This document shows positions 1 to 64,000 of a stretch of 64,000 nt of DNA, piece by piece; position 1 is the stretch's first letter, and each line of letters opens with the position of its first letter. The notes beneath the pieces are model-generated. The model searched no databases, was not told where the DNA came from, and worked only from the letters and a program-made list of their open reading frames with translations. Source of the DNA: Acidobacteriota bacterium (lineage in GTDB: Bacteria > Acidobacteriota > UBA6911); NCBI GenBank assembly GCA_012729555.1, contig JAAYCX010000051.1, positions 17,882 through 81,881 of the forward strand. Reading direction: 5' to 3'. The position numbers and the translations under genes were made by a program.

Positions 1-627
1 CATTACGAGGTCCTGAAACTCGCCCCCCGGTTCCTGCAGGAGACCGTGATGTTCCCCTACGGCTACGGCCCCTCTTTCCTGCAGCAGGCCTGGAAACGGA
101 AACCGTCGTGGGACGCCGTCAACGCCATCTATGCGGATCCGCCGGGGTCGACCGAACAGATCATGCACCCGGAAAAATATTTCGGGACCCGCGACATCCC
201 CCGGCCGGTGGATGCCGGGCCCTGGGCCGCCGCCCTGGGGGAGGAATGGAAGGTGGCCCACGCGCGGGTGATGGGGGAATTCGGGCTGGGCCTGCTGCTC
301 GGTCAGCACCTTACGGACGAGCGGGCGCGCAAGGGCGCCCGGGGCTGGGGGGGGGACCAGGCGCTGCTCGTGGAAAACAGGGCCGGGAAAACGGCCGTCC
401 TGATCCTGACCGAATGGGATACGGAGGACGAAGCCGCCAAGTTTTACGAGGCGATGCAGGCCTGGTTCCACAGGCGCAGCCCCAAAGCCGTACCCGGGGG
501 AAAGGATCCCGAAGGGTTCTCCCTGGTCCAGGACGGGGAGGTTCAGGCGCTCCGGCGCGAGGGTCTTTCGGTCCGGGTGATCGTGGGGCTCCCCGAATCC
601 GAGGCTCCGAAACTCGACGTCTTCTGA
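1..627 (+). CDS. hypothetical protein, 5'-truncated by the window edge (frame open from nt 1)
   Basis: Frame 1 is open from position 1 through the stop at 627 (HYEVLKLAPRFLQETVMFPYGYG...). Codon usage matches neighbouring genes. No recognisable family. Confidence 0.4.
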   Translation, partial: HYEVLKLAPRFLQETVMFPYGYGPSFLQQAWKRKPSWDAVNAIYADPPGSTEQIMHPEKYFGTRDIPRPVDAGPWAAALGEEWKVAHARVMGEFGLGLLLGQHLTDERARKGARGWGGDQALLVENRAGKTAVLILTEWDTEDEAAKFYEAMQAWFHRRSPKAVPGGKDPEGFSLVQDGEVQALRREGLSVRVIVGLPESEAPKLDVF

Positions 628-636
628 CCCGTCGAA

Positions 637-1665
637 TCAGTTCCGGACGACGCGGGTCCCGGAGATCCGGTCGTGCAGGCAAAGGTTGTCGCGGCTCGCC
701 AGGGCCCACAACAGCCCGAGTCCGATCCCGAACAGGGACAACAGATAACCGCCGCACCGGCCGAAAAACTGCCCCTTCGATGGCCGTTCCCCGTCCCTCC
801 CCACCACGCGCAGGTCCGTGATCATCATTCCGATCGTCTGGCTGGAGGCGAAGAGGAAGAAAATGGAATAGACGAAATAGGCCAGCAGGAAAAGGCCCGA
901 GAAGTGGACGACGCTCACGGCGTCCATCATGATGGCGCCCGTAAGGCCGTCCGCGGCGAACACCATTACCCCGACACAGGTCACGATGCAGATCAGGTCC
1001 ACCAGCCCGGACAGGGTCCGGGAGAGGAGGATCAGCTTTCCTTCCGAATCCTCGAACTCCCCCGCGGCGGCCGCCGGCTCATAAACGGCCCGGGGTGGTG
1101 CGGGAGGAACGGGGAGCGGACCGGGGGACGCCGGACCGGCCGGCTTGCGGGAAACGGCCGTATCGATAAGACTCCGGATCTTTCGGGGATCCGCGGGGGC
1201 CGGCGGCACCGCCTTCAGGGGCTCGAGCTTTTTCTGCAACGGGACGGGGGCCGGCGGCCGGGGGGCTGGTTTGCGCGCCTTCATCCGCTCCATGATCTCG
1301 GCCCGCAACGCGGCGGCGGCGGCGTCGGGGGACGGGCCCCCGGGCGCCCCGGCCGGATCCAGGGGGGAACGGACCGGGGTGGCCGACGCGGCCGCCTCCT
1401 TTTTCTGCTTGATGGCGCGCAGGCGCTCGGAAAGCTCCTTGCGCCAACCGGGGATCTCCTCCGCCGCGGAGATCCCCGGGCCGTCCGCATCCCCGGGCTC
1501 CGGCACATCCTCCTGCTCCTCCCGGCCGGCATCGGCGCCGTCGGCCGGGGGCGCGCCGGGATCGGCCGGCCCGGGCTCCGGGGTCTCCACCGCGATACGG
1601 TGGCCGCAGCGCGGGCAGGAACCCGTCGCGTCGATCTCGATAACCAGACAGTGAGGACAATTCAT
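637..1665 (-). CDS. RDD-family membrane protein with N-terminal zinc-ribbon (CPHC...CPRC) and Pro/Ala-rich linker
   Basis: N-terminus MNCPHC...GSCPRCG is a zinc ribbon. Long P/A-rich low-complexity linker. C-terminal 3-TM block with RDD-like motif (LRVVGRDGERPS). Convergent with the upstream gene. Confidence 0.55.
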   Translation of the reverse strand: MNCPHCLVIEIDATGSCPRCGHRIAVETPEPGPADPGAPPADGADAGREEQEDVPEPGDADGPGISAAEEIPGWRKELSERLRAIKQKKEAAASATPVRSPLDPAGAPGGPSPDAAAAALRAEIMERMKARKPAPRPPAPVPLQKKLEPLKAVPPAPADPRKIRSLIDTAVSRKPAGPASPGPLPVPPAPPRAVYEPAAAAGEFEDSEGKLILLSRTLSGLVDLICIVTCVGVMVFAADGLTGAIMMDAVSVVHFSGLFLLAYFVYSIFFLFASSQTIGMMITDLRVVGRDGERPSKGQFFGRCGGYLLSLFGIGLGLLWALASRDNLCLHDRISGTRVVRN

Positions 1666-1813
1666 AAGCCGCTCCCGCGCGCCCCGGAAAAGTGGGTCCC
1701 TCGCCGGCCGGAGGCTCGGCGCTCTCGGGCAGAATCGGGGTGATTATAGCACAGCGGGATCCTGTCGCCCCCCCCGCCCTTTTGCTATAATTGAAGGCGG
1801 GGAGGCCGCAGCC

Positions 1814-2146
1814 TTGATGACGTTGAGAAGGCGGTCGCTGGTGATGGTGGGGTTCCTGGCCTTCGCGGCGGCCGCCTACGGGATAGCCAGGCGTTCGGCT
1901 CCCGCCATGGTTCGTCACGTGGTGGAGCAGTCCCTGATCCAGAAAGCGCCCGCCGACGTCGGTGAAGAGTCGATCCGGCGGAGGCTCGACGAGCTCCTCC
2001 GGGCGGCTCCAAACGAGGAGGCACGCATGCGAACCCTGCTCCGCATTTCACAGGATCTGGAGAAGGTACAGGAATTGACCCGTGACGAGTGGGCCCGGCT
2101 GTGGCCGCAGCCCGAGTCCGGAGATCCCCCGGGAATTCGTCATTGA
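1814..2146 (+). CDS. small hypothetical membrane-anchored protein upstream of the ECF sigma factor
   Basis: 110-aa ORF with an N-terminal hydrophobic segment (LVMVGFLAFAAAAYGIA). Same strand as and immediately upstream of the sigma/anti-sigma pair. No family assignment. Confidence 0.35.
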   Translation: MMTLRRRSLVMVGFLAFAAAAYGIARRSAPAMVRHVVEQSLIQKAPADVGEESIRRRLDELLRAAPNEEARMRTLLRISQDLEKVQELTRDEWARLWPQPESGDPPGIRH

Positions 2147-2175
2147 GGAACTTTTTCCCTCCGGAAGGCGTCTGA
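2147..2175 (+). promoter_or_regulatory. candidate ECF-sigma-type promoter (GGAACTT-N16-GTCTGA) upstream of the ECF sigma gene
   Basis: GGAACTT at 2147-2153, a 16-nt spacer, then GTCTGA at 2170-2175, about 17 nt before the ATG at 2192. Resembles RpoE-like autoregulated promoters. Confidence 0.35.
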
Positions 2176-2191
2176 TAGATAAGGACATGAA

Positions 2192-2842
2192 ATGAGCCGA
2201 AGAGCATTCATGAACGGGGTGATGTATCCGGAAGAGCTCGTGCTGTCCGAGAACGCCGGCGGCGTCGCGCACGGGGCCGTCCTGGACCAGGCCGGGTCGG
2301 AAGCCGATCTCGGCTTCGACCAGATATTCGAGCGTTACCGGTCGATGGTCTACGGTCTCGCCGTGAACATCCTGGGTGACCGGGAGGAAGCGCTGGACGT
2401 GTCCCAGGAGGTTTTCCTCACGGTGTACCGCAAACTGGACACCTTCAGGGGGGAATCCTCCCTGAAGACCTGGATTTACCGCATCGCCGCCCGCCGGGCG
2501 GCCAACCGGTTCCGCTGGTGGAACCGGTTGAGGCGCAGGGGCACGGTTTCGCTGGAGGAGCACCTGGTCCAAAACCCCAACGACGAGCTCTTCTACAATC
2601 TGCGGGCCCAGGGCCGAACGCCCGAGGAGGCCCTGGCCTTCGAGGAGGAACATGCCGAGGTCGAGCGCCTGCTCCGGGACCTCCCCCTGCCGCAGAGGAT
2701 GGCCGTGGTGATGCGCGACATCGAGGGGTTGTCGTACGAAGAGATCGCCGAAACGCTCGAGGTGTCGCTCGGCACGGTGAAATCCAGGATCGCACGGGGG
2801 AGAGAGGGGCTCAAGCGCCGGTTCAACGGAGCCGGGAGATAA
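2192..2842 (+). CDS. RNA polymerase sigma-70 family ECF sigma factor
   Basis: Region 2 (FERYRSMVYGLAVNILGDREEALDVSQEVFLTVY) and region 4 (LPQRMAVVMRDIEGLSYEEIAETLEVSLGTVKSRIARGR) motifs of sigma-70 family proteins are present. Followed by an anti-sigma gene. Confidence 0.9.
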   Translation: MSRRAFMNGVMYPEELVLSENAGGVAHGAVLDQAGSEADLGFDQIFERYRSMVYGLAVNILGDREEALDVSQEVFLTVYRKLDTFRGESSLKTWIYRIAARRAANRFRWWNRLRRRGTVSLEEHLVQNPNDELFYNLRAQGRTPEEALAFEEEHAEVERLLRDLPLPQRMAVVMRDIEGLSYEEIAETLEVSLGTVKSRIARGREGLKRRFNGAGR

Positions 2843-2854
2843 CCAGAGGCTGTC

Positions 2855-3649
2855 ATGGAATGCAGGAAAGTAGTACCTTTGCTGTCGGAATTTCTGGATG
2901 AAACACTCGACGCGGGCGACGCCGTGGAAATCTCCAAGCACCTCGGCGGGTGCATGGGGTGCCGGAAGGAGTACGACGCGCTCGCGGCGGTGCGCGCCCG
3001 GCTCCGCTTGGCGGGGAGGATCCCGGAACCCGATTACCTGGGGGACCTGGTGCGGCTCCGGATCGCCGACGCGCGCAGAAACCGCTGGAGCGTCCAACTG
3101 CGGGAGGCCGTGGAGTTGCGCTGGTCCAGGATCCGCACGACGGGGAGGCTCTGGTATCTGAGCCGCGCCGCGGGCACGCTGATGACGGCCGTACTCTTCG
3201 CCCTGATCCCCTTTTCGATCGACCCGCCGGGGGTCCAGGCCGACGACCCCCTCCCCGTGCGGATCATGTTCACACCCCGGGAGCGGAGCCAGATGGCCGC
3301 GTCCTTCCAGGTCAAGATGGGAATGGCCCCCGGCGGCGCGCGTGAGGAAATCATCCGGCCGAAAAGGCCGGCCACCCGGCCCGCGATCAACGACCAGGTC
3401 CTGTCCGATTTCGGGGAACGCATCTCCCAGGACGGGGAGGATTACGTCTTTTCGGTGCTGACGACGGTCGACCGCACCGGGCAGGCCGAGGCGGAAATGG
3501 TGGTCGAACACCCCGACGACCGGACCTTCCTCGAGAGCTTCAACAAGGTCATCTCCTCCCGCCGCCTGGCCCCGGGCCGCGCGCGCGACGGTGAAACCAT
3601 CGACTCCCGGATGCTGATGATCTTCAGCAAGATATCGGTGTACGACTAG
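2855..3649 (+). CDS. anti-sigma factor (zf-HC2 type, single TM)
   Basis: N-terminal CxxVxxxLxxFLDxxL...H...C..C zinc-finger motif (MECRKVVPLLSEFLDETLD...HLGGCMGCR). Central TM segment (LMTAVLFALIPF). Lies immediately downstream of the ECF sigma, 13-nt gap. Confidence 0.75.
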   Translation: MECRKVVPLLSEFLDETLDAGDAVEISKHLGGCMGCRKEYDALAAVRARLRLAGRIPEPDYLGDLVRLRIADARRNRWSVQLREAVELRWSRIRTTGRLWYLSRAAGTLMTAVLFALIPFSIDPPGVQADDPLPVRIMFTPRERSQMAASFQVKMGMAPGGAREEIIRPKRPATRPAINDQVLSDFGERISQDGEDYVFSVLTTVDRTGQAEAEMVVEHPDDRTFLESFNKVISSRRLAPGRARDGETIDSRMLMIFSKISVYD

Positions 3650-4458
3650 TCCCCGCCCTCGGGCCGGCGCTTTTCCCGGCGCTCGCGCCGGCGGTCCCGC
3701 CCCCGGCGCCCTTTTCGGGGTGCCGCCTCCTGCGGCGGGGGGCCGAGCAGGGCAACCTCCCGCGCGCTCAGGTCGCGCCAGCGCCCCGTCGGCAATCCCT
3801 CCAGGGTGCAGGGGCCGATGCGGGTCCGGACCAGCTTGAGCACCACGAGCCCCACCGCCTCCAGCATCCGGCGCACCTCGCGGTTTTTCCCCTCGGTCAG
3901 CACGATCTCGAGCCAGCTGTATTTCCCCCGGTCTTCGATCCGGGCGACACTCTCCGGCCGCGCCCGTTCCCCCCGCCCGAGTTCCACCCCGGCCCGCATC
4001 CTCGAGATCGTCTCGTCGTCGACCAGGGCGCTGGCCTTGACCAGGTAGGTCTTCGGCACCCGGGAGGCCGGACTCCTGACGAAATCGGCGAAATCGGTGT
4101 CGTTGGTGAGGAGGATCAGCCCCGAGGAATCCTTGTCCAGGCGCCCCACGGGGGAGACCCAGGGGAGGCTTTCGTCGAGGCAGTCGTACACCGTCCTCCT
4201 CCCGCCCGGGTCCCCGTGGCTCGTGATCACCCCCTTGGGCTTGTTGAAGAGGAGATAGACCCGGTGCGCCGGGCGCAGGCGGTTTCCGTCGAGGTGCACC
4301 GCGTCCACGCGCGGGTCGAGCCAGGCGTCGGGGTCCCGGGCGGCGCGCCCGTTGACCTTGACTCGACCCGCGCGGATGGCCGCGCACGCGGCGCTCCGGG
4401 ACGCGAACCCGAAGCGCGAGAGCACGCGGTCGAGCGTCATCTCCCTTTTCGATTCCAT
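3646..4458 (-). CDS. pseudouridine synthase, RsuA/RluB family (S4 domain + catalytic domain)
   Basis: S4 RNA-binding N-terminus (LDRVLSRFGFASRSAACAAIRAGRVKVNG). Catalytic motif GRLDKDSSGLILLTND. Lys/Arg-rich C-terminal tail. Confidence 0.85.
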   Translation of the reverse strand: MESKREMTLDRVLSRFGFASRSAACAAIRAGRVKVNGRAARDPDAWLDPRVDAVHLDGNRLRPAHRVYLLFNKPKGVITSHGDPGGRRTVYDCLDESLPWVSPVGRLDKDSSGLILLTNDTDFADFVRSPASRVPKTYLVKASALVDDETISRMRAGVELGRGERARPESVARIEDRGKYSWLEIVLTEGKNREVRRMLEAVGLVVLKLVRTRIGPCTLEGLPTGRWRDLSAREVALLGPPPQEAAPRKGRRGRDRRRERREKRRPEGGD

Positions 4459-4558
4459 CCCGCCCCCCTGGACCCGCGGCGGACCGGACCGACTCCCGGA
4501 GGCGCGCGGGATGCTTTATGGTACCATCATCCCGAATCGAACCGAACTGGGGGTACAT

Positions 4559-5866
4559 ATGATGGCACACCTCTCCGTCCTGTTGGGCATCGACGCCCGC
4601 TACGTGGTCTACCCTCTGATCGCCGTGATCGCGGCCGGCATCCTCCGCTTCGGCCTTCTCCGGACCCTGCGCAGGAAAGCGGCGCGGACCGCGACCACCC
4701 TGGACGATCACGTCATCCGTTACCTGGAGTCGCTCGTCACCCCGCTCCTCACCGTTGCGGTCCTCTATTACGTCGCCCACCTGATCCCCGTCCCCTCGGC
4801 GGCTGCCCGATATATCCACAGGGGACTGGGAGTCGCCGCCATCCTGATCGCCGCGGTCCTTACGGCAAGACTGATCACCGTCCTGCTCGCCGATATCGGC
4901 GCCCGCAGGGAAAGCTGGAGCCGTTTCCTGCAGCCGCTCGCGACCCTGGCCAAAATCCTCCTGGGCCTCCTTGTCGTCGCCCTCTCCATCAGGACGCTCG
5001 GCCTCAACTTCTCCGGCGAGGGGGCGCGCCTGGTCCGCATCGTGGGGATCCTCGTGGGCGCCTACATCCTCCTCCGGATCATCGGCCTCGCCGCCCTCCA
5101 CCTGGAGCGGTTGGTGGAGGGGACCGAGTCCGGGGTGCTTTCGGAAGCCCAGCGCCGGGCCAGGACGCTGGGGAAGATCATCAACAGCATCGGCTGCGTC
5201 CTGGTCATAGGGGTGTCCGCCATGCTGATCCTGGACCAGTTCGGGATCAACATCATGCCCATCATCACCGGGGCGGGGATCGCGGGATTGGCCGTGGGGT
5301 TCGGGGCCCAGAACCTCGTGCGCGACGTGATCAGCGGTTTCTTCCTCATCCTCGAGGACCAGATCCGCGTCGGCGACGTCGCCCGGATCAACGGCACCGG
5401 GGGGGCCGTGGAGGCCATCCGGCTGCGCACCACCATCCTGAGGGACATGGACGGGACGGTCCACATCTTCCCGAACGGGGAAATCAAGGCCGTCTCCAAC
5501 CTGACCAAGGAATACGCCTATTACGTGGTCGACCTGGGGATCGCCTACAAGGAAAACGTGGACGAGGTGATGGAGGTGTTGCGCGGAATCGGGGCCGAAC
5601 TGGCGGAGGACCCGGAGTACCGCCCCTACATCCTGGAGCCGCTGGAGGTCCTGGGGGTGGACGATTTCGGCGACTCCCAGGTGACGCTCAAGCTCCGGAT
5701 CAAGACCCTCCCGCTCAAGCAGTGGGCGGTGGGGCGCGAACTGCGCCGGCGGATCAAGAACGGCTTCGACGGCAGGGGGATCGAGATCCCCTTCCCGCAC
5801 CTGAGCGTCTACTGGGGCGAAGCCAGCCGCCCCTTCGAGGCATCTGTGAAGAAACAGGAGCCGTGA
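4559..5866 (+). CDS. mechanosensitive ion channel (MscS family), multi-TM N-terminus
   Basis: MscS signature region ITGAGIAGLAVGFGAQNLVRDVISGFFLILEDQIRVGDVARINGTGGAVEAIRLRTTILRDMDGTVHIFPNGEI. Start placed at ATG 4559 to avoid overlapping the convergent gene; the track's 4352 start is an upstream extension. Confidence 0.8.
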   Translation: MMAHLSVLLGIDARYVVYPLIAVIAAGILRFGLLRTLRRKAARTATTLDDHVIRYLESLVTPLLTVAVLYYVAHLIPVPSAAARYIHRGLGVAAILIAAVLTARLITVLLADIGARRESWSRFLQPLATLAKILLGLLVVALSIRTLGLNFSGEGARLVRIVGILVGAYILLRIIGLAALHLERLVEGTESGVLSEAQRRARTLGKIINSIGCVLVIGVSAMLILDQFGINIMPIITGAGIAGLAVGFGAQNLVRDVISGFFLILEDQIRVGDVARINGTGGAVEAIRLRTTILRDMDGTVHIFPNGEIKAVSNLTKEYAYYVVDLGIAYKENVDEVMEVLRGIGAELAEDPEYRPYILEPLEVLGVDDFGDSQVTLKLRIKTLPLKQWAVGRELRRRIKNGFDGRGIEIPFPHLSVYWGEASRPFEASVKKQEP

Positions 5867-5884
5867 CCACCCCCGGCCGAGGTG

Positions 5885-6823
5885 TCATTCCCGGCCCTTG
5901 TCGCGCACCGGCCGGGAGTTGGGCCCCCGCCCCTGGGAGAGGACGCTCTCCGGGGGGATGCTTTCGGTCAGCCACACGTTCCCGCCGATGACGGAGCGCG
6001 CCCCGACGGTGATTCTCCCGAGGATGGTCGCGCCGGCGTAGATGACCACGTCGTCCCCGATGACGGGATGGCGGTCGACCCCCTTGATGGGCACCCCCTT
6101 CTCATCGAGCGGGAAGCTCTTCGCCCCGAGCGTAACCCCCTGGTAGATCCGCACCCGGTCCCCGATGACGGCGGTCTCCCCGATCACCACCCCCGTGCCG
6201 TGATCGATGAAGAACCTCCGGCCGACCCGGGCCCCGGGGTGGATGTCGATCCCGGTGACGCTGTGGGCGTTCTCCCCGATGATCCTGGGGATCACCGGCA
6301 CCTCGAGGTCGTAGAGTTCGTGGGCGACGCGGTGGTTGGTGATCGCGAAAACCCCCGGATAGCAGAAGATGGTTTCGCCCGGGCTCTTGGCCGCCGGGTC
6401 CCCGTCGTAGGCGGCGCGCACATCCTCCATGAGGAGCGCCATCACCTCGGGCACCCTTTCGAGGAACCGGCGCGTGATCCCCGCGGCCCGGGCCCTGCAC
6501 TCGACCGGGTTGTCGTCGCCTCCGGGGCACACGAAACAGAACCCGCGCCGGATCTGCTCCTCGAGCGCGATGGCGACGCGGTCCAGGATCGCACCCACAT
6601 GAAGGGTCAGCGCTTCCGGGTTGAATTCGGCCAGGTGGAAGAAGCCGGGAAACAGGACGGACCGGAGCTGCTGCATGATCTCCAGGCAGCTCGAGCGTGA
6701 CGGGAGCCGCGCCCCGCACTCCTTCGGAACATTCGGCAGGAACTCGTGCCGCCGGCTCACCTCGACGAGCCGCCGGGCGATTTCGGAAATGGGCACCCCG
6801 TCTCTTCCGCTCATTTGCATCAC
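5885..6823 (-). CDS. cysE: serine O-acetyltransferase
   Basis: SATase N-terminal domain plus hexapeptide-repeat left-handed beta-helix (GIDIHPGARVGRRFFIDHGTGVVIGETAVIGDRVRIYQGVTLG). Confidence 0.9.
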   Translation of the reverse strand: MMQMSGRDGVPISEIARRLVEVSRRHEFLPNVPKECGARLPSRSSCLEIMQQLRSVLFPGFFHLAEFNPEALTLHVGAILDRVAIALEEQIRRGFCFVCPGGDDNPVECRARAAGITRRFLERVPEVMALLMEDVRAAYDGDPAAKSPGETIFCYPGVFAITNHRVAHELYDLEVPVIPRIIGENAHSVTGIDIHPGARVGRRFFIDHGTGVVIGETAVIGDRVRIYQGVTLGAKSFPLDEKGVPIKGVDRHPVIGDDVVIYAGATILGRITVGARSVIGGNVWLTESIPPESVLSQGRGPNSRPVRDKGRE

Positions 6824-6938
6824 CCCCTGTCCTTTCGATCCCTTTCCGGACTAATATATCATTTTCCCCGGCACCCGGCCCCGCTGGACAGGAAATACCG
6901 GAACGGGCGCCTCTTCGCACGGAGGCAGAGACGAAGCC

Positions 6939-9572
6939 ATGAAACCGATCCACACCTTCACCGTGATCCCCAGGCTCCCGGCGGCGCTCGAGCGCCTGCG
7001 CGATCTCGCCTACAACCTGCGCTGGGCATGGAACCACGACACCATCGAGCTGTTCCGCCGCCTCGACCGCGACCTCTGGGAGGAGAGCGGGCACAATCCC
7101 GTGCGCATGCTGGGATCGCTCGACCAGAAGCGCGTGGAGGAAGCCGCGGCGGACGACTCCTTTCTGGCCTATTTCGAGCACGTCCTCGCCGATTTCGACG
7201 CCTACATGGAAAGCCGCGGGAGCTGGTTCCGCAAAGCCCACCCGGAAGCGGAAGACTCCGTGATCGCCTACTTTTCCGCGGAGTTCGGCCTGACCGAGTG
7301 CCTCTCCATCTTCGCCGGGGGCCTCGGCATCCTCTCCGGAGACCACCTGAAGGCTTCGAGCGACCTGGGATTGCCGCTCGTGGGCGTCGGCCTGTTCTAC
7401 CAGCAGGGTTACTTCCAGCAGTACCTGAACGCTTCCGGGTGGCAGCAGGAGGCCTACGCCGACAACGACTTCCACACCCTCCCGGCCGCTCTCCAGAGAA
7501 GGCCCGACGGCAGCGAACTGAGGATAGAGGTGCCCCTGCCCGGACGGAACGTGGCCGCCCGGATCTGGCGCGTCAACGTGGGGCGCGTGGGGCTCTACCT
7601 GCTCGACACCAACATCCCCGAGAACGCCCGGGACGAAGACCGCGACCTTACCGACCAGCTGTACGGGGGGGACCTCGAGTACCGGCTCCGGCAGGAGATC
7701 CTGCTCGGCATCGGGGGATACCGGGCCCTGGAGGCGCTCGGCATCCGCCCGACCGTCTATCACATGAACGAGGGGCACTCGGCCTTCCTGTCGCTGGAAT
7801 TGACCCGCAACCTGATCCGGGACCGATCCCTCTCCTTCGCCCAGGCCCGCGAACTGGCCTCCGCCGCCCTCGTCTTCACCACCCATACCCCCGTGGCCGC
7901 GGGGCACGACTATTTCCCCTCCGCGCTGATGGAGCGCCACTTCTCTTCCTATGCCGCGGAACTGGGGATCTCCCTGGAGGATTTCATCGCCCTGGGCCGG
8001 CGCGACCCCGCGCGCAGGGACGAGAGCTTCTGCATGACGGTGCTGGCCCTGCGGATGGCGGCCTCCAGCAACGGCGTCAGCCGCCTCCACGGGGAGGTCA
8101 GCCGCGGGCTCTGGAAGGACCTCTGGCCCGACGTCCCCGAGCGGGAGATCCCGATCACCCACATCACCAACGCGGTCCATTTCCAGTCCTGGATTTCGCA
8201 GGAGATGAACCAGCTGTACGAGCGTTACCTGGGTCCCGGCTGGAAGACGCAGCCGTCCGCGGAGAACGTCTGGGACCGGATCGAATCGATCTCGTCGGAA
8301 AGCCTCTGGCGCACCCACGAGCTCCGCCGGGAGCGCCTCGTCGCCTTCGCCCGAAGGCAGCTGCGCCTGCAGCTGGAGCGCCGGGGGGCCCCGCAGGCGG
8401 AGATCGCCGCGGCCCAGGACGCGCTGGACCCGGAGATCCTGACGATCGGTTTCGCCCGCCGCTTCGCCACCTACAAGAGGGGGACCCTGCTGCTGCGTGA
8501 CCGCCGCCGCCTGGCCGCCATCCTCAACGACCCGAAGCGCCCCGTCCAGGTGATCTTCGCGGGAAAGGCCCACCCCAGGGACGACGAGGGAAAGGAGCTG
8601 ATCCGCCAGATCACCGCCCTGGCGCGGGAACCGGAATTCCGGCGCCGCATCGTCTTCGTCGAGGATTACGACATGAGTGTCGCCCGCTACCTGGTCCAGG
8701 GGGTCGACGTCTGGCTCAACACCCCCCTGCGCCCCAACGAGGCGAGCGGCACCAGCGGCATGAAGGCGATCGCCAACGGGGTGCTGAACCTGAGCACCCT
8801 GGACGGGTGGTGGGACGAAGTCTGCCGTTCGCGGACCTCGAACCACCCCCTGGTCGGCTGGGCCATCGGGAAGGGGGAGTCGTACGCCGACACGGAATAC
8901 CAGGCCCAGGTGGAGGCCGAAGCCCTGTACGACATCCTGGAGCGCGACGTGGTGCCCACCTTCTACGACCGCCGCGCCGACGGGGTGCCCCACACGTGGA
9001 TCCGGCTCATGAAATCGTCCATTGCCGACCTCTGTCCCTGGTTCAACACCAACCGGATGGTCCGGGAGTATGCCGAACGGTTCTACCTGCCGGCCCACGA
9101 ACGCTTCCGCCGGCTCGAGGCCGACGGCGCCGCACGGGCGATCGCGCTCGCGGCGGCGCTCGGACGCATCCGCGCCGCCTGGCCGGGCCTGGGGGCGGAC
9201 ATGATCGAGACCTCACTCCCCTCCGAGATCGCCGTCGGCGAACGCATCCGGTTCCGCGCACGGGTCCGCACCGGTCCCCTGTCCACGGACGACCTGAGGG
9301 TCGAACTCTACGCCGGGCGCCTGAACGCGCACGGGGAGATCGAGAAACCCCTCGTCGTCGAGATGCAGCCCGCGCAGGAGGAGGCGGGAGCGACGATCTA
9401 CGAGACCACCGCCGTTCCCGACTGCGGGAGCGGGAGGCACGGCTACACCGCGCGCGTCCTGCCGCGCCACCCCGAACTCCGGAACGCGTTCATCCCCGGC
9501 CTCATCCTGTGGGCCAACGGGGCGGCCGGGGGTACGGACAGGGCGCAGGGCCCGGAGGGGAAAACCGGCTGA
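6939..9572 (+). CDS. glgP: alpha-glucan (glycogen/maltodextrin) phosphorylase, GT35, DUF3417-type N-terminus
   Basis: 877 aa. N-terminus FTVIPRLPAALERLRDLAYNLRWAWNHDTIELFRRLD is typical of the alpha-glucan phosphorylase subfamily. PLP-site region NTPLRPNEASGTSGMKAIANGVLNLSTLDGWWDE. Confidence 0.9.
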   Translation: MKPIHTFTVIPRLPAALERLRDLAYNLRWAWNHDTIELFRRLDRDLWEESGHNPVRMLGSLDQKRVEEAAADDSFLAYFEHVLADFDAYMESRGSWFRKAHPEAEDSVIAYFSAEFGLTECLSIFAGGLGILSGDHLKASSDLGLPLVGVGLFYQQGYFQQYLNASGWQQEAYADNDFHTLPAALQRRPDGSELRIEVPLPGRNVAARIWRVNVGRVGLYLLDTNIPENARDEDRDLTDQLYGGDLEYRLRQEILLGIGGYRALEALGIRPTVYHMNEGHSAFLSLELTRNLIRDRSLSFAQARELASAALVFTTHTPVAAGHDYFPSALMERHFSSYAAELGISLEDFIALGRRDPARRDESFCMTVLALRMAASSNGVSRLHGEVSRGLWKDLWPDVPEREIPITHITNAVHFQSWISQEMNQLYERYLGPGWKTQPSAENVWDRIESISSESLWRTHELRRERLVAFARRQLRLQLERRGAPQAEIAAAQDALDPEILTIGFARRFATYKRGTLLLRDRRRLAAILNDPKRPVQVIFAGKAHPRDDEGKELIRQITALAREPEFRRRIVFVEDYDMSVARYLVQGVDVWLNTPLRPNEASGTSGMKAIANGVLNLSTLDGWWDEVCRSRTSNHPLVGWAIGKGESYADTEYQAQVEAEALYDILERDVVPTFYDRRADGVPHTWIRLMKSSIADLCPWFNTNRMVREYAERFYLPAHERFRRLEADGAARAIALAAALGRIRAAWPGLGADMIETSLPSEIAVGERIRFRARVRTGPLSTDDLRVELYAGRLNAHGEIEKPLVVEMQPAQEEAGATIYETTAVPDCGSGRHGYTARVLPRHPELRNAFIPGLILWANGAAGGTDRAQGPEGKTG

Positions 9573-9597
9573 TCCCGCGCACGGGGAGGGGGAAACC

Positions 9598-9996
9598 ATG
9601 GAAACGTTTTCGGTCCGGACCCGGGAGCACACCCAGTTCCTGGACATCACCCGGAACCTCGAGACGGCCGCGGGGGCGGCGGGGATCCGGCGCGGAGTGC
9701 TGACGGCCTTCGTCCCGACCACCACCGCCGGGATCACCATCAACGAAAACGCCGACCCGAGTGTCACCGCCGACCTGGCCGCGGCCCTCGAGCGCTCCGT
9801 CCCCTGGCGGGCGGGTTACGCGCACGGCGAGGGGAACGCGGCGGCACATGTAAAGGCAAGCCTGATGGGGTCCTCGGTGCAGGTCCTGGTGGAAGACGGG
9901 CGCCTCGCGCTCGGCACGTGGCAGGCGGTCTATCTCTGTGAATTCGACGGCCCCCGCACCCGCGACGTCTGGGTCACGACCGTGCCGCACCCGTAG
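9598..9996 (+). CDS. YjbQ/UPF0047 family protein (secondary thiamine-phosphate synthase-like)
   Basis: Characteristic motifs GVLTAFVPTTTAGITINENADPSV and AHVKASLMGSSVQVLVEDGRLALGTWQAVYLCEFDGPRTR. 132 aa. Confidence 0.85.
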   Translation: METFSVRTREHTQFLDITRNLETAAGAAGIRRGVLTAFVPTTTAGITINENADPSVTADLAAALERSVPWRAGYAHGEGNAAAHVKASLMGSSVQVLVEDGRLALGTWQAVYLCEFDGPRTRDVWVTTVPHP

Positions 9997-11071
9997 GGAA
10001 AACCACGCGGAAGCAGGCCCCGCGCCCGGGCGGCGAGGAAACCCGGATCTCCCCGCCGTTGTTGCGGACCAGCTGGTAGGAGATCGACAGGCCCAGCCCG
10101 GTCCCCTCCCGCCTGGTGGTGAAAAAGGGGTCGAAGATCGACTCCATCTTTTCCGGATCGATCCCGGGGCCGTCGTCCTCGACCGCGATCTCGAGCGTGT
10201 CCCCCTCGAGCGCGCCGTGCATCCGGACTTCCCCGCCTTCCGGCTGCGCCTGGACGGCGTTGAGGAGGATGTTGATCAGCACCTGCTTCACCTGCTCCGG
10301 ATCCACGTCGAGCGTGGCCGCGGGAGCGTCCAGCCGCCCGACGATCGAAACCCCCCGGCGCCGGGCTTCGTCATCGCACAGGCGCGCCGCCGCCCCGGCG
10401 ATCTCGCGCCAGTCGGCCGGCATCCGCCGCGGGGGCGCGGGGCGGGAGAAGGCGAGGATTTCGCCCGTCAGCTTCTCCAGCCGGGCGACCTCCTGCCGGG
10501 CGATGCGCGCGAATTCGCCCCGCGGGTCGCCTTCCGGAAGGTCCTGCCCCAGGATCTCCACCGCCCCCTGGATCGATCCGAGGGGATTGCGGATTTCGTG
10601 AGCGATCCCGGCCGAAAGCCGCCCGAGCGACGCCAGCCGGTCCGAGTGCCGGATCTGCTCGAAGGCCTGGTTCAACCTTCCGTAGGCCTCCTCGAGATCG
10701 GATCCGGTCTTCTCGAGCCGCTCCCTGGTCATCCGTTGCGCCCGCGCCAGGTACCCCAGCAGCACGGCGATCACGAGGTACATGAGGATCTCGGCGTACT
10801 GCTGGAAGGCGTAGGTCGGATGGTGGCCCCAGTCCCGCCAGATGTGAACGAGGTAGAGCAGGGCCAGGCCGGCGGCCGTGACCACCCCGCCCAGGATCTC
10901 GAACCAGAAGCTGGCCAGGATGACGGGGAGGTAATAGCCGCGCTGATAGACCTGGTGCAGGTACATGTGCTCGGTACCGGTCCAGTAATGGAGCGCCGTG
11001 ATCGCCAGCACGGAGGCGGCGATGATGCCCTTCTTCGTCCAGGCGCCCCTCCCCCTGCCGGCCCGCGTCAT
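9974..11071 (-). CDS. sensor histidine kinase (4-TM sensor; HisKA + HATPase_c)
   Basis: H-box AHEIRNPLGSI. N/G boxes LNAVQA, EDDGPGI, GTGLGLSI. Start chosen at ATG 11071, which forms an ATGA overlap with the upstream response-regulator stop; the track's longer 449-aa start is a G/R-rich extension. Confidence 0.8.
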   Translation of the reverse strand: MTRAGRGRGAWTKKGIIAASVLAITALHYWTGTEHMYLHQVYQRGYYLPVILASFWFEILGGVVTAAGLALLYLVHIWRDWGHHPTYAFQQYAEILMYLVIAVLLGYLARAQRMTRERLEKTGSDLEEAYGRLNQAFEQIRHSDRLASLGRLSAGIAHEIRNPLGSIQGAVEILGQDLPEGDPRGEFARIARQEVARLEKLTGEILAFSRPAPPRRMPADWREIAGAAARLCDDEARRRGVSIVGRLDAPAATLDVDPEQVKQVLINILLNAVQAQPEGGEVRMHGALEGDTLEIAVEDDGPGIDPEKMESIFDPFFTTRREGTGLGLSISYQLVRNNGGEIRVSSPPGRGACFRVVFPTGAARS

Positions 11072-12471
11072 CCCTCCTCCGCCCCGTCGCTGCCCGGCAG
11101 GCCCCGGTACGGGCCCAGCCCGTACTTCTGCATCCGGTAGACCAGCACGTTGCGCGATACATGCAGAAACCGCGCCGCCCTGGTCTGGTTCCCCCCCGTC
11201 CGCTCGAGCGCCTCCGCGATGACGTCCTTCTCCAGTTCCTCGAGCACCACCCCTTCGGGCGGAAGGCTGATGGAGGCCCGGCCGATCGTCAGGCGGGGCT
11301 CCAGGATCTCGCCGGGCAGGCACTCCATGTCGGCCTCCTCCCCCCGGGAAAAGACGACCAGGCGCTCCACGACATTTTCAAGCTCGCGGACGTTTCCCGG
11401 CCAGTGGTGGGCTTCCAGCTTGTGGAGGACGGCCGGCCCGATCCGGAGGGGCGGGCGGTTGTAGCGGCGGCAGATCCGCTCGGCGAACAGCTGCACGAAC
11501 AGGGGGATATCCTCCCGGCGCTCGCGCAGCGGCGGCACCTCGAGCGGCGCCACGTTCAGGCGGTAGAACAGGTCCTGCCGGAACAGGCCGTCCGCGGCCA
11601 TCCGCCGGAGGTCCCTGTGCGTGGCGGCGATGATGCGCACGTCCACCTTGCGCGGGAGCGTTTCCCCGATGACGTCGATCTCGTGCTCCTGCACCACCCG
11701 GAGGATCTTCGCCTGCAGCTGCTGCGGCAGGTCGCCGATTTCGTCCAGGAACACGGTACCGCCGTCCGCCGCCTCGAACTTGCCGGTCCGGTCGGCCGCG
11801 GCGCCGGTGAAGGCCCCCTTGCGGTAGCCGAACAGCTCCGACTCCAGGAGCGCGTCGGGGATGGCGCCGCAATTGACGATCACGAACGGCTTGCCCGCGC
11901 GCGCGCTGTTGTAATGAATGGCCTTGGACAAAAGCTCCTTCCCGGTCCCGCTCTCCCCCGCGACCAGCACCGTGGTGTCGACGGCGGCGAGGCGGCCGGC
12001 CTGCCCGATGACGCGCCGCATCGCCTTCGCCCCCCCGACCAGGCCGTCGAACCGGAACGCGGCCGTCACCGCCTCCCGCAGGTTGCGGTTTTCCTCCACC
12101 AGGCCGGCGAAGGCGAGGGCCTGCCGGAGCGTATGCAGCAGGGTGTCCCGGTTGAGGGGCTTGGTCAGGTAATGGAAGGCCCCGGCCTTGACAGCCTCGA
12201 CGGCCGAATCGATCGTGCCGTAGGCGGTGACCACGATGACGGGCGTGTCGGGAGACCTGCGCCTGATTTCGAGCAGGAGCTCCTGGCCCGGGATGCCGGG
12301 CATGTCCAGGTCGGTCAGGACCGCGTGGCAGCGATGGCGGGAGAAGAGCTCGAGCGCCCGCTCGCCCCCTTCGGCCTCGAGCACCTCGTAGCCCGCCTGC
12401 CGGAGCTGGTATTGCAGCACGCGTCGGAAACTCGCGTCGTCGTCGGCGATCAGGATCAGGGGCGCGGGCAT
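11068..12471 (-). CDS. sigma-54-dependent Fis-family response regulator (REC + AAA+ sigma-54 activator + HTH)
   Basis: REC domain (ILIADDDASFRRVL...DLDMPG). AAA+ motifs GESGTGKE and GAFTGA. C-terminal Fis HTH (RAARFLHVSRNVLVYRMQKYGL). Confidence 0.9.
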   Translation of the reverse strand: MPAPLILIADDDASFRRVLQYQLRQAGYEVLEAEGGERALELFSRHRCHAVLTDLDMPGIPGQELLLEIRRRSPDTPVIVVTAYGTIDSAVEAVKAGAFHYLTKPLNRDTLLHTLRQALAFAGLVEENRNLREAVTAAFRFDGLVGGAKAMRRVIGQAGRLAAVDTTVLVAGESGTGKELLSKAIHYNSARAGKPFVIVNCGAIPDALLESELFGYRKGAFTGAAADRTGKFEAADGGTVFLDEIGDLPQQLQAKILRVVQEHEIDVIGETLPRKVDVRIIAATHRDLRRMAADGLFRQDLFYRLNVAPLEVPPLRERREDIPLFVQLFAERICRRYNRPPLRIGPAVLHKLEAHHWPGNVRELENVVERLVVFSRGEEADMECLPGEILEPRLTIGRASISLPPEGVVLEELEKDVIAEALERTGGNQTRAARFLHVSRNVLVYRMQKYGLGPYRGLPGSDGAEEG

Positions 12472-12585
12472 GGCAAAAGGTCTCCTGGTTCCATATTAGG
12501 GCGTACCGCGGCCGCGGCCTACCGAAATCTCGCGCCGGACTCCCGCGGCGGCCCGGGCCGCCCCCTGGGCGCCCCTTCAATTCGC

Positions 12586-12615
12586 TTGACCCGCCGCCCC
12601 GCATAACCTTAAAAT
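12586..12615 (+). promoter_or_regulatory. candidate sigma-70-type promoter (TTGACC-N18-TAAAAT) reading toward the ferredoxin/AOR operon
   Basis: TTGACC at 12586-12591 and TAAAAT at 12610-12615, in the 310-bp divergent intergenic region. Confidence 0.3.
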
Positions 12616-12781
12616 AGAAGGGCACATGAGCCTTGTTTTTCCGCATGATCAAATGAGACCGGACACCCTCCCCGGTCCCGTCCGGCTTCCTCCCCATGAA
12701 AAAAGGAATCCCCGAGACTGAGACAAACGGTCGCATGGTTCGTAAGTATATGTGAATGGTTTTCCAAAGAGGTGTTCATCC

Positions 12782-13549
12782 ATGGCTGGAGACAAAAAAC
12801 CTGAAACTGAAAAAACCGAGAAAAGGTTTTCCCGGCGCGCTTTCGTCGTAGGCGGCGGAACCGCCCTCGCCGGAGGAGCCCTGACCGCCGTATCCGGCGC
12901 CACCGCGATGGCGGCGCAGGGTACCAAGAAAAACGCCATCGACTATCCCCTTTCCACCAAGTACCTGGTCTACGACAGCAAGCACTGCGCCGGGTGTCTC
13001 AACTGCATGATGGCCTGCTCGATGGTGCATGAAGGGGCGACCAGCCTGTCGCTGGCCCGCATCCAGGTCCACCGGGCGGTGCTCAACCGGTACCCCCAGG
13101 ATATCGTGCAGAACATCTGCCGGCAGTGCCCGGAACCGCTCTGCGTGGACAACTGCCCCACCGGCGCCTGCCACGTCAGCGCCGAAAACGGCAACGTCCG
13201 GCTGATCGATCAGGAAAAATGCATCGGTTGCCAGACCTGCATGCGCTCCTGCCCCTACAGCCCCCACCGCCCGATCTGGAACCCCGTGACCAGGAAGGCC
13301 ACCAAGTGCGACCTGTGCGTCAACACCCCCTACTACAACAAGAAGGGGGGGCCCGACGGGACCCAGGCCTGCGTGGAAATCTGCCCGGCCAACGCGCTCG
13401 CCGTCGTGGACAAGCTCCCGGACCAGGCCGACAACCGGGGTTACGATCGTAACCTGCAGCCGCCGCCGAAGAAGGCGCCTCCTTTCGGAGCATTCCCTAA
13501 AGAGAAACCCAAAGCCAAAACCGAGGCGCCCAAAGCGCCCGCAAACTAG
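12782..13549 (+). CDS. Tat-signal 4Fe-4S ferredoxin-type electron-transfer subunit (YdhX-like)
   Basis: Twin-arginine motif FSRRAFVVGGG. Four CxxCxxCxxxCP-like clusters (CAGCLNCMMAC, CRQCPEPLCVDNCP, CIGCQTCMRSCP, CDLCV...CVEICP). AGAGG RBS 11 nt upstream of ATG 12782. Confidence 0.8.
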   Translation: MAGDKKPETEKTEKRFSRRAFVVGGGTALAGGALTAVSGATAMAAQGTKKNAIDYPLSTKYLVYDSKHCAGCLNCMMACSMVHEGATSLSLARIQVHRAVLNRYPQDIVQNICRQCPEPLCVDNCPTGACHVSAENGNVRLIDQEKCIGCQTCMRSCPYSPHRPIWNPVTRKATKCDLCVNTPYYNKKGGPDGTQACVEICPANALAVVDKLPDQADNRGYDRNLQPPPKKAPPFGAFPKEKPKAKTEAPKAPAN

Positions 13550-13566
13550 GGAAAGGAGGGGACGTT

Positions 13567-15621
13567 ATGGCTACACCAGGATTTGGTGGAAAGATTCTGC
13601 TGGTCAACCTGTCCACCAAGGAAATCAGGGCGCTCGATTCGGAAAAGTATGAAATGTACGGCGGCGGCCACGGCACGGCCACGGCCCTCTTCTGGGAGTT
13701 CTGCGTGGCCCCCGGAGACTGGGACCTGCAGGACGCCTTCCACCCCAGGAACATGGTCGCCCTGATGACGGGGGCGATGGCGGGCACCGGCACCCCGGCC
13801 GCCTCGCGCACCAGCGTCTCGGGCCTCTCCCCGCAGTGCTACCCGGTCCAGTGGTTCTGCCACAGCAACTTCGGCGGCGCCTTCGCCACGATGATGAAAT
13901 TCGCCGGCTGGGACGGCGTGGCCGTCATCGGCAAGGCGGAATCCCCCGTCTACATCAACATCGTCGACGACAAGGTCACCCTGGAAGACGCCAAGGCCTT
14001 ATGGGGGCTCGATTCCTGGAAGACCCAGGAGGAGATCTGGAAGCGCACCGGCGTCCGCTTCGGCGAGGAGTGGTGGCGCCTCGACGGGGGCTACTCCGTC
14101 CAGCGGCCCCAGATCGTGACGATGGGCCCGGCGGGCGAAAACCTGACCCGCGTGGCCTCTCTCATCCACGGCGGCGGCAGCGGCGCCGGGCAGGGCGGGT
14201 TCGGCGGGGTGTTCGGGTCCAAGAACCTGAAGGCGGTGGCCGTCGTCGGCACCGGGAGCATCAAGATCGCCGACCCCAAGGGGCTCAAGGACGCCCGGGA
14301 ATGGTGGGACAAGACCTGGCCCCGGATGGGCGGGGGCTTCGGCGGTTTCGGGCCCGCGTCGGTGTCCTCCTGCTGCGCCGGCTGCGGCATTCCGCGCATG
14401 TGCCACAACCGCGACCGCACCTACAGCGTGGACTCGGACGACTGCGCGGAATCGACCTGGTATTCGCTCGTCGACCACCAGACCCCGACGGAGATCAACC
14501 AGAAGGGGACCGACATCTGCCAGCAGCTAAGCCTGAACGCCATGGAAACCTGTTTCATGGGCCCCATGGCATTCCCGACCGACCACAACAAGGACTTCCC
14601 GATCCAGCCGAAGATTCCCGCCTACACCGCCCTGGGCTGGTACATGAAGAAGATGTACGACATGGGCATCATCGGCCCCGGCACGAAGTACGACACTTCC
14701 CCCCTGCCGATGGACGCCTTCAAGAGCGAACAGTTCATGGAGATCTACGGCATCGCCCTGGCCAACCGGATCGGCATCGGCGACATGCTGGCGGAAGGGA
14801 CGGCGCGCTTCGCCGAGAAGCTCGGAAGGACGGACGATTTCAACACCCTCTGCCGGCTGACCATGTGGGGGTACCAGGACCACTGGTCCATGCCCGGGGT
14901 CGAATGGGCCTACGGCAACCTGCTCGACTCGCGCGACATCAACAACCACGACATGTCCGTGGGGCGCAAGCGCGGGATCACGTGCGAGCAGTTCGTCAAC
15001 ATCCTCGCCGAGCGGACGCTGGGGAACGACCCCTTCTGGTTCGACTACACCTGGGAGGGGGACCGGGCCTACAAGACCGGGATCTACTCCGAATCCACCG
15101 CCAAGTGGGTGGCCTGGCACCAGCACTACTGGAACTACTACAAGGAATCGGTCGGCTTCTGCGACTGGGGCTACTCCCAGCTTTACAACCAGGCCCACGC
15201 CAAGGGTTACGGGCACACGCCGGAGATCGAACCCAGGTACCTCAACGCCGTCACCGGGCGCAACCACACCTTCCAGGACGGGCTGGAAATCGGCCGGCGC
15301 GCCTGGAACCTGAAGCGGGCGATCTTCGTCCTGCAGGGGCGCCACCGCAAGATGGAAAACTTCACCGGGTACTACTACCGGCCGGGGGCTTCCTACTGCG
15401 GCTACGCCACCGAGCTCCCCATCTATGACGGGTCCCAGTGGGACTGGCAGAACTGCCGGGAGCTCTTCTTCACCCGGGAAGGGGTGGACACCTTCAAAAC
15501 CCTCTTCTACAAGGAAGAGGGGTGGAACCCCGATTCGGGCTACCCCACCCGCAAGACGCTGGAGGATCTCGACATGAAGTATGCGGCCGACCTCCTCCAG
15601 TCCAAGGACAAACTGGGGTAG
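13567..15621 (+). CDS. aldehyde:ferredoxin oxidoreductase (AOR) family W/Mo-pterin enzyme, YdhV-like
   Basis: AOR N-terminal domain (GKILLVNLSTKEIRALDSEKYEMYGGGHGTATALF). Fe-S Cys motif SSCCAGCGIPRMC. C-terminus YKEEGWNPDSGYPTRKTLEDL matches my recollection of E. coli YdhV. Paired with the YdhX-like Tat ferredoxin. Confidence 0.8.
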   Translation: MATPGFGGKILLVNLSTKEIRALDSEKYEMYGGGHGTATALFWEFCVAPGDWDLQDAFHPRNMVALMTGAMAGTGTPAASRTSVSGLSPQCYPVQWFCHSNFGGAFATMMKFAGWDGVAVIGKAESPVYINIVDDKVTLEDAKALWGLDSWKTQEEIWKRTGVRFGEEWWRLDGGYSVQRPQIVTMGPAGENLTRVASLIHGGGSGAGQGGFGGVFGSKNLKAVAVVGTGSIKIADPKGLKDAREWWDKTWPRMGGGFGGFGPASVSSCCAGCGIPRMCHNRDRTYSVDSDDCAESTWYSLVDHQTPTEINQKGTDICQQLSLNAMETCFMGPMAFPTDHNKDFPIQPKIPAYTALGWYMKKMYDMGIIGPGTKYDTSPLPMDAFKSEQFMEIYGIALANRIGIGDMLAEGTARFAEKLGRTDDFNTLCRLTMWGYQDHWSMPGVEWAYGNLLDSRDINNHDMSVGRKRGITCEQFVNILAERTLGNDPFWFDYTWEGDRAYKTGIYSESTAKWVAWHQHYWNYYKESVGFCDWGYSQLYNQAHAKGYGHTPEIEPRYLNAVTGRNHTFQDGLEIGRRAWNLKRAIFVLQGRHRKMENFTGYYYRPGASYCGYATELPIYDGSQWDWQNCRELFFTREGVDTFKTLFYKEEGWNPDSGYPTRKTLEDLDMKYAADLLQSKDKLG

Positions 15622-15645
15622 ACCCTGTCCCCACGGATCCGACCA

Positions 15646-15682
15646 GGCCTCCGGAGCGAGAGTTCCGGAGGCCTTTTTTTTT
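15646..15682 (+). terminator. rho-independent terminator after the AOR gene
   Basis: GGCCTCCGGA-gcgagagt-TCCGGAGGCC followed by T9. Confidence 0.7.
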
Positions 15683-15789
15683 GCTGCCGCCGCCCCGCCG
15701 TTTGCGATAACGTATCAGTCCTCAGCCATCCTGAAGAATGGAAGGATAGAACCCGCCCCGGACGCCGGGGCCCAGACAGGGAGCAGCCG

Positions 15790-17613
15790 ATGAAAAAAAC
15801 GATCGTTCGTCTCTGTATTCTACTCGCCGCCGGAGCCCTGGCCGCCGCCTGTTCCAGGGGCCCGAAGCCGCCGGACCGCGCGGCCCTCGTCAAGATGATG
15901 GAGCGATATCTCGACGCCGTCGTGCGCCACGACCCCACCGGGCTCCCCTTCGCGCGCGACGTCAGGTTGGTGGAGAACATCCAGCCCGTCCAGGTGGGCA
16001 AAGGGCTCTGGGAAACCGCCACCTCCGGCCCGACCGAGTTTAAAATCTATGTCGCCGACCCCGCAGCCGGGCAGGTGGGATTCATGGGGGTGATCGGCGA
16101 CAAGGGGAAACCGGCCCTCCTGGGGGCGCGGCTCAAGGTGGTCGGCGGCAGGATCACCGAAATCGACCACATGGTCTCCCCCCTGACGGGCGAGCTCCCG
16201 GCAGGCCTCCTCGAGCCGCGCGCGGGACTGGTGACTCCCCTCGATCCCTCCGAACGGGTGTCACGCGGCGAGATGCTCCGGGCGGCCAACGCCTACTACG
16301 ACGCGATCGAGCAGAGCGACGGCGGCGTGGCCCCCTTCGCCGACGAGTGCCAGCGCCGTGAAAACGGCGTCACCGCGGCCAACAACCAGGATCCCCCTCC
16401 GCCGGGGCCGACCCCCTTCGGCGCCATGGCCGCCTTCGGCCGGATGAAGTGCGCCGAGCAGCTCTCGACCGGGATCATGGGCTACATCACCGACATCAAC
16501 CAGCGGCGCCCCGTCGCCGTGGACGAGGAGATGGGCCTGGTCATGGTCTATTCGGTCTTCAACCACGACGGCGAACCGAACCCGCTCAAGATCCGCAACA
16601 TGCCCGGCGTGACCGAGAGCCCCAACGACTGGGGGGAGTTCACCGTCCCCGCCGCCCACATCTACAAGATCCGAAACGGCAGGATCCATGAGATCGAGGC
16701 GATGGCCATCGTGGGCGTCCCCTACCGGGCGAGCGACGGCTGGAACCTTACCCGGCAGGGCCTCGTCGACCTCATGGAGGACTACCTGGCCGCGCTGGCC
16801 CGGCACGACCCCTCCGGGCTCCCCCTGGCCCGCGACGTGAAGCTGGTGGAAAACACGCGTAAGATCCCCGTCGGGAAGGGGCTCTGGGAAACGGCGAGTT
16901 CCGGGCCGACCGACTTCAAGATCTACGCGGCCGACCCCGACAGCGGGGAGATCGGCTTCATGGGCGTGATCGGGGAGAAGGGAAAACCGACCATCGCCGC
17001 CGTCCGGCTGAAGGTGGCCGACCGCAGGATCACGGAGATCGACCACCTGGTGGTCCACGGCGACGGGCCGCTCAACCCGAACATGTCGAACCTGCGCCCG
17101 GCGCTGCTCGAGCGGGTGCCGAAGCTCGAGCGGGTGCCGCGCGGGAAGATGCGGGAGATCGCCAATTCCTACTACGAGGCGATCGTGCAGGACGACGGCA
17201 ATGTCGCCCCCTTCGCCGACGAGTGCGAGCGGAGGGAGAACGGCGGCACGAGCGCGGGCGACCGGACCCCGCCGCAACCGGGCGAGGACGACTTCTCCCC
17301 CTTCCGCCGGATGACGTGCGGCGCGCAGCTCTCGACCGGCGTGATGAGCTACATCACCGACATCGACAGCCGCCGCATCCTCGCCCTGGACGAGGAGAAG
17401 GGGCTGGCCTTCGCCTTCTCCATCTTCCGCCACGACGGGGAGCCGAAGGTGATGAACATCGTCGGCGTCCCCGGCATCACCGAGCGCAAGAACGACTACG
17501 GTCCCTTCGACCTCCCCGCCGCCCACGTCTTCAAGATCCGCAACAACCGGATCTACGAGATCGAGGCGGTCGGCTACATGGACAAGCACGGCATCCCGAG
17601 CGGCTGGGAATAG
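15790..17613 (+). CDS. lipoprotein composed of two tandem ~300-aa repeats of an uncharacterized domain
   Basis: Signal peptide plus lipobox (LLAAGALAAACS). Residues ~30-300 and ~300-607 are clearly homologous (VGKGLWETATSGPTEFKIY/VGKGLWETASSGPTDFKIY; APFADECQRRENG/APFADECERRENG; KIRNGRIHEIEA/KIRNNRIYEIEA). A third copy is at 62076-63092. Confidence 0.7.
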   Translation: MKKTIVRLCILLAAGALAAACSRGPKPPDRAALVKMMERYLDAVVRHDPTGLPFARDVRLVENIQPVQVGKGLWETATSGPTEFKIYVADPAAGQVGFMGVIGDKGKPALLGARLKVVGGRITEIDHMVSPLTGELPAGLLEPRAGLVTPLDPSERVSRGEMLRAANAYYDAIEQSDGGVAPFADECQRRENGVTAANNQDPPPPGPTPFGAMAAFGRMKCAEQLSTGIMGYITDINQRRPVAVDEEMGLVMVYSVFNHDGEPNPLKIRNMPGVTESPNDWGEFTVPAAHIYKIRNGRIHEIEAMAIVGVPYRASDGWNLTRQGLVDLMEDYLAALARHDPSGLPLARDVKLVENTRKIPVGKGLWETASSGPTDFKIYAADPDSGEIGFMGVIGEKGKPTIAAVRLKVADRRITEIDHLVVHGDGPLNPNMSNLRPALLERVPKLERVPRGKMREIANSYYEAIVQDDGNVAPFADECERRENGGTSAGDRTPPQPGEDDFSPFRRMTCGAQLSTGVMSYITDIDSRRILALDEEKGLAFAFSIFRHDGEPKVMNIVGVPGITERKNDYGPFDLPAAHVFKIRNNRIYEIEAVGYMDKHGIPSGWE

Positions 17614-17641
17614 CGCCGCCCGGTTTCTTTCCGCATTCCAG

Positions 17642-17670
17642 GGGCGGGCCATCGGGCCCGCCCTTTTTTT
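17642..17670 (+). terminator. rho-independent terminator
   Basis: GGGCGGGCC-atcg-GGCCCGCCC followed by T7, between convergent genes. Confidence 0.7.
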
Positions 17671-17680
17671 CGGGGATGGC

Positions 17681-19012
17681 CTACTCCGCGCCCGAGAGTT
17701 CCAGTTCGTAGACGAAGTCGGGACGGCCCTCGCCGCGCAGGTCGCTGACCCGGAGATAATAGGTCCCCGGGGTGGAAATGTAGAAATTCGAGATCCCCGA
17801 ATCCAGGACCACCCCCAGCTCCAGGTCGTCGTTGTACGTCATCCGGGCGCAGTCCGAGTCGAGGATTTCGAGGAAGGAATCGAGAAAGATGTCGGGGCTG
17901 GTGGGGTCCCCGGACAGCGACAGGCGCTGGGCCAGGATCCCGGCCGTGATCCTGGCCCCCGCGCCCGCCTGGAACCGGTAGACATCGACGTCGCCGTAGG
18001 GGCTGAGGGAGGCGCGGATCACGCCGTTCGATATCGGGCTGGCCGTCGTCGGGCCGCAGGCGTCGTTGCGCCCCGGCGCCGCGCTGCGGACCGTGACCGC
18101 AAGGGTCTCCGCGGCCGTCGAGCCCGTGGAGTCGGTCACCCTCGCCCCGAACTGGAAGGCGGTGTCGATCGTGACGGCGGGCGCCGTCCCCGTCATCGCG
18201 CCGTCGGCGGAAAGGGCGATCCCCGGGGGGGGCGCGCCGGACGCGAGCGCCCAGGAATACGGGGGAATCCCCCCCTCGGCCCGGAGCGCGTAGTCGTAAG
18301 TCCTGCCGGAAGCGCCCGGAGGGAGGCTCCGGGTCGACACGTAGACGCCGGGCGCGGCGACGGAGAGGGCGATCTGGCCGCTCGTCCCCCCGCCCGGGGA
18401 GGGGTTGCGCACCTGGACCGGCACACTCCGTGCCGCGGCCAGGTCCGCCGCGGTCAGCGCCACCGCCAGGCGGGTCGAATTGATGAAGGTGCCGGTCCGG
18501 CCGGCGCCGTCGATCTGGACGACGGAGCCGGACACGAAATTCTCCCCGTAGAGAACCAGGGTCGTGGCGGGACTTCCGGCCGTGATCCGGAGCGGGTTCA
18601 GGGAATAGAGGACCGGGACCGGGTTGTTGATGGCAAAGCTGGATTCGGCCGAGAATTCGACGCTGGGGGAATAGTTGGCCACCACGATCTTGGCCGTCCC
18701 AGCCGTGGCCACGTCCGCCGAGGAGATGTCGGCCCGCACCTCGGTGGCGCTCACATAAGCGGTGGGGCGCTCGCTGCCGTTCCAGCGCACCTTCGCGCCG
18801 CTCGTGAAGTTCTTTCCCTTCACCGTCAGGGTGAAGGTGATGGAGCCCGCCTGGACTCCCGCGGGCGAAAGGTAGGTGATCGTCGGGCGCGTGTCCGCCT
18901 GGGGCGGGGTTATGCCGCCCGCGGGGGTGGAGGACCCGCCCCCCCCGCCGCATCCGGCGGCGAACAGGATCAGGAGGAGCGCCGTCGCGCCATGAAGCCG
19001 GGCCCGCATCAT
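17681..19012 (-). CDS. exported lipoprotein with repeated IPT/TIG-like Ig domains, a putative-Ig (He_PIG-like) segment and C-terminal PPC (pre-peptidase C-terminal) domain
   Basis: Lipobox LFAAGCGGG. Three ~85-aa repeats (PTITYLSPAGVQAGSITFTLTVKGKNF / PVLYSLNPLRITAGSPATTLVLYGENF ...). GGIPPYSWAL motif. C-terminal DVYRF...YYLRVSD is typical of the PPC domain. Confidence 0.6.
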   Translation of the reverse strand: MMRARLHGATALLLILFAAGCGGGGGSSTPAGGITPPQADTRPTITYLSPAGVQAGSITFTLTVKGKNFTSGAKVRWNGSERPTAYVSATEVRADISSADVATAGTAKIVVANYSPSVEFSAESSFAINNPVPVLYSLNPLRITAGSPATTLVLYGENFVSGSVVQIDGAGRTGTFINSTRLAVALTAADLAAARSVPVQVRNPSPGGGTSGQIALSVAAPGVYVSTRSLPPGASGRTYDYALRAEGGIPPYSWALASGAPPPGIALSADGAMTGTAPAVTIDTAFQFGARVTDSTGSTAAETLAVTVRSAAPGRNDACGPTTASPISNGVIRASLSPYGDVDVYRFQAGAGARITAGILAQRLSLSGDPTSPDIFLDSFLEILDSDCARMTYNDDLELGVVLDSGISNFYISTPGTYYLRVSDLRGEGRPDFVYELELSGAE

Positions 19013-20301
19013 TCGCCCTCCCCCTCCCAGGCGTCGTAGCGCGGCCCGGTCCCGATGAGTACGATGTCGGTCCCGGTCGAGAGAACCTGCCCGGGCCCGA
19101 CGCTCACGGTCGTGCGCGTGCCGCAGTCGTCCGTCGGCCGCGGCGGATGGTGCAGGTACTGGAGATCGCAGCTCCCGGGCATCTTGTACTGGAAGCCGAG
19201 ATAGTCCCCGATGGGACCCACCCCGCTTTCGTAAACGAAGGGAAGGGGATCCGAATTGAGGATCGCCTCCACCTCGACCGTGTAGGTCCCCGGGGGGAGG
19301 CCCGGAATATCGTAAAAGCCGATCAGGTTCCGGTCGTGCGACCCGTAGAAGAAGCTCGTGTCCATTCCGAAGGGGACCAGGGGGTTTCCGGCCCCCGCCG
19401 TGAACCGGTACCCCGAAACCGAGGAGACCGCGGTGACGCGCGCGTCGGCCGTGTTCCGGGCGATCACGTTATACCCCTGCGCGGGAGTGACCCCGTCGGA
19501 GAACACGACCCGCCCCTGGATCCGGCCCGTGGAGGCATGGAAGGAGGATTCGGGGTAGAGGGAGGACACCATGGAGATATCGTCCGTGTTCAGGGTCGCC
19601 TGCCCGTCGCCCACCAGGAGCGGAAACATCGTCGGCACCCCCGAAAGGTCCTCGGCGGAACAGTCCGTGGCACACCCGACGTTGATCTGGGAATGCCCGA
19701 GGCCGATCAGGTGCCCGAATTCGTGCACGAAGACACCGTGAAACTCGTCGAGGGTCACCGACTGGTGCCCCGCCGAATCGGGCTCGCCGTCGATGAACCT
19801 CCCGTTCATCACCGCCCAGCCGCGCGTGTAGGTCCCCAGCCGGTCGTTGGTGCAGACCGCGCCGGCGAACCCGAGGACCGAATTCTTGTCCATCCCCAGG
19901 GCTTCGATGATGCTCCCGTCCAGGTCGTAGACGATCGAGCCGGGGGGCTGCGAGGGATCCGAGCACATGCCGAGCATATTCTGAAAGCTGAGGATATTGA
20001 CGGCGGTGATGTCCGAGGAGAGTTTCCCGTCGTTCTGAAACCCGATCGAGGCGGAATCGACATCCTCCCAGACCCGGAACGCCGCCGAGACCATGGCGTC
20101 GGCCTCCGCGTTGGTCCGGTTCCCCAGCCCCCCCTGGTCGGTCTTGTAGCGGATGACGCTTCCGGCCCAGCGGTAGGGCTCCCCGGGAGTAACGGCGCTG
20201 GGGCCGGTCACGTACAGCGGCCCCCCGGCGAAAGCGGAAAAGAGCATTCCCGCCGCGAGCATCGCGACGGCAAAACGGATCGTTCGGGCGCAGCTCTTCA
20301 T
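19009..20301 (-). CDS. secreted metzincin-type zinc metalloprotease (HEFGHLIGLGH)
   Basis: Signal peptide. HExxHxxGxxH motif VHEFGHLIGLGHS. 4-bp overlaps with both flanking genes make this a three-gene operon. Confidence 0.75.
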   Translation of the reverse strand: MKSCARTIRFAVAMLAAGMLFSAFAGGPLYVTGPSAVTPGEPYRWAGSVIRYKTDQGGLGNRTNAEADAMVSAAFRVWEDVDSASIGFQNDGKLSSDITAVNILSFQNMLGMCSDPSQPPGSIVYDLDGSIIEALGMDKNSVLGFAGAVCTNDRLGTYTRGWAVMNGRFIDGEPDSAGHQSVTLDEFHGVFVHEFGHLIGLGHSQINVGCATDCSAEDLSGVPTMFPLLVGDGQATLNTDDISMVSSLYPESSFHASTGRIQGRVVFSDGVTPAQGYNVIARNTADARVTAVSSVSGYRFTAGAGNPLVPFGMDTSFFYGSHDRNLIGFYDIPGLPPGTYTVEVEAILNSDPLPFVYESGVGPIGDYLGFQYKMPGSCDLQYLHHPPRPTDDCGTRTTVSVGPGQVLSTGTDIVLIGTGPRYDAWEGEGE

Positions 20302-20906
20302 GGGATCCTCGGCAGCGCCGTGAAGGCGTGGACCACGGGCATCAGCTCCCCCAGCCGGACCGGGCCGCGGCCGACCCCGAGGAGGCGCTTCTCCTTTTCG
20401 GTCAGCCCCGCCCCCCGCGCCGCCGCCGCACTATCCCGGAACAGCCCGGCGTTGTCCATTTCATTGGCCACGATTTCCTCCCCGCCGGAACCGTAGGTGA
20501 TGTGGAAGCGCCCCTGCCCGATCCCGACCGGGCTGCTCAGCCCGTACCGGGAAGCCGCGGGGAGGAACAGGAGCAGCCTTTGCCCCTCCCCGTATCCCTG
20601 CTTCCCCTCCCGCGCCCGGAGTCCCAGGAAGATCTCCCGGAAGGTATAGGTGCGCCCCCCCGGTCCGCGCAGCATGTTCTCGACCTCCAGAGTCACTTCC
20701 ACCGTCGGGATGTTCGGGTACCCCGGGAGGGGCGCGTGCGTCACCCGGGCCACCCTCCCCTGCACGATGACGTCGGCCCGCTGCGTGAGGTAGGCCAGGT
20801 TGACCTGACGCGTGGCATACTGCGCGCAGAGCGGGCGCGGTAACGCCGCCAAGGCCAGCAGCAGCGCCAGAAGCGCCGCGAATCTTCCGCCTCCATTCCT
20901 TTGCAT
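20298..20906 (-). CDS. hypothetical secreted protein, first gene of the protease operon
   Basis: Signal peptide (AALLALLLALAALPRPLCAQ). 202 aa with no recognisable domain. ATGA overlap with the protease gene. Confidence 0.45.
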   Translation of the reverse strand: MQRNGGGRFAALLALLLALAALPRPLCAQYATRQVNLAYLTQRADVIVQGRVARVTHAPLPGYPNIPTVEVTLEVENMLRGPGGRTYTFREIFLGLRAREGKQGYGEGQRLLLFLPAASRYGLSSPVGIGQGRFHITYGSGGEEIVANEMDNAGLFRDSAAAARGAGLTEKEKRLLGVGRGPVRLGELMPVVHAFTALPRIP

Positions 20907-21046
20907 CTTCCCCCGCCTCGTTCCCTCGTGGCGCCGCCGGGCGCAGCCGCCCCCGGCCCGCTGGGGCCATCGTATAATGGCCGAATTCCCAAGTCCATGA
21001 TATTAATGAAAATGGAAAAACCCGATTTCCGCGGAGGACGCCGCCC

Positions 21047-22666
21047 ATGAACTCCCAGCCGTCTCTGAAGAATCTCCCCGAATGGAACGCCCTCGAGGCC
21101 CATGCCGCCGAACTCGGACCGGTTCACCTGCGGGAGCTGTTCGCGCGCGACCCGCTCCGCGGCGAGCGCTTCGCGGCCGAGGCGGCGGGCGTCTACCTGG
21201 ACTACTCCAAAAACCGGGTCACCGAGGGGACCCTCCGGCTGCTCGTCGCGCTCGCGGAGGCGCGCGGCCTCCGTGCCCGCATCGAGGCGATGTTCCGGGG
21301 GGAAGCGGTCAATGCCACCGAAAAGCGGGCGGCGCTGCACGTCGCGCTGCGGGCGGAGCGGGGGGAACGGATCTTCGTCGACGGCACGGACGTGGTTCCC
21401 GGGGTGCACTCGGTGCTCGACCGGATGGCCGCTTTCGCCCGCCGGGTGCGCGCCGGGGAGTGGACGGGCCGCACCGGCCGCCCGGTGCGCCGCATCCTCA
21501 ACATCGGCATCGGCGGGTCCGACCTCGGCCCGGCGATGGCGTACGAGGCTCTGAGGCACTACAGCCGGCGGGACCTGGATGTCCGCTTCGTGTCCAACGT
21601 CGACGGCACCGATTTCGCCGAGGCGGTCCGGGACCTCGACCCGGCCGAGACGCTGTGCATCGTCTGCTCGAAGACCTTCACGACGCTCGAGACCCTTCGC
21701 AACGCCCGGAGCGCCCGCGCCTGGGTCACCGGGGCGCTCGGCGAAGAAGCCGTCGCCCGCCACTTCGTGGCCGTCTCGACCAACGCCGCCGAGGTGAAGA
21801 GATTCGGGATCGACGAGGCCAACATGTTCGGCTTCTGGGACTGGGTCGGCGGCCGCTACTCGATCGAATCTGCCGTCGGCCTCTCCACCATGATCGCGAT
21901 CGGCCCGGAGCGCTTCCACGCGCTCCTCGGGGGCTCGCGCGCCATGGACCGGCATTTCCGCTCCGCCCCCTTCGAGCGGAACCTGCCCGTGCTGCTGGGG
22001 CTGCTGACCGTCTGGTACAACAACTTCTTCGGGGCCGCGACCCACGCCGTCCTCCCCTACGACCAGTACCTCCGGCGCTTCCCCGCCTACCTGCAGCAGC
22101 TGGCCATGGAGAGCCTGGGCAAGAGCGTGACCCTCGGCGGGGAGCGGGCGGGTGTCGACTCCGGCCCGGTCTACTGGGGAGAGCCGGGGACCAACGGGCA
22201 GCACTCCTTCTTCCAGCTGCTGCACCAGGGGACCCGGATGGTGCCGTGCGACTTCATCGGTTTCTGCCGTTCGCCCAACCCGCTCGGGGACCAGCACAAC
22301 CTGCTGATGGCCAACCTGTTCGCGCAGACCGAGGCCCTGGCCTTCGGGAAAACGCTCGCAGAGGTGCGGGCCGAAGGGGTGCCCGACTCCCTGGCGCCCC
22401 ACAAGGTGTTCGAGGGGAACCGCCCCAGCAACACGCTCCTGCTCGACCGGCTGACGCCGGCGGCGCTCGGGGCGCTGGTGGCGCTGTACGAGCACGGCGT
22501 CTTCACCCAGGGGGCGATCTGGGGCATCAACCCGTTCGACCAGTGGGGGGTGGAACTGGGCAAGGCCCTGGCCGGCCGGATCGCGCCGGAACTCGACGGA
22601 ACAGCCGAACCGGAACACGACAGTTCCACCAACGCCCTGATCCGGCGCTACCGGGAACGGAGATGA
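21047..22666 (+). CDS. pgi: glucose-6-phosphate isomerase
   Basis: PGI family signatures ([38 protein letters not shown]-like C-terminus). 539 aa. Confidence 0.9.
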
Positions 22667-22669
22667 GGG

Positions 22670-24262
22670 CTAGCCCGGCGGCGGCTCCGAGCCTATGGGA
22701 ACCTCGGGGATGGTCAGGATGATCAAAAAAGCCCCGAGCATGGTGAAGGCGCCGAGCCAGAACACCCGCCGGAGCCCCGCGTGCATCGAGGTCCGGATGG
22801 CCTCCACCGTCGGCGCGAACAGGCCGGCCCCTTCCCCGCCGAGCGCCCGGAAACGGGTTTCCAGCTCCCCCATCTTCTCCCGCGACAGGAGGACCTGGGA
22901 ATCGGTCAGGGTCGCCATGGTTTCGGCGTCCGCCACCCGGCCGAGAGCCTCCGGGAGGGTGCGGGCCAGCGTCCGGGCGTAACCGGCGTTCATGACCGCC
23001 CCGAGGATCGCGGGCGAGATCGCCACCGCCATCATCAGGCAGAAAAAGATGGCCCCCATGGAGGAGCCGAGCAGCCGCCGGGGAACGGCGTTCTGCACCA
23101 CCATCGTGTTCACGGTCGGAATGGCCCCGAGCCCGAGGCCCGCGAGGGCGGAAACCGCCAGGCTCATGAGCGCCGGGGTGTCTTCCCCCAGGAAGGCGAC
23201 GGCGAACATGTCGAAGGTCACGATGCCGAAGCCGAGGACGTACATCCACTTGTACCGCTTGGTCCGGCCCAGCAGAAACCCCACCGGGACGCCGATGAAG
23301 GCCATCAGCACGCTGTAGGGGGTGAAGATCCAGCCGCTTCTGGCCGCGCCGATCCCCTGCACCCCCTGCAGGAACATCGGGAAGTACATCATCATGGCCA
23401 TCTGCCCGAAAAAGGATAGGAAGGAGGAGGCCGCGACGGTGTTGAACGAACGGTTGCGGAGCACGAGGGGGTCGAGCACCGGTTCCTCGGCGCGGTATTC
23501 GGTCCGGAAAAAGAGGACCCAGCAGACGAGCGAAACGGCCAGGAGTCCCACGATCTCGGGCGAGCCCCAGGCATACCGCTCCCCCGCCAGCGAGATCCCC
23601 ACGATCAGGGCCGAGGAGGCCAGCACCATCCAGACGCTGCCGACGTAATCGATCCTGCGCTTCACCCGCGCCCCGGAGGGGGCGGGGATGCCGAAAGGCA
23701 CCAGCGCGAGGCAGAGGGCCAGGAGCGGGACGGTAGACCAGAAGAAGTAGCGCCACCCCCAGGTGTCGGCGAACCACCCCCCCAGCGCGGGGCCGAACAT
23801 CGCCGCGACCCCCATCGGGAGCTGGAGCATCCCGATCCACTTGCTCCGCTCGACGGGGGGGAACATGTCCCCGACCACCGCGAAGACCAGCGGCATCATC
23901 GCCCCGGTGCCCAGGGAGCCGACGCAGATGGCGGCGACGAGGAGCACGAAGCTGGAACTCAGGGCGCTCAGGACCGACCCCAGCAGGGCGAACGCGATCG
24001 CGATCAGCATCATGATCCGGCGGCCGTAGATGTCCGAGAGCTTGCCGAAAATGAGGGTCACGAAGGCGCCGACCAGCCCCGGCAGCGAGACCGACCAGGC
24101 GTAGAGCCCCATGCCGTCGAGGTCGGCCGCGATCTTGGGCCGGGCAATGTTGAGGGCCTGGAGGAAATAGGCCATCGTGAAGTAGACGAGGAAAAGGGAC
24201 ACGAGCCCCACGACCAGGCGCCTCCGGTCGTAGACGTAGGGCTCTAAGGGTTCCTGGGACAT
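22670..24262 (-). CDS. MFS transporter (14-TM, DHA2-like drug:H+ antiporter family)
   Basis: MFS motif GKLSDIYGRR. About 14 hydrophobic segments over 530 aa. Confidence 0.8.
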   Translation of the reverse strand: MSQEPLEPYVYDRRRLVVGLVSLFLVYFTMAYFLQALNIARPKIAADLDGMGLYAWSVSLPGLVGAFVTLIFGKLSDIYGRRIMMLIAIAFALLGSVLSALSSSFVLLVAAICVGSLGTGAMMPLVFAVVGDMFPPVERSKWIGMLQLPMGVAAMFGPALGGWFADTWGWRYFFWSTVPLLALCLALVPFGIPAPSGARVKRRIDYVGSVWMVLASSALIVGISLAGERYAWGSPEIVGLLAVSLVCWVLFFRTEYRAEEPVLDPLVLRNRSFNTVAASSFLSFFGQMAMMMYFPMFLQGVQGIGAARSGWIFTPYSVLMAFIGVPVGFLLGRTKRYKWMYVLGFGIVTFDMFAVAFLGEDTPALMSLAVSALAGLGLGAIPTVNTMVVQNAVPRRLLGSSMGAIFFCLMMAVAISPAILGAVMNAGYARTLARTLPEALGRVADAETMATLTDSQVLLSREKMGELETRFRALGGEGAGLFAPTVEAIRTSMHAGLRRVFWLGAFTMLGAFLIILTIPEVPIGSEPPPG

Positions 24263-24360
24263 CGGATCTCTCCTCCGGATGCGGACTCACGATATGGGTG
24301 ACGCCGGGCGATGAACCCTACTATAATCCGCAGCATGTCCATTCACCTAAGGAGAAAAGC

Positions 24361-26058
24361 ATGAAGCGTACACTGTTCCCCCTGGCCGCCCTCGCCCTCG
24401 GCGCCGCGGGAGTGCTGGCCCCGCCGGCACCCCTTGCGGCGGAGCCCTCCGCCCGGTACGAGGTCCTGAGCCCCTGGGCCGAGGTCGATCCCGTCCCCCT
24501 GCGGGGCCTTTCGCCCCGCCTCGATTCCCTGGCGGGAAAAAAGATCGGAATTTTCGCCAACTACAAGCGCGCGGCGCTGCCGGTGGCCGAGGCGATCGAA
24601 AAGAACCTGAAGACCCTCCACCCGGACATCCAGACCGTCCTCTTCCATTCGACCGAATGGAACGTCACCGAGGTCGAGACCGCCGACCGTGAAACGTTCA
24701 CCGCCTGGGCCAAGGGGGTGGACGCCGTCGTCGGCGTCATCGGCGATTGAGGATCCTGCACGAAGTTCCTCGTCTATAACGGCATATCGATCGAGGACTT
24801 CGGCACGCCGGTCGTGTTACTGGCACATCCAGGATTCGTAAGAGACGCACAGAGCGCAGCCTCCGGCAAGGGAATGCCGGGCATCAGGGTGCGCCCCATC
24901 CAAATAGCCAACGAAACCACCGTGGCCGCCGACATCGAAGCCGGCGCCTCCGGGGCGATGCCCGGCATCGTCGCCGCCCTGACCGATCCGCTGACGGCCG
25001 GGGAGCGCTCCCCCAAAAGGGATGCGGCCGCTCCCCCCCGCGTCGCCTTCGCGGGGGATTACGAGGCGGTCAACCGCTTCTTCTACCGCAAGGGGTGGAC
25101 CGACGGGCTCCCCATCGTCCCCCCGACCGAAAAGGCCGTGGCCGAAATGCTCGAGGGGACCGACCTGCCGCCCGACCACCTGGTGGCCCGCGTCATCCCG
25201 CGCCTGGGAAAGGCGACGGTCGAGAAGATCGCCGTCAACGCCGTCATGGCGGGGGCGCTGCCGACCCACATGCCGGTGCTCCTGGCCGCCGTGCGCGCGC
25301 TCATGAACCCGAAATCGCGCTTCGACACCTTCGAGGTGAGCACCGGGTCGTGGGCCCCCTTCTTCGCCCTCAACGGCCCCGTCCGCAATGACATCCTCGT
25401 CAATTCCGGCTCGGGCGCCCTCAGCCCGGGCGACATCGCCAACGCCGCCATCGGCCGCGCCGTGGGCCTCATCGTCAAGAACATCGGGGGGGCCCGCAAG
25501 GGGATCGAGGACATGGGCGTCATCGGCAACCCCTCCAAGTACAGCCTCGTCATCGGCGAAAACGAGGAGGAGAGCCCCTGGACCCCGCTGCACGTCGACC
25601 GCGGTTTCCGCAGGGAGGAGAGCACCCTGACCCTCTTCTTCCCCAACGGCTTCGCCCAGTCGGTCCCGCGCGCCACCAGCGCGGAGGGGATCGCCCGGGC
25701 GCTCGCCGACATGGGGCCCTGGAGCATGTCGTGCCTCATCGTCATCCCCTCCCACGCCCGCATCCTGGCCGACGAAGGGTGGACGAAGGAGAAGCTCCAG
25801 GAGTACATCCTCCGAAACGCCGCCGACCCCTTCGCCGCCATCGGCGAAAAACCGGACGTTTTGTCGGCGCCCCCGGCCCTCAACCGCGGCGGGTTGCTGA
25901 TCCTGGTCGCCGGCGGCCCCGGCGCCTGGATGGGGATGCTGCGCAGCGTGGGGGGGATCGAAAACGACTTCGTCACCGAGCCGATCGAGTTCCCCAAAAA
26001 CTGGGACTCCCTGGTAAGGAAGTACAGGAACGTCCGCCCCACCTACGAAGACTACTAG
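24361..26058 (+). CDS. candidate selenoprotein: ~130-aa secreted N-terminal domain ending in a U-G-S-C motif (in-frame TGA 24748-24750), continuing in-frame into a conserved ~415-aa domain (GWTDGLPIVPPTEKAVAEML...). Conventional annotation would split it into 24361-24750 and 24814-26058.
   Basis: TGA at codon 130 is followed by GGA TCC TGC (G-S-C). The downstream ORF is in the same frame (both start coordinates are 1 mod 3). An 11-bp bulged hairpin begins 11 nt after the TGA, where a bacterial SECIS would be expected. The paralog at 46809-48569 has the same architecture, with conserved sequence spanning the TGA. Confidence 0.5.
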
Positions 26059-26147
26059 GCCCCTCCCGGCCCGCGGGACACCCTTCCCGCGGGCCGGACT
26101 CCCCCGGGGTCCGGGACCTCCCCCCGCCCGCCGCCTTGAAAATGGGG

Positions 26148-26176
26148 TTGCGCGGCGGCGCGGGACACTGTAACTT
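26148..26176 (+). promoter_or_regulatory. possible promoter of the tRNA-Arg gene (TTGCGC-N17-TAACTT)
   Basis: The hexamers lie about 18 nt upstream of the mature tRNA 5' end. A weak match. Confidence 0.25.
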
Positions 26177-26192
26177 ATGGAGGCTTACAGGA

Positions 26193-26270
<78 letters not shown>

Positions 26271-26351
26271 TTAAAATCAAGGACTTAGCAGGATTTCCCC
26301 AGACAGTTCCGGCCTTGGAAGCCGTTTGCCAGGGCCATCGGAAAGCAGGGA

Positions 26352-26642
26352 TCAGGCGGCCGTCCTGACCCTGACCCTCTCCAGTTTGGCCGTCGCTGTC
26401 GCCAAACGGAGATCGTGTTCGGTCTGAAGGTTCATCCAAAACTGCGCCGGAAGGCCGAAATATTTTCCCAGCCTCAGGGCGGTCTCGGCGGAGATTGCCC
26501 TCTTGCAGCGAACCACGTCGTAGATGCCCGGAAAATCGAGATCCTTTGCCAAACGGTAAGCCGTAATCTTCATGGGCTCCATGAATTCGGTCTTTAGAAT
26601 CTCGCCCGGATGGACCGTCCAGATCTTCTTTGTCTTTCCCAT
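26352..26642 (-). CDS. higA: HigA-family antitoxin (XRE-type HTH)
   Basis: MGKTKKIWTVHPGEILKTEFMEPMKITAYRLAKDLDFPGIYDVVRCKRAISAETALRLGKYFG matches HigA/VapI HTH antidotes. GGAGG RBS. Start at the internal ATG 26642 rather than the track's 26747. Confidence 0.8.
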   Translation of the reverse strand: MGKTKKIWTVHPGEILKTEFMEPMKITAYRLAKDLDFPGIYDVVRCKRAISAETALRLGKYFGLPAQFWMNLQTEHDLRLATATAKLERVRVRTAA

Positions 26643-26653
26643 CGAGTCCTCCG

Positions 26654-26935
26654 CTAATGATAGTCGACGATTTCCGCATCGTAAGCCCTGCCCTCCCGCC
26701 ACGCGAAGCAGATGCGGCATTGATCGTTGATCCGGATGCTGTAACAACCCTTGCGTTGCCCCTGCAACGCCTCCAGCCGGTTTCCGGGAGGCACCCTCAA
26801 ATCATCCAGCGTCACGGCGGCATGCAACAAGAAGAGCTTCTTAAGTGCCCTCATTCTCAGATTGGCGGGAATCCTTCGACTTCGCCCCGTTCGCCAAAGC
26901 TGCTCCGTATCCGCATCCCGGAAGCTCTCTATCAT
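26654..26935 (-). CDS. higB: HigB-family toxin (RelE/ParE superfamily mRNA interferase)
   Basis: C-terminal motif GCYSIRINDQCRICFAWREGRAYDAEIVDYH is typical of HigB killer proteins. Lies 11 nt upstream of higA. Confidence 0.8.
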   Translation of the reverse strand: MIESFRDADTEQLWRTGRSRRIPANLRMRALKKLFLLHAAVTLDDLRVPPGNRLEALQGQRKGCYSIRINDQCRICFAWREGRAYDAEIVDYH

Positions 26936-26940
26936 GCACC

Positions 26941-26970
26941 AATACTACCGCGCTACAGTAGTATTGTCAA
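26941..26970 (-). promoter_or_regulatory. higBA promoter/operator: consensus TTGACA-N17-TAGTAT on the minus strand inside an 8-bp-arm palindrome, -10 ending 6 nt before the higB ATG (leaderless-type)
   Basis: The minus-strand read is TTGACAatactactgtagcgcggTAGTATtggtgcATG. Plus-strand inverted repeat AATACTAC (26941-48) / GTAGTATT (26958-65). Confidence 0.5.
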
Positions 26971-27091
26971 GCACTACTATTTCTGGGTATGGCCTGAGAA
27001 TCGATATCACCCCGGGCAATACCTCAGAAGGAATACGGCGCTGGCGCAGGTCCGCCCGGACCAATTTCTCTTTTGCCGGCTCCCGGTCGCC

Positions 27092-27496
27092 TTACTTGCG
27101 CCTGAGGTCCGACAGGGTATAATCGGCCCCCATCCCCATGCGCCCCGCGGCCTCATCCAGCGCTTCCTGCAGGTCGCCCACGGCGATCCCAGCCTCCTTT
27201 TTCACCGCAAACCGTACCGTTTTGCTTTTCTGGTCGACGGCGACGGCCCCGATTTCCTCGAAATTCCGGAGCGTCCGCTCGATCAGCGGTCCGCACCCGT
27301 CACAGACGATCGAGTTCACCGTGGCCGTGTAGGTTCCGGGCATCAACATATCCCCGACATCTCCGGGTTGGACGTGGGCTCCCCCCGGGTGCTCCTGCCG
27401 GTCACACGCGCTGCCGAAGCCCAGCAGCGCCAGGACGGCGCAGGCAAGCGCGAGAACCCCGAGCCTCGATCGTGTTCTTCCCTGGATCATTGTCAT
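27092..27496 (-). CDS. heavy-metal-associated (HMA) domain lipoprotein / periplasmic metallochaperone
   Basis: Lipobox LLGFGSAC. HMA fold with metal-binding IVCDGCGPLIERTL...VRFAVKK. Confidence 0.6.
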   Translation of the reverse strand: MTMIQGRTRSRLGVLALACAVLALLGFGSACDRQEHPGGAHVQPGDVGDMLMPGTYTATVNSIVCDGCGPLIERTLRNFEEIGAVAVDQKSKTVRFAVKKEAGIAVGDLQEALDEAAGRMGMGADYTLSDLRRK

Positions 27497-27899
27497 ACCT
27501 CCCCCCTTTTTTTAGTGAACCTTGCGTCGCGCCCTCGGAACCGGCGCCCTGACGCGTTCACGCCGGTCCATGCAATCGGCGTGCCGCACCGCCCGGGAAG
27601 GCCGCGTCGGGGGAAGGGCCCGCATTCACGGCACTATCCATCCGGATCGCGCCGGGGCGGCGGCGCCGCACGGCCCGCGGAGGCGTGTCAAATTCAACAG
27701 CACTGTTGAATTTGACACAGTCCTGAAGCCTCCGCCGCCGGCCGCAGCCTTGCCCGGAGCCCTGAACGAAGACCGTTCTTCCGCTGTAACGCACAGGGGT
27801 CTATGCATTTGATCGTCCCCCGATTGGATGGACGGCTCCCGTCCCGCCGCGGTGGCCCCCGATTTGCTCCGATACCGGCGCAGAGCCGGGAGGTGCAGG

Positions 27900-29228
27900 A
27901 TGAACCGGAAGATGAAACAATCGGTATCGATGATGGTGATCGGCTTCACGATCCTGACGGCGGTTCCGCTCAGGTCCCGGGATGCGCCGATCGCATCGGA
28001 GTACTCGGCCGGCGATCCCCGGCTCGCAATCTACCTGGAGCAGGCCCTTTCCCGCAATCCGGGGATCCTGCAATCCTTCGCCCGCTACCAGGCGGCCAGG
28101 GCCCGCCTGCCGCAGGTGAGTTCCCTGCCGGACCCGCTCCTGAATGTCACCCACTACCTCCGCAGCCCCGAGACGAGAGTCGGGGCGCAGACCACCACGT
28201 TGTCCCTTTCACAGAAACTGCCATGGTTCGGCAAGCTGTCGGACCGGAAAAAGATCGCGGCGAAGGAGGCGGCCGTCTACCGGTACATCCACGAAGCGGG
28301 GACAAAGGACGTCGTCCGGGAGGTGAAGCTCGCGTATCACGGCCTGGGCTATATCGATCGGGCCCTCGATATAACCAGGGAGGAGATATCGGTGCTGGAA
28401 CGCCATGAGGCCCTGGCCCGCGCCCGGTACGAGCAGGGGGTCGGCCTGCAGCAGGGGGTCGTGAAACTGCAGGCCGAAATCACGCGGGAGCGGAACCGCC
28501 TGGAGGAACTCGGGCGACAGCGGGTGGATCTCGAGGCCGTCCTGAACTCCCTGAGGGATCTCCCCGCGGATTCCCCGGTCGAGAAGATACCTCCGCGAAG
28601 GAGGGCCGACTTGCGGATCGACCGCGAGGAGCTCTACCGGATCGGTCGGGACAACAGCCCGGAGATTCAGGCCGCCCTCCTCCGGATCGAAAGGGACGAA
28701 AAACGGATCCATCTGGCCAGGAAGGATTACTGGCCCGATTTCACGATCGGCGCCGGGTTCACCAATGTCACCGGCCGTTCCGATCCGGCCGGGATCCTGA
28801 ACCCTCCCGGGCAGGACGGGAAAAACATCTACGGCCTCTCCGTGGGGATCAACATCCCGGTCCGGCGCAGGAAATACGACGCGGCCGTGGCCGAGGCGAC
28901 CGAGGACACCCTGGCTTCCCGCGAAGGCTACCGCGATGCCGTGAATGTGATGGAGGCCTCCATCAGGGCGATCGCGTTCCGGATGGAGACGCTGGACCGG
29001 CAGATCTCCCTGGTCGGAAACACCCTGATGCCGCAGGCGGAACACTCCCTGCGTTCGACCGAGGCCGCCTACGGCACGGGGGAGGTCGGCGTCCTGGAGC
29101 TCCTCGACGGCGAGCGGATGCTGCTGGATGTGCGGCTCGGCCTGGAGAGATACACCAGCGACTACGCCAAATCGATCGCGGACCTGGAGCGGGCGATCGG
29201 GGCCCCCATCGAAGGGAGGAACCCATGA
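27900..29228 (+). CDS. TolC-family outer-membrane efflux protein (CusC/CzcC-like)
   Basis: OEP repeats. First gene of a three-component metal efflux operon. Start at ATG 27900 with a GGGAGG RBS; the track's 27828 start is an extension. Confidence 0.75.
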   Translation: MNRKMKQSVSMMVIGFTILTAVPLRSRDAPIASEYSAGDPRLAIYLEQALSRNPGILQSFARYQAARARLPQVSSLPDPLLNVTHYLRSPETRVGAQTTTLSLSQKLPWFGKLSDRKKIAAKEAAVYRYIHEAGTKDVVREVKLAYHGLGYIDRALDITREEISVLERHEALARARYEQGVGLQQGVVKLQAEITRERNRLEELGRQRVDLEAVLNSLRDLPADSPVEKIPPRRRADLRIDREELYRIGRDNSPEIQAALLRIERDEKRIHLARKDYWPDFTIGAGFTNVTGRSDPAGILNPPGQDGKNIYGLSVGINIPVRRRKYDAAVAEATEDTLASREGYRDAVNVMEASIRAIAFRMETLDRQISLVGNTLMPQAEHSLRSTEAAYGTGEVGVLELLDGERMLLDVRLGLERYTSDYAKSIADLERAIGAPIEGRNP

Positions 29229-30562
29229 AGTCCAAAACGAGCACCTGGCTTGCGTCCCTCCTGGCGTTCCTTTTGGGCGCAGGCTTGCCCGCCCTCCTGC
29301 TCTGGAACCCGGGCCATTGGGAATGGGCCGAACGCATCGTGTCCGGCCGGCACGGCCCCCCGGCTCTGGGAGCCGAATCGCAAGGGACGCGGCTCTGGAC
29401 CTGCGGCATGCATCCCCAGGTGATCCAGGACGAACCCGGGACCTGTCCCATATGCGGCATGGACCTGGTCCCGGTGCACGAGGAGGGGGCAAAGGAAACC
29501 ACGGGAATCCACGTGGATCCGGGCTTCCTCCAGAACTTCGCCGTCCGGACGGCCCCGGTCCGGAAAGGATCGATCCCGGTCGTGATCCGCACCATCGGGA
29601 CCCTCGACTACAACCAGAAAAACATCGTATCCGTGAGCACGAAGACCGAGGGGTGGATCGAAAAGGCCTACGTCAACTACATCGGCCAGCCGGTGAAACG
29701 GGGCGATGTCCTCTTTGATATCTACAGTCCCCGGCTGGTGACGACCCAGCAGGAATACCTGGCGGCCCTCGCGTACGTCGAAGAGCTCAGCCGGGGGGGG
29801 GATGAAAATGCGGTCGCGCGCGCGCAATCGCTTCTGGAGGCCACCTCCGGGCGTCTCCGCTTCTGGGACATCACGGGGGAACAGGTCGAAGAGCTGCGGA
29901 TCCGCAAAAAGCCCGCACGCACCCTGAAGATCTTCTCTCCCGTTTCCGGGGTCGTCATCGAGAAGATGGGGGATTCGCTCGAAGGGATGAAGCTGTCGCC
30001 GGGGATGAACGTTTTCAAGATCGCCCGGCTTTCGGACCTCTGGGCCCGAATCGAGGTCTACGAGCATCAGATCCGGTACCTCCGGCTCGGGCGGACCGTG
30101 AGCCTCACGCTGGACGCGTTCCCCGGCAGGCGCTACACGGGGAAGATCATCCAACTCGACCCGACCCTCGATCAGAAGACGCGCACCCTGGCCGCCTACG
30201 TGGAGATACCGAACCCCGACCGGGAATTGCGCCCCGCCATGTACGCGGATGTGGAAATCCGCGTCCCGGCCGTTCCGGGCGCGCTGAAGGTGCCGAGCGA
30301 GGCGATCGTGCGCACGGGAGAGAGAAACGTGGTGATCGTGGAAAAGGAGAAGGGCTTCTTCGAACCGCGGGAAGTGGAGCTCGGCGCCGAAGGGGAGGGA
30401 TTCTCCCAGGTGACCGCAGGCCTTCATGAGGGAGAGACCGTGGTCGTTTCATCGCAATTCCTGATCGATTCGGAAAGCAACCTGAAGGAAGCGATCGGCA
30501 AGATGCTGGCAGGCCGCGACCGGGAACCAGGGGATCCGGCCGCCGCGCCCCGCCCCCGGTGA
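29225..30562 (+). CDS. cusB: heavy-metal efflux RND periplasmic adaptor with N-terminal metal-binding domain (CusB-like)
   Basis: WTCGMHPQVIQDEPGTCPICGMDL heavy-metal-binding domain. HlyD-like beta-barrel/lipoyl regions. ATGA overlap with the upstream OMP gene. Confidence 0.8.
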   Translation: MKSKTSTWLASLLAFLLGAGLPALLLWNPGHWEWAERIVSGRHGPPALGAESQGTRLWTCGMHPQVIQDEPGTCPICGMDLVPVHEEGAKETTGIHVDPGFLQNFAVRTAPVRKGSIPVVIRTIGTLDYNQKNIVSVSTKTEGWIEKAYVNYIGQPVKRGDVLFDIYSPRLVTTQQEYLAALAYVEELSRGGDENAVARAQSLLEATSGRLRFWDITGEQVEELRIRKKPARTLKIFSPVSGVVIEKMGDSLEGMKLSPGMNVFKIARLSDLWARIEVYEHQIRYLRLGRTVSLTLDAFPGRRYTGKIIQLDPTLDQKTRTLAAYVEIPNPDRELRPAMYADVEIRVPAVPGALKVPSEAIVRTGERNVVIVEKEKGFFEPREVELGAEGEGFSQVTAGLHEGETVVVSSQFLIDSESNLKEAIGKMLAGRDREPGDPAAAPRPR

Positions 30563-30577
30563 GTTCAGGAGGACCGG

Positions 30578-33500
30578 ATGTTTGCGAAAATCATCGAGTG
30601 GTCGATCGAAAACAAGTTCCTGGTCCTTTTGACAACGGCCCTGCTGGCCGGGGCCGGGATATATTCGGTCCGGAACACGCCCCTGGACGCCATCCCCGAC
30701 CTTTCCGACGTCCAGGTGATCCTCTATACCGAGTACCCCGGCCAGGGCCCCCGTATCGTCGAGGACCAGGTCACCTATCCCCTGACGACGCAGATGCTGG
30801 CGGTGCCCCACGCCAAGGTCGTACGCGGGTACTCCTTTTTCGGGTTTTCCTTCGTCTACATCATTTTTGAGGACGGGACCGACATGTACTGGGCCCGGAG
30901 CCGTGTCCTGGAATACCTGAACTATGTTTCCGGCCGGCTCCCCCGGGGAGTTACGCCGACGCTGGGACCCGACGCCACCGGCGTAGGGTGGGCCTTCATG
31001 TACGCGTTGAAATCGGACCGGCACGACCTCGGCCAGCTCCGTTCCATTCAGGATTTCTACCTGAAATACGAGCTGACGGGCGTACAGGGGGTGGCCGAGG
31101 TCGCCACCATCGGCGGCTTCGTGCGCCAGTACCAGATCACGGTCGACCCGAACAGGCTCCGGGCCTACGGCATCCCCGTCTCGAAGATCCGCGCGGCCGT
31201 AGAGCGCAGCAACAACGATGTAGGGGGACGGCTGCTGGAAATCGCGGAAAAGGAGTTCATGATCCGCGGCCTCGGCTATATCCGGTCCCTGGACGACATC
31301 CGGAAAATCTCGCTGGGAGTGGACGGGCAAGGCACTCCGGTGCTCCTGGGGGACCTGGCAACGGTTCAATACGGGCCGGAGATCCGCCGCGGCATCGCGG
31401 AGTGGGACGGGGAGGGGGAAACGGTGGGCGGCATCGTCGTCGTCCGCTTCGGCGCGAACGCGCGCCAGGTCATCGAGGACGTCAAGGAAAGGCTCGCCGC
31501 CGTCAAAACGGGCCTCCCGGAGGGCGTGAGCGTGGAAATCGCCTACGACCGTTCGGACCTGATCGAGAGGGCCGTCGACAATCTCCTGCGGAAGCTGCTC
31601 GAGGAGTTCATCGTCGTGGCGCTCATCTGCATCGTCTTCCTGATGCATTTCCGCAGCGCCCTCGTCCCCATCATCACCCTGCCGGTGGCCGTCCTGGTTT
31701 CGTTCATCGTCATGCACCTCCAGGGGATCAACGCCAACATCATGTCGCTGGGGGGGATCGCGATCGCCGTGGGGGCGATGGTGGATTCCGCCATCATCAT
31801 GGTGGAAAACGCCCACAAGCACCTGGAACGCGACGCCGGCAGGAAGCCGCACTGGCGCATCATCGCCGATGCGGCGACCGAGGTGGGACCGGCGCTCTTC
31901 TACTCCCTGCTCGTGATCACGGTGTCGTTTCTGCCCGTCTTCACGCTCGAACAGCAGGAAGGGCGGCTGTTCAAGCCGCTGGCGTTCACCAAGACCTACG
32001 CCATGGCCGCCGCGGCTTTTCTCTCCATCACCCTCGTTCCCGTCCTGATGGGGTACTGGATCCGCGGCCGGATCCGGAGCGAGAGCAGAAACCCGGTCAG
32101 CCGCTTCCTGGTCCGGGTCTATCACCCGATGCTGGAATTCGTGATGCGGTTCAAATGGCCGGTGCTGGGATTCGCGCTCCTGGCGATGGCGCTGACATGG
32201 ATACCGTACAAGCGGCTCGGCTCCGAATTCATGCCGCCGCTGTGGGAGGGGGACCTGCTGTACATGCCCACGACCCTCCCGGGGGTCTCGGCCACCAAGG
32301 CGCGGGAGCTGCTGCAGCAGACGGACAAGATCCTGAGGACATTTCCCGAGGTCCGCCACGTGTTCGGCAAGATCGGTCGGGCGGAGACGGCCACCGACCC
32401 GGCGCCCCTCACCATGATCGAAACCACCATCATGCTCAAGCCCGAAAAGGAGTGGCGCCCCGGGATGACGGTGGAAAAACTGACCGCGGAACTGGACGCC
32501 GCCATACGGGTCCCGGGGCTCACCAACGCCTGGACCATGCCGATCAAAACCCGCATCGACATGCTCTCCACCGGGATCAAGACTCCCGTGGGGATCAAAC
32601 TGGCGGGCCCGGACCTGGAGGTGCTGGAGAGGCTGGGCAAAGAAGTCGAGAGCGTCGTCCGCACCGTGCCGGGAACCCTGAGCGCCTATGCGGAACGGGT
32701 CATGGGGGGGAACTACCTCGATATCGAGATCGACCGCGACGCCATCGCCCGATACGGCCTCACCGTCGGCGACGTCGAGGACGTGATCCAGACCGCCGTC
32801 GGCGGCATGAACATCACCACGACGGTCGAAGGGCTGGAGCGGTATCCCGTGAACCTGAGATACGGCCGGGAGCTGCGCGACAGCGTGGAGAGGCTCCGCG
32901 GCGTCCTCGTTTCGACCCCCACGGGTCAGCACATCCCGCTGGGGCAGCTGGCCGGTCTGAGGTTCGCCGTCGGGCCCCCGTCGATCAAGAGCGAGAACGC
33001 GAAGCCCAACGCCTGGGTGTACGTCGACCTCCGGGGCGTGGATGTCGGCACCTACGTCGAAAACGCCAGGAGGATTGTCGGGGAGCGCGTGAAGGTTCCC
33101 GCCGGGTACACCGTCGCCTGGAGCGGCCAGTACGAATACATGGAGCGGGCCCGGCAACGGCTGATGTACGTCATTCCGCTCACGATCGTCCTCGCGGTGG
33201 TGCTCGTCTTTCTCAACACCCGGTCGGTCGTCAAGACGGGCATCGTCTTTCTTGCGGTGCCGTTTTCGCTCGTGGGGGCCGTCTGGCTCCTGTACCTGCT
33301 CGACTACAACATGAGCATCGCGGTCTGGGTCGGCATCATCGCCCTCGCGGGCCTCGACGCGGAAACGGGGGTGGTCATGCTGTTGTACCTGGACCACGCC
33401 TTCGAGAAGGCCCGGAAGGAGGGCCTCCTCAGGGACAGGAACGATCTTGCCGACGCCGTATACGAGGGCGCGGTCAGGCGGGTGCGCCCCAAAATCATGA

Positions 33501-33721
33501 CGATCGGGACGACCATCATCGGACTCCTGCCGATCCTCTGGAGCAGCGGGACCGGATCGGACGTCATGAAACGCATCGCGGCGCCGATGGTCGGAGGGCT
33601 GGTGACCTCCGGCATCCTCGAGCTGCTGCTCTACCCCGTGATTTTCTATCTTTTGAAGGCGCGCGCCCTGCCGCAGGCCGGGCCCTTCAGGGGATTCCAC
33701 CATTTGAAGGAGGCCCGATGA
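30578..33721 (+). CDS. cusA: heavy-metal efflux RND permease, CusA/CzcA family (HME)
   Basis: 1047 aa. N-terminus closely matches the CusA family (IEWSIENKFLVL...PLDAIPDLSDVQVILYTEYPGQGPRIVEDQVTYPLTT...RSRVLEYLN). 12 TM segments plus two large periplasmic loops. Confidence 0.9.
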   Translation: MFAKIIEWSIENKFLVLLTTALLAGAGIYSVRNTPLDAIPDLSDVQVILYTEYPGQGPRIVEDQVTYPLTTQMLAVPHAKVVRGYSFFGFSFVYIIFEDGTDMYWARSRVLEYLNYVSGRLPRGVTPTLGPDATGVGWAFMYALKSDRHDLGQLRSIQDFYLKYELTGVQGVAEVATIGGFVRQYQITVDPNRLRAYGIPVSKIRAAVERSNNDVGGRLLEIAEKEFMIRGLGYIRSLDDIRKISLGVDGQGTPVLLGDLATVQYGPEIRRGIAEWDGEGETVGGIVVVRFGANARQVIEDVKERLAAVKTGLPEGVSVEIAYDRSDLIERAVDNLLRKLLEEFIVVALICIVFLMHFRSALVPIITLPVAVLVSFIVMHLQGINANIMSLGGIAIAVGAMVDSAIIMVENAHKHLERDAGRKPHWRIIADAATEVGPALFYSLLVITVSFLPVFTLEQQEGRLFKPLAFTKTYAMAAAAFLSITLVPVLMGYWIRGRIRSESRNPVSRFLVRVYHPMLEFVMRFKWPVLGFALLAMALTWIPYKRLGSEFMPPLWEGDLLYMPTTLPGVSATKARELLQQTDKILRTFPEVRHVFGKIGRAETATDPAPLTMIETTIMLKPEKEWRPGMTVEKLTAELDAAIRVPGLTNAWTMPIKTRIDMLSTGIKTPVGIKLAGPDLEVLERLGKEVESVVRTVPGTLSAYAERVMGGNYLDIEIDRDAIARYGLTVGDVEDVIQTAVGGMNITTTVEGLERYPVNLRYGRELRDSVERLRGVLVSTPTGQHIPLGQLAGLRFAVGPPSIKSENAKPNAWVYVDLRGVDVGTYVENARRIVGERVKVPAGYTVAWSGQYEYMERARQRLMYVIPLTIVLAVVLVFLNTRSVVKTGIVFLAVPFSLVGAVWLLYLLDYNMSIAVWVGIIALAGLDAETGVVMLLYLDHAFEKARKEGLLRDRNDLADAVYEGAVRRVRPKIMTIGTTIIGLLPILWSSGTGSDVMKRIAAPMVGGLVTSGILELLLYPVIFYLLKARALPQAGPFRGFHHLKEAR

Positions 33722-34395
33722 GATACCTTGTCCTGTGGCTCTTTCTCGCGCAGCCGCTGGCCGCGCAGACGTTCAGCGTGACCCATGAAAAACGGTTCCG
33801 GGGCGACGGCCGCGGGACGATCGAGGTCACCGACGATGGGATCCGGTACAGCTCGGAGCGGCCCGAGGACAGCAGAAACTGGCCCTATCGGGACATTCAG
33901 CACCTCGACCGGATCAGCCCGCGGGAATTTGTCCTGCTGAGCTACGAGGATGAAACCCGGTACCTCGGCCGCGACAGGTCCTACCGTTTCGTCCTGACCG
34001 AAGGGGAACTCACCGATGCGATTTTCGAAAAGATCAGCCGCAGGCTCGGCCGCCCGGTGACCGACCGCGTCGTGCCCGGCACCGCCGCCCCCGGGCATGC
34101 GGTGCCGGTCAAACACAACCACACCTTCGGCGGCTGCGAAGGCGTTCTCCGGTTCACCGGGGATGCCATCCTCTACGCCACGGACAACGCCAGGGACGCC
34201 CGCGCCTGGAAGCTCGGCCGGGACATCGAGTCGGTGTGGTCCCGGGACCGGTATCACCTGGAAATCCACGTCCATGAAAACAACCGGCGGGAATTCGGCC
34301 GCACCCGCGTGTACGATTTCTCCCTCAAGGCCCCGCTCGACCCGGCGCTGTACAGAGGACTGAAGCTCAGGCTTTACGACCTGGAAGCCGAATGA
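33718..34395 (+). CDS. hypothetical periplasmic protein, last gene of the metal-efflux operon
   Basis: ATGA overlap with the cusA stop. Signal peptide MRYLVLWLFLAQPLAAQ. 225 aa, no family recognised. Confidence 0.55.
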   Translation: MRYLVLWLFLAQPLAAQTFSVTHEKRFRGDGRGTIEVTDDGIRYSSERPEDSRNWPYRDIQHLDRISPREFVLLSYEDETRYLGRDRSYRFVLTEGELTDAIFEKISRRLGRPVTDRVVPGTAAPGHAVPVKHNHTFGGCEGVLRFTGDAILYATDNARDARAWKLGRDIESVWSRDRYHLEIHVHENNRREFGRTRVYDFSLKAPLDPALYRGLKLRLYDLEAE

Positions 34396-34431
34396 TGGGG
34401 GACCTCCCCGGTTTCCACCAAAGCCCCGGAT

Positions 34432-34791
34432 CTAGAAGGTGAGGACCTTGTCGCTCTCCACCGTCCACCGGGCGAACTCCTTCATGTTGCTCAGCTGCAC
34501 CCCTTCGATGAAGGGGACCTTGTCGATGCCGCGGGCTTCGCTGCAGCCGCCGCAGCTCTTGACCTCCCCCCCTTTCAGGATCACCGATCGAAGCATCCGC
34601 TCGATGTTGTAATAACCGGTGGGGGTGCCCTGCCCGGGGAGGGCGCAGAAAACCGCATCCGCCAGGAGGAAGATCCTGACGGCCGCTTCCCCGCCGTGCT
34701 CCTTCTGCAGAGTCATGGCCATTCTCAGGGCGTTGTAGGCTTTCTCGGTCCCGTAGGGGGCGTCGTTGATGATGATGAGGATCTTCTGCAT
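34432..34791 (-). CDS. DsrE/DsrF(TusD)-like sulfur-relay family protein
   Basis: MQKILIIINDAPYGTEKAYNALRMA N-terminus and conserved Cys (CGGC) are typical of DsrE-like proteins. 119 aa. Confidence 0.7.
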   Translation of the reverse strand: MQKILIIINDAPYGTEKAYNALRMAMTLQKEHGGEAAVRIFLLADAVFCALPGQGTPTGYYNIERMLRSVILKGGEVKSCGGCSEARGIDKVPFIEGVQLSNMKEFARWTVESDKVLTF

Positions 34792-35516
34792 CTCTTCCAC
34801 TCCTCGATAGAGGATTCGTTGGTTCCGGAAACGGAATGGGAGGCATCGTCCCCGGCCGCGACGGGCAGGCCGCGCGCCTTCCAGTCGGCCACCCCTTCCT
34901 CCAGCCTCGACGCCCTGTAGCCCCGGGCCTTCAGCCTCTCCACCGCCTCGAGCGCAAGCACGCAGTAGGGGCCGCGGCAGTAGGCGACCACCTCGCGGTC
35001 GACCGGGAGTTCCGAGAGCTTCCGCTCCAGCTCGTCGAGCGGAACTGACAGCGCACCCGGGAGGTGCCCGGCGCGATATTCCTCGGGCGGGCGGACATCC
35101 AGGACCGTGACACCCCCGTCCCGGATTTTGGCCAGCAGTTGGCGTCGATCCACCGGGTCGAGGTCCCCTCGGGCCTCCATGAAACGCCGGGTGATCTCCC
35201 CGATCTCGGCCAGGCGGGCCTCGGCCAGCAGGCGCAGGGCCCGGAAAAACTCGCACACCTCCCCGTCCGCGAGCCTGTAAGTGACATAAAGTCCCTGCTT
35301 TTCGGCCTCCACGAGCCGTGCCTCGCGCAGTACCTTCAGATGCTGCGATACGTTGGGGAGCCCCATGCCGGCTTCCCGCGCAAGGACCTCCACCGTGCGC
35401 GGCCCCTGGCACAGCAGATCGAGCAATTCGAGCCTGCCGCCGTGGGACACCGCCTTCCCGATGCGGGCGAATTGCTCATAGATGGCCGTCTTGAAGCGTC
35501 GATTCGGGTTCGTCAT
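34725..35516 (-). CDS. ArsR/SmtB-family metalloregulator fused to a C-terminal rhodanese domain
   Basis: Winged HTH (LELLDLLCQGPRTVEVLAREAGMGLPNVSQHLKVLREARLV). Rhodanese active-site loop (VVAYCRGPYCVLA). The 3' end overlaps dsrE by 67 nt out of frame. Confidence 0.75.
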   Translation of the reverse strand: MTNPNRRFKTAIYEQFARIGKAVSHGGRLELLDLLCQGPRTVEVLAREAGMGLPNVSQHLKVLREARLVEAEKQGLYVTYRLADGEVCEFFRALRLLAEARLAEIGEITRRFMEARGDLDPVDRRQLLAKIRDGGVTVLDVRPPEEYRAGHLPGALSVPLDELERKLSELPVDREVVAYCRGPYCVLALEAVERLKARGYRASRLEEGVADWKARGLPVAAGDDASHSVSGTNESSIEEWKRCRRSSSSSTTPPTGPRKPTTP

Positions 35517-35699
35517 GATATTTCAGTATTTTGCTTTATATTGAATTATTGAGTTCCGGTCAACGCCTTTCCTCATCGGGGCGGTCCTTTTCTTCGTTTT
35601 TCGCATGCCTTCATCAGGGTTTTCCCTTATTGGCACCGCGGATGACGCCGGGCTAGAATTTCATGCATCTGGGTAGGAAAAACGGCATTTGCCCCCCCC

Positions 35700-37424
35700 A
35701 TGGAGGCAGTCATGCGCGATATCGTTTTGATAGTCGGCCTGGGCGTTTTCCTGTCCGCGTGCTCGGGCGGCGGCACGGATCCGGACGGCAACGACCCACC
35801 CCCGGTTTCGAGTGCGGCCACTGTCCTTGCGGCCAACGACCTGGGGATGCACTGCATCGACTCGGAGTTCTCGATTTTTTCGATCCTGCCCCCCTACAAC
35901 ATCGTCAACGCGCAGGTGGTCCGGCGGGACGGCTCCGGGCGCCCCTACCTGGCCGATCACACGGAGGTCAGGGTCACCTTCGACGCCGTCGCCGACCCCG
36001 CGGGGTCCGTCAACAGTTTCAGCCTGGGGAAAACCAATTTCTGGCAGTACGCCGGGGCGCTCTTCGGCATGACGCTCCCCGCAGGGGAGGGCCTGACCGG
36101 GGTGTACATGCCCCGGGAACAGCCCTACACCAACGGCCCCCAGCCCATGCCGTACCATCTCCAGAAAGCGGTCTTTCACGCCGAGGGGATCCCGATCACC
36201 CCCCTGGACGACGACCTGGAAAGCAACCCCTACCCGCTCCTTCGCATTGCCGCCGCCGATGCCGTAAGCGGGGCCGCGCTCGGCCACCTGGACGTGGTCG
36301 TCCCGGTTTCCGCCGAGACCGACTGCAAGACCTGCCACAAGACCGGGGCGATGGCCGCGAGCGACCCGGGCACCGCGTGGTCCCTGTCCCCGGACCTGGA
36401 GGTCCAGAGCAAGATCAACATCCTGAGGCTCCACGACGCCGGGCACCAGACCTCCCTGGAAGCCTCCCAGCCGGTCCTGTGCGCGGGGTGCCACTATTCG
36501 CCGGCGCTCGACCTGGCCGGCACGGGGCCGGCCGGCGCGCAGATCGGCAACCCGAATTTCTCGGGTGTCATGCACGAATTTCACGGAGGACTCGAGGCGA
36601 ACGGCCAGCCGGTCTTCCCCCCGGGCGCGACGGTGCAGGAGACGTGCTACCAGTGCCACCCGGGCAACGTCACCCAATGCCAGCGCGGGGCCATGAAGAC
36701 GGGCGGGATGGACTGCCACGCCTGCCACGGGGATATGCTCGCGGTGGGGGGCAGTTACGCCCTGCTGGCGGGGGGCAGCATCGACGGCACCAATGACGGC
36801 AACGCACGCAGGCCGTGGAAGGACCTGCCCCGCTGCCAGTCGTGCCACACGGGAGACGCCCTCGGCTACCTTGCCGGGTCCGCCCTGGCGGCCGATCCCG
36901 ACTGGCCCTTCAGGCTGCGCCAGGCCTACAGGACGGGAGACGCCGCCGCTTCCCCGCTCCTGGCGGCCAACAAGCGTTTTGCCGAGAACACGAACGCCCT
37001 GTACCGCGCGAGCAAGGGGCACGGGGGGATCCTGTGCGAAGGGTGCCACGGCAGCACCCATGCCGTCTGGCCCAACGCCTCGGCGGCCGCGAACGACAAC
37101 CTGGCCGCCGAGATGCTGCAGGGGCATGCGGGCCCGGTCATCGAATGCACCACCTGTCATGCGCCCTCGAGCCTGGCGCGCACGACCAGCGGTCCCCACG
37201 GCCTTCACAACGTCAACGACTCCCGGTGGTACGACGAAGGGCACGAGGAGTTCTACGAGAACAACAAGAACGGGTGCAAGGCGTGTCACGGGGCGAACCT
37301 GACCGGGACGCCGCTCGCCCGGGTGCCGGTCGCCCGGGCATTCAGCGTGGAGGGAAAAACGTTCAGTTACGCCCGGGGAGACATGGTGCGCTGCGACCGC
37401 TGCCACGGCATGCCCGATCTCTGA
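35700..37424 (+). CDS. multihaem c-type cytochrome lipoprotein (nine CxxCH motifs)
   Basis: Lipobox VFLSACSG. Haem sites CKTCH, CAGCH, CYQCH, CHACH, CQSCH, CEGCH, CTTCH, CKACH, CDRCH. Confidence 0.85.
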   Translation: MEAVMRDIVLIVGLGVFLSACSGGGTDPDGNDPPPVSSAATVLAANDLGMHCIDSEFSIFSILPPYNIVNAQVVRRDGSGRPYLADHTEVRVTFDAVADPAGSVNSFSLGKTNFWQYAGALFGMTLPAGEGLTGVYMPREQPYTNGPQPMPYHLQKAVFHAEGIPITPLDDDLESNPYPLLRIAAADAVSGAALGHLDVVVPVSAETDCKTCHKTGAMAASDPGTAWSLSPDLEVQSKINILRLHDAGHQTSLEASQPVLCAGCHYSPALDLAGTGPAGAQIGNPNFSGVMHEFHGGLEANGQPVFPPGATVQETCYQCHPGNVTQCQRGAMKTGGMDCHACHGDMLAVGGSYALLAGGSIDGTNDGNARRPWKDLPRCQSCHTGDALGYLAGSALAADPDWPFRLRQAYRTGDAAASPLLAANKRFAENTNALYRASKGHGGILCEGCHGSTHAVWPNASAAANDNLAAEMLQGHAGPVIECTTCHAPSSLARTTSGPHGLHNVNDSRWYDEGHEEFYENNKNGCKACHGANLTGTPLARVPVARAFSVEGKTFSYARGDMVRCDRCHGMPDL

Positions 37425-37453
37425 TCCCCGCGGCGGCCGGGAATGGGAAGGCT

Positions 37454-38386
37454 ATGAGATTTCCTCACGCTTCGCACGCGGTCCTGCTGCTGGCGGGACT
37501 GGCCGGCGCCTGGCTGGTCTTCCGACTGCCGGCGCACCCGACGATTACGGAGGCGGCGGGGACCGTTGTGTCGATCGGAGAGACGGCCGGTCAAACGGCG
37601 CCGTCCCTGGCACCTCCCTCCGCTTCCGCGGCCGGCCTCCGTGAGGGGTGGAACACGCGTGCCGCGGTCCGGTACCTGCTCGGGAGCCTCCAGAGGGGGG
37701 AGCGGTTCCGAGCCTATCGGCTGGCCGGGATCATCGCGGATCCTTCGGCCCAGGGCGCCAGCCGCGCCGTCATCGAAGACCTGGAAGCGGGGACCACCCG
37801 CGCCTACGCCGTCCCCGACCCCCTTCCCGATGGTTCCCGCCTGGCCGCTATCAGGAGCAACTATGTCGTCCTGGAAAAGAACGGCGTCAGGAAACGGTTG
37901 CGGCTCCATTCCCGCCGCGGTGCCCGGAACGGCCCGGATGCCCCGGAGGCCACCGGGGCGGAGGGGTACAGAAAGATCGGCGAACGCGAGTTCGACCTGA
38001 ATCCGTACCGGGTGTTCGGGGGCGACCCCGACCGGGTCCTCGATTTCTCGCTGAAGGCGGCGCTCCGCGGGGACTCCATGGAAGGGGTGCGGATCTCCGG
38101 ACTCGATCCCGCCGGTCCGGCCCATCGCCTCGGATTGAGGGAGGGGGACGTGCTGCTGGCAGTCAACGGCAGGCCGGTCGACAGTCTCCTCGACGGCGTC
38201 CGGGCCTGCCTCGACGCGCACGGGTCCGACGACGTCGAGATCAGGCTCCGCCGCGCGGGGCGGCCCGTCACCCTGACCTACCATCTCTTCTGGCAGGGCC
38301 GCGGCTCGTGGACTGCAGCCACCGTGCTCCGATCGCGCGCCGTCGCCTCCCTTCTCGACGACGCCTCCGTTCTGCACCTTTTCTAG
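37454..38386 (+). CDS. PDZ-domain protein with N-terminal signal/TM (GspC-like architecture)
   Basis: C-terminal PDZ domain (GVRISGLDPAGPAHRLGLREGDVLLAVNGRPVDSL). Lies 30 nt downstream of the cytochrome gene on the same strand. Confidence 0.6.
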   Translation: MRFPHASHAVLLLAGLAGAWLVFRLPAHPTITEAAGTVVSIGETAGQTAPSLAPPSASAAGLREGWNTRAAVRYLLGSLQRGERFRAYRLAGIIADPSAQGASRAVIEDLEAGTTRAYAVPDPLPDGSRLAAIRSNYVVLEKNGVRKRLRLHSRRGARNGPDAPEATGAEGYRKIGEREFDLNPYRVFGGDPDRVLDFSLKAALRGDSMEGVRISGLDPAGPAHRLGLREGDVLLAVNGRPVDSLLDGVRACLDAHGSDDVEIRLRRAGRPVTLTYHLFWQGRGSWTAATVLRSRAVASLLDDASVLHLF

Positions 38387-38539
38387 AACGGTTGGTCTCG
38401 CGGGGCGCGCTGGAGGCTGCTCCAGCACAGCCAAACGCGCGTCCCCCTGGCTCATCCCTGCCACGCGGGCGTTCCATCGCTTCCGACGCCACGGAAAGTT
38501 CTCCATGGCATGATTTTAAATGCCCTGGTATGATAAAGC

Positions 38540-38794
38540 ATGAAAGGAACCACTATGAAAACAGCACCCTTTGCCACCAAACTACCAGCGGACCTGATTG
38601 CCGAGCTCGATGATGTCTGCAAGGCCCTCGGGCTGAAAAAGAACTTTGTCCTCGAAGCCGCCTTGAGGGAAAAACTCGAGGACCTGGTGGATGCCGCCGA
38701 CCTTCAGCATGCCATCAGGGAAGCCACAGGCTTCCATGCGTGGGAAGACATCAAGCGTGAGGATCGCCTGACAAGGGGCAAAATTGCCATATAA
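38540..38794 (+). CDS. type II antitoxin (RelB/DinJ or ribbon-helix-helix type)
   Basis: Small acidic 84-aa protein overlapping a RelE/ParE toxin gene by 11 nt. Confidence 0.6.
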   Translation: MKGTTMKTAPFATKLPADLIAELDDVCKALGLKKNFVLEAALREKLEDLVDAADLQHAIREATGFHAWEDIKREDRLTRGKIAI

Positions 38795-39038
38795 GCTCGA
38801 GCTGGAAACCCATGCGCGCCGTGAATACCGCGATTTGCCGATGCACGTGCGCGAACAGATCGCTGATGTCCCGGACGATCTGCAGAGGAATCCGCGTCCG
38901 CCGGGAGGCAAAAAACTGGTGGGGACAACAGGCTATCGCGTCAGAATGGGAGATTACCGCATTCTCTATACAATTGACGATGCATCATCGGTGGTGCGCG
39001 TGTACCGGATCGGGCACCGTCGTGAGATCTACCGCTGA
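38784..39038 (+). CDS. relE: type II toxin, RelE/ParE family
   Basis: C-terminal motif GYRVRMGDYRILYTIDDASSVVRVYRIGHRREIY. Confidence 0.8.
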   Translation: MPYKLELETHARREYRDLPMHVREQIADVPDDLQRNPRPPGGKKLVGTTGYRVRMGDYRILYTIDDASSVVRVYRIGHRREIYR

Positions 39039-39161
39039 GACCGGTCCCGGCCCGTGTCGTTCAGGAGACCGGCAGAGCCGGGACGTCCCCAGATTTCGTC
39101 ACCGCAGGGGGGAGCGACCCGTAGCCGGGGGGCTTTTGTCTTTTTCCGGCGAGGCCTGACG

Positions 39162-39380
39162 TCAGGCTGCTTCTCTCGGCTTGTAATGCAGAACCAACAG
39201 CTGGTCTTCTTTCAGCGCCAGACTGGCATAGGCGCGGCCGTCATTATCCGCAAACTCCACCTCAAACACATCCTGCCCCAGCAGCTCGACAACCGTTCCC
39301 ACTTGTCCACGGCGAAGTTTCCGGGCAGGCAGCTCGTCCGTCAATGCCACAACATCAAGAAGCTTGATGCTTTCGCTCAT
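39162..39380 (-). CDS. DUF4926 domain protein
   Basis: MSESIKLLDVVALTDELPARKLRRGQVGTVVELLGQDVFEVEFADNDGRAY matches the DUF4926 family as I recall it. Start at the internal ATG 39380. Lies immediately downstream of the DUF6883 gene. Confidence 0.6.
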   Translation of the reverse strand: MSESIKLLDVVALTDELPARKLRRGQVGTVVELLGQDVFEVEFADNDGRAYASLALKEDQLLVLHYKPREAA

Positions 39381-39391
39381 TTCATCTTCCT

Positions 39392-39784
39392 CTACAATAC
39401 ATAGCAACTCGTCAATCGGGGAAAATCCTCTCCCCGGCGAACGATCCAACTGCTTCGGACCACCGCCTGTCCCGATGGCCCGGTTATGCTGAAGTCTACC
39501 ACATACCGTCTACCATACTCATCGTGCTCTTCCGGCATTGCATCATTGTTTACTGCCGCCGCCCGCAGCGCACGCTGAAGATCCTGGACATGTTCAAGCG
39601 TGATCCCCAGTGATGACTTGAAGACCCGAGCCTTGTGGCACCCACGACGATGCTCGGGATTCAGGCAGTAATCCTGCAGCTTCTTTCCATCAACGACAGC
39701 CCGTTCTCCATTCGGCAGTTTCACCGTGTCGCTCTCCCTTGGGCATTGTAACACGACCCCATTTCTTTTCCGGCTCCTCGACAA
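39392..39784 (-). CDS. DUF6883 domain protein
   Basis: KLQDYCLNPEHRRGCHKARVF motif (KLxDYxLNxxH..GxxKAxxF). This family is usually encoded next to DUF4926. Confidence 0.6.
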   Translation of the reverse strand: MSRSRKRNGVVLQCPRESDTVKLPNGERAVVDGKKLQDYCLNPEHRRGCHKARVFKSSLGITLEHVQDLQRALRAAAVNNDAMPEEHDEYGRRYVVDFSITGPSGQAVVRSSWIVRRGEDFPRLTSCYVL

Positions 39785-39791
39785 GCTTTCG

Positions 39792-39811
39792 TTCAGGTCG
39801 TGCCGGGTGCG
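39792..39811. repeat. degenerate copy of the tRNA-Arg 3' end (candidate right attachment-site remnant)
   Basis: TTCAGGTCGTGCCGGGTGCG versus tRNA 3' TTCGAGTCGTGCCGGGCGCA: an 11-nt exact core (GTCGTGCCGGG) and 15/20 positions overall (17/21 if the preceding G at 39791 is included). Confidence 0.35.
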
Positions 39812-40092
39812 TGGCCGTGTAGATCAACTTCAGCTTTTGGTTTTCAAGCGTTCGGCCGTGGCGGCTTTTGGGTGTTCGCTAACAGAATTTGTGAGTTTCC
39901 CAATATCCCTATTCGAAATCCGATTTGTGCTGCTTGGATTCACGCCCTCTGGACGCGCAAGAGTTCCGGTGGTTTAATGGTACGGGAACCCGGATTCTGG
40001 GGGAATTCGCGGCTGGAGCCGCAATACCTGCAAGCGGGCAATAGATGGCCGGGGGTCGCGTGGGGGATCTATCGGAATTTCACATATACCGG

Positions 40093-40404
40093 CTAATGCT
40101 TCCCATCGCATCTTCTATTTCGTACAAATATCCATTCCAACAAATAGAGAAGACTCCATAGTGCAGCGGCGTAAAATGGAAATGACACTCCCCAATAGAT
40201 CTTGATGCGGTCGAAGTGGGAACCCTCTCCCAAAAGAAGGTCGAGAAAGCCAATGGCTGGTATATATAAACAATCCATTATCTTGTCAAATGCTGTTAAA
40301 TCGTCCTGTGATGACACAAACCGAAAGCTGGTACTCATCGCAAAAACAATGCACATCGACAGGCAACATGAAATTAGGAATCGAAGAATTTTACGCTTGT
40401 TCAT
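40093..40404 (-). CDS. small hypothetical membrane protein in the low-GC segment
   Basis: 103-aa ORF with two hydrophobic segments. AT-rich codon usage unlike the rest of the window. Weak call. Confidence 0.25.
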   Translation of the reverse strand: MNKRKILRFLISCCLSMCIVFAMSTSFRFVSSQDDLTAFDKIMDCLYIPAIGFLDLLLGEGSHFDRIKIYWGVSFPFYAAALWSLLYLLEWIFVRNRRCDGKH

Positions 40405-40570
40405 CTGATGTTGACCCCAAAATCCCGACGCACCCTAGCTTTGTCAATGTCCCATTATCTAGCCTAGAGCTTGTTTAGCTTCCTGATTTCATCATCTCTA
40501 ATCAATTGTTGATTCATAGGAAAAAGCTTCTGTTCTTCCTGCTTTCTAGTGGGCACCCCCCCATATTGGC

Positions 40571-40870
40571 TCACCAACCTGCCAGAAATGATACTGGCGC
40601 AGGGGGGCGCTGCATACTGATCCAACGCAGTTCGGTGAATTTCTCCAGGCCCGCCCGGACGCCGAACCGACCCCAGCCGCTGCCCTTGATCCCCCCGAAG
40701 GGGATCTTCGGCTCGTCGTGCACGGTCTGGTCGTTGATGTGCACGATCTCCGATTCGTTCCTCTCTCCGCGTTGTCTCCGCTTAATCATTGCACAGAATT
40801 TCCCAACTGGTTTGTCCTGTTTTGAGTGCCATGATTCCTCCCGTTGTTCGGGGGTATCATAGGCATTCAC
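40571..40870 (-). pseudogene. aldehyde dehydrogenase 3'-terminal gene fragment (remnant)
   Basis: The last ~55 codons (IVHINDQTVHDEPKIPFGGIKGSGWGRFGVRAGLEKFTELRWISMQRPP) are near-identical to the C-terminus of the intact ALDH at 41539-42996. The upstream part is unrelated low-GC sequence. Confidence 0.6.
40590..40757. repeat. 168-bp direct repeat, copy A (ALDH 3' end)
   Basis: About 90% identical to 41547-41714. Marks the left end of a ~790-bp low-GC insert. Confidence 0.7.
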
Positions 40871-40995
40871 CAGGCCCTTGGGAATGAGGGGATCATTGCA
40901 CGCTTACCTACTTGCGCATGAAAAACAGTGGCCCAGTCATGCAAGAAGAGTGAACTTACAGAAAATATGTCGCTCTGTCGGGGATCAATGCACGC

Positions 40996-41478
40996 TTACT
41001 CTTCATCACCGTAATATTGAAAGTCGAAAGTACACTCGAGATTCAGATCGGCTAGATTACGCATTTGCTTTGGCCAAAGCGTCGGACCGCCTCCTCCGAA
41101 TTGAGACCACCAGATGCAATGTACAAGCATTTCGACCCCTCTTTCTGCCTGAAGCAATTTTATGGCTTCAGTACGTGGTTCCAATCTTTCATATATCCAA
41201 TCCAGGTGGCGTCTCAGATCTTTCGATATGACAAATGTTTCGGAAGACAAAAACCAACAGTTAACTTTGTCAATCCGAACACGTCCCGTCATAATGCCAT
41301 AATGCTTCTCCCCAGCAATTACCTCTTCCGTTGGTTTAATTCCCATTATCTCGGTCACTTCCGAGGGTTTCATTTTACCTGAGTAGATACGCAATTCTGC
41401 GCATGTCCGTTCACAGGATTCATCCGAATCATCGATTGGGTGTAAAAAAAGGAAATTATCTGTTTTGTTATCAATCAT
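40996..41478 (-). CDS. DUF4279-like protein encoded in the low-GC insert
   Basis: AELRIYSGKMKPSEVTEIMGIKPTEEVIAGEK resembles the DUF4279 N-terminal motif as I recall it. GC content is far below the window average. Confidence 0.45.
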   Translation of the reverse strand: MIDNKTDNFLFLHPIDDSDESCERTCAELRIYSGKMKPSEVTEIMGIKPTEEVIAGEKHYGIMTGRVRIDKVNCWFLSSETFVISKDLRRHLDWIYERLEPRTEAIKLLQAERGVEMLVHCIWWSQFGGGGPTLWPKQMRNLADLNLECTFDFQYYGDEE

Positions 41479-41538
41479 CGCAGATAATGTACAATATTAC
41501 CAGGTTCGCAAAATCCAACTGTTTATGACACGGTAGTA

Positions 41539-42996
41539 CTAGAAAGGATACTGGCGCGGGGAGCGCTGCATGCTGATCCAGCGCAGCTCGGTGAATTCCT
41601 CCAGGCCCGCGCGGCCGCCGAACCGGCCCCAGCCGCTGTCCTTGATCCCCCCGAAGGGGACCTGCGGCTCGTCGTGCACGGTCTGGTCGTTGATGTGCAC
41701 GATCCCCGATTCGATCCGCTCGGCGATGGCCAGCCCCCGGTTGAAATCGCGCGTGATCACCGAGGCGGAGAGCCCGTAGCGGGTTTCGTTCGCCACGGCG
41801 ATCGCCTGCTCGACGTCGTCCACCTCGATGATGGACACCACCGGGCCGAAGGTCTCCTCGCAGCTGAAGGGGGTGCCGGGCCGGGCTCCCGCGACCACGG
41901 TCGGGAGGTAGCAGGGGCCCTCGGCCCTGCCTCCGCACAGGATCCGCGCGCCGTCCCTGACGGCGCCCGCCACGCTCTTCTGGATGTCCTCGAGCTGGCC
42001 CCGGTTGATGATCGGCCCGATGACGGTTTCCGGGTCGCGGGGGTTCCCCACCTTGAGGCCCGACACCCGCTTGACGAACTGCTCGGTGAAGCGGGCGGCC
42101 ACCGGGCGCTCGATCAGGATGCGGCGCGTGGACATGCAGATCTGCCCCTGGTGGAGGAAGGCGCCGAAGGTGGCGGCGCGCACGGCGTGATCGATGTCGG
42201 CGTCGGCGAGGATGATCATGGGGTTCTGCCCCCCCAGTTCCAGGGCCACGCGCTTGAGGTGGCGCCCCGCCTTCTCGGCCAGCTGGCGCCCGACGGAGGA
42301 GGAACCGGTCATGGAGATGCGGCGCACGATCGGGTTCTCGATGAACTCGTCCCCGATTTCGCCGCTCCGGCCGGGACCGTTGGTGACGACGTTCAGGACC
42401 CCTTTGGGAAAGCCGGCCTGGTGGAACACCTCGGCGATCAGGACGCCGCCGGCGGCCGAGGACTCGGTCGAGGGCTTGAGCACCGCCGTGTTGCCGTACG
42501 CGATGGGCATGCAGATCGAGCGCAGCGACAGGATCAGCGGCGCGTTCCAGGGCCCGATGCCGGCCACCACCCCCACCGGCTGGCGCAGGGTCATGTGAAA
42601 GGCGCCGGGGAGGTCGGAGGGGAGGATTTCCCCGGCGGACTGGTGCACCTGGGAAGCGGCCTCCCGCAGCAACCCGGGGGTGAAGCCCGCCTGGAACATG
42701 GCAAAACCGGAGGCGCAGCCCGTCTCCTCCGCGAGAATGGCCACGACTTCGTCCCTCTTCTGCTCCAGGATATCGCCGGCCTTGAGGAAGAGGCGCCGGC
42801 GCTCGGAGGGGAGGGTGCGGGACCAGGCCGGGAACGCGGCCGCGGCGGCGGCCACCGCGCGGGCGGCGTCGGCCCGCTTGCCCGAGGCCACGCGGGCGAA
42901 AACCTCCCCGGTGAAGGGATTGAAGTCCTCGTAGAACTCGCCGTCGGCCGCCTCGCTCCACGCCCCGTCGATGTACATCCGGTATTCCCTGACCAT
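41539..42996 (-). CDS. NAD(P)-dependent aldehyde dehydrogenase
   Basis: ALDH glutamate and cysteine active-site regions (LELGGQNP, FLHQGQICMSTRR). 485 aa. Confidence 0.9.
   Translation of the reverse strand: MVREYRMYIDGAWSEAADGEFYEDFNPFTGEVFARVASGKRADAARAVAAAAAAFPAWSRTLPSERRRLFLKAGDILEQKRDEVVAILAEETGCASGFAMFQAGFTPGLLREAASQVHQSAGEILPSDLPGAFHMTLRQPVGVVAGIGPWNAPLILSLRSICMPIAYGNTAVLKPSTESSAAGGVLIAEVFHQAGFPKGVLNVVTNGPGRSGEIGDEFIENPIVRRISMTGSSSVGRQLAEKAGRHLKRVALELGGQNPMIILADADIDHAVRAATFGAFLHQGQICMSTRRILIERPVAARFTEQFVKRVSGLKVGNPRDPETVIGPIINRGQLEDIQKSVAGAVRDGARILCGGRAEGPCYLPTVVAGARPGTPFSCEETFGPVVSIIEVDDVEQAIAVANETRYGLSASVITRDFNRGLAIAERIESGIVHINDQTVHDEPQVPFGGIKDSGWGRFGGRAGLEEFTELRWISMQRSPRQYPF
41547..41714. 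repeat. 168-bp direct repeat, copy B (within the 3' end of the intact ALDH gene)
   Basis: About 90% identical to 40590-40757. Confidence 0.7.
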
Positions 42997-43104
42997 GGCC
43001 CCCTCCTTGGTTGAATGCCTCCCCCCATCATAATCCGGCCGGGGCGATTTTCCACCGGCTATCGAGCGGCGCGCGCCTTTTCCAGCGGGGACGGGCCGCC
43101 GCTG

Positions 43105-43881
43105 CTACTGCAGCAACCGGCGGTAGACCGCCTCGTCGCCGGCCGTGAACACGTCGAAGACCACCCGGGCGACCCCGCACCCCCGGTCGAGGGTCTCCCG
43201 GACCGTGCGCACGGCGATCCCGGCGGCCTCCTCCCGCGGGAAGCGGAAGACCCCGGTGGAGATCGCGCAGAAGGCAACGGCGCGGCAGCCGTTCTCTTCG
43301 GCCAGCCTAAGACAGCGGGAGTAGCAGGAAGCGAGCAGCTCCCGGTCGCGCTCCGACACCCGCGCGTGGATGATGGGCCCCACCGTGTGGAGCACGTATC
43401 GCGCCGGGAGGTTGTAGCCGGGGGTGATCTCGGCCCGCCCGGTCGGTTCCGGGTGCCCCTGCCGCTCCATGATCTCGTGGCACCGCAGCCGCAACTGCAC
43501 CCCGGCCCAGGTGTGGATGCAGTTGTCGATGCAGTCGTGGCACGGCTCCCAGCACCCTTCCATCCGGCTGTTGGCGGCGTTGACGATGGCGTCTATCCGC
43601 AGCGTGGTGATGTCCCCCCGCCACAGGACCAGGCGCGGGTCGGCCGTCGCCGGCAGGGCGTCGGCGTCGACCACCCCCCGCCGGGCCGTCTCCGCCTGCA
43701 GGTACTCGTCCTGCACCCGGAGGAATTCCTCGCCAGCCGGGCGGGCGGGGCGGACGTTCATGAGGGAGCGGAGCAGCCGCCACCGTTCCTCCCCTCCCTG
43801 CGGAACCGCCACGCCGCGGTACCGGTCGTCTTCCGCCAGCAGCGCCTCGATCAGGGTCCGCAGCCTCTCCTCCTGGGTCAT
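43105..43881 (-). CDS. macrodomain protein (MacroD-like ADP-ribose / O-acetyl-ADP-ribose hydrolase) with ~75-aa N-terminal extension
   Basis: LVLWRGDITTLRIDAIVNAANSRMEG and GYNLPARYVLHTVGP macro motifs. Start at ATG 43881 (ATGA overlap with the Sir2 stop); the track's 43105..44271 ORF carries a spurious G/R-rich extension. Confidence 0.8.
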   Translation of the reverse strand: MTQEERLRTLIEALLAEDDRYRGVAVPQGGEERWRLLRSLMNVRPARPAGEEFLRVQDEYLQAETARRGVVDADALPATADPRLVLWRGDITTLRIDAIVNAANSRMEGCWEPCHDCIDNCIHTWAGVQLRLRCHEIMERQGHPEPTGRAEITPGYNLPARYVLHTVGPIIHARVSERDRELLASCYSRCLRLAEENGCRAVAFCAISTGVFRFPREEAAGIAVRTVRETLDRGCGVARVVFDVFTAGDEAVYRRLLQ

Positions 43882-44846
43882 GCCCCCTCCCCGGCCGCCA
43901 CGCCCGCCGGCGCGCCCGCCGGTGCGCCTTCCGCCTTCGCGAACCGGACGTGCAGCCGTTCGATCACCTCGCCGGCGTCCCACGGCATCGGGGTCGCCCG
44001 CCCCGCGAGTTCGGCCGGGACCATGGCGAAGCCCCCGTGGCCGGGCCACTCCCGGTACTCCCGGTTGACGCGGAAGAGGTGGGCCCGCCCGTGCAGGTGC
44101 GCCAACCGCTCGAAGGGCCAGCGGATGACCCCCGGGGTGTTGAACCCCACCCCAAGTTCGAGGATGCAGAGGCGTCCGCCCGCGGTCCCCTCGATCCACT
44201 CCTCGTAGCGCCCCCGCTCCTCCCGGTACCCATCGAAGGAGCGGAACGCCGTCGCGAGCGACGCCCCGCACGAGGGGCAGCGGGGGATGGCGCTCTCATC
44301 GGAAATCGTGAAGGTCTCCGGGTCGATGAGCGGGAGGAGCCGGTCGATGACGGGCTCGACGGCCCAGGTCTCCCGCGTGCAGCCGGCCGTGCAGCGGAGC
44401 CGGTCGTAGCTCCCCTGGGCCTCGAACACCCGCTCCATGGGGAAGCCGGTGCGCAAAAGCTGCCGGTCGCAGTTGGAGGTGACGACGAAAAAATCCCGCC
44501 CCGCAAGGAGCGCGAGGAGTTTCCGGTAGAGTTCGGCCGGGGGGAAGACGTGGCGCACGAAATGGATATGCCGGACGAGGTAGGCCCACTCCCTCGCCTC
44601 GGGCCACCCTTCCTTCTCCCGCTCGAACAGCTGGTAGGGGTAGTGGTAGCCCCGGGCCGCCATCTCGGGCTGAAACCGCCGGAAGAGGTCCTCGTCGAGG
44701 TAGCTGAGCCCGGCGGCGGCCGAAAGCCCGGCCCCCGCGCCGACGAGGACCCGGTCGGAATTCTCGAGCCACTCCCCCAGGGCGTCGACCGCTTCCGCCA
44801 GCCCTCCGCTCCCGGCCTTCGCGTATATCCACTCACTCTCACGCAT
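43878..44846 (-). CDS. Sir2-family (sirtuin-like) NAD-dependent protein
   Basis: GAGLSAAAGL (GAGxS NAD loop). TSNCDRQL (TQNID-like). Zn ribbon CTAGC...CPSCG. LELGVG. The canonical HG catalytic motif appears as QGS in the region where I would expect it (by-eye alignment). Confidence 0.7.
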   Translation of the reverse strand: MRESEWIYAKAGSGGLAEAVDALGEWLENSDRVLVGAGAGLSAAAGLSYLDEDLFRRFQPEMAARGYHYPYQLFEREKEGWPEAREWAYLVRHIHFVRHVFPPAELYRKLLALLAGRDFFVVTSNCDRQLLRTGFPMERVFEAQGSYDRLRCTAGCTRETWAVEPVIDRLLPLIDPETFTISDESAIPRCPSCGASLATAFRSFDGYREERGRYEEWIEGTAGGRLCILELGVGFNTPGVIRWPFERLAHLHGRAHLFRVNREYREWPGHGGFAMVPAELAGRATPMPWDAGEVIERLHVRFAKAEGAPAGAPAGVAAGEGA

Positions 44847-44987
44847 CCGGACCTCCCCGCAAACCTTTCCATATTACCCATCGGGGGGGAGGGCGTAAAG
44901 GGCGCTCCGGCCCCGGGGCCGGGCCCGATTTTGGACCGGGCGCCGTCCGAACCGGTGTAAAATCGAAGGAAGGAAACGGAGGGGGAC

Positions 44988-45896
44988 ATGCTGGACATTG
45001 AGGGGAAGGGGGCCTTCGTCACGGGGGGCGCCAGCGGGATCGGGCTCGGGATCGCCGAAGCGATGGTCGACGCCGGCATGAAGGTGGTGATCGCCGACAT
45101 GCAGGAGGACTACCTCGGGGAGGCCCTCCGGGGCTTCCGGCAGCGGGGGCGCGGAGAGAGCGTGCACGGGCTGCTCCTCGACGTGACCGACCGCGCGGCT
45201 TTCGAGCAGGCGGCCGACGAGGCGGAGGGGGTGTTCGGCAAAATTCACGTGCTCTCTGCCAACGCCGGCGTCGGCATCCTCGGCCCGGTCGGGGACGCGA
45301 AATACGGCGACTGGGACTGGGCCCTGGGAGTGATGGTCGGCGGCGTCGTCAACGCCCTCCAGGTTTTCCTCCCCCGCATCCTGCGCCACGGCGAGGGGGG
45401 GCACATCGTCGCCACCTCCTCCATGTCGGGGGTGCTCCCGCTGCCGGGCACCGCCATCTACTCGACGGCCAAGGGGGCGGTCGTGGCCCTGTGCGAGGCG
45501 CTGCGGGGGGAACTGGCCCCGGACAAGATCGGAATATCCGCCTTCTGCCCCGGGCCGGTGGCCACCCGGATCAGCCGGACCGGGCGTCTCCGGCCGGAAA
45601 AGTACCGGAAGGAGAGCGGCTACGCCGAAATGGAGCGCCGGATCGAGAACCGCCCCGCCTTCCGGAGCGAGATGAGCCCCGGGGAGTGCGGCCGGAGGGT
45701 GCTCGACGGCATCCGGCGCAACGATCTGTACATCTTCACCCACCGGGAATTCCGGGAAGGGGTCGCGGAAAAAATGGAGGCCATGCTCGCCTCCTTCCCG
45801 GACGAGCCGGTCGACGGCGCACGGGCGAAGGAATTCGCCTTTCTGACCTCCAATCCCATATACCGGGAGATCCTCGAAAGGAAGGGGCGCGCATGA
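44988..45896 (+). CDS. SDR-family short-chain dehydrogenase/reductase
   Basis: TGGASGIGLG Rossmann motif and YSTAK catalytic motif. Confidence 0.85.
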   Translation: MLDIEGKGAFVTGGASGIGLGIAEAMVDAGMKVVIADMQEDYLGEALRGFRQRGRGESVHGLLLDVTDRAAFEQAADEAEGVFGKIHVLSANAGVGILGPVGDAKYGDWDWALGVMVGGVVNALQVFLPRILRHGEGGHIVATSSMSGVLPLPGTAIYSTAKGAVVALCEALRGELAPDKIGISAFCPGPVATRISRTGRLRPEKYRKESGYAEMERRIENRPAFRSEMSPGECGRRVLDGIRRNDLYIFTHREFREGVAEKMEAMLASFPDEPVDGARAKEFAFLTSNPIYREILERKGRA

Positions 45897-46792
45897 AGAA
45901 CGTGGAAGGGAAGGTGGCCTTCATCACCGGCGGGGCGAGCGGCGCCGGCCTGGGGATGGCCCGGGTGTTTCTGAAAAACGGGATCCGGGTCGCGATCGCC
46001 GACATCCGCCGGGACAGCCTCGACCGCGCCATGGCCGGGTTCGAGCGGGGGGCGGAAGTGCACCCGATCCTGCTCGACGTGGCCGACCGCGAGGCGATGG
46101 CGCGCGCGGCCGACGAGACCGAACGGGTGTTCGGCCGGGTGCACATCGTGTGCAACAACGCCGGGATCAACCTCTTCGTCCCGATCGAGGAGTGCACCTA
46201 CAACGACTGGGACTGGGTCATGGGGGTCGATTTCGGCGGGGTGGTCAACGGCGTCCAGACCTTCGTCCCCCGCATCCGGCGGCACGGCGAAGGGGGCCAC
46301 ATCGTCAACACCGCCTCGATGGCCGCCTTCCTGCCGAGCCCGCTGGCGGGGGCGTACACGGCCGCCAAGTTCGCCGTGCGCGGCCTGAGCGAGGCGCTCC
46401 GGCTGAGCCTCTACCACCACAACATCGGCGTCTCGGTCTTCTGCCCCGGGCTGATCAACAGCGCGATCTACGAAAGCGAAAAGATGCGGCCCGATGCGCT
46501 CCCCTCGCCCGAAAACACCGAGCGCAACCGCCGCTTCATGGACCGGCTCCCCGAAATCCACCGGTTCGGGATGGACCCGGAGGAGGTGGGGGAAAAGGTC
46601 CTGGCCGGAATCCGCGCCAACGACCTCTACATCTTCAGCCACCCCGAATTCCGGGACGAACTGAGGGAGATGTTCGACCGGACGCTCGCGGCCGTCCCCG
46701 CGGGGGAGGTCCCGGCCGAGCGCCTGGCGTTCGAGCAGGGGCGGCGCGAGGGGCTCGAAAAGGACAGGAAAGGGGCCGACGCGATCGGCTGA
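45893..46792 (+). CDS. SDR-family short-chain dehydrogenase/reductase (tandem paralog)
   Basis: TGGASGAGLG and YTAAK motifs. ATGA overlap with the upstream SDR. Start at ATG 45893; the track's 45491 start is an extension. Confidence 0.85.
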   Translation: MKNVEGKVAFITGGASGAGLGMARVFLKNGIRVAIADIRRDSLDRAMAGFERGAEVHPILLDVADREAMARAADETERVFGRVHIVCNNAGINLFVPIEECTYNDWDWVMGVDFGGVVNGVQTFVPRIRRHGEGGHIVNTASMAAFLPSPLAGAYTAAKFAVRGLSEALRLSLYHHNIGVSVFCPGLINSAIYESEKMRPDALPSPENTERNRRFMDRLPEIHRFGMDPEEVGEKVLAGIRANDLYIFSHPEFRDELREMFDRTLAAVPAGEVPAERLAFEQGRREGLEKDRKGADAIG

Positions 46793-46808
46793 CAGGGAGA
46801 AACGTACG

Positions 46809-48569
46809 ATGACGACACGGAAACGGATGGTGGTGCTGAACCCGGAAGGCCCCCTGGTCCCGGTGACCGAAGGTTCGGGGGCGGGCGTTCCCCGCTGGGA
46901 GATGGCGGCGCGCCCCGAAAGCCTCGACGGCAAAACGGTGTACCTCGTCAACCAGGGCTTCGGGGGGAGCGATCGCTTCATGGAGCAGCTGCAGGCGTGG
47001 TTCGCCCGGCACATGCCGACGGTCCGGACCGTGGTGAAGCGCAAGACGGGCTTCATCTTCCGGGACGACACCCGCGACCTGTGGAAGGAGATCAAGGAAA
47101 AGGGGGACGCCGTCGTCTTCGGGGTCGCGGGTTGACCCGGCTGCGTCACGGCGGTCGCCGGATGTTGCCGCACCCTCGAGCTGAAATACGGGATCCCCAC
47201 CGCGCCGGTTTCGACCATCGCCTTTGAACGCATGGAGCGGGAAGACCGCGAGTTTCACGGGGTCCCCCTGCGCTTCGTCTTCACGCCCCACCCCGTGGTC
47301 TCGATGCCCCCCGCGGTCCTCGCCCGCTACATCGAGGGGAACGACCCGGCCACCGGGCGTCCGGTGATCGCGGAGATCCTCGAGGCCCTCACCCGCCCCT
47401 ATTCCGAAGAGGAGAGCCGCAACCACGCCGTCGTGCGCCCCGTCCCGGAGCACCGGCGCCTGCTCGAGCCGGACACGGAGGAAAACCTCGAGCGCCTGTT
47501 CACCGAGCGCGGGTGGAGCGACGGGCTCCCCGTCGTGCTGCCGACCGAGGAGCGGGTGGCGCGCATGCTCGCCGGCACCGGCCAGAGGCCCGACAAGCTG
47601 GCGGGGAAGGCGCTGCTCGTCGACACGCAGGAAACCCTGAGGGTCTCGGTCGAGGCGGTCGCCGTCGCCGCGGTGATGGCCGGGGCGGGGCCGGAGCACC
47701 TCCCGGTGCTGCTGGCCGTCGCCTCGGCGGGGCAGCCGGCGATCCAGCCCTCGACCCTCCCCTTCGCCAGCGCGCTCCTGGTCAACGGCCCGATCCGGGG
47801 CGAGATCGGGATGAATTCAGGGATGGGGGCCCTGGGACCCTACAGCCGGGCCAACGCCGTCATCGGGCGCGCCTGGACCCTGATGAGCATCCTGTGGGGA
47901 TACGCCCGGCCCCGCCGCACCTTCTGGACCTCCCAGGGGAACAACTATTCCTACAACAACCTCTGCATGGCCGAAAACGAGGAGCGGAGCGTCTGGGAGC
48001 CGTTTCACGTCACGAAGGGGCACGGCGCCGGCGAGAGCGTCGTCAGCCTCTTCCGGGGGTGGAACCTGATCAACAGCATGGGGGCCGCGGCCCGGCGCTC
48101 CTGGGGGGAGGAGGTCCGGATCCAGATGCAGGCGCTCCCCGCCCTCTATTCCGCCGCCACCCTGATCCTGGACCCGCTCACGGCGCGCCACCTCCGGGAG
48201 AACGAGGGGTTCGCAAGCAAGGCCGACGCGAGCCGCTGGATTTCCGAAAACGTGACCCTTCCCGCGGGCCGCTTCTGGGGCAACGACATCATCGACATGC
48301 TGGTGACGCCGCTGGCCCTGGCCGGGGTGAAGCCCTACGCCGACTGGAAGCGGCTGCCGGAGGACGCCCCCATCGCCCCCTACCACCGGCCGGACAAGGT
48401 GAACCTCCTGGTCGTGGGGGGGGAGACGAGCCCGTTGTGGAAGATTTCCGATTTCGACCATGTCGCCACCGTCTCCGTCGATCGGTGGCGTCCCGGCGCG
48501 CCCGCACCCCGGGGCGGGGAGGAAGGCGCGGACGGGGGGCGCGGCGCCTACGAGGGCACACGGGAGTGA
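46809..48569 (+). CDS. candidate selenoprotein, paralog of 24361-26058: ~108-aa N-terminal domain ending U-P-G-C (in-frame TGA 47133-47135), same-frame continuation into a conserved ~445-aa domain (GWSDGLPVVLPTEERVARML...). Conventional annotation would split it into 46809-47135 and 47232-48569.
   Basis: TGA at codon 109 is followed by CCC GGC TGC. 46809 and 47232 are both 0 mod 3. Sequence between the TGA and the first downstream Met is conserved with module 1 (...YNGISIEDFGTP / ...KYGIPTAPVSTI). A GC-rich imperfect hairpin lies at 47137-47161. Confidence 0.45.
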
Positions 48570-48570
48570 A

Positions 48571-49704
48571 ATGATCGGCCTCGTCAGCAGCCCGGACACC
48601 CGGCAGAAGCTCGAGATCCTGAGCGCGGACGCCCAGTACGACCTGGCGTGCGCCTGCGGCACCGGCAAGGACGACCGCCGGCGGCGAGGGTCCGGGGACG
48701 GCTGGATCTATCCCGTGACCCTCGCCGGCGGGGGCACGAGCGTCCTGTTCAAGACCCTGGTCTCGAACGTCTGCGCCAACGACTGCCTCTACTGCCCGCT
48801 GCGGGCGGACCAGGACGTGCGCCGCTGCGCCCTCACCGGGGAGGAGACCGTCCGGGCCTTCCTCGATTACTACACGCGCGGCAGGGTGTTCGGCCTCTTT
48901 CTCACCTCGGGGGTGCCGGGAACGCCCGACGCCGCCATGGAGCAGCTGATCCGCGTCGCCCGCATCCTGCGCACCCGGCACGGCTTCAGGGGCTACATCC
49001 ACCTCAAGATCATCCCGGGCGCCAGCGCCGCCGCCGTCGAGGAGGCGGTTTCCCTCTCGACCGCGGTCTCGCTCAACATCGAGACCCCCGGGGCGCGCCA
49101 CCTCGCCCGCCTCTCCCGGCGCAAGGACTTCCTGCACGACATCGTGGAGCCGATCAAGCTGGTCAGCCGCCTGACGGCCCCCGGCGCGCGCTACGAGCGG
49201 GTGAAGCAGACCACCCAGTTCGTGGTGGGGGCGGCGGAGGAGACCGACGCCGAGATCGTGCGCTACATGGGGGGGCTCTACGACCGGCTCCGGCTCCAGC
49301 GCGTCTACTTCAGCGCCTACCAGAAGGGGCCGGGGGACTCCGCGCCGGCGGGGGAGGGCGCACGGACCGGCCGGGACGCCCTGGCCCGGGAACACCGCCT
49401 CTACCAGGTCGATTTCCTGATGCGGCGGTACGGGTTCGCCGCCGCGGAGATCGGCTTCGACCCCTCCGGCAACCTCCCGCTGGAACTCGACCCGAAGGAG
49501 GAGTGGGCGCGGAGGCACCCGGAGTTCTTCCCGCTGGACATCAACCGCGCTCCCGCGCGCGACCTGCTGCGGGTCCCGGGGCTGGGGGAGGTCACCGTGC
49601 GCCGGATCGTGGAGCGGCGCAAGGGCTCGAGGATCCGGGCCCTCGACGAGGTGGCCCGTCCCACGGCGTGGATCCGGAAGGCGGGAGGATACCTCAGAGC
49701 CTAG
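48571..49704 (+). CDS. radical SAM protein, putative DNA modification/repair type (CxxxCxxC + C-terminal HhH)
   Basis: CANDCLYC cluster motif. C-terminal helix-hairpin-helix (DLLRVPGLGEVTVRRIV). Starts 2 nt after the selenoprotein-candidate stop. Confidence 0.7.
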   Translation: MIGLVSSPDTRQKLEILSADAQYDLACACGTGKDDRRRRGSGDGWIYPVTLAGGGTSVLFKTLVSNVCANDCLYCPLRADQDVRRCALTGEETVRAFLDYYTRGRVFGLFLTSGVPGTPDAAMEQLIRVARILRTRHGFRGYIHLKIIPGASAAAVEEAVSLSTAVSLNIETPGARHLARLSRRKDFLHDIVEPIKLVSRLTAPGARYERVKQTTQFVVGAAEETDAEIVRYMGGLYDRLRLQRVYFSAYQKGPGDSAPAGEGARTGRDALAREHRLYQVDFLMRRYGFAAAEIGFDPSGNLPLELDPKEEWARRHPEFFPLDINRAPARDLLRVPGLGEVTVRRIVERRKGSRIRALDEVARPTAWIRKAGGYLRA

Positions 49705-49797
49705 CGCTTCGCTCCCATGGCGCCCTGGGCTCGCTACGGTTTGTGTCCGCCCGGAACAGCCCCTGCCGGAGCCATCGAGGATTTCCTGCAGATCCCG

Positions 49798-49838
49798 CGA
49801 CATCGGGCGAAAATATGCGTCCTTTTCGCCCGATGTCG
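49798..49838. terminator. perfect 16-bp inverted repeat (CGACATCGGGCGAAAA / TTTTCGCCCGATGTCG) hairpin between convergent genes, T6 at 49855-49860
   Basis: Every base of the 16-bp arms pairs; 9-nt loop. Lies just past the stop of the minus-strand gene 49848-51629. Confidence 0.45.
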
Positions 49839-49847
49839 GGGGCCCCG

Positions 49848-51629
49848 TCAGGCCTTTTTTCCCCTGACCTTCGGTGGGAAGTAGTCCCTGACGTCGTAGC
49901 AGCCGATGTGGCGGCCGATCGCCCCGGTCAGGCTGAGGTTCACCCCCCCCGCGCCCCCCGAAAATCCGAAGCCGCAGTCGTGGGTGATCCGGGTGTTGAT
50001 CAGGACGATCATCTGGGAGCCGTTGCACGCCTCCTCGTTGACGGCCATGAGGTAGACCCCGTCGCGTACCTTGACGTAGATGCAGGGGGCGCACCACTGG
50101 GCCCCCATCGTCTGGTTTTCGGTGAAGATGGTCCAGGAATGGGAGTGCGGGGTGGTATACAGGTGCATCGACGTCATCTGGTCGCTGTAGGACCAGGAGA
50201 AGGCGTGCCCCACCAGTTCGTCGGTGAAGGTGTGGCGCAGGTACCGCGGCGCGTTCACCCCCTTCATCTCGGCCACGCCGAAAAGGGCGTAGTAGGAGGT
50301 CTCGTTGCCGTAGTACTCCGTCCCCATCTGCGAATGGATGCAGGTGGTCAGCCCGTTGATCAGGTCGAGGGCCACCTGCACGCTCGCGCGCGGCTTGCTG
50401 TCGACCAGGAGGTGGCTGAACCAGGCCAGCCGGTCGTCGGCCTCGTAAGCGCGGTAGTCCACCTCGTGCCAGGCGGTCTCCCCGTCCTCGCGGTACTTGA
50501 GCCGGTACTTCTCCCCGACCTGGTAATGGCGCACCGGCCCCCCGCTGTCGTAGCGGAGGGTGAACTCCCTGCCGACCAGGATGTCGCTGAAGGGCATGTT
50601 GTTCCCCGCCATCGCCTGGACCGCCTCCATCCCGCCGCCGAAGGCCTTGGTGCTCTTCTGCGCCGCCTGGTGCACCTCCTCGTCGGACATGTACTGGAAG
50701 TCGCGCACCGGGCGGTAGACCAGCCGCTGCCCCTTCCCCGGGGACTGCGGGTCGGAGGCGGACTGGACGACCATCGGTTTCTTGCCGTGCTCGTCGAACG
50801 GCTCCAGCCGGGTGAGTTCCCCGACCACCTTGCCCGTCCCCCGGAACATGTAGTATTCCAGCTCGTCCTTCTCGTTCAGGCCGAGCCGCACCCCCGCCTG
50901 GGTCTCCGTGAAGAGGTCGGCGACGAAGAGGGTGAAGATGCCCGAAAACTCGCACTCCGTCCGGTCGTAGATGAACATGTTGTCGTTGACCAGCACGTAG
51001 TCCGAGGGGCTGCAGTAGGCGAGGTCGTCGTTGTGGCGCGTCAGGTCCGCGAAATTCGAGCTGGCCACCGAAGCGTAGAATTCGAGGGTCTCGATTCCCG
51101 TGTCCTGTTTCCAGTACATCCCCTTCCCCTCGATCCGGTTGGTCAGGTGGTGGCGCGCCTCGGGCGCCTTCCGGCCCGGGGCGTCGACGTAGCCGAAATA
51201 GATCTGCCGCTGCACCTCGCGGTCGTCGACCGTGATTTCCTTTTGCCCCAAGGTCTTCTCCTTCCGGCCGCTCGAGAGCCAGACCTCGAACACCGTGACC
51301 AGGTGCGTCTCCCGGTCCACGAAGACGTTGTACCCCTTCTGGGCCCCCGGGATCATGTGGGAGAAGAAAACCACCTGCCCGAGCGTCAGCCCCCCATACC
51401 CCGCGCGGATCTTCTTCCCGCCGTTTTCGGACAGCTCGAGCCGCTTTTTGTCCCTGAAGGCGTATTCCAGGACAGGGCCGCCGTCGGTCACTATTTTCAG
51501 GGACTTGCCCGACAGGGCGTCCGAGAATTCCGATACGCAAACCGGACCGGAATCGGCGGCCTCGAGCTTCCGCCCCACCTGGTCCTTCGTCAGCTTCGTG
51601 TATTTGAATCGATGCATGGGTATGTTCAT
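49848..51629 (-). CDS. hypothetical protein with internal repeats, possibly MoaF/phenolic-acid-decarboxylase-like (calycin-fold) domains
   Basis: 593 aa starting MNIPMH, with a strong AAAGGAGG SD 6-7 nt upstream. Up to three related segments (e.g. ...GYNVFVDRETHLVTVFEVW..., ...HAFSWSYSDQMTSMHLYTTPHSHSWTIF...). The family call is tentative. Confidence 0.4.
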   Translation of the reverse strand: MNIPMHRFKYTKLTKDQVGRKLEAADSGPVCVSEFSDALSGKSLKIVTDGGPVLEYAFRDKKRLELSENGGKKIRAGYGGLTLGQVVFFSHMIPGAQKGYNVFVDRETHLVTVFEVWLSSGRKEKTLGQKEITVDDREVQRQIYFGYVDAPGRKAPEARHHLTNRIEGKGMYWKQDTGIETLEFYASVASSNFADLTRHNDDLAYCSPSDYVLVNDNMFIYDRTECEFSGIFTLFVADLFTETQAGVRLGLNEKDELEYYMFRGTGKVVGELTRLEPFDEHGKKPMVVQSASDPQSPGKGQRLVYRPVRDFQYMSDEEVHQAAQKSTKAFGGGMEAVQAMAGNNMPFSDILVGREFTLRYDSGGPVRHYQVGEKYRLKYREDGETAWHEVDYRAYEADDRLAWFSHLLVDSKPRASVQVALDLINGLTTCIHSQMGTEYYGNETSYYALFGVAEMKGVNAPRYLRHTFTDELVGHAFSWSYSDQMTSMHLYTTPHSHSWTIFTENQTMGAQWCAPCIYVKVRDGVYLMAVNEEACNGSQMIVLINTRITHDCGFGFSGGAGGVNLSLTGAIGRHIGCYDVRDYFPPKVRGKKA

Positions 51630-51788
51630 CAGCCTGCCTCCTTTGGGCCGCCCCGGATTTACGGGAGATCTATCGATTTGAGTCATGCTATCATAACCGA
51701 TTATGCCGGATTGCGATAATGGTTCCTGTGCGGCCGGGGCCGGGTTCGAACCCCCCGGCGCTGCAGCCGCGCGCGAAAGGACATCGAG

Positions 51789-52463
51789 ATGAAACCCTCC
51801 ACCATTTCCCAGTTGTTCGGCCAGTCCCCCTTCCCCCTGCTCAAGGAGCACATGGAGAAGGTCAAGCTCTGCCTCGACGAGGTCCGCCCCATGATGGAGG
51901 CGGTGGCCGAGGGGAAGGGGGCGGAGAACGAGGCCGCCCGCAGGATCATGAGGATCGAGCACGAGGTCGACCTGATCAAGGTGAACCTGCGCGACAACCT
52001 GTCCAAGAGCATTTTCCTGCCGGTGGACCGGAGCGACCTGCTGGCGGTGCTCTCGGCCCAGGACGGGATCGCCGACATGTGCGAGGACCTCGCCGTCCTC
52101 GTCACCGTCCGCACGACCCGGATCCCGGACGCGTTCAGGGACGGGCTCTTCGAATACCTCGACAAATGCCTGGAGGCCGCCTACCTCTGCGTCGACATCA
52201 CCCGGGAATTCGACAGGATGATCGAATCCTCCTTCGGCGGCCACGAGGCCGAAAAGATCCTCGGGATGATCGACGCGGTCAGCGCCCTGGAGTGGGAGGC
52301 CGACAAGAAGCAGTACCGGCTCGCGCAGCACCTGTTCCAGCTGGAGGACCGGCTCTCCCCCGTGGACGTCATGCTCTGGTTCGAGATCTTCAAGGTGATC
52401 GGCAACATCGCCAATTCGGCCGAAAAGATGACCAAGCGCCTCCGCACCTTTTTCAAGGCGTAA
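51789..52463 (+). CDS. DUF47/PhoU-like protein (Pit accessory protein)
   Basis: TIGR00153-type four-helix PhoU-like protein; such proteins are typically encoded upstream of a PiT-family phosphate transporter, as here. Confidence 0.75.
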   Translation: MKPSTISQLFGQSPFPLLKEHMEKVKLCLDEVRPMMEAVAEGKGAENEAARRIMRIEHEVDLIKVNLRDNLSKSIFLPVDRSDLLAVLSAQDGIADMCEDLAVLVTVRTTRIPDAFRDGLFEYLDKCLEAAYLCVDITREFDRMIESSFGGHEAEKILGMIDAVSALEWEADKKQYRLAQHLFQLEDRLSPVDVMLWFEIFKVIGNIANSAEKMTKRLRTFFKA

Positions 52464-52488
52464 GCCCCGCACCCGCGCAAAGGAACAG

Positions 52489-53746
52489 CATGGACCCTCT
52501 CTCACTCCTCATCCTCGTCATCGCCACCGTCTTCTGCGTCTACATGGCCTGGAACATCGGAGCCAACGACGTGGCCAACGCCATGGGCACCTCGGTCGGC
52601 TCGAAGGCGCTGACCCTGAAGGGCGCCGTCATCGTGGCGGCCGTCTTCGAGTTCTCCGGGGCCCTCTTCATCGGCTCGCGCGTCACCGACACGATCCGGC
52701 GCGGCATGGTGGACACCGGACTCTTCGCGGCCGACCCGATGATGCTGGTCTACGGCATGCTCGCGGCGCTGCTGTCGGCCGCCGTCTGGCTCAACATCGC
52801 CTCCAGATACGGCCTCCCGGTATCCACCACCCACGCGATCGTAGGGGCCGTCACCGGTTTCGGGATCGTGGCGGGGGGGTGGGCGTCGATCCAGTGGGGC
52901 ACGATGGTGAAGATCGTCCTGAGCTGGCTCGTCTCCCCCCTGAGCGGCGGCATCATGGCGTTCGCCCTCTTCACCTTTCTGAACCGCAAGATCATCAACG
53001 CCGCCAACCCGTTCAGGGCATTGCGTTTCCATGTCCCCATCCTGGTGTTCGCCGTCGTCGCCGTCATCGGGATCGCCCTCTTTCACGAGGGGCTCGCCAG
53101 CGTGCGCCTCCCGATTCCATTCTGGTTCGCCGGTCTGCTGGCTCTTGCGGTCGGGCTGGCGGCGGCCCTGGCCGTGCGCATCGCCATCGTCCGGATCACG
53201 GAACGGAGGAGCCCCGAACTGCTCAGCCGCTTCAATTTCATCGAGTACATCTTCAAGTACCTGCAGATCATGACGGCGTGCTACGTCGCCTTCGCCCACG
53301 GGTCGAACGACGTCGCCAACGCCGTCGGCCCCTACGCCGCCATCGTCTCGATCCTCGGGAGCCACAACGTGGCGGCGAAAACGGAGGTGCCGGTCTGGAT
53401 CCTCGGCATGGGGGGGATCGGCATCGTGATCGGGCTGGCGACCTACGGCTACAAGGTGATCGAGACCATCGGCAGGAAGATCACCGAGCTGACCCCGTCG
53501 CGCGGGTTCGCGGCCGAATTCGGGACGGCCACCACCGTCCTCGTCTGCTCGAACCTCGGCATCCCCATCTCGACGACGCACACGCTCGTCGGCGCCGTTA
53601 TCGGGATCGGGTTCGCTCGCGGCATCTCGGCGCTCGATTTCCGCATCGTGCGCAACATCTTCTCGTCCTGGTTCATCACCCTGCCGGCGACGATGCTCAT
53701 TTCCATCGTCCTCTTCCTGGCCTTCCGCTACATGTTCGGCGCGTAG
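52489..53746 (+). CDS. pit: inorganic phosphate transporter, PiT family
   Basis: Duplicated PiT signatures GANDVANAMGTSVGS and GSNDVANAVGP. Multi-TM, 419 aa. Start at ATG 52489; the track's 51719 start is an extension. Confidence 0.85.
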
Positions 53747-53754
53747 GGGCCGTC

Positions 53755-54915
53755 TCAGCCCGCCGCCGTGATGCCGTGATCGCTGATGCCGCGGATCCAG
53801 TAATCGGGGGTGTGGGCGAAGTTCATGAAGATGACGACGAACCCCATCGCCGCCTGGAGCATGAGGCCCTTGTCCCGGTAGAGTTCCTCGAGGTGCCGGT
53901 CGCGGGCGCCGGAATCGGGATGGTTGAACTGGTTCATGCAGAAACCGTCGAGCAGGTGCCTCCCGCCCGGGGAGGTGATCTGGGTCAGCCCCCCTTCCTG
54001 GGCATATCCCTGCACCTCCATCAGGATGGAGCGCTGCCGGTCGAGGTCGGTCTCGTGGTAGGCCATGATGTGCAGGGCGATCCGCTGGGCCTCGTCCATG
54101 CCGGCCAGGGCGAGGGCCTCGAAGAGGCGGCCCGTGGCCCCGTCACCCCGGGCCGCGTCCTTCTCCCGGATCAGGGAAAGGAGGATGGCGTTCTTGAAGA
54201 GCTGGTAAAGGCGCTGGGCCCCGTCCAGAGGGGATTTGACCGGGTGTTCGATCCCGGGCCGGTACCCTTCCCCGGAAGGGGGGAACAGCACCCGGAAGAC
54301 CACCCGGAAGAAGTCCGTGTCCTTGAGGAGGTCGTCCACGTCGATATGCATGTCGAGGGTGTTGTCGAGGCGGTCGGCCAGCTTGACCCGCACCAGTTCG
54401 GGCGTCTGCGCCGTCCGGTCGAGCAGCCGGCCGATGTACCCGTAGTAGGACTCCCCCTCCCTGATCGCCAGGTGCTGGAGCCGCTCCATGAGATACCATT
54501 CGTCGGTGGGGTCGATGTCCTTCAGCAGGTTCCGGAACTTGGCCTCGGCCTCGACGAACCTCTCCGGGCCCAGGGCCTCGACGGTGAGGTCCTCGTATTT
54601 GTCGTGGAGCAGCTCGGTGAGCATGTCGAGCAGGTGGGGCCGGTCGGCCGCCTGGCCGAGCAGCGCCGTCGCGCGGAGCGGGTGGAGGATCGCCGGGGGA
54701 CCGACCCGCCGCCGCTGGGTGCCGTAGGCGTGGTCCAGGTACTCGAGCACGTGCAGCAGCGCCTCGCGCTCCGAAGCCCGCTCCAGGGGCGCGCGGTTGG
54801 TGATGATGCGGACGATGTTTTCCCGCCCCACTCCCTGGGCCGTCAGCTGCATGTTCAGGGAGGCGGAAAGCCTCAGAAAATCGGTCAGGTCATGCAGCGG
54901 CATGGGGTGCCTCAA
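53755..54915 (-). CDS. HD-domain protein, RelA/SpoT-type (p)ppGpp-hydrolase-like
   Basis: ILHPLRATALL ... LLHDKYEDL resembles the H...HD motifs of SpoT-like HD hydrolases. 386 aa. Confidence 0.5.
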   Translation of the reverse strand: MRHPMPLHDLTDFLRLSASLNMQLTAQGVGRENIVRIITNRAPLERASEREALLHVLEYLDHAYGTQRRRVGPPAILHPLRATALLGQAADRPHLLDMLTELLHDKYEDLTVEALGPERFVEAEAKFRNLLKDIDPTDEWYLMERLQHLAIREGESYYGYIGRLLDRTAQTPELVRVKLADRLDNTLDMHIDVDDLLKDTDFFRVVFRVLFPPSGEGYRPGIEHPVKSPLDGAQRLYQLFKNAILLSLIREKDAARGDGATGRLFEALALAGMDEAQRIALHIMAYHETDLDRQRSILMEVQGYAQEGGLTQITSPGGRHLLDGFCMNQFNHPDSGARDRHLEELYRDKGLMLQAAMGFVVIFMNFAHTPDYWIRGISDHGITAAG

Positions 54916-55003
54916 TGTACATATTTCAATGATGTACCAGAATACGCCCGAATGCCAAAAAATCCGCTCCCGCTCCGGGCGGCCTGGACCGGGTGGCTGC
55001 AGT

Positions 55004-55660
55004 TCAGTCCCGCTGCGCCTTCGCCTTCTTCGAGGCGAACCCCATGATGAGGCCGAGCGCGATCCCCAGCAGCGCGGCGGCCGCCACGCGGTAGATCTCC
55101 GGGAGGAGGAAGGTGACGGTGTGCGCCGGAATCCAGAACCAGAGGACCGCCAGGCCGACGACGCGCAGCATGTTGCGCCAGTCGATCGACCGGAAGACCT
55201 CGACCGCCGGCCACGCCGAGAAGAGCCTGCCGCGCCCGATCAGGGTGTCGGTGAAGCGGTGGAACACCATCATCTCGAAACCGAAGATGAGGTTCATCAG
55301 GACCGACTTCCAGAGCGCGGGGGCCAGCGCCAGCCCGGCGCCCGGGAGCATCCCGCGCCCCAGCAGCGCGTCGACGCCGGTCGAAAAGAGGGGGATGACG
55401 AGGGCCAGCATCACCCCGATGGCGCCCCAGACCAGGGCCCGCTGCCCCAGCCGGACCCCCCCGAGGCGCCACCGTCCGGTGGCGATGCGGGCCCCGAGCA
55501 GTTCGCCCATCGTCCCGAGCAGTACGAACTTTGCGAAACCCATGAGGTAGGGGTGGAGGGCGGTGGCCGCCTTGAACCAGCCCGCGGTGGGCTCGACCAG
55601 CAGCCCGGCGACCGCTCCGCAGAAAACCAGCAGCCAGAGCAGGGTGATCAGCATCTGCAT
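55004..55660 (-). CDS. hypothetical integral membrane protein (~6 TM)
   Basis: Hydrophobic 218-aa ORF, no family recognised. Confidence 0.5.
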   Translation of the reverse strand: MQMLITLLWLLVFCGAVAGLLVEPTAGWFKAATALHPYLMGFAKFVLLGTMGELLGARIATGRWRLGGVRLGQRALVWGAIGVMLALVIPLFSTGVDALLGRGMLPGAGLALAPALWKSVLMNLIFGFEMMVFHRFTDTLIGRGRLFSAWPAVEVFRSIDWRNMLRVVGLAVLWFWIPAHTVTFLLPEIYRVAAAALLGIALGLIMGFASKKAKAQRD

Positions 55661-55711
55661 CGGATGGACCTCGTCGGTGAGATAGGATTTAAATCATTAC
55701 ATCGTGGTTAT

Positions 55712-58700
55712 TTATCGTGGCCCGTCCCCGTTTTTCTTGGAGGTGAACAGGTCGTACAGGATGGGGAGCGCCACGAGGGTGAGGATGCCCGAGCTGAGGA
55801 TCCCCCCGAGCATCGCGATGCCGGCGCCGTTTCTCATTTCGGCGCCGATCCCCCGGCCGAAGGCCAGGGGGAGCATCCCGAGCACCGCGGCGATCGTGAT
55901 CATGGCGACGGGGCGGAAGCGCTCGCACGTCGCCTCGATCATCGCCCGGTGGCGCGGGACCCCCTCCCGGATGTGGACGTTGAACTGGTCGACGATCAGG
56001 ATGGCGTTGTTGACCACGATCCCCATCACCATGACGAAGGCCATGATCTCGAAGACGCCGAGGCTTCCCCCGGTCCAGACGAGGCCCCAGACGGTGCCGA
56101 TCAGCGCGAGCGGGACGGTGACCAGGATCAGCACCGGCTGGCGGAACGATTCCAGGATGGCGGCCAGCATGAGCACGATGAGGATGATCGACAGGACGCC
56201 GGCCTCGCCGAGCCCCTCGAGCCCCTCGCTCATGACCTCGTAGACCCCGCCGAACCGGTAGCCGTACCGCGGGGGGAAATCCCCCTCGGCGTCGAGCCGG
56301 GCGCTCACCTGCTCCACGGCGCTGCCGAGAGGCAGCTCCGGAGCGAGGTTGGCGTAGACCTTCGACATGCGCTCCTTGTCCTTGCGGGTCAGGAGGATGG
56401 GGGCCGCCCCCTCCTCGACCGAGGCCACGGTGCCGAGCAGCACCGGCCGGCCGGGGGCGCCGGGGAGGAGAAAGGCGTCGACCTGTGCCCTCCCGGTCTG
56501 CTCCGCGAACTTGACCACGATGTCGTAGTTGCGCGCGTTCCGCTTGAAGGTGCCCGCGGCGATCCCCTCGAGGTTGGCCCTCAGGTTCATCCCCACCTCG
56601 AGCACCGGGTAGGCGAGGTCGGAGAGCACCTCCCGCTTCGGCACGATCCGCAGCTCCGGCTTCCCCTCCCGCACGGAGTGGTCGATGTCGGTGACACCCG
56701 GGATCGGGGCCACGAGTTCGCCGGCGGCCAAAGCCAGCCGGTCGAGGGTGCCGTACTCCTCCCCGGTGATCTCCAGTTCCAGGTCGCTCCCCTGCCCCCC
56801 GATGATCACCGGGACGTTCACGGTGACGATCGCCCCCGGATAGTCGGCGAGCCGGGCGCGGACCTCGGCGATGATCCCCTCGAGCGTCCGCTCGCGCTCG
56901 TCCCGTTCGGAGAACTTGAGGAGGATCTGGGCGAGGTGGACCCCCTCGGACGTCTGCCCCACCATCCCCTCCACCTTCCCGACGGTGCTCAGCATGTGCC
57001 GGAGCTCCGGCAGGTCCCGCAGGCGCGCCTCGGCCTCCCGCACCCGCTCGGCCGTGCGCGACAGGGCGTTGCCGGTGGGGTATTCCAGCTTGACGAACAG
57101 CTTCCCCTGGTCGGAGTCGGTCATCATGTTCGTCCCCATCCGGCCGGCGGCCAGCAGCGAAAGGGCGAAGAGGACGCCCACCAGGGCGAGGACCAGGACG
57201 GCGGCCCAGCGGTGCCGCTCGTTGTACTCGAGCAGCCCCCGCAAGGCGCGGGTAACGGCCGAGAAGCCGCGGTTCCACCCCCGCTCCAGGGCGGCGAGCG
57301 GGGAGCGCCCCCCCTCCCGGGGCGGCTTGAGCAGCAGGGAGCAGAGCATCGGCGTCAGGGTGAAGGAGACCAGGAGCGACACCGCCGTCATGATCAGCAT
57401 GGTCAAAGCCAGCGCCCGGATGAAAAGTCCGATCATCGAATCCATCATCGCCAGGGGGAAGAGGACGACCACGTTGGTGGCGATGCTCGCGAGCACGGCG
57501 ACCGTCGCCTCCGACGTGCCTGCCCGGGCCGCTTCCCGCGGGTCGCCCGACCGGTCGAAACGCTTCACGATCGCCTCGAGGACCACGATGGAGTTGGTGA
57601 CCAGGATCCCCACCGAAAGCCCCACGGCGATCAGGGTGGAGGCGTTCAGCGTCAACCCGGCCAGCTCCATGAAGAAGAGGCCGATGACGATGGTCAGCGG
57701 CATCGTGATCGCCACCACCAGGAGGGAGCGGAGGTTGTGGAGAAAGAGGAGGAGGATCAGGGCGGTCAGGAGGATCCCCTGCAGCACGTCGACCCAGGCG
57801 CTCCGGTTCATCGCCTCGATGAAGCGGCCGTCGTCGGCCACCCAGACCAGCTGCATCCCCCCCGGCAGGACGGCCCCGATGTCGTCCATCGCCTCCCTGA
57901 CGGCGCCCACCACCCGGACCGCGTTCGCGTCCGACCGCTTGATCACCCTCAGGGCCACCGCCGGCCGGCCGTCGACCGCCGCCTCCTGCCGCATCTCCTC
58001 GGTGGCCATGAGCACCGTGCCGACATCCCCGATCCGGGTGCGCTGCCCGCCCGAGCCGGCGATCTCGAGCTTCTCCAGCTCCCCGATGTCGTCGTAGTCG
58101 GCGTCGAACTTGACCGCGAACTCCGAGCCGCCGTCCCGCAGGTTGCCCGAGGGGATGGTCCGCACCCCCTGCCGGATCGCCCGGACGACGTCCATCGTCG
58201 ACAGCCCGCGCGCACCGAGGCGCCCGCGGTCGATCCGGACCTGGACCTCCCGCCGGGCGCCCCCGACGAGCTGCACGTCGGCCACCCCCGGGATCATCGT
58301 GATCCGGTCGCGAAGGGTGTTGTCGGCGTAGTCGAAGATCTCGTCGATGGGGGCGTCGCCCGCCAGCGCCAGGTCCACGACCGGGGCGGCGTTGAGGTCG
58401 TACTTCTGGATGATGGGGTCCTCGACATCCTCGGGCAGGTCGGCCCGGATCATGTCGAGCTTTTCCCGGACGTCGGTGGCGGCGATGTCGACGTCCACCC
58501 CGAGGTGGAATTCGAGCAGCGTCTGGCACATGTTCTCCATCGAGGAGGAGGTCACGTGCTTCAGCCCGTCGACGCTGACCACGGCGTCCTCGATCCGCTT
58601 GGCCACGTCGGTCTCGATCTCCTCCGGCGTCGCCCCGGGGTAGACCGTGACCACGGTGATGTAGGGGATGTCGACCCTGGGCATCAGCTCCAGCCCCAGC

Positions 58701-58792
58701 TTCCGGGCCGAATTGAGGCCCAGCAGCGCCAGCGCGATGATCAGGGAGCCCATCGCCACGGGCCTTTTGACCGAAGCGGCGGAAAGAAACAT
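55712..58792 (-). CDS. RND efflux permease (HAE1/AcrB-like)
   Basis: About 1026 aa, 12 TM plus large periplasmic loops; AcrB-family N-terminus MFLSAASVKRPVAMGSLIIALALLG. Start at ATG 58792; the track's 58903 start is an extension. Confidence 0.85.
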   Translation of the reverse strand: MFLSAASVKRPVAMGSLIIALALLGLNSARKLGLELMPRVDIPYITVVTVYPGATPEEIETDVAKRIEDAVVSVDGLKHVTSSSMENMCQTLLEFHLGVDVDIAATDVREKLDMIRADLPEDVEDPIIQKYDLNAAPVVDLALAGDAPIDEIFDYADNTLRDRITMIPGVADVQLVGGARREVQVRIDRGRLGARGLSTMDVVRAIRQGVRTIPSGNLRDGGSEFAVKFDADYDDIGELEKLEIAGSGGQRTRIGDVGTVLMATEEMRQEAAVDGRPAVALRVIKRSDANAVRVVGAVREAMDDIGAVLPGGMQLVWVADDGRFIEAMNRSAWVDVLQGILLTALILLLFLHNLRSLLVVAITMPLTIVIGLFFMELAGLTLNASTLIAVGLSVGILVTNSIVVLEAIVKRFDRSGDPREAARAGTSEATVAVLASIATNVVVLFPLAMMDSMIGLFIRALALTMLIMTAVSLLVSFTLTPMLCSLLLKPPREGGRSPLAALERGWNRGFSAVTRALRGLLEYNERHRWAAVLVLALVGVLFALSLLAAGRMGTNMMTDSDQGKLFVKLEYPTGNALSRTAERVREAEARLRDLPELRHMLSTVGKVEGMVGQTSEGVHLAQILLKFSERDERERTLEGIIAEVRARLADYPGAIVTVNVPVIIGGQGSDLELEITGEEYGTLDRLALAAGELVAPIPGVTDIDHSVREGKPELRIVPKREVLSDLAYPVLEVGMNLRANLEGIAAGTFKRNARNYDIVVKFAEQTGRAQVDAFLLPGAPGRPVLLGTVASVEEGAAPILLTRKDKERMSKVYANLAPELPLGSAVEQVSARLDAEGDFPPRYGYRFGGVYEVMSEGLEGLGEAGVLSIILIVLMLAAILESFRQPVLILVTVPLALIGTVWGLVWTGGSLGVFEIMAFVMVMGIVVNNAILIVDQFNVHIREGVPRHRAMIEATCERFRPVAMITIAAVLGMLPLAFGRGIGAEMRNGAGIAMLGGILSSGILTLVALPILYDLFTSKKNGDGPR

Positions 58793-59967
58793 CAGCGATC
58801 CTTCCCGACGACCGTGACCGGGTCGCCGTCCCGCAGCAGGTCGTTCCCCGCCGTGACCACCTCGGCGCCGGGCGCCAGATCCCCGCCGGTGATTTCCACC
58901 CAACCGTCCGTCTCGAGCCCCGTGGAGACCTCCACCAGGCGGGCCCGGTCGCCGTCGCGGACGAAGACCACCCGCCCGTCGGTCCGGGCCGTGAGCGCCT
59001 CCCTCGGGACCCCCGGCCCCTCCCGTTTCTCGAGGAGCACCTCCATCCGTGCGATCCTCCCGGGCACGATCCCGGCCGGGGGGTCCTGGATCAGGCAGCG
59101 GATTTCAAAGGTCCGCAGGTCGGAACTGACGGTCGGACTCTTGTAGGAAACGGCCCGGTTGCGCAGCACGGTGTCCCCCACGTGCACGTCCACCCGGGTC
59201 TTCCCCGGGGTGACGCGCGCGAAGGCTTCCTCGGGGAGAAAGGCCGACACCTCCACCGTGGAGAGGTCCTCGATCCGGAGCACGGGGGTCCCCGCCCCCG
59301 CCATCTCCCCCGGCTCGAGGAGCCGCCGCGTGACCACCCCTCCGATCGGGGCCGTGACCAGGGAGTCCCGGAGGTCCTTTTCGGTGATCGCCAGGTTCGT
59401 CCGGGCCTGCTCCATCCTCTTCCGGGCCAGGTCCACGGCTATCCCGGCGTGCTTTTTCGCCGCCTCCATCTGCAAAAAGTGCGACTCCCTCGCCTCGAAG
59501 GCGCTGGCCGTCACCGCCTTGTCCTGCTCGTACAACCGCCGGAAGCGCTCGTAGTCCAGTTTGACCTTGTCGTAGTCCGCCTCGACCTGCTCCTGGTTGG
59601 CCTGCCGCTCGAGCACGCCGTATTCCGCGACGGCCAGTTCCTGCCGCGCCGCCTCCACCGCCTTCCCCAGTTTCAGGGCGTCGGTCTGGAACAGGCGCGT
59701 CTCCCCCGCCGTCACCCGGTCCCCCTCGTCGACGAAGATGGCGTCCAGGGTCCCCGGGATGCGGGCGGAAACGAGCGCCTCCCGCTTGACCTGGACATCG
59801 CCCGACGGCGAGAGGACCGAGAGAAACGTCCTCTGCCGCACGGTTTCCACCCGGACGCTTTTCGTCCCCGCCGGCGCCGGCGGCTTTTCCCCGCCCCCCC
59901 GGCAAGCGGGGAGGAGGAGCGCCAGCACGAGCGCGGCGATCGAAGCGTAACCCTTTCCCTGTTTCAT
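58792..59967 (-). CDS. RND efflux periplasmic adaptor (MFP, lipoprotein)
   Basis: Lipobox LLLPACRG. HlyD/AcrA-like lipoyl and beta-barrel segments. TGATG overlap with the permease. Confidence 0.8.
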   Translation of the reverse strand: MKQGKGYASIAALVLALLLPACRGGGEKPPAPAGTKSVRVETVRQRTFLSVLSPSGDVQVKREALVSARIPGTLDAIFVDEGDRVTAGETRLFQTDALKLGKAVEAARQELAVAEYGVLERQANQEQVEADYDKVKLDYERFRRLYEQDKAVTASAFEARESHFLQMEAAKKHAGIAVDLARKRMEQARTNLAITEKDLRDSLVTAPIGGVVTRRLLEPGEMAGAGTPVLRIEDLSTVEVSAFLPEEAFARVTPGKTRVDVHVGDTVLRNRAVSYKSPTVSSDLRTFEIRCLIQDPPAGIVPGRIARMEVLLEKREGPGVPREALTARTDGRVVFVRDGDRARLVEVSTGLETDGWVEITGGDLAPGAEVVTAGNDLLRDGDPVTVVGKDR

Positions 59968-59968
59968 A

Positions 59969-61369
59969 TCACGGTTCCTTTGGGGTTCGGCCCAGCACGT
60001 CGCCGAGCGTGGCCAGCGCCACCTGCCGCTGGAAACCGGCCATCGACCGGATGAAGCCGGCGCGTTCCTTTTCCGTCACCGCGTCCAGCAGCTCGGAAAA
60101 CTGAATCATCCCCTCGTCCCACAGCGCCCGGGACTCCCGCAGGCGCTCCTCGGCCGTTTCCAGGTTCTTCGATGCCACGGCCGCGTAATCGGCGGCCTGG
60201 TCCACGCGGTGGCGCGCCCGGAGCACTTCGAGCAGGATCGCCATGCACCGCTGCTCGCGCCTGACGAACGCCTCCTTCTCCCGCTCCCGCGCGGCCCGGT
60301 ACCCGAACAGGTTCCGGAAACCGTCGAAGGCGGAGAGGACGGCGCCGACGCCGTAGGTCCAGACGTTGGAATACACGAGAAACGAATCGCTGCTGTGGGT
60401 GAAGCTCCCCAGGCCCGCCACGCGCGGGAGGAAGGCGGCCAGCGCGGTCTGCACCTCCCGCTTCCGGATCTCGAGGGTGCGGTCGTCGACGTGGAGTTCC
60501 AGGCGGCGGGTGAGTGCTTCCAGGGCGTCCTCCTCGAGCGACCGCCGCTCGAAGGGGAGGAACGGGGCCTGGCGCACGAGCTCGATCTTCCCGAAGGGGT
60601 CGAGCCCCATGGCGACCATGAGTTCCGCCCGGGTCTCGGCGAGCAGGCGCCGGACGTTGTCGCGCGCGATGGTGCTCTCGAGCAGGAGCGTCTCCACCTC
60701 CTGGCGCTGGGAGGGGAGGGCCAGCCCCTCCCGTTCGAACGCCCGGGTCTCCCGGAGCAGCGCCTCGACGTTCTCGATGGTCACGCCGAGATATTTCTCC
60801 GCGTCCCCGAGGGTGAGGACGGCGAAGTAGAGCGTCGCCACCTGCAGCGAAATCATCTGGCGGGCCCGGTCGCGCAGCAGGGAGCTGATCTCCTCCCCCC
60901 GCCCGCGGATGTCGTACAGGAGCCACGCCTGGGGGAGGAACACCGCCTGCTGCACCTCGATCTCCGTCTGGTGGATCCGCTGGTCGGACAGCTGGACCAC
61001 CCCCCCCCCGGTCCGCCGCAGCTGCGGGTTGTCCGTCCCGGAGTAGCCGAAACGGAACTCGATCTGGGGGAGGAACAAGCCGAAAGCGGCCTTCCGGTCG
61101 AGCGTGGCCAGCCGCCGCCCGATCTCCGCGACCCGGAGGTCCAGGTTGTTGTCGAGCGCGATCCGCACACACTCCAGCGCCGTCAGCGGCCGCTCGGGGA
61201 GAACGGCCGCCGTTTTTGCCTGCAGCCCGGGATGAAAGACCGCCGCGTGCTCGACCCGGGACACCCTCGGGCCGCAGCCCGGGGCGACGAGAAGAAGGCC
61301 CAGAAGTGCCGCAACGGGGAGGAACCGGCGGGCGGTCCCTCCCATGAGATTGGTCGTTTCAGAATTCAT
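59969..61369 (-). CDS. TolC-family outer-membrane efflux lipoprotein
   Basis: Lipobox LLVAPGCG. Two OEP repeats. First gene of the tripartite efflux operon. Confidence 0.75.
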   Translation of the reverse strand: MNSETTNLMGGTARRFLPVAALLGLLLVAPGCGPRVSRVEHAAVFHPGLQAKTAAVLPERPLTALECVRIALDNNLDLRVAEIGRRLATLDRKAAFGLFLPQIEFRFGYSGTDNPQLRRTGGGVVQLSDQRIHQTEIEVQQAVFLPQAWLLYDIRGRGEEISSLLRDRARQMISLQVATLYFAVLTLGDAEKYLGVTIENVEALLRETRAFEREGLALPSQRQEVETLLLESTIARDNVRRLLAETRAELMVAMGLDPFGKIELVRQAPFLPFERRSLEEDALEALTRRLELHVDDRTLEIRKREVQTALAAFLPRVAGLGSFTHSSDSFLVYSNVWTYGVGAVLSAFDGFRNLFGYRAAREREKEAFVRREQRCMAILLEVLRARHRVDQAADYAAVASKNLETAEERLRESRALWDEGMIQFSELLDAVTEKERAGFIRSMAGFQRQVALATLGDVLGRTPKEP

Positions 61370-61456
61370 GCCGCATCCGCCGCTCCACCGGGGGAAAAGG
61401 TACCCCCCCGCGCGCCCGAAGTAAAGAACCGGCGCGTTCCGGCCGGCGGTTCCAGG

Positions 61457-62029
61457 TTACCAGGCCTTCGGGTTGCCGCCCGGGGAGATCCAGTCGGCCA
61501 CCTGCTCGTTGTAGATGACGCGTTTGCTGAAGAGCCACTGGCCGTCCACCTTGACCATCTCGTCCTCGTAGTGCCCGTAGGAATCGATCTGTGCCTTCCG
61601 CTCCGGGTTGTTGTTCCCGTAATGGAACCAGTAGGCCTTCCCCACCGCCCGGTCGCCGTCGACCTTGATCACGATGTTGGTGATGTTGTGCCGCCCCGTC
61701 GGGGGGTAGGAGCCCTGGACAGCCTCCGCCGTGGGATCGAACACGTTCTGGGCCTCTTCGATCTTCTTGCGGATCTCGGCGCGCCCCTTGGCCTGGTAGG
61801 CGATGATGTCGAGCACCCCGTCCTCGGTGAAGGTGGAGACGTAGGTGTCCAGGTCGGACGAGTCGAGCGCGAACAGGTAACGGGCCTGCAGGTCCTCGAT
61901 CTGGGCGCGGTCCTCGGCGTAACTGCCGGCCGCTTTCGTCCCCGCGGTGTCGGCGGGGGTGCAGGAGAGGGTCAGAAGCAGGCAGGCGGCCAGGGCGGCG
62001 CCGGTCCATCCGGTCAGTGTTCCCTTCAT
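61457..62029 (-). CDS. NTF2/SnoaL-like fold lipoprotein
   Basis: Lipobox LLTLSCT. Size and hydrophobic pattern (DGVLDIIAY...GKAYWFHY...DGQWLFSKRV) typical of NTF2-like proteins. Lies 46 nt downstream of the paralog lipoprotein gene. Confidence 0.5.
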   Translation of the reverse strand: MKGTLTGWTGAALAACLLLTLSCTPADTAGTKAAGSYAEDRAQIEDLQARYLFALDSSDLDTYVSTFTEDGVLDIIAYQAKGRAEIRKKIEEAQNVFDPTAEAVQGSYPPTGRHNITNIVIKVDGDRAVGKAYWFHYGNNNPERKAQIDSYGHYEDEMVKVDGQWLFSKRVIYNEQVADWISPGGNPKAW

Positions 62030-62075
62030 GGTGTCCTCCAGTGGCTCAAACGGTTGTCCTTGAGACCCTCCCGGG

Positions 62076-63092
62076 CTATTCCCAACCCGTTCGGGTTCCG
62101 TATGGAAGGACGAGGCCGGTGGCCTCGATGTCGTAGATCTTCCCCTTCCGGATCTTGAAAATGTGAATGGCGGGCATGTTGAAGGTCCCCTGGTAGGCGG
62201 GGACGCTCGTCACCCCGGGGACCCCCTTGAGCTCCATCGTCTTGAGCTTGCTGTCGTGGTAGAGGTTGGAAAAACCGACGGCCAGCCCTTTCTGTTCGTC
62301 GATGACGAGCAACCGCCGGTTGCGGATCTCGGAGATGTAGGCCCACACCCCGGCCGTGATCTGCTCCTCGCACGTGTTGGGCACGGCCGCCAGCGCCCGG
62401 GCCAGCTTCATCATCTCGGGGTCGGCCGCCCCCGGGGGGGGGAACTGCGGGGCGTCGGCCGCGGGCTTGGCCGCTTCCCGTTTCCCCCCTACCGAGGTGG
62501 CCCCGTTCTCGCGCCGCTCGCACTCCCGGGCGAAGGGAGCCAGCGTGCCGTCCTCCCCCGTGAGCGCGTCGTAGTAGGCGAGCCCGATGTCGAGCATCCG
62601 CGCCCGTGGGGTCCGCTCCTCGGGCGCCAGGTCCTCGACCAGGCCGGGGCGCGGCTTCCGGAGGTTCTGCATGGAGTGGAGCTGGTCCTGCCGGACGACA
62701 TGATGCTCGGCTTCCGAGACCTTTCCCCGGCGCAGGGCCAGCCGGACCCCGAGGAGGACGTCCTCCCTGCCGTTCTCCTTCATCATGACCAGGGCCGCCA
62801 CCTGCTGCGCGACCGGGTCGGCGGCGTAGACCTGGAACTCTTCGGGCCCGCCCGAGGCCGTGACCCACAACCCGTACCCGACCGGGATGTCCGCCGTGTT
62901 CTCGGTGAACTTGACCTCCTTGTCGAACGGCACCTTCCCGGGATCGTGAGCGACCAGGGCGGAGAGGTACTGTTTCATCACGTCGACCAGGCACTGCCGG
63001 TCGCAGGTCTCGGCAGCGCCGAGCAGGCCGGGAACGGCCAGAACGGCGGCCAGGGCCGCAATCCACAGGGTACCGGGGCGTTGCATGCTCAT
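62076..63092 (-). CDS. single-domain paralog of the tandem-repeat lipoprotein family (see 15790-17613)
   Basis: Signal peptide. Same domain as the tandem copies (APFARECERRENG, PAIHIFKIRKGKIYDIEA, C-terminal GWE). Start at MSMQRP (ATG 63092). Confidence 0.7.
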   Translation of the reverse strand: MSMQRPGTLWIAALAAVLAVPGLLGAAETCDRQCLVDVMKQYLSALVAHDPGKVPFDKEVKFTENTADIPVGYGLWVTASGGPEEFQVYAADPVAQQVAALVMMKENGREDVLLGVRLALRRGKVSEAEHHVVRQDQLHSMQNLRKPRPGLVEDLAPEERTPRARMLDIGLAYYDALTGEDGTLAPFARECERRENGATSVGGKREAAKPAADAPQFPPPGAADPEMMKLARALAAVPNTCEEQITAGVWAYISEIRNRRLLVIDEQKGLAVGFSNLYHDSKLKTMELKGVPGVTSVPAYQGTFNMPAIHIFKIRKGKIYDIEATGLVLPYGTRTGWE

Positions 63093-63236
63093 CGTGTCTC
63101 CCTTCGGTCTGTCTGGACAAAAGCGCGCGCTACGGCAAAATAGTTGAAGCCGGCTTCCGGAAGCGCGTATTCTATCACGCATGCAGCCGGCCGGGATTCA
63201 AATATTGTTCGCCCGGCCTGGGAGGACGCCGCCCCC

Positions 63237-64000
63237 ATGAAACCCGGAACCCCCATCGATCGCAGGGAATTTCTCCTCTCATCCGGGCTCGCCCTCGCAC
63301 TCCCCGCCCTCTCTCGGGCACGGGATGAGGCCCCCGCGGGGTGGGAGTCCGTCCCCGGCACCCTTTCCCGCATCCGCCCCCCGCTCTTCCCCGACCGTGA
63401 TTTCACCATCACCGGCTACGGCGCCCGGGACGACGGCCGCACCGATTGCACCGACGCCATCGCCCGGGCCGTCGCCGCCTGCCACGGGGCCGGGGGCGGA
63501 CGCGTCCTCGTCCCGGCGGGCGCCTTCCTGACGGGCCCGATCCATCTCAGAAGCGGCGTCGACCTCCACCTGGCCGCGGACGCGCACCTCCGCTTCGACA
63601 CCGACCCGCGCCGCTACCTCCCCGTGGTTCCTACCCGCTGGGAAGGGGTGGAGTGCATGAACTATTCCCCCCTGGTATACGCCCTCGGCCAGGAAAACAT
63701 CGCCGTCACCGGCCCCGGCGTCCTGGACGGGCAGGCGGACCACGAACACTGGTGGCCCTGGTGCGGCAGCCCCCTCTTCGGCGCCCGCGCGGGGGCGCCC
63801 CACCAGGCGCCCGCCCGCCGCGAACTGTTCCGGATGGGGGATGAGGACGTCCCGGTCGCGCGCCGCGTCTTCGGAGAAGGGGGCTTCCTGCGCCCCGGCT
63901 TCCTCCAGTTCTACCGCTGCCGCAATGTCCTGCTGGAGGGGGTGACGGTGCGCCGCGCGCCGATGTGGCAGATCCACCCCGTCCTCTGCACCAACGTGAC
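63237..64000 (+). CDS. Tat-exported glycoside hydrolase family 28-like protein (pectin lyase fold), 3'-truncated by the window edge
   Basis: Twin-arginine DRREFLLSSGLALALPAL. GH28-type N-terminus (FTITGYGARDDGRTDCTDAIARAVAAC...GGRVLVPAGAFLTGPIHLRSGVDLHL). Frame open to the end of the window. Confidence 0.6.
   Translation, partial: MKPGTPIDRREFLLSSGLALALPALSRARDEAPAGWESVPGTLSRIRPPLFPDRDFTITGYGARDDGRTDCTDAIARAVAACHGAGGGRVLVPAGAFLTGPIHLRSGVDLHLAADAHLRFDTDPRRYLPVVPTRWEGVECMNYSPLVYALGQENIAVTGPGVLDGQADHEHWWPWCGSPLFGARAGAPHQAPARRELFRMGDEDVPVARRVFGEGGFLRPGFLQFYRCRNVLLEGVTVRRAPMWQIHPVLCTNV

What the first reader, a model, noticed from the sequence alone, without database searches (positions are those of the whole stretch)
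43105..44846. Overlapping Sir2-macrodomain gene pair (possible ADP-ribosylation writer/eraser or DarTG-like toxin-antitoxin/defence module)
A Sir2-family gene (43878-44846) overlaps by 4 nt (ATGA) with a MacroD-like macrodomain gene (43105-43881), so the two are translationally coupled. Sirtuin-macro linkage is known from the SirTM operons, where the sirtuin ADP-ribosylates a protein and the macrodomain reverses it. Here the GcvH-L/LplA2 partners of those operons are absent.

In the position where I align the sirtuin catalytic HG motif, the sequence reads QGS. If that alignment holds, it would point to NADase or ADP-ribosyltransferase chemistry rather than deacylation.

Sir2 NADase domains and macrodomains are both recurrent in antiphage systems (Thoeris, DSR, DarTG). 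The pair also sits at the edge of a region rich in TA modules and low-GC insertions.
Basis: partly seen in the sequence, partly recalled or inferred. Interest (0 to 1): 0.6.

Follow-up and report, generated by a model that had tools for sequence, protein, structure and literature searches.

The report
Lone SirTM sirtuin and zinc-macrodomain pair
These two overlapping genes are a textbook "minimal" SirTM/zinc-macrodomain operon, an enzyme that attaches ADP-ribose to a protein and a partner that removes it. The kind is already described, here it sits in an environmental Acidobacteriota genome, and nothing points to a toxin-antitoxin or anti-phage role.

Summary
A 322-aa Sir2-like gene (43878-44846, minus) and a 258-aa macrodomain gene (43105-43881, minus) overlap by ATGA, and the sirtuin reads QGS where other sirtuins have the catalytic HG.

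The QG motif is the published signature of class M sirtuins (SirTM), which ADP-ribosylate proteins rather than deacylate them. The sirtuin's best solved relatives are the Fusarium Mfs1 fusion (8RSN) and S. pyogenes SirTM (5A3A). It keeps N125, Q144, R202, the GVGFNTP motif and four zinc cysteines, and its AlphaFold model (pLDDT 90) matches the SirTM structures best.

The macrodomain passes NCBIfam's protein-ADP-ribose hydrolase model. It carries the Zn-Macro signatures Cx4HxC, NAAN and Dx3H, plus the N-terminal extension.

GcvH-L and LplA2 are absent from the window and from 70 related loci. Such lone pairs ("minimal operon") are already described, with their substrate unknown.

PADLOC gives no hit. 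The pair has host GC content and no presence on viral contigs. Many homologues lack an adjacent macrodomain. The toxin-antitoxin/defence reading is therefore not supported.

Verdict: a new member of a known kind, of low interest. Side finding: two UGSC-fusion selenoprotein genes with in-frame TGA.

The parts
43878..44846 (-). sirTM: class M sirtuin (322 aa), predicted NAD+-dependent protein mono-ADP-ribosyltransferase. Key residues: GAGAG 36-40, N125, Q144-G145-S146, zinc Cys 152/156/190/193, R202, GVGFNTP 232-238. Low-complexity Ala/Gly/Pro tail from about 308 to 322.
   Evidence: PDB phmmer: 8rsn 1.8e-37, 5a3a 4.6e-23, next-best canonical sirtuin 0.025. Pfam SIR2 only 17.3 bits, below the gathering score of 24. 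Invariant residues in 56 homologues. Motif positions. AF2 pLDDT 90.2. Foldseek top hits 8rsn and 5a3a, TM 0.74/0.82.
43105..43881 (-). Zn-Macro: zinc-dependent MacroD-type macrodomain (258 aa), predicted protein-ADP-ribose hydrolase. NAAN 101-104, Zn loop C110-x4-H115-x-C117, D119-x3-H123, N-terminal extension of about 80 aa.
   Evidence: NCBIfam NF003163 at 335.8 bits, above the cut-off of 272. Pfam Macro 1e-37. PDB 5kiv SauMacro 9.4e-73, 8rsi MorMacro 8.7e-72, 8rsm SpyMacro 1.3e-54. Motifs located.
43878..43881 (-). ATGA stop/start overlap (sirTM TGA and macro ATG), with a GGAGG-like motif just upstream inside the sirTM 3' end. This indicates translational coupling.
   Evidence: Sequence. 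The same 4-nt overlap occurs in L010, L013, L016, L017, L022, L024 and L026.
44852..44856 (-). Shine-Dalgarno-like GGAGG, 5 nt upstream of the sirTM ATG.
   Evidence: Read directly from the sequence (+ strand 'cctcc'). This is a consensus match only.
44847..44987 (.). 141-bp divergent intergenic region between sirTM and the first SDR gene (44988..45896, +). It presumably holds the pair's promoter.
   Evidence: ORF map. No sigma-70-like site was called here, so the promoter is inferred, not shown.

Best explanation
The two genes form a self-contained 'minimal' SirTM/Zn-Macro operon, a reversible protein mono-ADP-ribosylation switch. The sirtuin binds NAD+ in a Rossmann and zinc-ribbon fold. It uses N125, Q144 and R202 in place of the usual catalytic His to release nicotinamide and transfer ADP-ribose to a side chain of a target protein. 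That side chain is probably acidic, as with Asp27 of GcvH-L in the characterised system. The co-translated Zn-Macro uses its Cys110/His115/Cys117-bound zinc as a Lewis acid, together with the Asp119/His123 dyad, to hydrolyse the linkage, release ADP-ribose and reset the target. By analogy with the characterised systems, the switch most likely tunes a stress (redox) response. The target is encoded elsewhere in the genome and is not a dedicated GcvH-L. What is shown here is family membership, motif integrity, fold, gene coupling and the conserved pairing. What is inferred is the catalytic activity, the acceptor residue, the redox role and the identity of the target, which remains unknown.
For: Sequence: the closest solved relatives are SirTM proteins, 8rsn at 1.8e-37 and 5a3a at 4.6e-23, against 0.025 for a canonical Sir2.

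Class M signatures from Rack 2015 are all present. QG replaces HG (Q144, invariant in 56 homologues). The equivalents of Asn118, Gln137 and Arg192 are N125, Q144 and R202. The GVGx[NT]TP motif is GVGFNTP at 232-238. Four zinc cysteines are present.

Fold: the AF2 model has pLDDT 90.2. Foldseek ranks 8rsn (6e-20) and 5a3a (1e-18, TM 0.82), and all deacylase sirtuins score about ten orders of magnitude worse.

Macrodomain: NF003163 'protein-ADP-ribose hydrolase' at 335.8 bits, above the cut-off of 272. It scores 8.7e-72 to MorMacro, which comes from a minimal operon, and 9.4e-73 to SauMacro. It has Cx4HxC, NAAN and Dx3H as defined by Ariza 2024.

Linkage: the ATGA overlap. A macrodomain is adjacent in 31 of 70 related genome loci, and it is the only neighbour family that is widely conserved.

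Literature: lone pairs are a recognised arrangement whose macrodomains do not act on GcvH-L and whose substrates are unknown.
Against: No activity was measured, and the target is unknown. Pfam SIR2 scores below its gathering threshold (17.3 against 24), so the assignment rests on PDB and structure comparisons and on motifs rather than on a curated SirTM model. The redox-stress role is extrapolated from aerobic or facultative pathogens to an anaerobic-digester organism. About 25 QG-type homologues have no adjacent macrodomain, so the writer does not always need a linked eraser.
Confidence: 0.86

Rival explanations
1. Toxin-antitoxin or anti-phage module. The Sir2 protein would be a toxic NADase or ADP-ribosyltransferase, like DarT, ThsA or DSR, and the macrodomain would be its antitoxin, like DarG.
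For: The genes are tightly coupled as a writer/eraser pair. A low-GC island with ParE-type and other small TA-like genes lies 1.5-4.5 kb away. The pair looks horizontally mobile between phyla: the window lineage is sister to a Clostridia clade, while other Acidobacteriota carry a different clade with the reverse gene order.
Against: PADLOC gives no hit for either protein. There is no SIR2_2 match and no defence sirtuin among the top 50 fold matches. The macrodomain is a MacroD-type Zn-Macro, not DarG-type. The pair's GC of 0.71-0.74 equals the host's, and the aldehyde dehydrogenase gene separates it from the island. There are no hits in IMG/VR viral contigs, two doubtful phage records, and only 19 of 72,556 plasmids, mostly megaplasmids. 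QG-type homologues without a macrodomain occur in about 25 loci. S. aureus delta-macro is viable, and sirTM induction in a macro-less strain gave normal growth. Neighbours in relatives are housekeeping or transport genes.
Confidence: 0.04
2. Classical deacylase with clean-up. The sirtuin would be a protein deacetylase, as public annotation names it, and the macrodomain would hydrolyse its product O-acetyl-ADP-ribose.
For: Public sources name the protein 'NAD-dependent protein deacetylase of SIR2 family'. MacroD-type macrodomains can deacetylate O-acetyl-ADP-ribose, and NF001664 matches at 159 bits, below its cut-off of 200.
Against: The catalytic His is replaced by Gln in this protein and in all 56 aligned homologues. 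SirTMs showed no deacylase activity, and a Q-to-H substitution abolished activity. The CobB/deacylase NCBIfam models score 13-28 bits against cut-offs of 243-320.
Confidence: 0.04
3. The pair regulates a locally encoded redox enzyme. The candidates are the syntenic aldehyde dehydrogenase (41539-42996) and the UGSC selenoprotein/SDR cluster (44988-48569). One of these would replace lipoyl-GcvH-L as the target.
For: sirTM-macro-aldehyde dehydrogenase synteny is kept in the three related Acidobacteriota MAGs, L007-L009. UGSC-fusion genes lie within 3 kb of Macro/SirTM pairs in the window/L007 lineage and in L048, L052/L056 and L059, which have only 42-45% SirTM identity and different gene orders. 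Extended operons in Firmicutes are likewise flanked by oxidoreductases. Zn-Macros can also cleave Cys-ADP-ribose.
Against: None of 80 metagenomic UGSC-fusion loci carries SirTM or a macrodomain, whereas about 22 carry the SDR. The UGSC family is multi-copy, with two copies in this window alone, so chance adjacency is plausible. L009, at 87% SirTM identity, lacks the SDR/UGSC cluster. The aldehyde dehydrogenase link is confined to one lineage, and a promoter-like site sits between macro and that gene. The Sporobacter-clade relatives share no neighbour other than the macrodomain.
Confidence: 0.06

Closest known systems
Lone ('minimal operon') SirTM/Zn-Macro pairs, e.g. Methanobrevibacter oralis (MorMacro, PDB 8RSI), Enterococcus faecalis, Treponema pedis (Ariza et al. 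2024, PMC11490716; Rack et al. 2015, PMC4518038)
   Same: A two-gene unit made of a QG-type class M sirtuin and a zinc-loop MacroD-type macrodomain with an N-terminal extension. No GcvH-L or LplA2 is present. The macrodomain matches MorMacro at 8.7e-72.
   Different: The host is an environmental Acidobacteriota MAG from anaerobic digesters, a phylum not listed in those papers. The gene order is sirTM then macro with an ATGA overlap. The sirtuin has a short Ala/Gly/Pro-rich C-terminal tail.
Extended SirTM operon of Staphylococcus aureus / Streptococcus pyogenes (GcvH-L, SirTM, Macro, LplA2, plus LLM/OYE oxidoreductases)
   Same: The same two enzyme families and the same catalytic residues. 5a3a SpySirTM matches at 4.6e-23 with TM 0.82, and SauMacro matches at 9.4e-73. 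The presumed chemistry is also the same: reversible mono-ADP-ribosylation.
   Different: GcvH-L, LplA2, LLM and OYE are all absent. The lipoylation-dependent target is therefore missing. Macrodomains from minimal operons do not demodify GcvH-L.
Fungal Mfs1 (macrodomain-fused SirTM; Fusarium oxysporum, PDB 8RSN)
   Same: It is the best sequence and fold match to the sirtuin (1.8e-37 and 6.4e-20), including an identical QGSY motif. Its substrate is likewise unknown.
   Different: In Mfs1 the two domains are fused in one polypeptide, with the macrodomain N-terminal. Here they are separate, translationally coupled genes.
DarTG toxin-antitoxin and defence-type Sir2 systems (Thoeris ThsA, DSR)
   Same: Both use NAD+-consuming or ADP-ribosylating chemistry. 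In DarTG a macrodomain reverses the writer.
   Different: DarT has a PARP-like fold and modifies DNA, and DarG has a different macrodomain class. Defence Sir2 proteins belong to SIR2_2-type families with partner domains. None of these was detected here.

Membership tests
Class M sirtuin (SirTM) | Catalytic HG motif replaced by QG | tested here: met
   Q144-G145 aligns with the QG of SpySirTM and Foc1 Mfs1. Q144 is invariant in 56 homologues, and 58 of 62 locus-encoded homologues have QG.
Class M sirtuin (SirTM) | Genetic linkage to a Zn-Macro-type macrodomain in the same operon | tested here: met
   4-nt ATGA overlap. A macrodomain is adjacent in 31 of 70 related loci.
Class M sirtuin (SirTM) | Conserved Asn118 / Gln137 / Arg192 (SpySirTM numbering) and the class-specific GVGx[NT]TP loop | tested here: met
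   N125, Q144, R202 and GVGFNTP 232-238. All are invariant or nearly so.
Class M sirtuin (SirTM) | Sirtuin fold (Rossmann domain plus zinc-binding domain), closest to the SirTM structures | tested here: met
   AF2 pLDDT 90.2. Foldseek gives 8rsn 6e-20 and 5a3a 1e-18 (TMt 0.82), against 1e-9 or worse for other sirtuins. Cys152/156/190/193 are invariant.
Class M sirtuin (SirTM) | Robust protein ADP-ribosyltransferase activity and no deacylase activity | not testable with these tools
   This needs biochemistry.
Zn-Macro (zinc-dependent MacroD-type macrodomain) | Passes the curated protein-ADP-ribose hydrolase model | tested here: met
   NF003163 at 335.8 bits against a cut-off of 272, covering profile positions 3-261 of 265.
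Zn-Macro (zinc-dependent MacroD-type macrodomain) | Cx(4)HxC zinc loop replacing the catalytic loop, plus the NAAN motif and the Dx3H dyad | tested here: met
   C110-WEPC-H115-D-C117, NAAN 101-104 and D119-NCI-H123.
Zn-Macro (zinc-dependent MacroD-type macrodomain) | N-terminal three-helix-bundle extension | tested here: inconclusive
   Residues 5-80 align along their full length with the SauMacro and MorMacro N-terminal regions. No structure of this protein was modelled.
Extended SirTM operon (Lactobacillales / Staphylococcaceae type) | Flanking GcvH-L and LplA2 genes, often with LLM/OYE oxidoreductases | tested here: not met
   No GCV_H or lipoate-ligase family appears in the Pfam tables covering most of the window's called genes or in direct scans of selected long ORFs elsewhere. 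tblastn with a validated E. coli GcvH finds nothing in the window or in the 70 loci. LplA was judged only from the Pfam tables.
DarTG toxin-antitoxin | DarT-type ADP-ribosyltransferase toxin paired with a DarG macrodomain antitoxin; recognised by defence-system models | tested here: not met
   PADLOC gives no hit for either protein. The writer has a sirtuin fold, and the macrodomain is a MacroD-type Zn-Macro.
Defence-type Sir2 NADases (Thoeris ThsA, DSR1/2, SIR2-HerA) | SIR2_2/defence Sir2 domain with sensor or partner domains; a match to PADLOC models | tested here: not met
   PADLOC gives none. Pfam reports only a weak SIR2 match. The protein is a single 322-aa domain, and no defence sirtuin is among the top 50 fold matches.
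Canonical deacylase sirtuins (CobB; class III/U) | Catalytic His in the HG motif; passes the CobB/deacylase models | tested here: not met
   Gln sits at the His position. The NCBIfam deacylase models score 13-28 bits against cut-offs of 243-320.

The most novel reading that the evidence does not exclude
In this lineage the lone SirTM/Zn-Macro switch may act on a target other than a lipoyl carrier. The target could be a locally encoded redox enzyme: the syntenic aldehyde dehydrogenase, or the UGSC-fusion selenoprotein/SDR cluster that recurs next to Macro/SirTM pairs in several distant Acidobacteriota and Desulfobacterota lineages. That would define a new substrate class and a non-pathogen role for SirTM signalling.
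Probability: 0.08. Interest if true: 0.55.

Novelty: new member of a known kind. Interest (0 to 1): 0.2.

Why it matters
It matters only modestly. The locus extends the described lone SirTM/Zn-Macro operon to free-living anaerobic Acidobacteriota. It also shows at least two separate clades of the pair in that phylum, with opposite gene orders. This weakens the picture of SirTM as a trait of pathogens.

It corrects the public annotation ('NAD-dependent protein deacetylase') to a probable ADP-ribosyltransferase.

The real open question, what lone pairs modify, is not made more tractable by this locus. The only conserved neighbour across relatives is the macrodomain itself.

Tried and rejected
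1. Defence/TA classification was rejected. PADLOC returned nothing. No viral-contig relatives were found. Only 2 dubious phage records and 19 plasmid records appeared, mostly megaplasmids.

2. A search for GcvH-L and LplA2 found none. I used the Pfam tables for most of the window's called genes, direct scans of selected long ORFs elsewhere, and tblastn with a validated GcvH in the window and the 70 loci.

3. Neighbour clustering across 70 genome loci found no recurrent partner other than the macrodomain. Lineage-specific neighbours were a PilZ-like protein, a cupin-like protein, a cytidine-deaminase-like protein, hisH/hisF/ung and ABC transporters.

4. The lead that the UGSC selenoprotein is a partner was downgraded. 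It is adjacent in 4-5 lineages. However, 0 of 80 UGSC loci from metagenomes carry SirTM or a macrodomain, the family is multi-copy, and close relative L009 lacks it.

5. The lead that the aldehyde dehydrogenase is co-operonic stayed weak. The synteny holds only in L007-L009, and a promoter-like site lies in the 108-nt gap.

6. Terminator-like hits inside sirTM (44495-44517) were dismissed as chance, with 3 found against 1.8 expected.

7. One contig look-up failed because the start codon did not match the called gene.
Full report
**Observation**

ORF 43878..44846 (-) encodes a 322-aa protein. The macrodomain gene runs from the ATG at 43881 to 43105 (258 aa). The + strand reads 'tcat' at 43878-43881, so on the coding strand the macro ATG and the sirtuin TGA share ATGA. 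GGAGG-like ribosome-binding motifs precede both starts.

The ATG start of the macro gene, rather than the GTG of the longer 388-aa ORF, is supported by full-length alignments to SauMacro and to NCBIfam NF003163. The same 4-nt overlap recurs in at least seven relatives.

**What the sirtuin is**

Pfam SIR2 matches only weakly (17.3 bits, below the gathering score of 24). The CobB/deacylase NCBIfam models score 13-28 bits against cut-offs of 243-320. PADLOC finds nothing.

Against solved structures the picture is clear. The best matches are the Fusarium oxysporum macrodomain-fused SirTM (8RSN, 1.8e-37) and the S. pyogenes SirTM (5A3A, 4.6e-23). The next hit, a canonical Sir2, has E = 0.025.

Rack et al. 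[quoted passage not shown] They show that Asn118, Gln137 and Arg192 are needed for ADP-ribosylation, that Q137H is inactive, and that a GVGx[NT]TP loop is class-specific.

The window protein has N125, Q144, R202, GVGFNTP (232-238) and four zinc cysteines (152, 156, 190, 193). These are invariant or nearly so in alignments of 14 and 56 homologues.

An AlphaFold2 model built on the 56-sequence alignment is confident (pLDDT 90.2, pTM 0.87). Foldseek against the PDB ranks 8RSN (6e-20) and 5A3A (1e-18, TM 0.74/0.82) first. All deacylase sirtuins score about ten orders of magnitude worse, and no defence-type Sir2 is in the top 50.

**What the macrodomain is**

It passes NCBIfam NF003163 'protein-ADP-ribose hydrolase' (335.8 bits, cut-off 272). 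It matches SauMacro (5KIV, 9.4e-73), MorMacro (8RSI, 8.7e-72), SpyMacro (8RSM, 1.3e-54) and the macro half of Mfs1.

Ariza et al. 2024 define Zn-Macros by four features: a Cx(4)HxC zinc loop replacing the catalytic loop, the NAAN motif, a Dx3H dyad and an N-terminal three-helix bundle. The window protein has C110-WEPC-H115-D-C117, NAAN 101-104 and D119-x3-H123. Its first ~80 residues align with the N-terminal extension.

**Surroundings**

The window comes from an organism recovered repeatedly from anaerobic-digester metagenomes. NCBI attributes the identical protein to an Acidobacteria MAG and calls it a deacetylase.

Pfam tables for most of the window's called genes, together with direct scans of selected long ORFs elsewhere, show no GCV_H or lipoate ligase. 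tblastn with a validated E. coli GcvH finds nothing.

The neighbours are:
- an aldehyde dehydrogenase downstream, across a 108-nt gap that contains a promoter-like site;
- two SDR genes and a UGSC-family gene, divergently transcribed upstream.

The pair's GC content (0.71-0.74) equals the host's.

**Relatives**

A scan of one genome per species returned 70 loci. A profile search finds a Zn-Macro directly adjacent in 31 of them. Two are truncated at the critical side. The remaining 37 have none within several kb.

Clustering of all ORFs within 5 kb shows that the macrodomain is the only widely shared neighbour. No locus has GcvH.

A neighbour-joining tree places the window and three Acidobacteriota MAGs (87-89% identity; the same sirTM-macro-aldehyde dehydrogenase synteny) as sister to a Sporobacter/Oscillospirales clade (66-76% identity; the same gene order and overlap). 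Other Acidobacteriota and Desulfobacterota form a separate clade (41-46% identity) with the order macro then sirTM. The pair has therefore moved between phyla as a two-gene cassette. The direction of transfer was not determined.

A large Oscillospiraceae/Peptococcaceae group (42-55% identity) keeps QG but has no adjacent macrodomain.

**Comparison with what is known**

[quoted passage not shown] The GcvH-L/LplA2 extension is confined to Lactobacillales and Staphylococcaceae.

[quoted passage not shown] That paper shows such macrodomains do not demodify GcvH-L but do remove Asp/Glu-ADP-ribose from PARP1, and it notes that their substrates are unknown.

The absence of GcvH-L and LplA2 here is thus the expected state of a known arrangement, not an anomaly.

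**Toxin-antitoxin / defence reading**

Nothing supports it:
- no PADLOC hit;
- the wrong fold and domain classes for DarTG or for Thoeris/DSR;
- host-like base composition;
- no relatives on IMG/VR viral contigs, two doubtful phage records, and 19 of 72,556 plasmids, mostly megaplasmids;
- frequent macro-less homologues;
- in S. aureus, a viable delta-macro strain and normal growth when sirTM is induced in a strain lacking macro.

**Leads followed and downgraded**

The gene upstream (46809-47135), called as a 108-aa 'UGSC (weak)' protein in public gene calls, ends in TGA. It continues in frame into the '445-aa' ORF. With Sec/Cys at that codon the 586-aa product matches Pfam UGSC across the site (62.7 bits, gathering score 25). 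Homologues in L007, L052, L056 and L059 keep an in-frame TGA followed by xGC and a hairpin.

Such UGSC-fusion genes lie within 3 kb of Macro/SirTM pairs in four or five lineages. That suggested a redox partner analogous to lipoyl-GcvH-L.

However, none of 80 metagenomic UGSC-fusion loci carries SirTM or a macrodomain, while about 22 carry the same SDR type. The family is multi-copy, with a second paralogue at 24361-26058 in this window. The close relative L009 lacks the cluster. I therefore treat the link as unproven.

**Verdict**

The writer/eraser interpretation is right, and the NADase/TA/defence interpretation is not supported. The locus is a new, uncharacterised member of the known lone SirTM/Zn-Macro class. 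Its mechanism is inferred with good confidence. Its target is unknown.

Noticed in passing
window 46809-48569 (+); Sec codon TGA at 47133-47135: Public gene calls split this into a 108-aa 'UGSC (weak)' gene and a 445-aa gene with no family. It is one in-frame reading frame interrupted only by TGA, followed by PGC (a U-x-x-C motif). With Cys at that site the 586-aa product matches Pfam UGSC across the site (62.7 bits). Homologues in L007, L052, L056 and L059 keep the in-frame TGA, and a hairpin starts 5-6 nt downstream. It is probably a UGSC-fusion selenoprotein, a type noted by Zhang & Gladyshev 2008 (PMC2398784).
   Followed up: yes
window 24361-26058 (+); TGA at 24748-24750: A second UGSC-fusion paralogue: 565 aa, with the canonical U-G-S-C motif and a signal-peptide-like N-terminus. 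It is 29% identical to the first copy and is again split into two genes in public calls.
   Followed up: partly
window 44988-48569; metagenome loci L077-L156: About 22 of 80 metagenomic UGSC-fusion loci have an SDR of the same type as the window's two SDR genes (40-60% identity) right next to them, and several loci hold multiple UGSC paralogues. This suggests a functional SDR/UGSC-selenoprotein module of unknown role. None of the 80 loci carries SirTM or a macrodomain.
   Followed up: partly
window 38500-41540: A low-GC island (GC 0.42-0.59 against about 0.70 for the host) carries a ParE-type toxin/antitoxin pair, a DUF4926 gene and its neighbour, a small membrane ORF and a DUF4279 gene. The 3' end of the aldehyde dehydrogenase gene (41541-41721) is repeated at 40584-40765 (91% over 182 nt), flanking the DUF4279 gene. 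This looks like insertion(s) into the gene's 3' end with a replacement or duplicated end.
   Followed up: partly
loci L027-L041, L045, L050, L051, L054, L057, L060-L063, L072: About 25 Oscillospiraceae/Peptococcaceae homologues (42-55% identity) keep the QG motif but have no macrodomain within several kb. This is at odds with the definition of class M as macrodomain-linked. Their neighbours are varied, for example a cytidine-deaminase-like gene in four loci.
   Followed up: partly
loci L067-L076 (Lachnospiraceae): Distant homologues (28-38% identity) sit upstream of hisH, hisF and a uracil-DNA glycosylase gene. The four that entered the alignment have CG instead of QG or HG at the catalytic position.
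   Followed up: no
loci L020 and L025 (same Bacillota contig JAAYSO010000099.1): Two SirTM paralogues lie about 13 kb apart on one contig. One has an adjacent Zn-Macro. The other has none and sits next to an aldehyde dehydrogenase gene (32% identity to the window's).
   Followed up: no
window 48460-49704 (+): A radical SAM protein with an HHH motif resembles TIGR03916, 'putative DNA modification/repair radical SAM protein', but scores below the cut-off (282.8 against 343.5 bits). It lies directly downstream of the UGSC-fusion gene and overlaps its end.
   Followed up: no

What the first reader, a model, noticed from the sequence alone, without database searches (positions are those of the whole stretch)
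46809..48569. Second, paralogous candidate selenoprotein module (U-P-G-C) in the same frame configuration
This has the same architecture as 24361-26058. A 108-codon ORF ends at TGA 47133-47135, followed by CCC GGC TGC (U-P-G-C), then continues in-frame into a conserved ~445-aa domain (GWSDGLPVVLPTEERVARML...).

The segment between the TGA and the first downstream Met is conserved between the two paralogs. That is hard to explain unless it is translated. Two independent paralogs both preserving frame across the TGA (chance about 1/9) and both preserving the U-x-x-C spacing argues for read-through rather than two adjacent genes.

The genomic context differs. This copy follows two tandem SDR genes and is followed, 2 nt later, by a DNA-repair-type radical SAM gene. 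Module 1 follows an MFS transporter and precedes tRNA-Arg.
Basis: partly seen in the sequence, partly recalled or inferred. Interest (0 to 1): 0.8.

Follow-up and report, generated by a model that had tools for sequence, protein, structure and literature searches.

The report
Long-form UGSC selenoprotein gene
The two adjacent reading frames at 46809-48569 are one gene for a 586-residue selenocysteine-containing protein of the already described but functionally unknown "UGSC" family, which gene-calling software routinely cuts in two at the selenocysteine codon.

Summary
ATG 46809 to TGA 48567-48569 is one ORF with an in-frame TGA (47133-47135) followed by P-G-C.

Evidence for selenocysteine:
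- The Pfam UGSC domain (PF24696) matches across the TGA.
- The two window paralogs align colinearly, U on U.
- The TGA is conserved in 79 of 79 related genomic loci from at least eight phylum- or class-level lineages.
- 125 of 152 full-length single-ORF homologs have CxxC at that position.
- The 32 codons after the TGA evolve as coding sequence.
- A hairpin with a GGUC loop 21-24 nt after the UGA covaries in TGA forms and is absent from TGC forms.

This is not a new kind of selenoprotein. UGSC-containing proteins were reported in 2007-2008, including a fusion to an unnamed domain. NCBI and UniRef already name about 550-aa Cys forms "UGSC family (seleno)protein".

Recurrent neighbours are an SDR dehydrogenase and a thioredoxin-reductase-like flavoprotein. 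The radical SAM gene is incidental.

I infer a selenol/thiol-dependent reductase acting on a small substrate. Its function is untested.

The parts
46809..48569 (+). Complete gene for a 586-residue long-form UGSC selenoprotein (Sec at residue 109). Gene callers split it into a 108-aa ORF and a 445-aa ORF.
   Evidence: Homologs of 540-610 aa in a single ORF cover 90-96% of it at 41-47% identity.
46795..46799 (+). GGGAG ribosome-binding site, 9 nt upstream of ATG 46809.
   Evidence: Read directly from the sequence. No comparable site precedes ATG 47232.
47133..47135 (+). In-frame TGA read as selenocysteine (U109), the first residue of the U-P-G-C motif at 47133-47144.
   Evidence: TGA sits at the aligned codon in 79/79 loci. 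Cys occupies the aligned residue in 125/152 full-length homologs.
47138..47170 (+). SECIS-like hairpin: 13 bp, bulged A at 47148, apical loop GGUC at 47153-47156 (nt 21-24 counted from the U of UGA).
   Evidence: Fold. The hairpin is conserved and covaries across 76 distinct sequences. It is absent from 29 TGC forms.
46896..47312 (+). UGSC domain (residues 30-168), an alpha/beta flavodoxin/Rossmann-like domain that carries the U-x-x-C motif.
47421..48488 (+). C-terminal domain of about 360 residues (residues ~205-560) with no family assignment. Motifs: GWSDGLPVVLPTE, AVAAVMAGAGPEHLPVLLA, VNGPIRGEIGMN, ANAVIGRA, QGN, AENEERSVWEPFHV, VVGG, VSVDRWR.
44988..45896 (+). SDR dehydrogenase 1. It is the first gene of the apparent operon and overlaps the start of SDR 2 by 4 nt.
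   Evidence: Pfam adh_short, E 3.7e-43. Related SDRs adjoin the selenoprotein gene in 19 of 80 loci.
45893..46792 (+). SDR dehydrogenase 2. Its stop lies 16 nt before the selenoprotein start codon.
   Evidence: Pfam adh_short, E 7.2e-45. Neighbouring SDRs in Actinomycetes loci are up to 62% identical to it.
24361..26058 (+). Paralog of 565 residues with D-U-G-S-C (TGA at 24748-24750) and a signal-peptide-like N-terminus.
   Evidence: PF24696: 84.8 bits. Hairpin after the UGA has fold z-score -2.4.

Best explanation
Window 46809-48569 is one gene for a cytoplasmic 586-residue selenoprotein of the UGSC family, long form.

Shown by computation:
- The UGA at codon 109 is decoded as selenocysteine with the help of a hairpin that starts 5 nt downstream and presents a GGUC loop 21-24 nt from the UGA.
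- Sec109 and Cys112 form a U-x-x-C redox pair on an N-terminal alpha/beta (flavodoxin/Rossmann-like) domain.
- That domain is always fused to a conserved C-terminal domain of about 360 residues, which has no detectable relative among named families and no solved structure sharing its whole fold.

Inferred, not shown:
- The selenolate acts as the nucleophile or reductant toward a small substrate held by the C-terminal domain.
- It is resolved by Cys112 into a selenenyl-sulfide.
- It is then re-reduced by a thioredoxin-reductase-like flavoprotein or by the general thiol system.
- The two co-transcribed SDR dehydrogenases act on the same substrate, for example by interconverting a hydroxyl and a carbonyl next to the bond that is reduced.

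The gene is ordinary in kind (a known selenoprotein family) but is mis-split in public annotation.
For: - The profile match spans the TGA: PF24696 residues 30-168, 62.7 bits; NF041046 residues 40-167.
- The paralogs align through the TGA, E 2e-39.
- In the 93%-identical relatives, the 32 codons between the TGA and the first Met carry 5 synonymous and 3 non-synonymous codon changes.
- In 24 acidobacterial sequences (the window plus 23 orthologs), entropy by codon position after the TGA is 0.34/0.16/1.02, the signature of coding sequence.
- Downstream-ORF calls in homologs start at different places. One starts at a GTG directly after U-P-G-C, so there is no conserved start.
- TGA is at the aligned codon in 79/79 loci from Acidobacteriota, Dehalococcoidia, Desulfatiglans, Latescibacterota, Bacillota, Actinomycetes and Alpha-, Beta- and Gammaproteobacteria.
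- 125/152 full-length single-ORF homologs have CxxC there, one of them with the same C-P-G-C.
- The hairpin covaries: score 0.248 against a shuffled 0.098, with 0/500 shuffles reaching it, and it beats every slid register.
- 58/76 and 27/30 TGA forms have a stem of at least 5 bp with its loop at nt 20-24. By contrast, 0/29 TGC forms have the core pairs in the same peptide context.
- TGA also serves as an ordinary stop in this window: at this gene's own end and at the end of SDR 2.
- Context: SDRs adjoin the gene in 19 of 80 loci and TrxB-like flavoproteins in 12 of 80. TrxB-like genes sit directly downstream of the Cys forms in Microbacterium and Ramlibacter.
Against: - No Sec machinery (selA, selB, selD) was found among the ORFs scanned in the 64-kb window, and no tRNA-Sec was found in the window. 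The genome-level requirement is therefore untested.
- The window hairpin on its own is not more stable than shuffled GC-rich sequence (z -0.57). Its significance rests on comparative data.
- Many full-length family members have neither Sec nor Cys at the motif (27 of 152). The redox pair is therefore not essential to whatever the C-terminal domain does.
- Paralog 1 carries a signal peptide, which argues against a universal NAD(P)H/TrxR-coupled cytoplasmic mechanism.
- No substrate, cofactor site or catalytic residue has been identified.
- The models' coordinates could not be inspected, so it is not known whether the U-x-x-C faces the C-terminal domain.
Confidence: 0.88

Rival explanations
1. 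There are two separate genes: a short 108-residue UGSC-like protein that ends at TGA 47133, and an independent downstream gene starting at ATG 47232. This is how every gene caller has annotated the relatives.
For: All 120 closest database proteins are downstream fragments of 407-475 aa, and the upstream 108-aa ORF is called separately.
Against: - A 108-residue product would be only the first part of the UGSC domain (profile positions 15 to about 94 of 172) and would lack the C of U-x-x-C.
- The 32 codons between the two ORFs are the most conserved part of the region and evolve as coding sequence.
- The called start sites are not conserved, and there is no ribosome-binding site before 47232.
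- Cys homologs are single ORFs.
Confidence: 0.03
2. The gene is a pseudogene, or carries a sequencing error, so that a nonsense mutation interrupts a former Cys codon (TGC to TGA).
For: A single-base change TGC to TGA would produce the pattern. One related locus (L061) shows additional disruptions.
Against: The TGA is conserved in 79/79 independent genomes and in 32 metagenome contigs. Both flanks are under strong purifying selection. A co-evolving downstream hairpin is found only in TGA forms. The same arrangement is present in the second paralog in the window.
Confidence: 0.02
3. The protein is a genuine selenoprotein, but the U-x-x-C domain is a regulatory or structural redox switch, or a metal or metalloid binding site, rather than a catalytic nucleophile. 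The C-terminal domain would then carry out non-redox chemistry or binding on its own.
For: - 27 of 152 full-length relatives have lost both Sec and Cys yet keep every C-terminal motif.
- The invariant C-terminal residues (P, M, G, R354, E389) include no Cys.
Against: Sec is costly and is almost always catalytic (established knowledge). Dedicated TrxB-like and SDR/AKR oxidoreductase neighbours point to redox turnover. The Sec segment shows a profile similarity to the GrdB/PrdB reductase Sec segment (hhalign probability 88%).
Confidence: 0.25

Closest known systems
UGSC-containing protein / "UGSC family (seleno)protein" (Pfam PF24696; NCBIfam NF041046). First reported by Zhang and Gladyshev in 2007-2008 (PMC1976440, PMC2398784); listed in reviews PMC9312934 and PMC13188914.
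   Same: - The N-terminal domain matches PF24696 above threshold.
- U-x-x-C sits at the family's Sec position, and both Sec and Cys forms exist.
- Function is unknown in the literature.
- PMC2398784 reports a "UGSC/Unknown_1 fusion".
- NCBI and UniRef already give the UGSC name to about 550-aa single-ORF Cys forms that are 41-47% identical over 90-96% of this protein.
   Different: - The motif here is U-P-G-C rather than U-G-S-C.
- The protein is 586 aa against the 147-position NF041046 model, and it scores 49 bits against that model's cut-off of 125.
- Whether the C-terminal domain is the "Unknown_1" of the 2008 paper cannot be read, because that figure is an image.
- The 2008 paper guessed a thioredoxin-like fold. 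The model here shows a flavodoxin/CheY/Rossmann-like alpha/beta domain instead.
Selenoprotein B subunits of glycine/sarcosine/betaine reductase and D-proline reductase (GrdB/PrdB, Pfam PF07355).
   Same: - A U-x-x-C motif follows a beta-strand (D-A-x-x-x-x-x-x-U-x-x-C) and is followed by ...LE..GIPTV.
- hhalign of the UGSC-domain alignment against three GOS PrdB-like selenoproteins gives probability 88.4%, E 2.8e-6, 83 columns, with the motif aligned.
- From established knowledge, those systems are re-reduced by thioredoxin reductase/thioredoxin. A TrxB-like gene is a recurrent neighbour here.
   Different: - There is no PF07355 hit even at E<=10.
- No pyruvoyl-subunit gene (GrdE/PrdA) and no GrdA appear in the neighbourhoods listed.
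- The C-terminal domain has no counterpart in Grd/Prd.
- The PrdB-like comparison set was only three metagenomic reads, two of which match PF07355 weakly.
Bacterial SECIS element of the E. coli fdhF type (own knowledge: a hairpin directly after the UGA, a GGUC apical loop with essential G23/U24, and a bulged U).
   Same: The hairpin begins 5 nt after the UGA. The apical loop is GGUC, with G22/U23 counted from the U of UGA. One bulged base lies 5' of the upper stem: A in the window, U in the 93%-identical relatives.
   Different: No Rfam family matched. Part of the family, the Dehalococcoidia and U-E-A-C clades, uses a shifted register with a 3-nt GUA or GUG loop. Binding to SelB is untested.

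Membership tests
Pfam PF24696 UGSC domain family | Profile HMM score above the gathering threshold (25 bits). | tested here: met
   62.7 bits, E 6.4e-17, residues 30-168, spanning the TGA at residue 109. The paralog scores 84.8 bits.
Pfam PF24696 UGSC domain family | Sec or Cys followed by x-x-C at the family's motif position. | tested here: met
   U-P-G-C at residues 109-112 aligns with C-S-T-C, C-P-G-C or C-G-S-C of single-ORF homologs.
NCBIfam NF041046 "UGSC family (seleno)protein" (equivalog, 147 positions) | Whole-protein score at or above the curated cut-off of 125 bits. | tested here: not met
   49.4 bits for this copy and 59 bits for paralog 1. Long Cys forms that sources already name UGSC family also score only 64-69 bits.
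Bacterial selenoprotein gene (Sec-decoded UGA) | In-frame UGA with conserved coding sequence on both sides. | tested here: met
Bacterial selenoprotein gene (Sec-decoded UGA) | Homologs carry Cys at the position of the UGA. | tested here: met
   125 of 152 full-length homologs; 35 TGC and 32 TGA forms among the metagenome loci.
Bacterial selenoprotein gene (Sec-decoded UGA) | A SECIS hairpin immediately 3' of the UGA, with G/U in the apical loop at a fixed distance. | tested here: met
   Hairpin at 47138-47170 with loop GGUC at +21..24. Covariation 0.248 against 0.098 shuffled, 0/500. Present in TGA forms and absent from TGC forms. This is a computational result only.
Bacterial selenoprotein gene (Sec-decoded UGA) | The genome encodes selA, selB, selC (tRNA-Sec) and selD. 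| not testable with these tools
   None was found among the ORFs scanned in the 64-kb window, and no tRNA-Sec was found in it. The rest of the genome is not available.
Bacterial selenoprotein gene (Sec-decoded UGA) | Selenium is incorporated into the full-length polypeptide. | not testable with these tools
   This requires 75Se labelling or mass spectrometry.
GrdB/PrdB selenoprotein B family (PF07355) | Profile match to PF07355. | tested here: not met
   No hit at E<=10.
GrdB/PrdB selenoprotein B family (PF07355) | Homology of the segment that carries the Sec. | tested here: inconclusive
   hhalign probability 88.4%, E 2.8e-6 over 83 columns, but against an alignment of only three sequences.
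GrdB/PrdB selenoprotein B family (PF07355) | Partner genes for the pyruvoyl subunit (GrdE/PrdA) and GrdA in the same cluster. | tested here: not met
   No such Pfam families occur among the neighbours in the window or in loci L001-L008.
Thioredoxin-fold thiol/selenol oxidoreductases (fold proposed for UGSC in PMC2398784) | Thioredoxin fold of the motif-bearing domain. | tested here: not met

The most novel reading that the evidence does not exclude
The C-terminal domain of about 360 residues is a new enzyme fold. No Pfam model matches it, no solved structure shares its whole fold, and the search with the 477-residue post-TGA sequence (which also contains the second half of the UGSC domain) matched about 3,700 clusters at 50% identity.

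Together with its fused Sec/Cys-x-x-Cys domain and the recurrent pair of SDR dehydrogenases, it would form a previously undescribed selenol/thiol-dependent pathway for reductive bond cleavage of a small organic acid. The SDRs would oxidise a neighbouring hydroxyl to activate the bond. The selenolate would attack it. The selenenyl-sulfide would then be re-reduced by a dedicated TrxB-like flavoprotein.

This logic is analogous to glycine/proline reductase or to the Lig beta-etherase system, but it uses unrelated parts.
Probability: 0.2. Interest if true: 0.7.

Novelty: new member of a known kind. Interest (0 to 1): 0.35.

Why it matters
In practical terms, this gene and its relatives are systematically mis-annotated. 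All 120 closest database entries are truncated downstream fragments, and each of the four relatives whose contigs were inspected has a separately called 102- or 108-aa UGSC ORF upstream. Selenoproteome counts for Acidobacteriota, Dehalococcoidia and other lineages are therefore too low, and the domain fusion is hidden.

In scientific terms, UGSC was one of the most abundant selenoprotein families in the aquatic metagenomes surveyed, and it still has no known function.

The analysis here supplies testable leads:
- The long form is widespread across phyla and occurs with Sec, with Cys, or with no redox motif.
- The motif-bearing domain is flavodoxin/Rossmann-like and possibly related to the GrdB/PrdB Sec segment.
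- Its steady genomic partners are an SDR and a TrxB-like reductase.
- Its C-terminal domain has no solved structural relative for the whole fold.

Tried and rejected
- **Family searches on the C-terminal domain.** Pfam and NCBIfam found nothing, even at E<=10.
- **PDB sequence searches.** A single-sequence search and a profile search gave only chance-level hits.
- **Rfam scan of the window.** It found only tRNA-Arg and no SECIS family.
- **Single-sequence folding of the window hairpin.** It was not significant against shuffles (z -0.57), so I relied on comparative analysis instead.
- **The \"Unknown_1\" fusion domain of PMC2398784.** I tried to read it. The figure panel is an image, and the stored sequence file is cut before most UGSC entries.
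- **The radical SAM gene as a functional partner.** Rejected: it occurs in 0 of 80 related loci, and it is absent in the 93%-identical relatives.
- **An alternative genetic code with TGA as a sense codon.** Rejected, because TGA terminates this gene and SDR 2.
- **A full-length U-to-C version of the window protein.** I therefore used the post-TGA part, and a Cys homolog for the full-length model.
Full report
**Observation**

An ORF starts at ATG 46809, preceded by GGGAG at 46795-46799. It reaches an in-frame TGA at 47133-47135 (codon 109), followed by CCC GGC TGC, and stays open to TGA 48567-48569, giving 586 codons. The next ATG is at 47232 and has no ribosome-binding site.

The paralog at 24361-26058 has TGA at 24748-24750 followed by G-S-C. 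The two read-through products align as one colinear segment: 30% identity over 470 residues, E 2e-39, with U opposite U.

Three details of the finding needed correction:
- The radical SAM gene starts 1 nt after the stop, not 2.
- The 445-aa downstream ORF is not one domain.
- The MFS gene beside paralog 1 is on the other strand.

**What the N-terminal part is**

With U replaced by C, residues 30-168 match Pfam PF24696 "UGSC family" (62.7 bits against a cut-off of 25). Residues 40-167 match NCBIfam NF041046 "UGSC family (seleno)protein" (49 bits, below its cut-off of 125). In both cases the match runs straight across the TGA. A product ending at codon 108 would be a truncated domain without the resolving Cys.

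**Is the TGA read through?**

Several independent lines say yes.

(a) *Close relatives.* The 93%-identical relatives (L001-L003) keep the TGA. In the 32 codons between the TGA and Met142 they differ by 5 synonymous and 3 non-synonymous codon changes. Across 24 acidobacterial sequences (the window plus 23 orthologs), entropy by codon position in those 32 codons is 0.34/0.16/1.02, a clear coding signature. That segment is more conserved than the 32 codons before the TGA.

(b) *No conserved downstream start.* The 120 closest database proteins are all downstream fragments of 407-475 aa, and their called starts are scattered. They range from a GTG immediately after U-P-G-C to positions about 65 residues further on.

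(c) *Conservation of the TGA.* A scan of one genome per species returned 80 loci at 39-93% identity. They come from Acidobacteriota, Dehalococcoidia, Desulfatiglans, Latescibacterota, Bacillota, Actinomycetes and Alpha-, Beta- and Gammaproteobacteria. The codon aligned to the window TGA is TGA in all 79 that can be read, with motifs UPGC, UDGC, USTC, UHGC, USSC, USMC and UNGC.

(d) *Cys homologs.* Searching every 50%-identity representative, and then searching with a profile, revealed many single-ORF proteins of 530-620 aa with the same two-domain layout. Of 152 such proteins, 125 have CxxC at the aligned position. Most have G-H-C-S-T-C, and one has the same C-P-G-C. This is the classical Sec/Cys criterion.

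(e) *TGA is also a stop.* TGA is used as an ordinary stop in the same window, which excludes a recoded genetic code.

**The SECIS element**

Right after the UGA the RNA folds into a 13-bp hairpin (47138-47170) with one bulged A and the apical loop GGUC at nt 21-24 from the U of UGA.

Taken alone, this fold is no better than shuffled GC-rich sequence (z -0.57). The comparative evidence is what counts:
- In 76 distinct TGA-form sequences, the loop and its distance from the UGA stay fixed while the stem sequences change in a compensatory way: CGGC/GCCG, CCGGA/UCCGG, CCGAC/GUCGG, CCCAC/GUGGG, CCCGC/GCGGG, GGAGC/GCUUC.
- For a 7-bp test structure the covariation score is 0.248 against 0.098 in shuffles (0 of 500 reach it). 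It exceeds every slid register, the best of which scores 0.160.
- Some clades (Dehalococcoidia and U-E-A-C forms) use a register shifted by 1-2 nt, with a GUA or GUG loop.

The decisive control came from a metagenome scan seeded with a Cys form. It gave 35 TGC forms and 32 TGA forms.
- TGA forms: 58 of 76 (genome set) and 27 of 30 (metagenome set) have a stem of at least 5 bp with its loop at nt 20-24. Mean MFE is about -12 kcal/mol.
- TGC forms: 0 of 29 have the core pairs. The mean best stem is 3.8 bp and mean MFE is -5.4 kcal/mol.
- This holds although the encoded peptide context is the same (C/U-S-T-C-A-P-A-V).

The hairpin is therefore tied to the TGA and not to the protein sequence. From my own knowledge, it resembles the E. 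coli fdhF SECIS (GGUC loop, G23/U24, bulged U). Rfam has no matching family.

**How known is this?**

UGSC-containing proteins were reported as selenoproteins of unknown function in 2007-2008. They were among the most abundant selenoprotein families in the Global Ocean Sampling data, and a "UGSC/Unknown_1 fusion" was noted (PMC1976440, PMC2398784). Recent reviews still list the family without a function (PMC9312934, PMC13188914).

NCBI and UniRef already give the name "UGSC family (seleno)protein" to about 550-aa Cys forms from Ramlibacter, Variovorax, Roseomonas, Neorhizobium and Microbacterium. These are 41-47% identical to the window protein over 90-96% of its length.

The window gene is thus a new, mis-split member of a known family, in its long form. 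I could not verify that "Unknown_1" is this C-terminal domain, because the figure is an image.

**Structure**

- An AlphaFold model of the Cys homolog P0279 (582 aa, 47% identical) is confident: pLDDT 91.6, pTM 0.91.
- A model of the window's own C-terminal part (residues 201-586) is also confident: pLDDT 89.9, pTM 0.90.
- Neither Pfam nor PDB sequence searches find anything.

The invariant residues in a 28-sequence alignment are P245, M253, V281, A291, G292, P299, G327, P328, R354 and E389. There is no conserved Cys in the C-terminal domain.

**A lead on ancestry**

The stretch D-A-x6-U-x-x-C ... L-E-x-x-G-I-P-T-V resembles the Sec segment of PrdB/GrdB-like selenoproteins. hhalign of the UGSC-domain alignment against three such metagenomic sequences gives probability 88.4%, E 2.8e-6, with the motifs aligned.

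This is only a lead. The comparison set is tiny, only two of the three sequences match PF07355 and do so weakly, the window protein does not hit PF07355, and no GrdE/PrdA/GrdA partners are nearby.

**Genomic context**

In the window the gene is third in an apparent operon:
- SDR 1 at 44988-45896.
- SDR 2 at 45893-46792, overlapping SDR 1 by 4 nt.
- The selenoprotein, 16 nt further on.
- A radical SAM/HhH gene 1 nt after its stop (48571-49704; TIGR03916, 283 bits against a cut-off of 343.5).

Across 80 related loci, the only recurrent neighbours are:
- An SDR of about 300 aa, 44-62% identical to the window SDRs, in 19 loci from several phyla (21 loci by ORF clustering).
- A TrxB-like flavoprotein of about 310 aa, in 12 loci.

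The radical SAM gene occurs in none of the 80 loci. It is also absent from the 93%-identical relatives, which otherwise share the window's gene order.

The Cys forms have these neighbourhoods:
- Ramlibacter and Microbacterium: followed directly by the TrxB-like gene (TIGR01292, 270-282 bits, below its cut-off of 343), with TctC/TctA carboxylate-transport genes and a LysR or GntR regulator close by.
- Variovorax: an aldo-keto reductase and TctC flank the gene.

**Mechanism**

Shown by computation: a Sec/Cys-x-x-Cys pair sits on an alpha/beta domain that is fused to a conserved domain of unknown fold, and the gene is associated with NAD(P)H-dependent carbonyl reductases and a thioredoxin-reductase-like enzyme.

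Inferred, with confidence of about 0.4:
- The selenolate reduces or attacks a small, probably carboxylate-bearing substrate bound by the C-terminal domain.
- Cys112 resolves the adduct to a selenenyl-sulfide.
- A TrxB-like or general thiol system regenerates it.
- The SDRs process the same molecule.

Points against a universal version of this:
- 27 of 152 full-length relatives lack the redox pair altogether.
- Paralog 1 and several other members have signal-peptide-like N-termini.

**Limits**

No selA/B/D was found among the ORFs scanned in the window, and no tRNA-Sec was found in it. The genome requirement is therefore untested. The model coordinates could not be inspected. Nothing here is experimental.

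**Verdict**

The finding is real and correctly interpreted as a selenoprotein paralog. It belongs to a family known for nearly two decades, so it rates as a new member of a known kind with moderate-to-low interest. The residual interest lies in the uncharacterised, widespread C-terminal domain and its conserved partners.

Noticed in passing
window 24361-26058: Paralog 1 (D-U-G-S-C) begins with a signal-peptide-like sequence (MKRTLFPLAALALGAAGVLAPPAPLAAEPS). It may therefore be an exported selenoprotein, unlike the cytoplasmic-looking copy 2. Several distant family members (P0141, P0194, P0216, P0240) also have hydrophobic N-termini.
   Followed up: partly
L057, L060, L078, L080, L085 (Actinomycetes/Gaiellales MAGs), about 2300-5400 in locus coordinates: In L085, two copies of the long UGSC selenoprotein gene lie in tandem. 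The upstream copy runs in frame into the downstream one without a stop, giving a 547-codon ORF before the TGA. The other four loci also have long upstream ORFs (458-575 codons), but only L085 was shown to hold a second copy. This could be a real fusion or tandem duplication, or an assembly artefact.
   Followed up: partly
window 48571-49704: This is a radical SAM plus helix-hairpin-helix gene matching TIGR03916 (putative DNA modification/repair radical SAM protein, 283 bits, below the cut-off of 343.5). It sits 1 nt after the selenoprotein stop. No uracil-DNA-glycosylase-like partner gene was identified next to it. The gene is absent at this position in the 93%-identical relatives L001-L003.
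   Followed up: partly
window 12746-15621: A 4Fe-4S ferredoxin-like gene is followed by an aldehyde:ferredoxin oxidoreductase (AFOR_N/AFOR_C) gene, that is, a tungsten or molybdenum pterin enzyme.
   Followed up: no
window 34725-35522 (-) and 35646-37424 (+): An ArsR-type regulator fused to a rhodanese domain is divergently oriented from a multihaem c-type cytochrome (MtrC/MtrF-like, cytochrome c7/c3 motifs).
   Followed up: no
window 27813-33721 and 55712-60075: There are two RND efflux gene sets. One has an outer-membrane factor, a CusB/HlyD-type adaptor with a heavy-metal-binding domain, and an AcrB-type pump. The other has an AcrB-type pump and a HlyD-type adaptor. The first looks like a metal-efflux system.
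   Followed up: no
L061 4001-5361: One acidobacterial ortholog (80% identity) has an extra stop about 30 codons after the Sec codon and a disrupted upstream ORF. It is possibly a decaying copy or an assembly error.
   Followed up: no
P0183, P0209, P0210, P0222 (700-741 aa): These larger proteins match the C-terminal domain in two separate stretches. In the full-length alignment they do not align at the UGSC motif. They represent a different architecture built from the same unknown domain.
   Followed up: no
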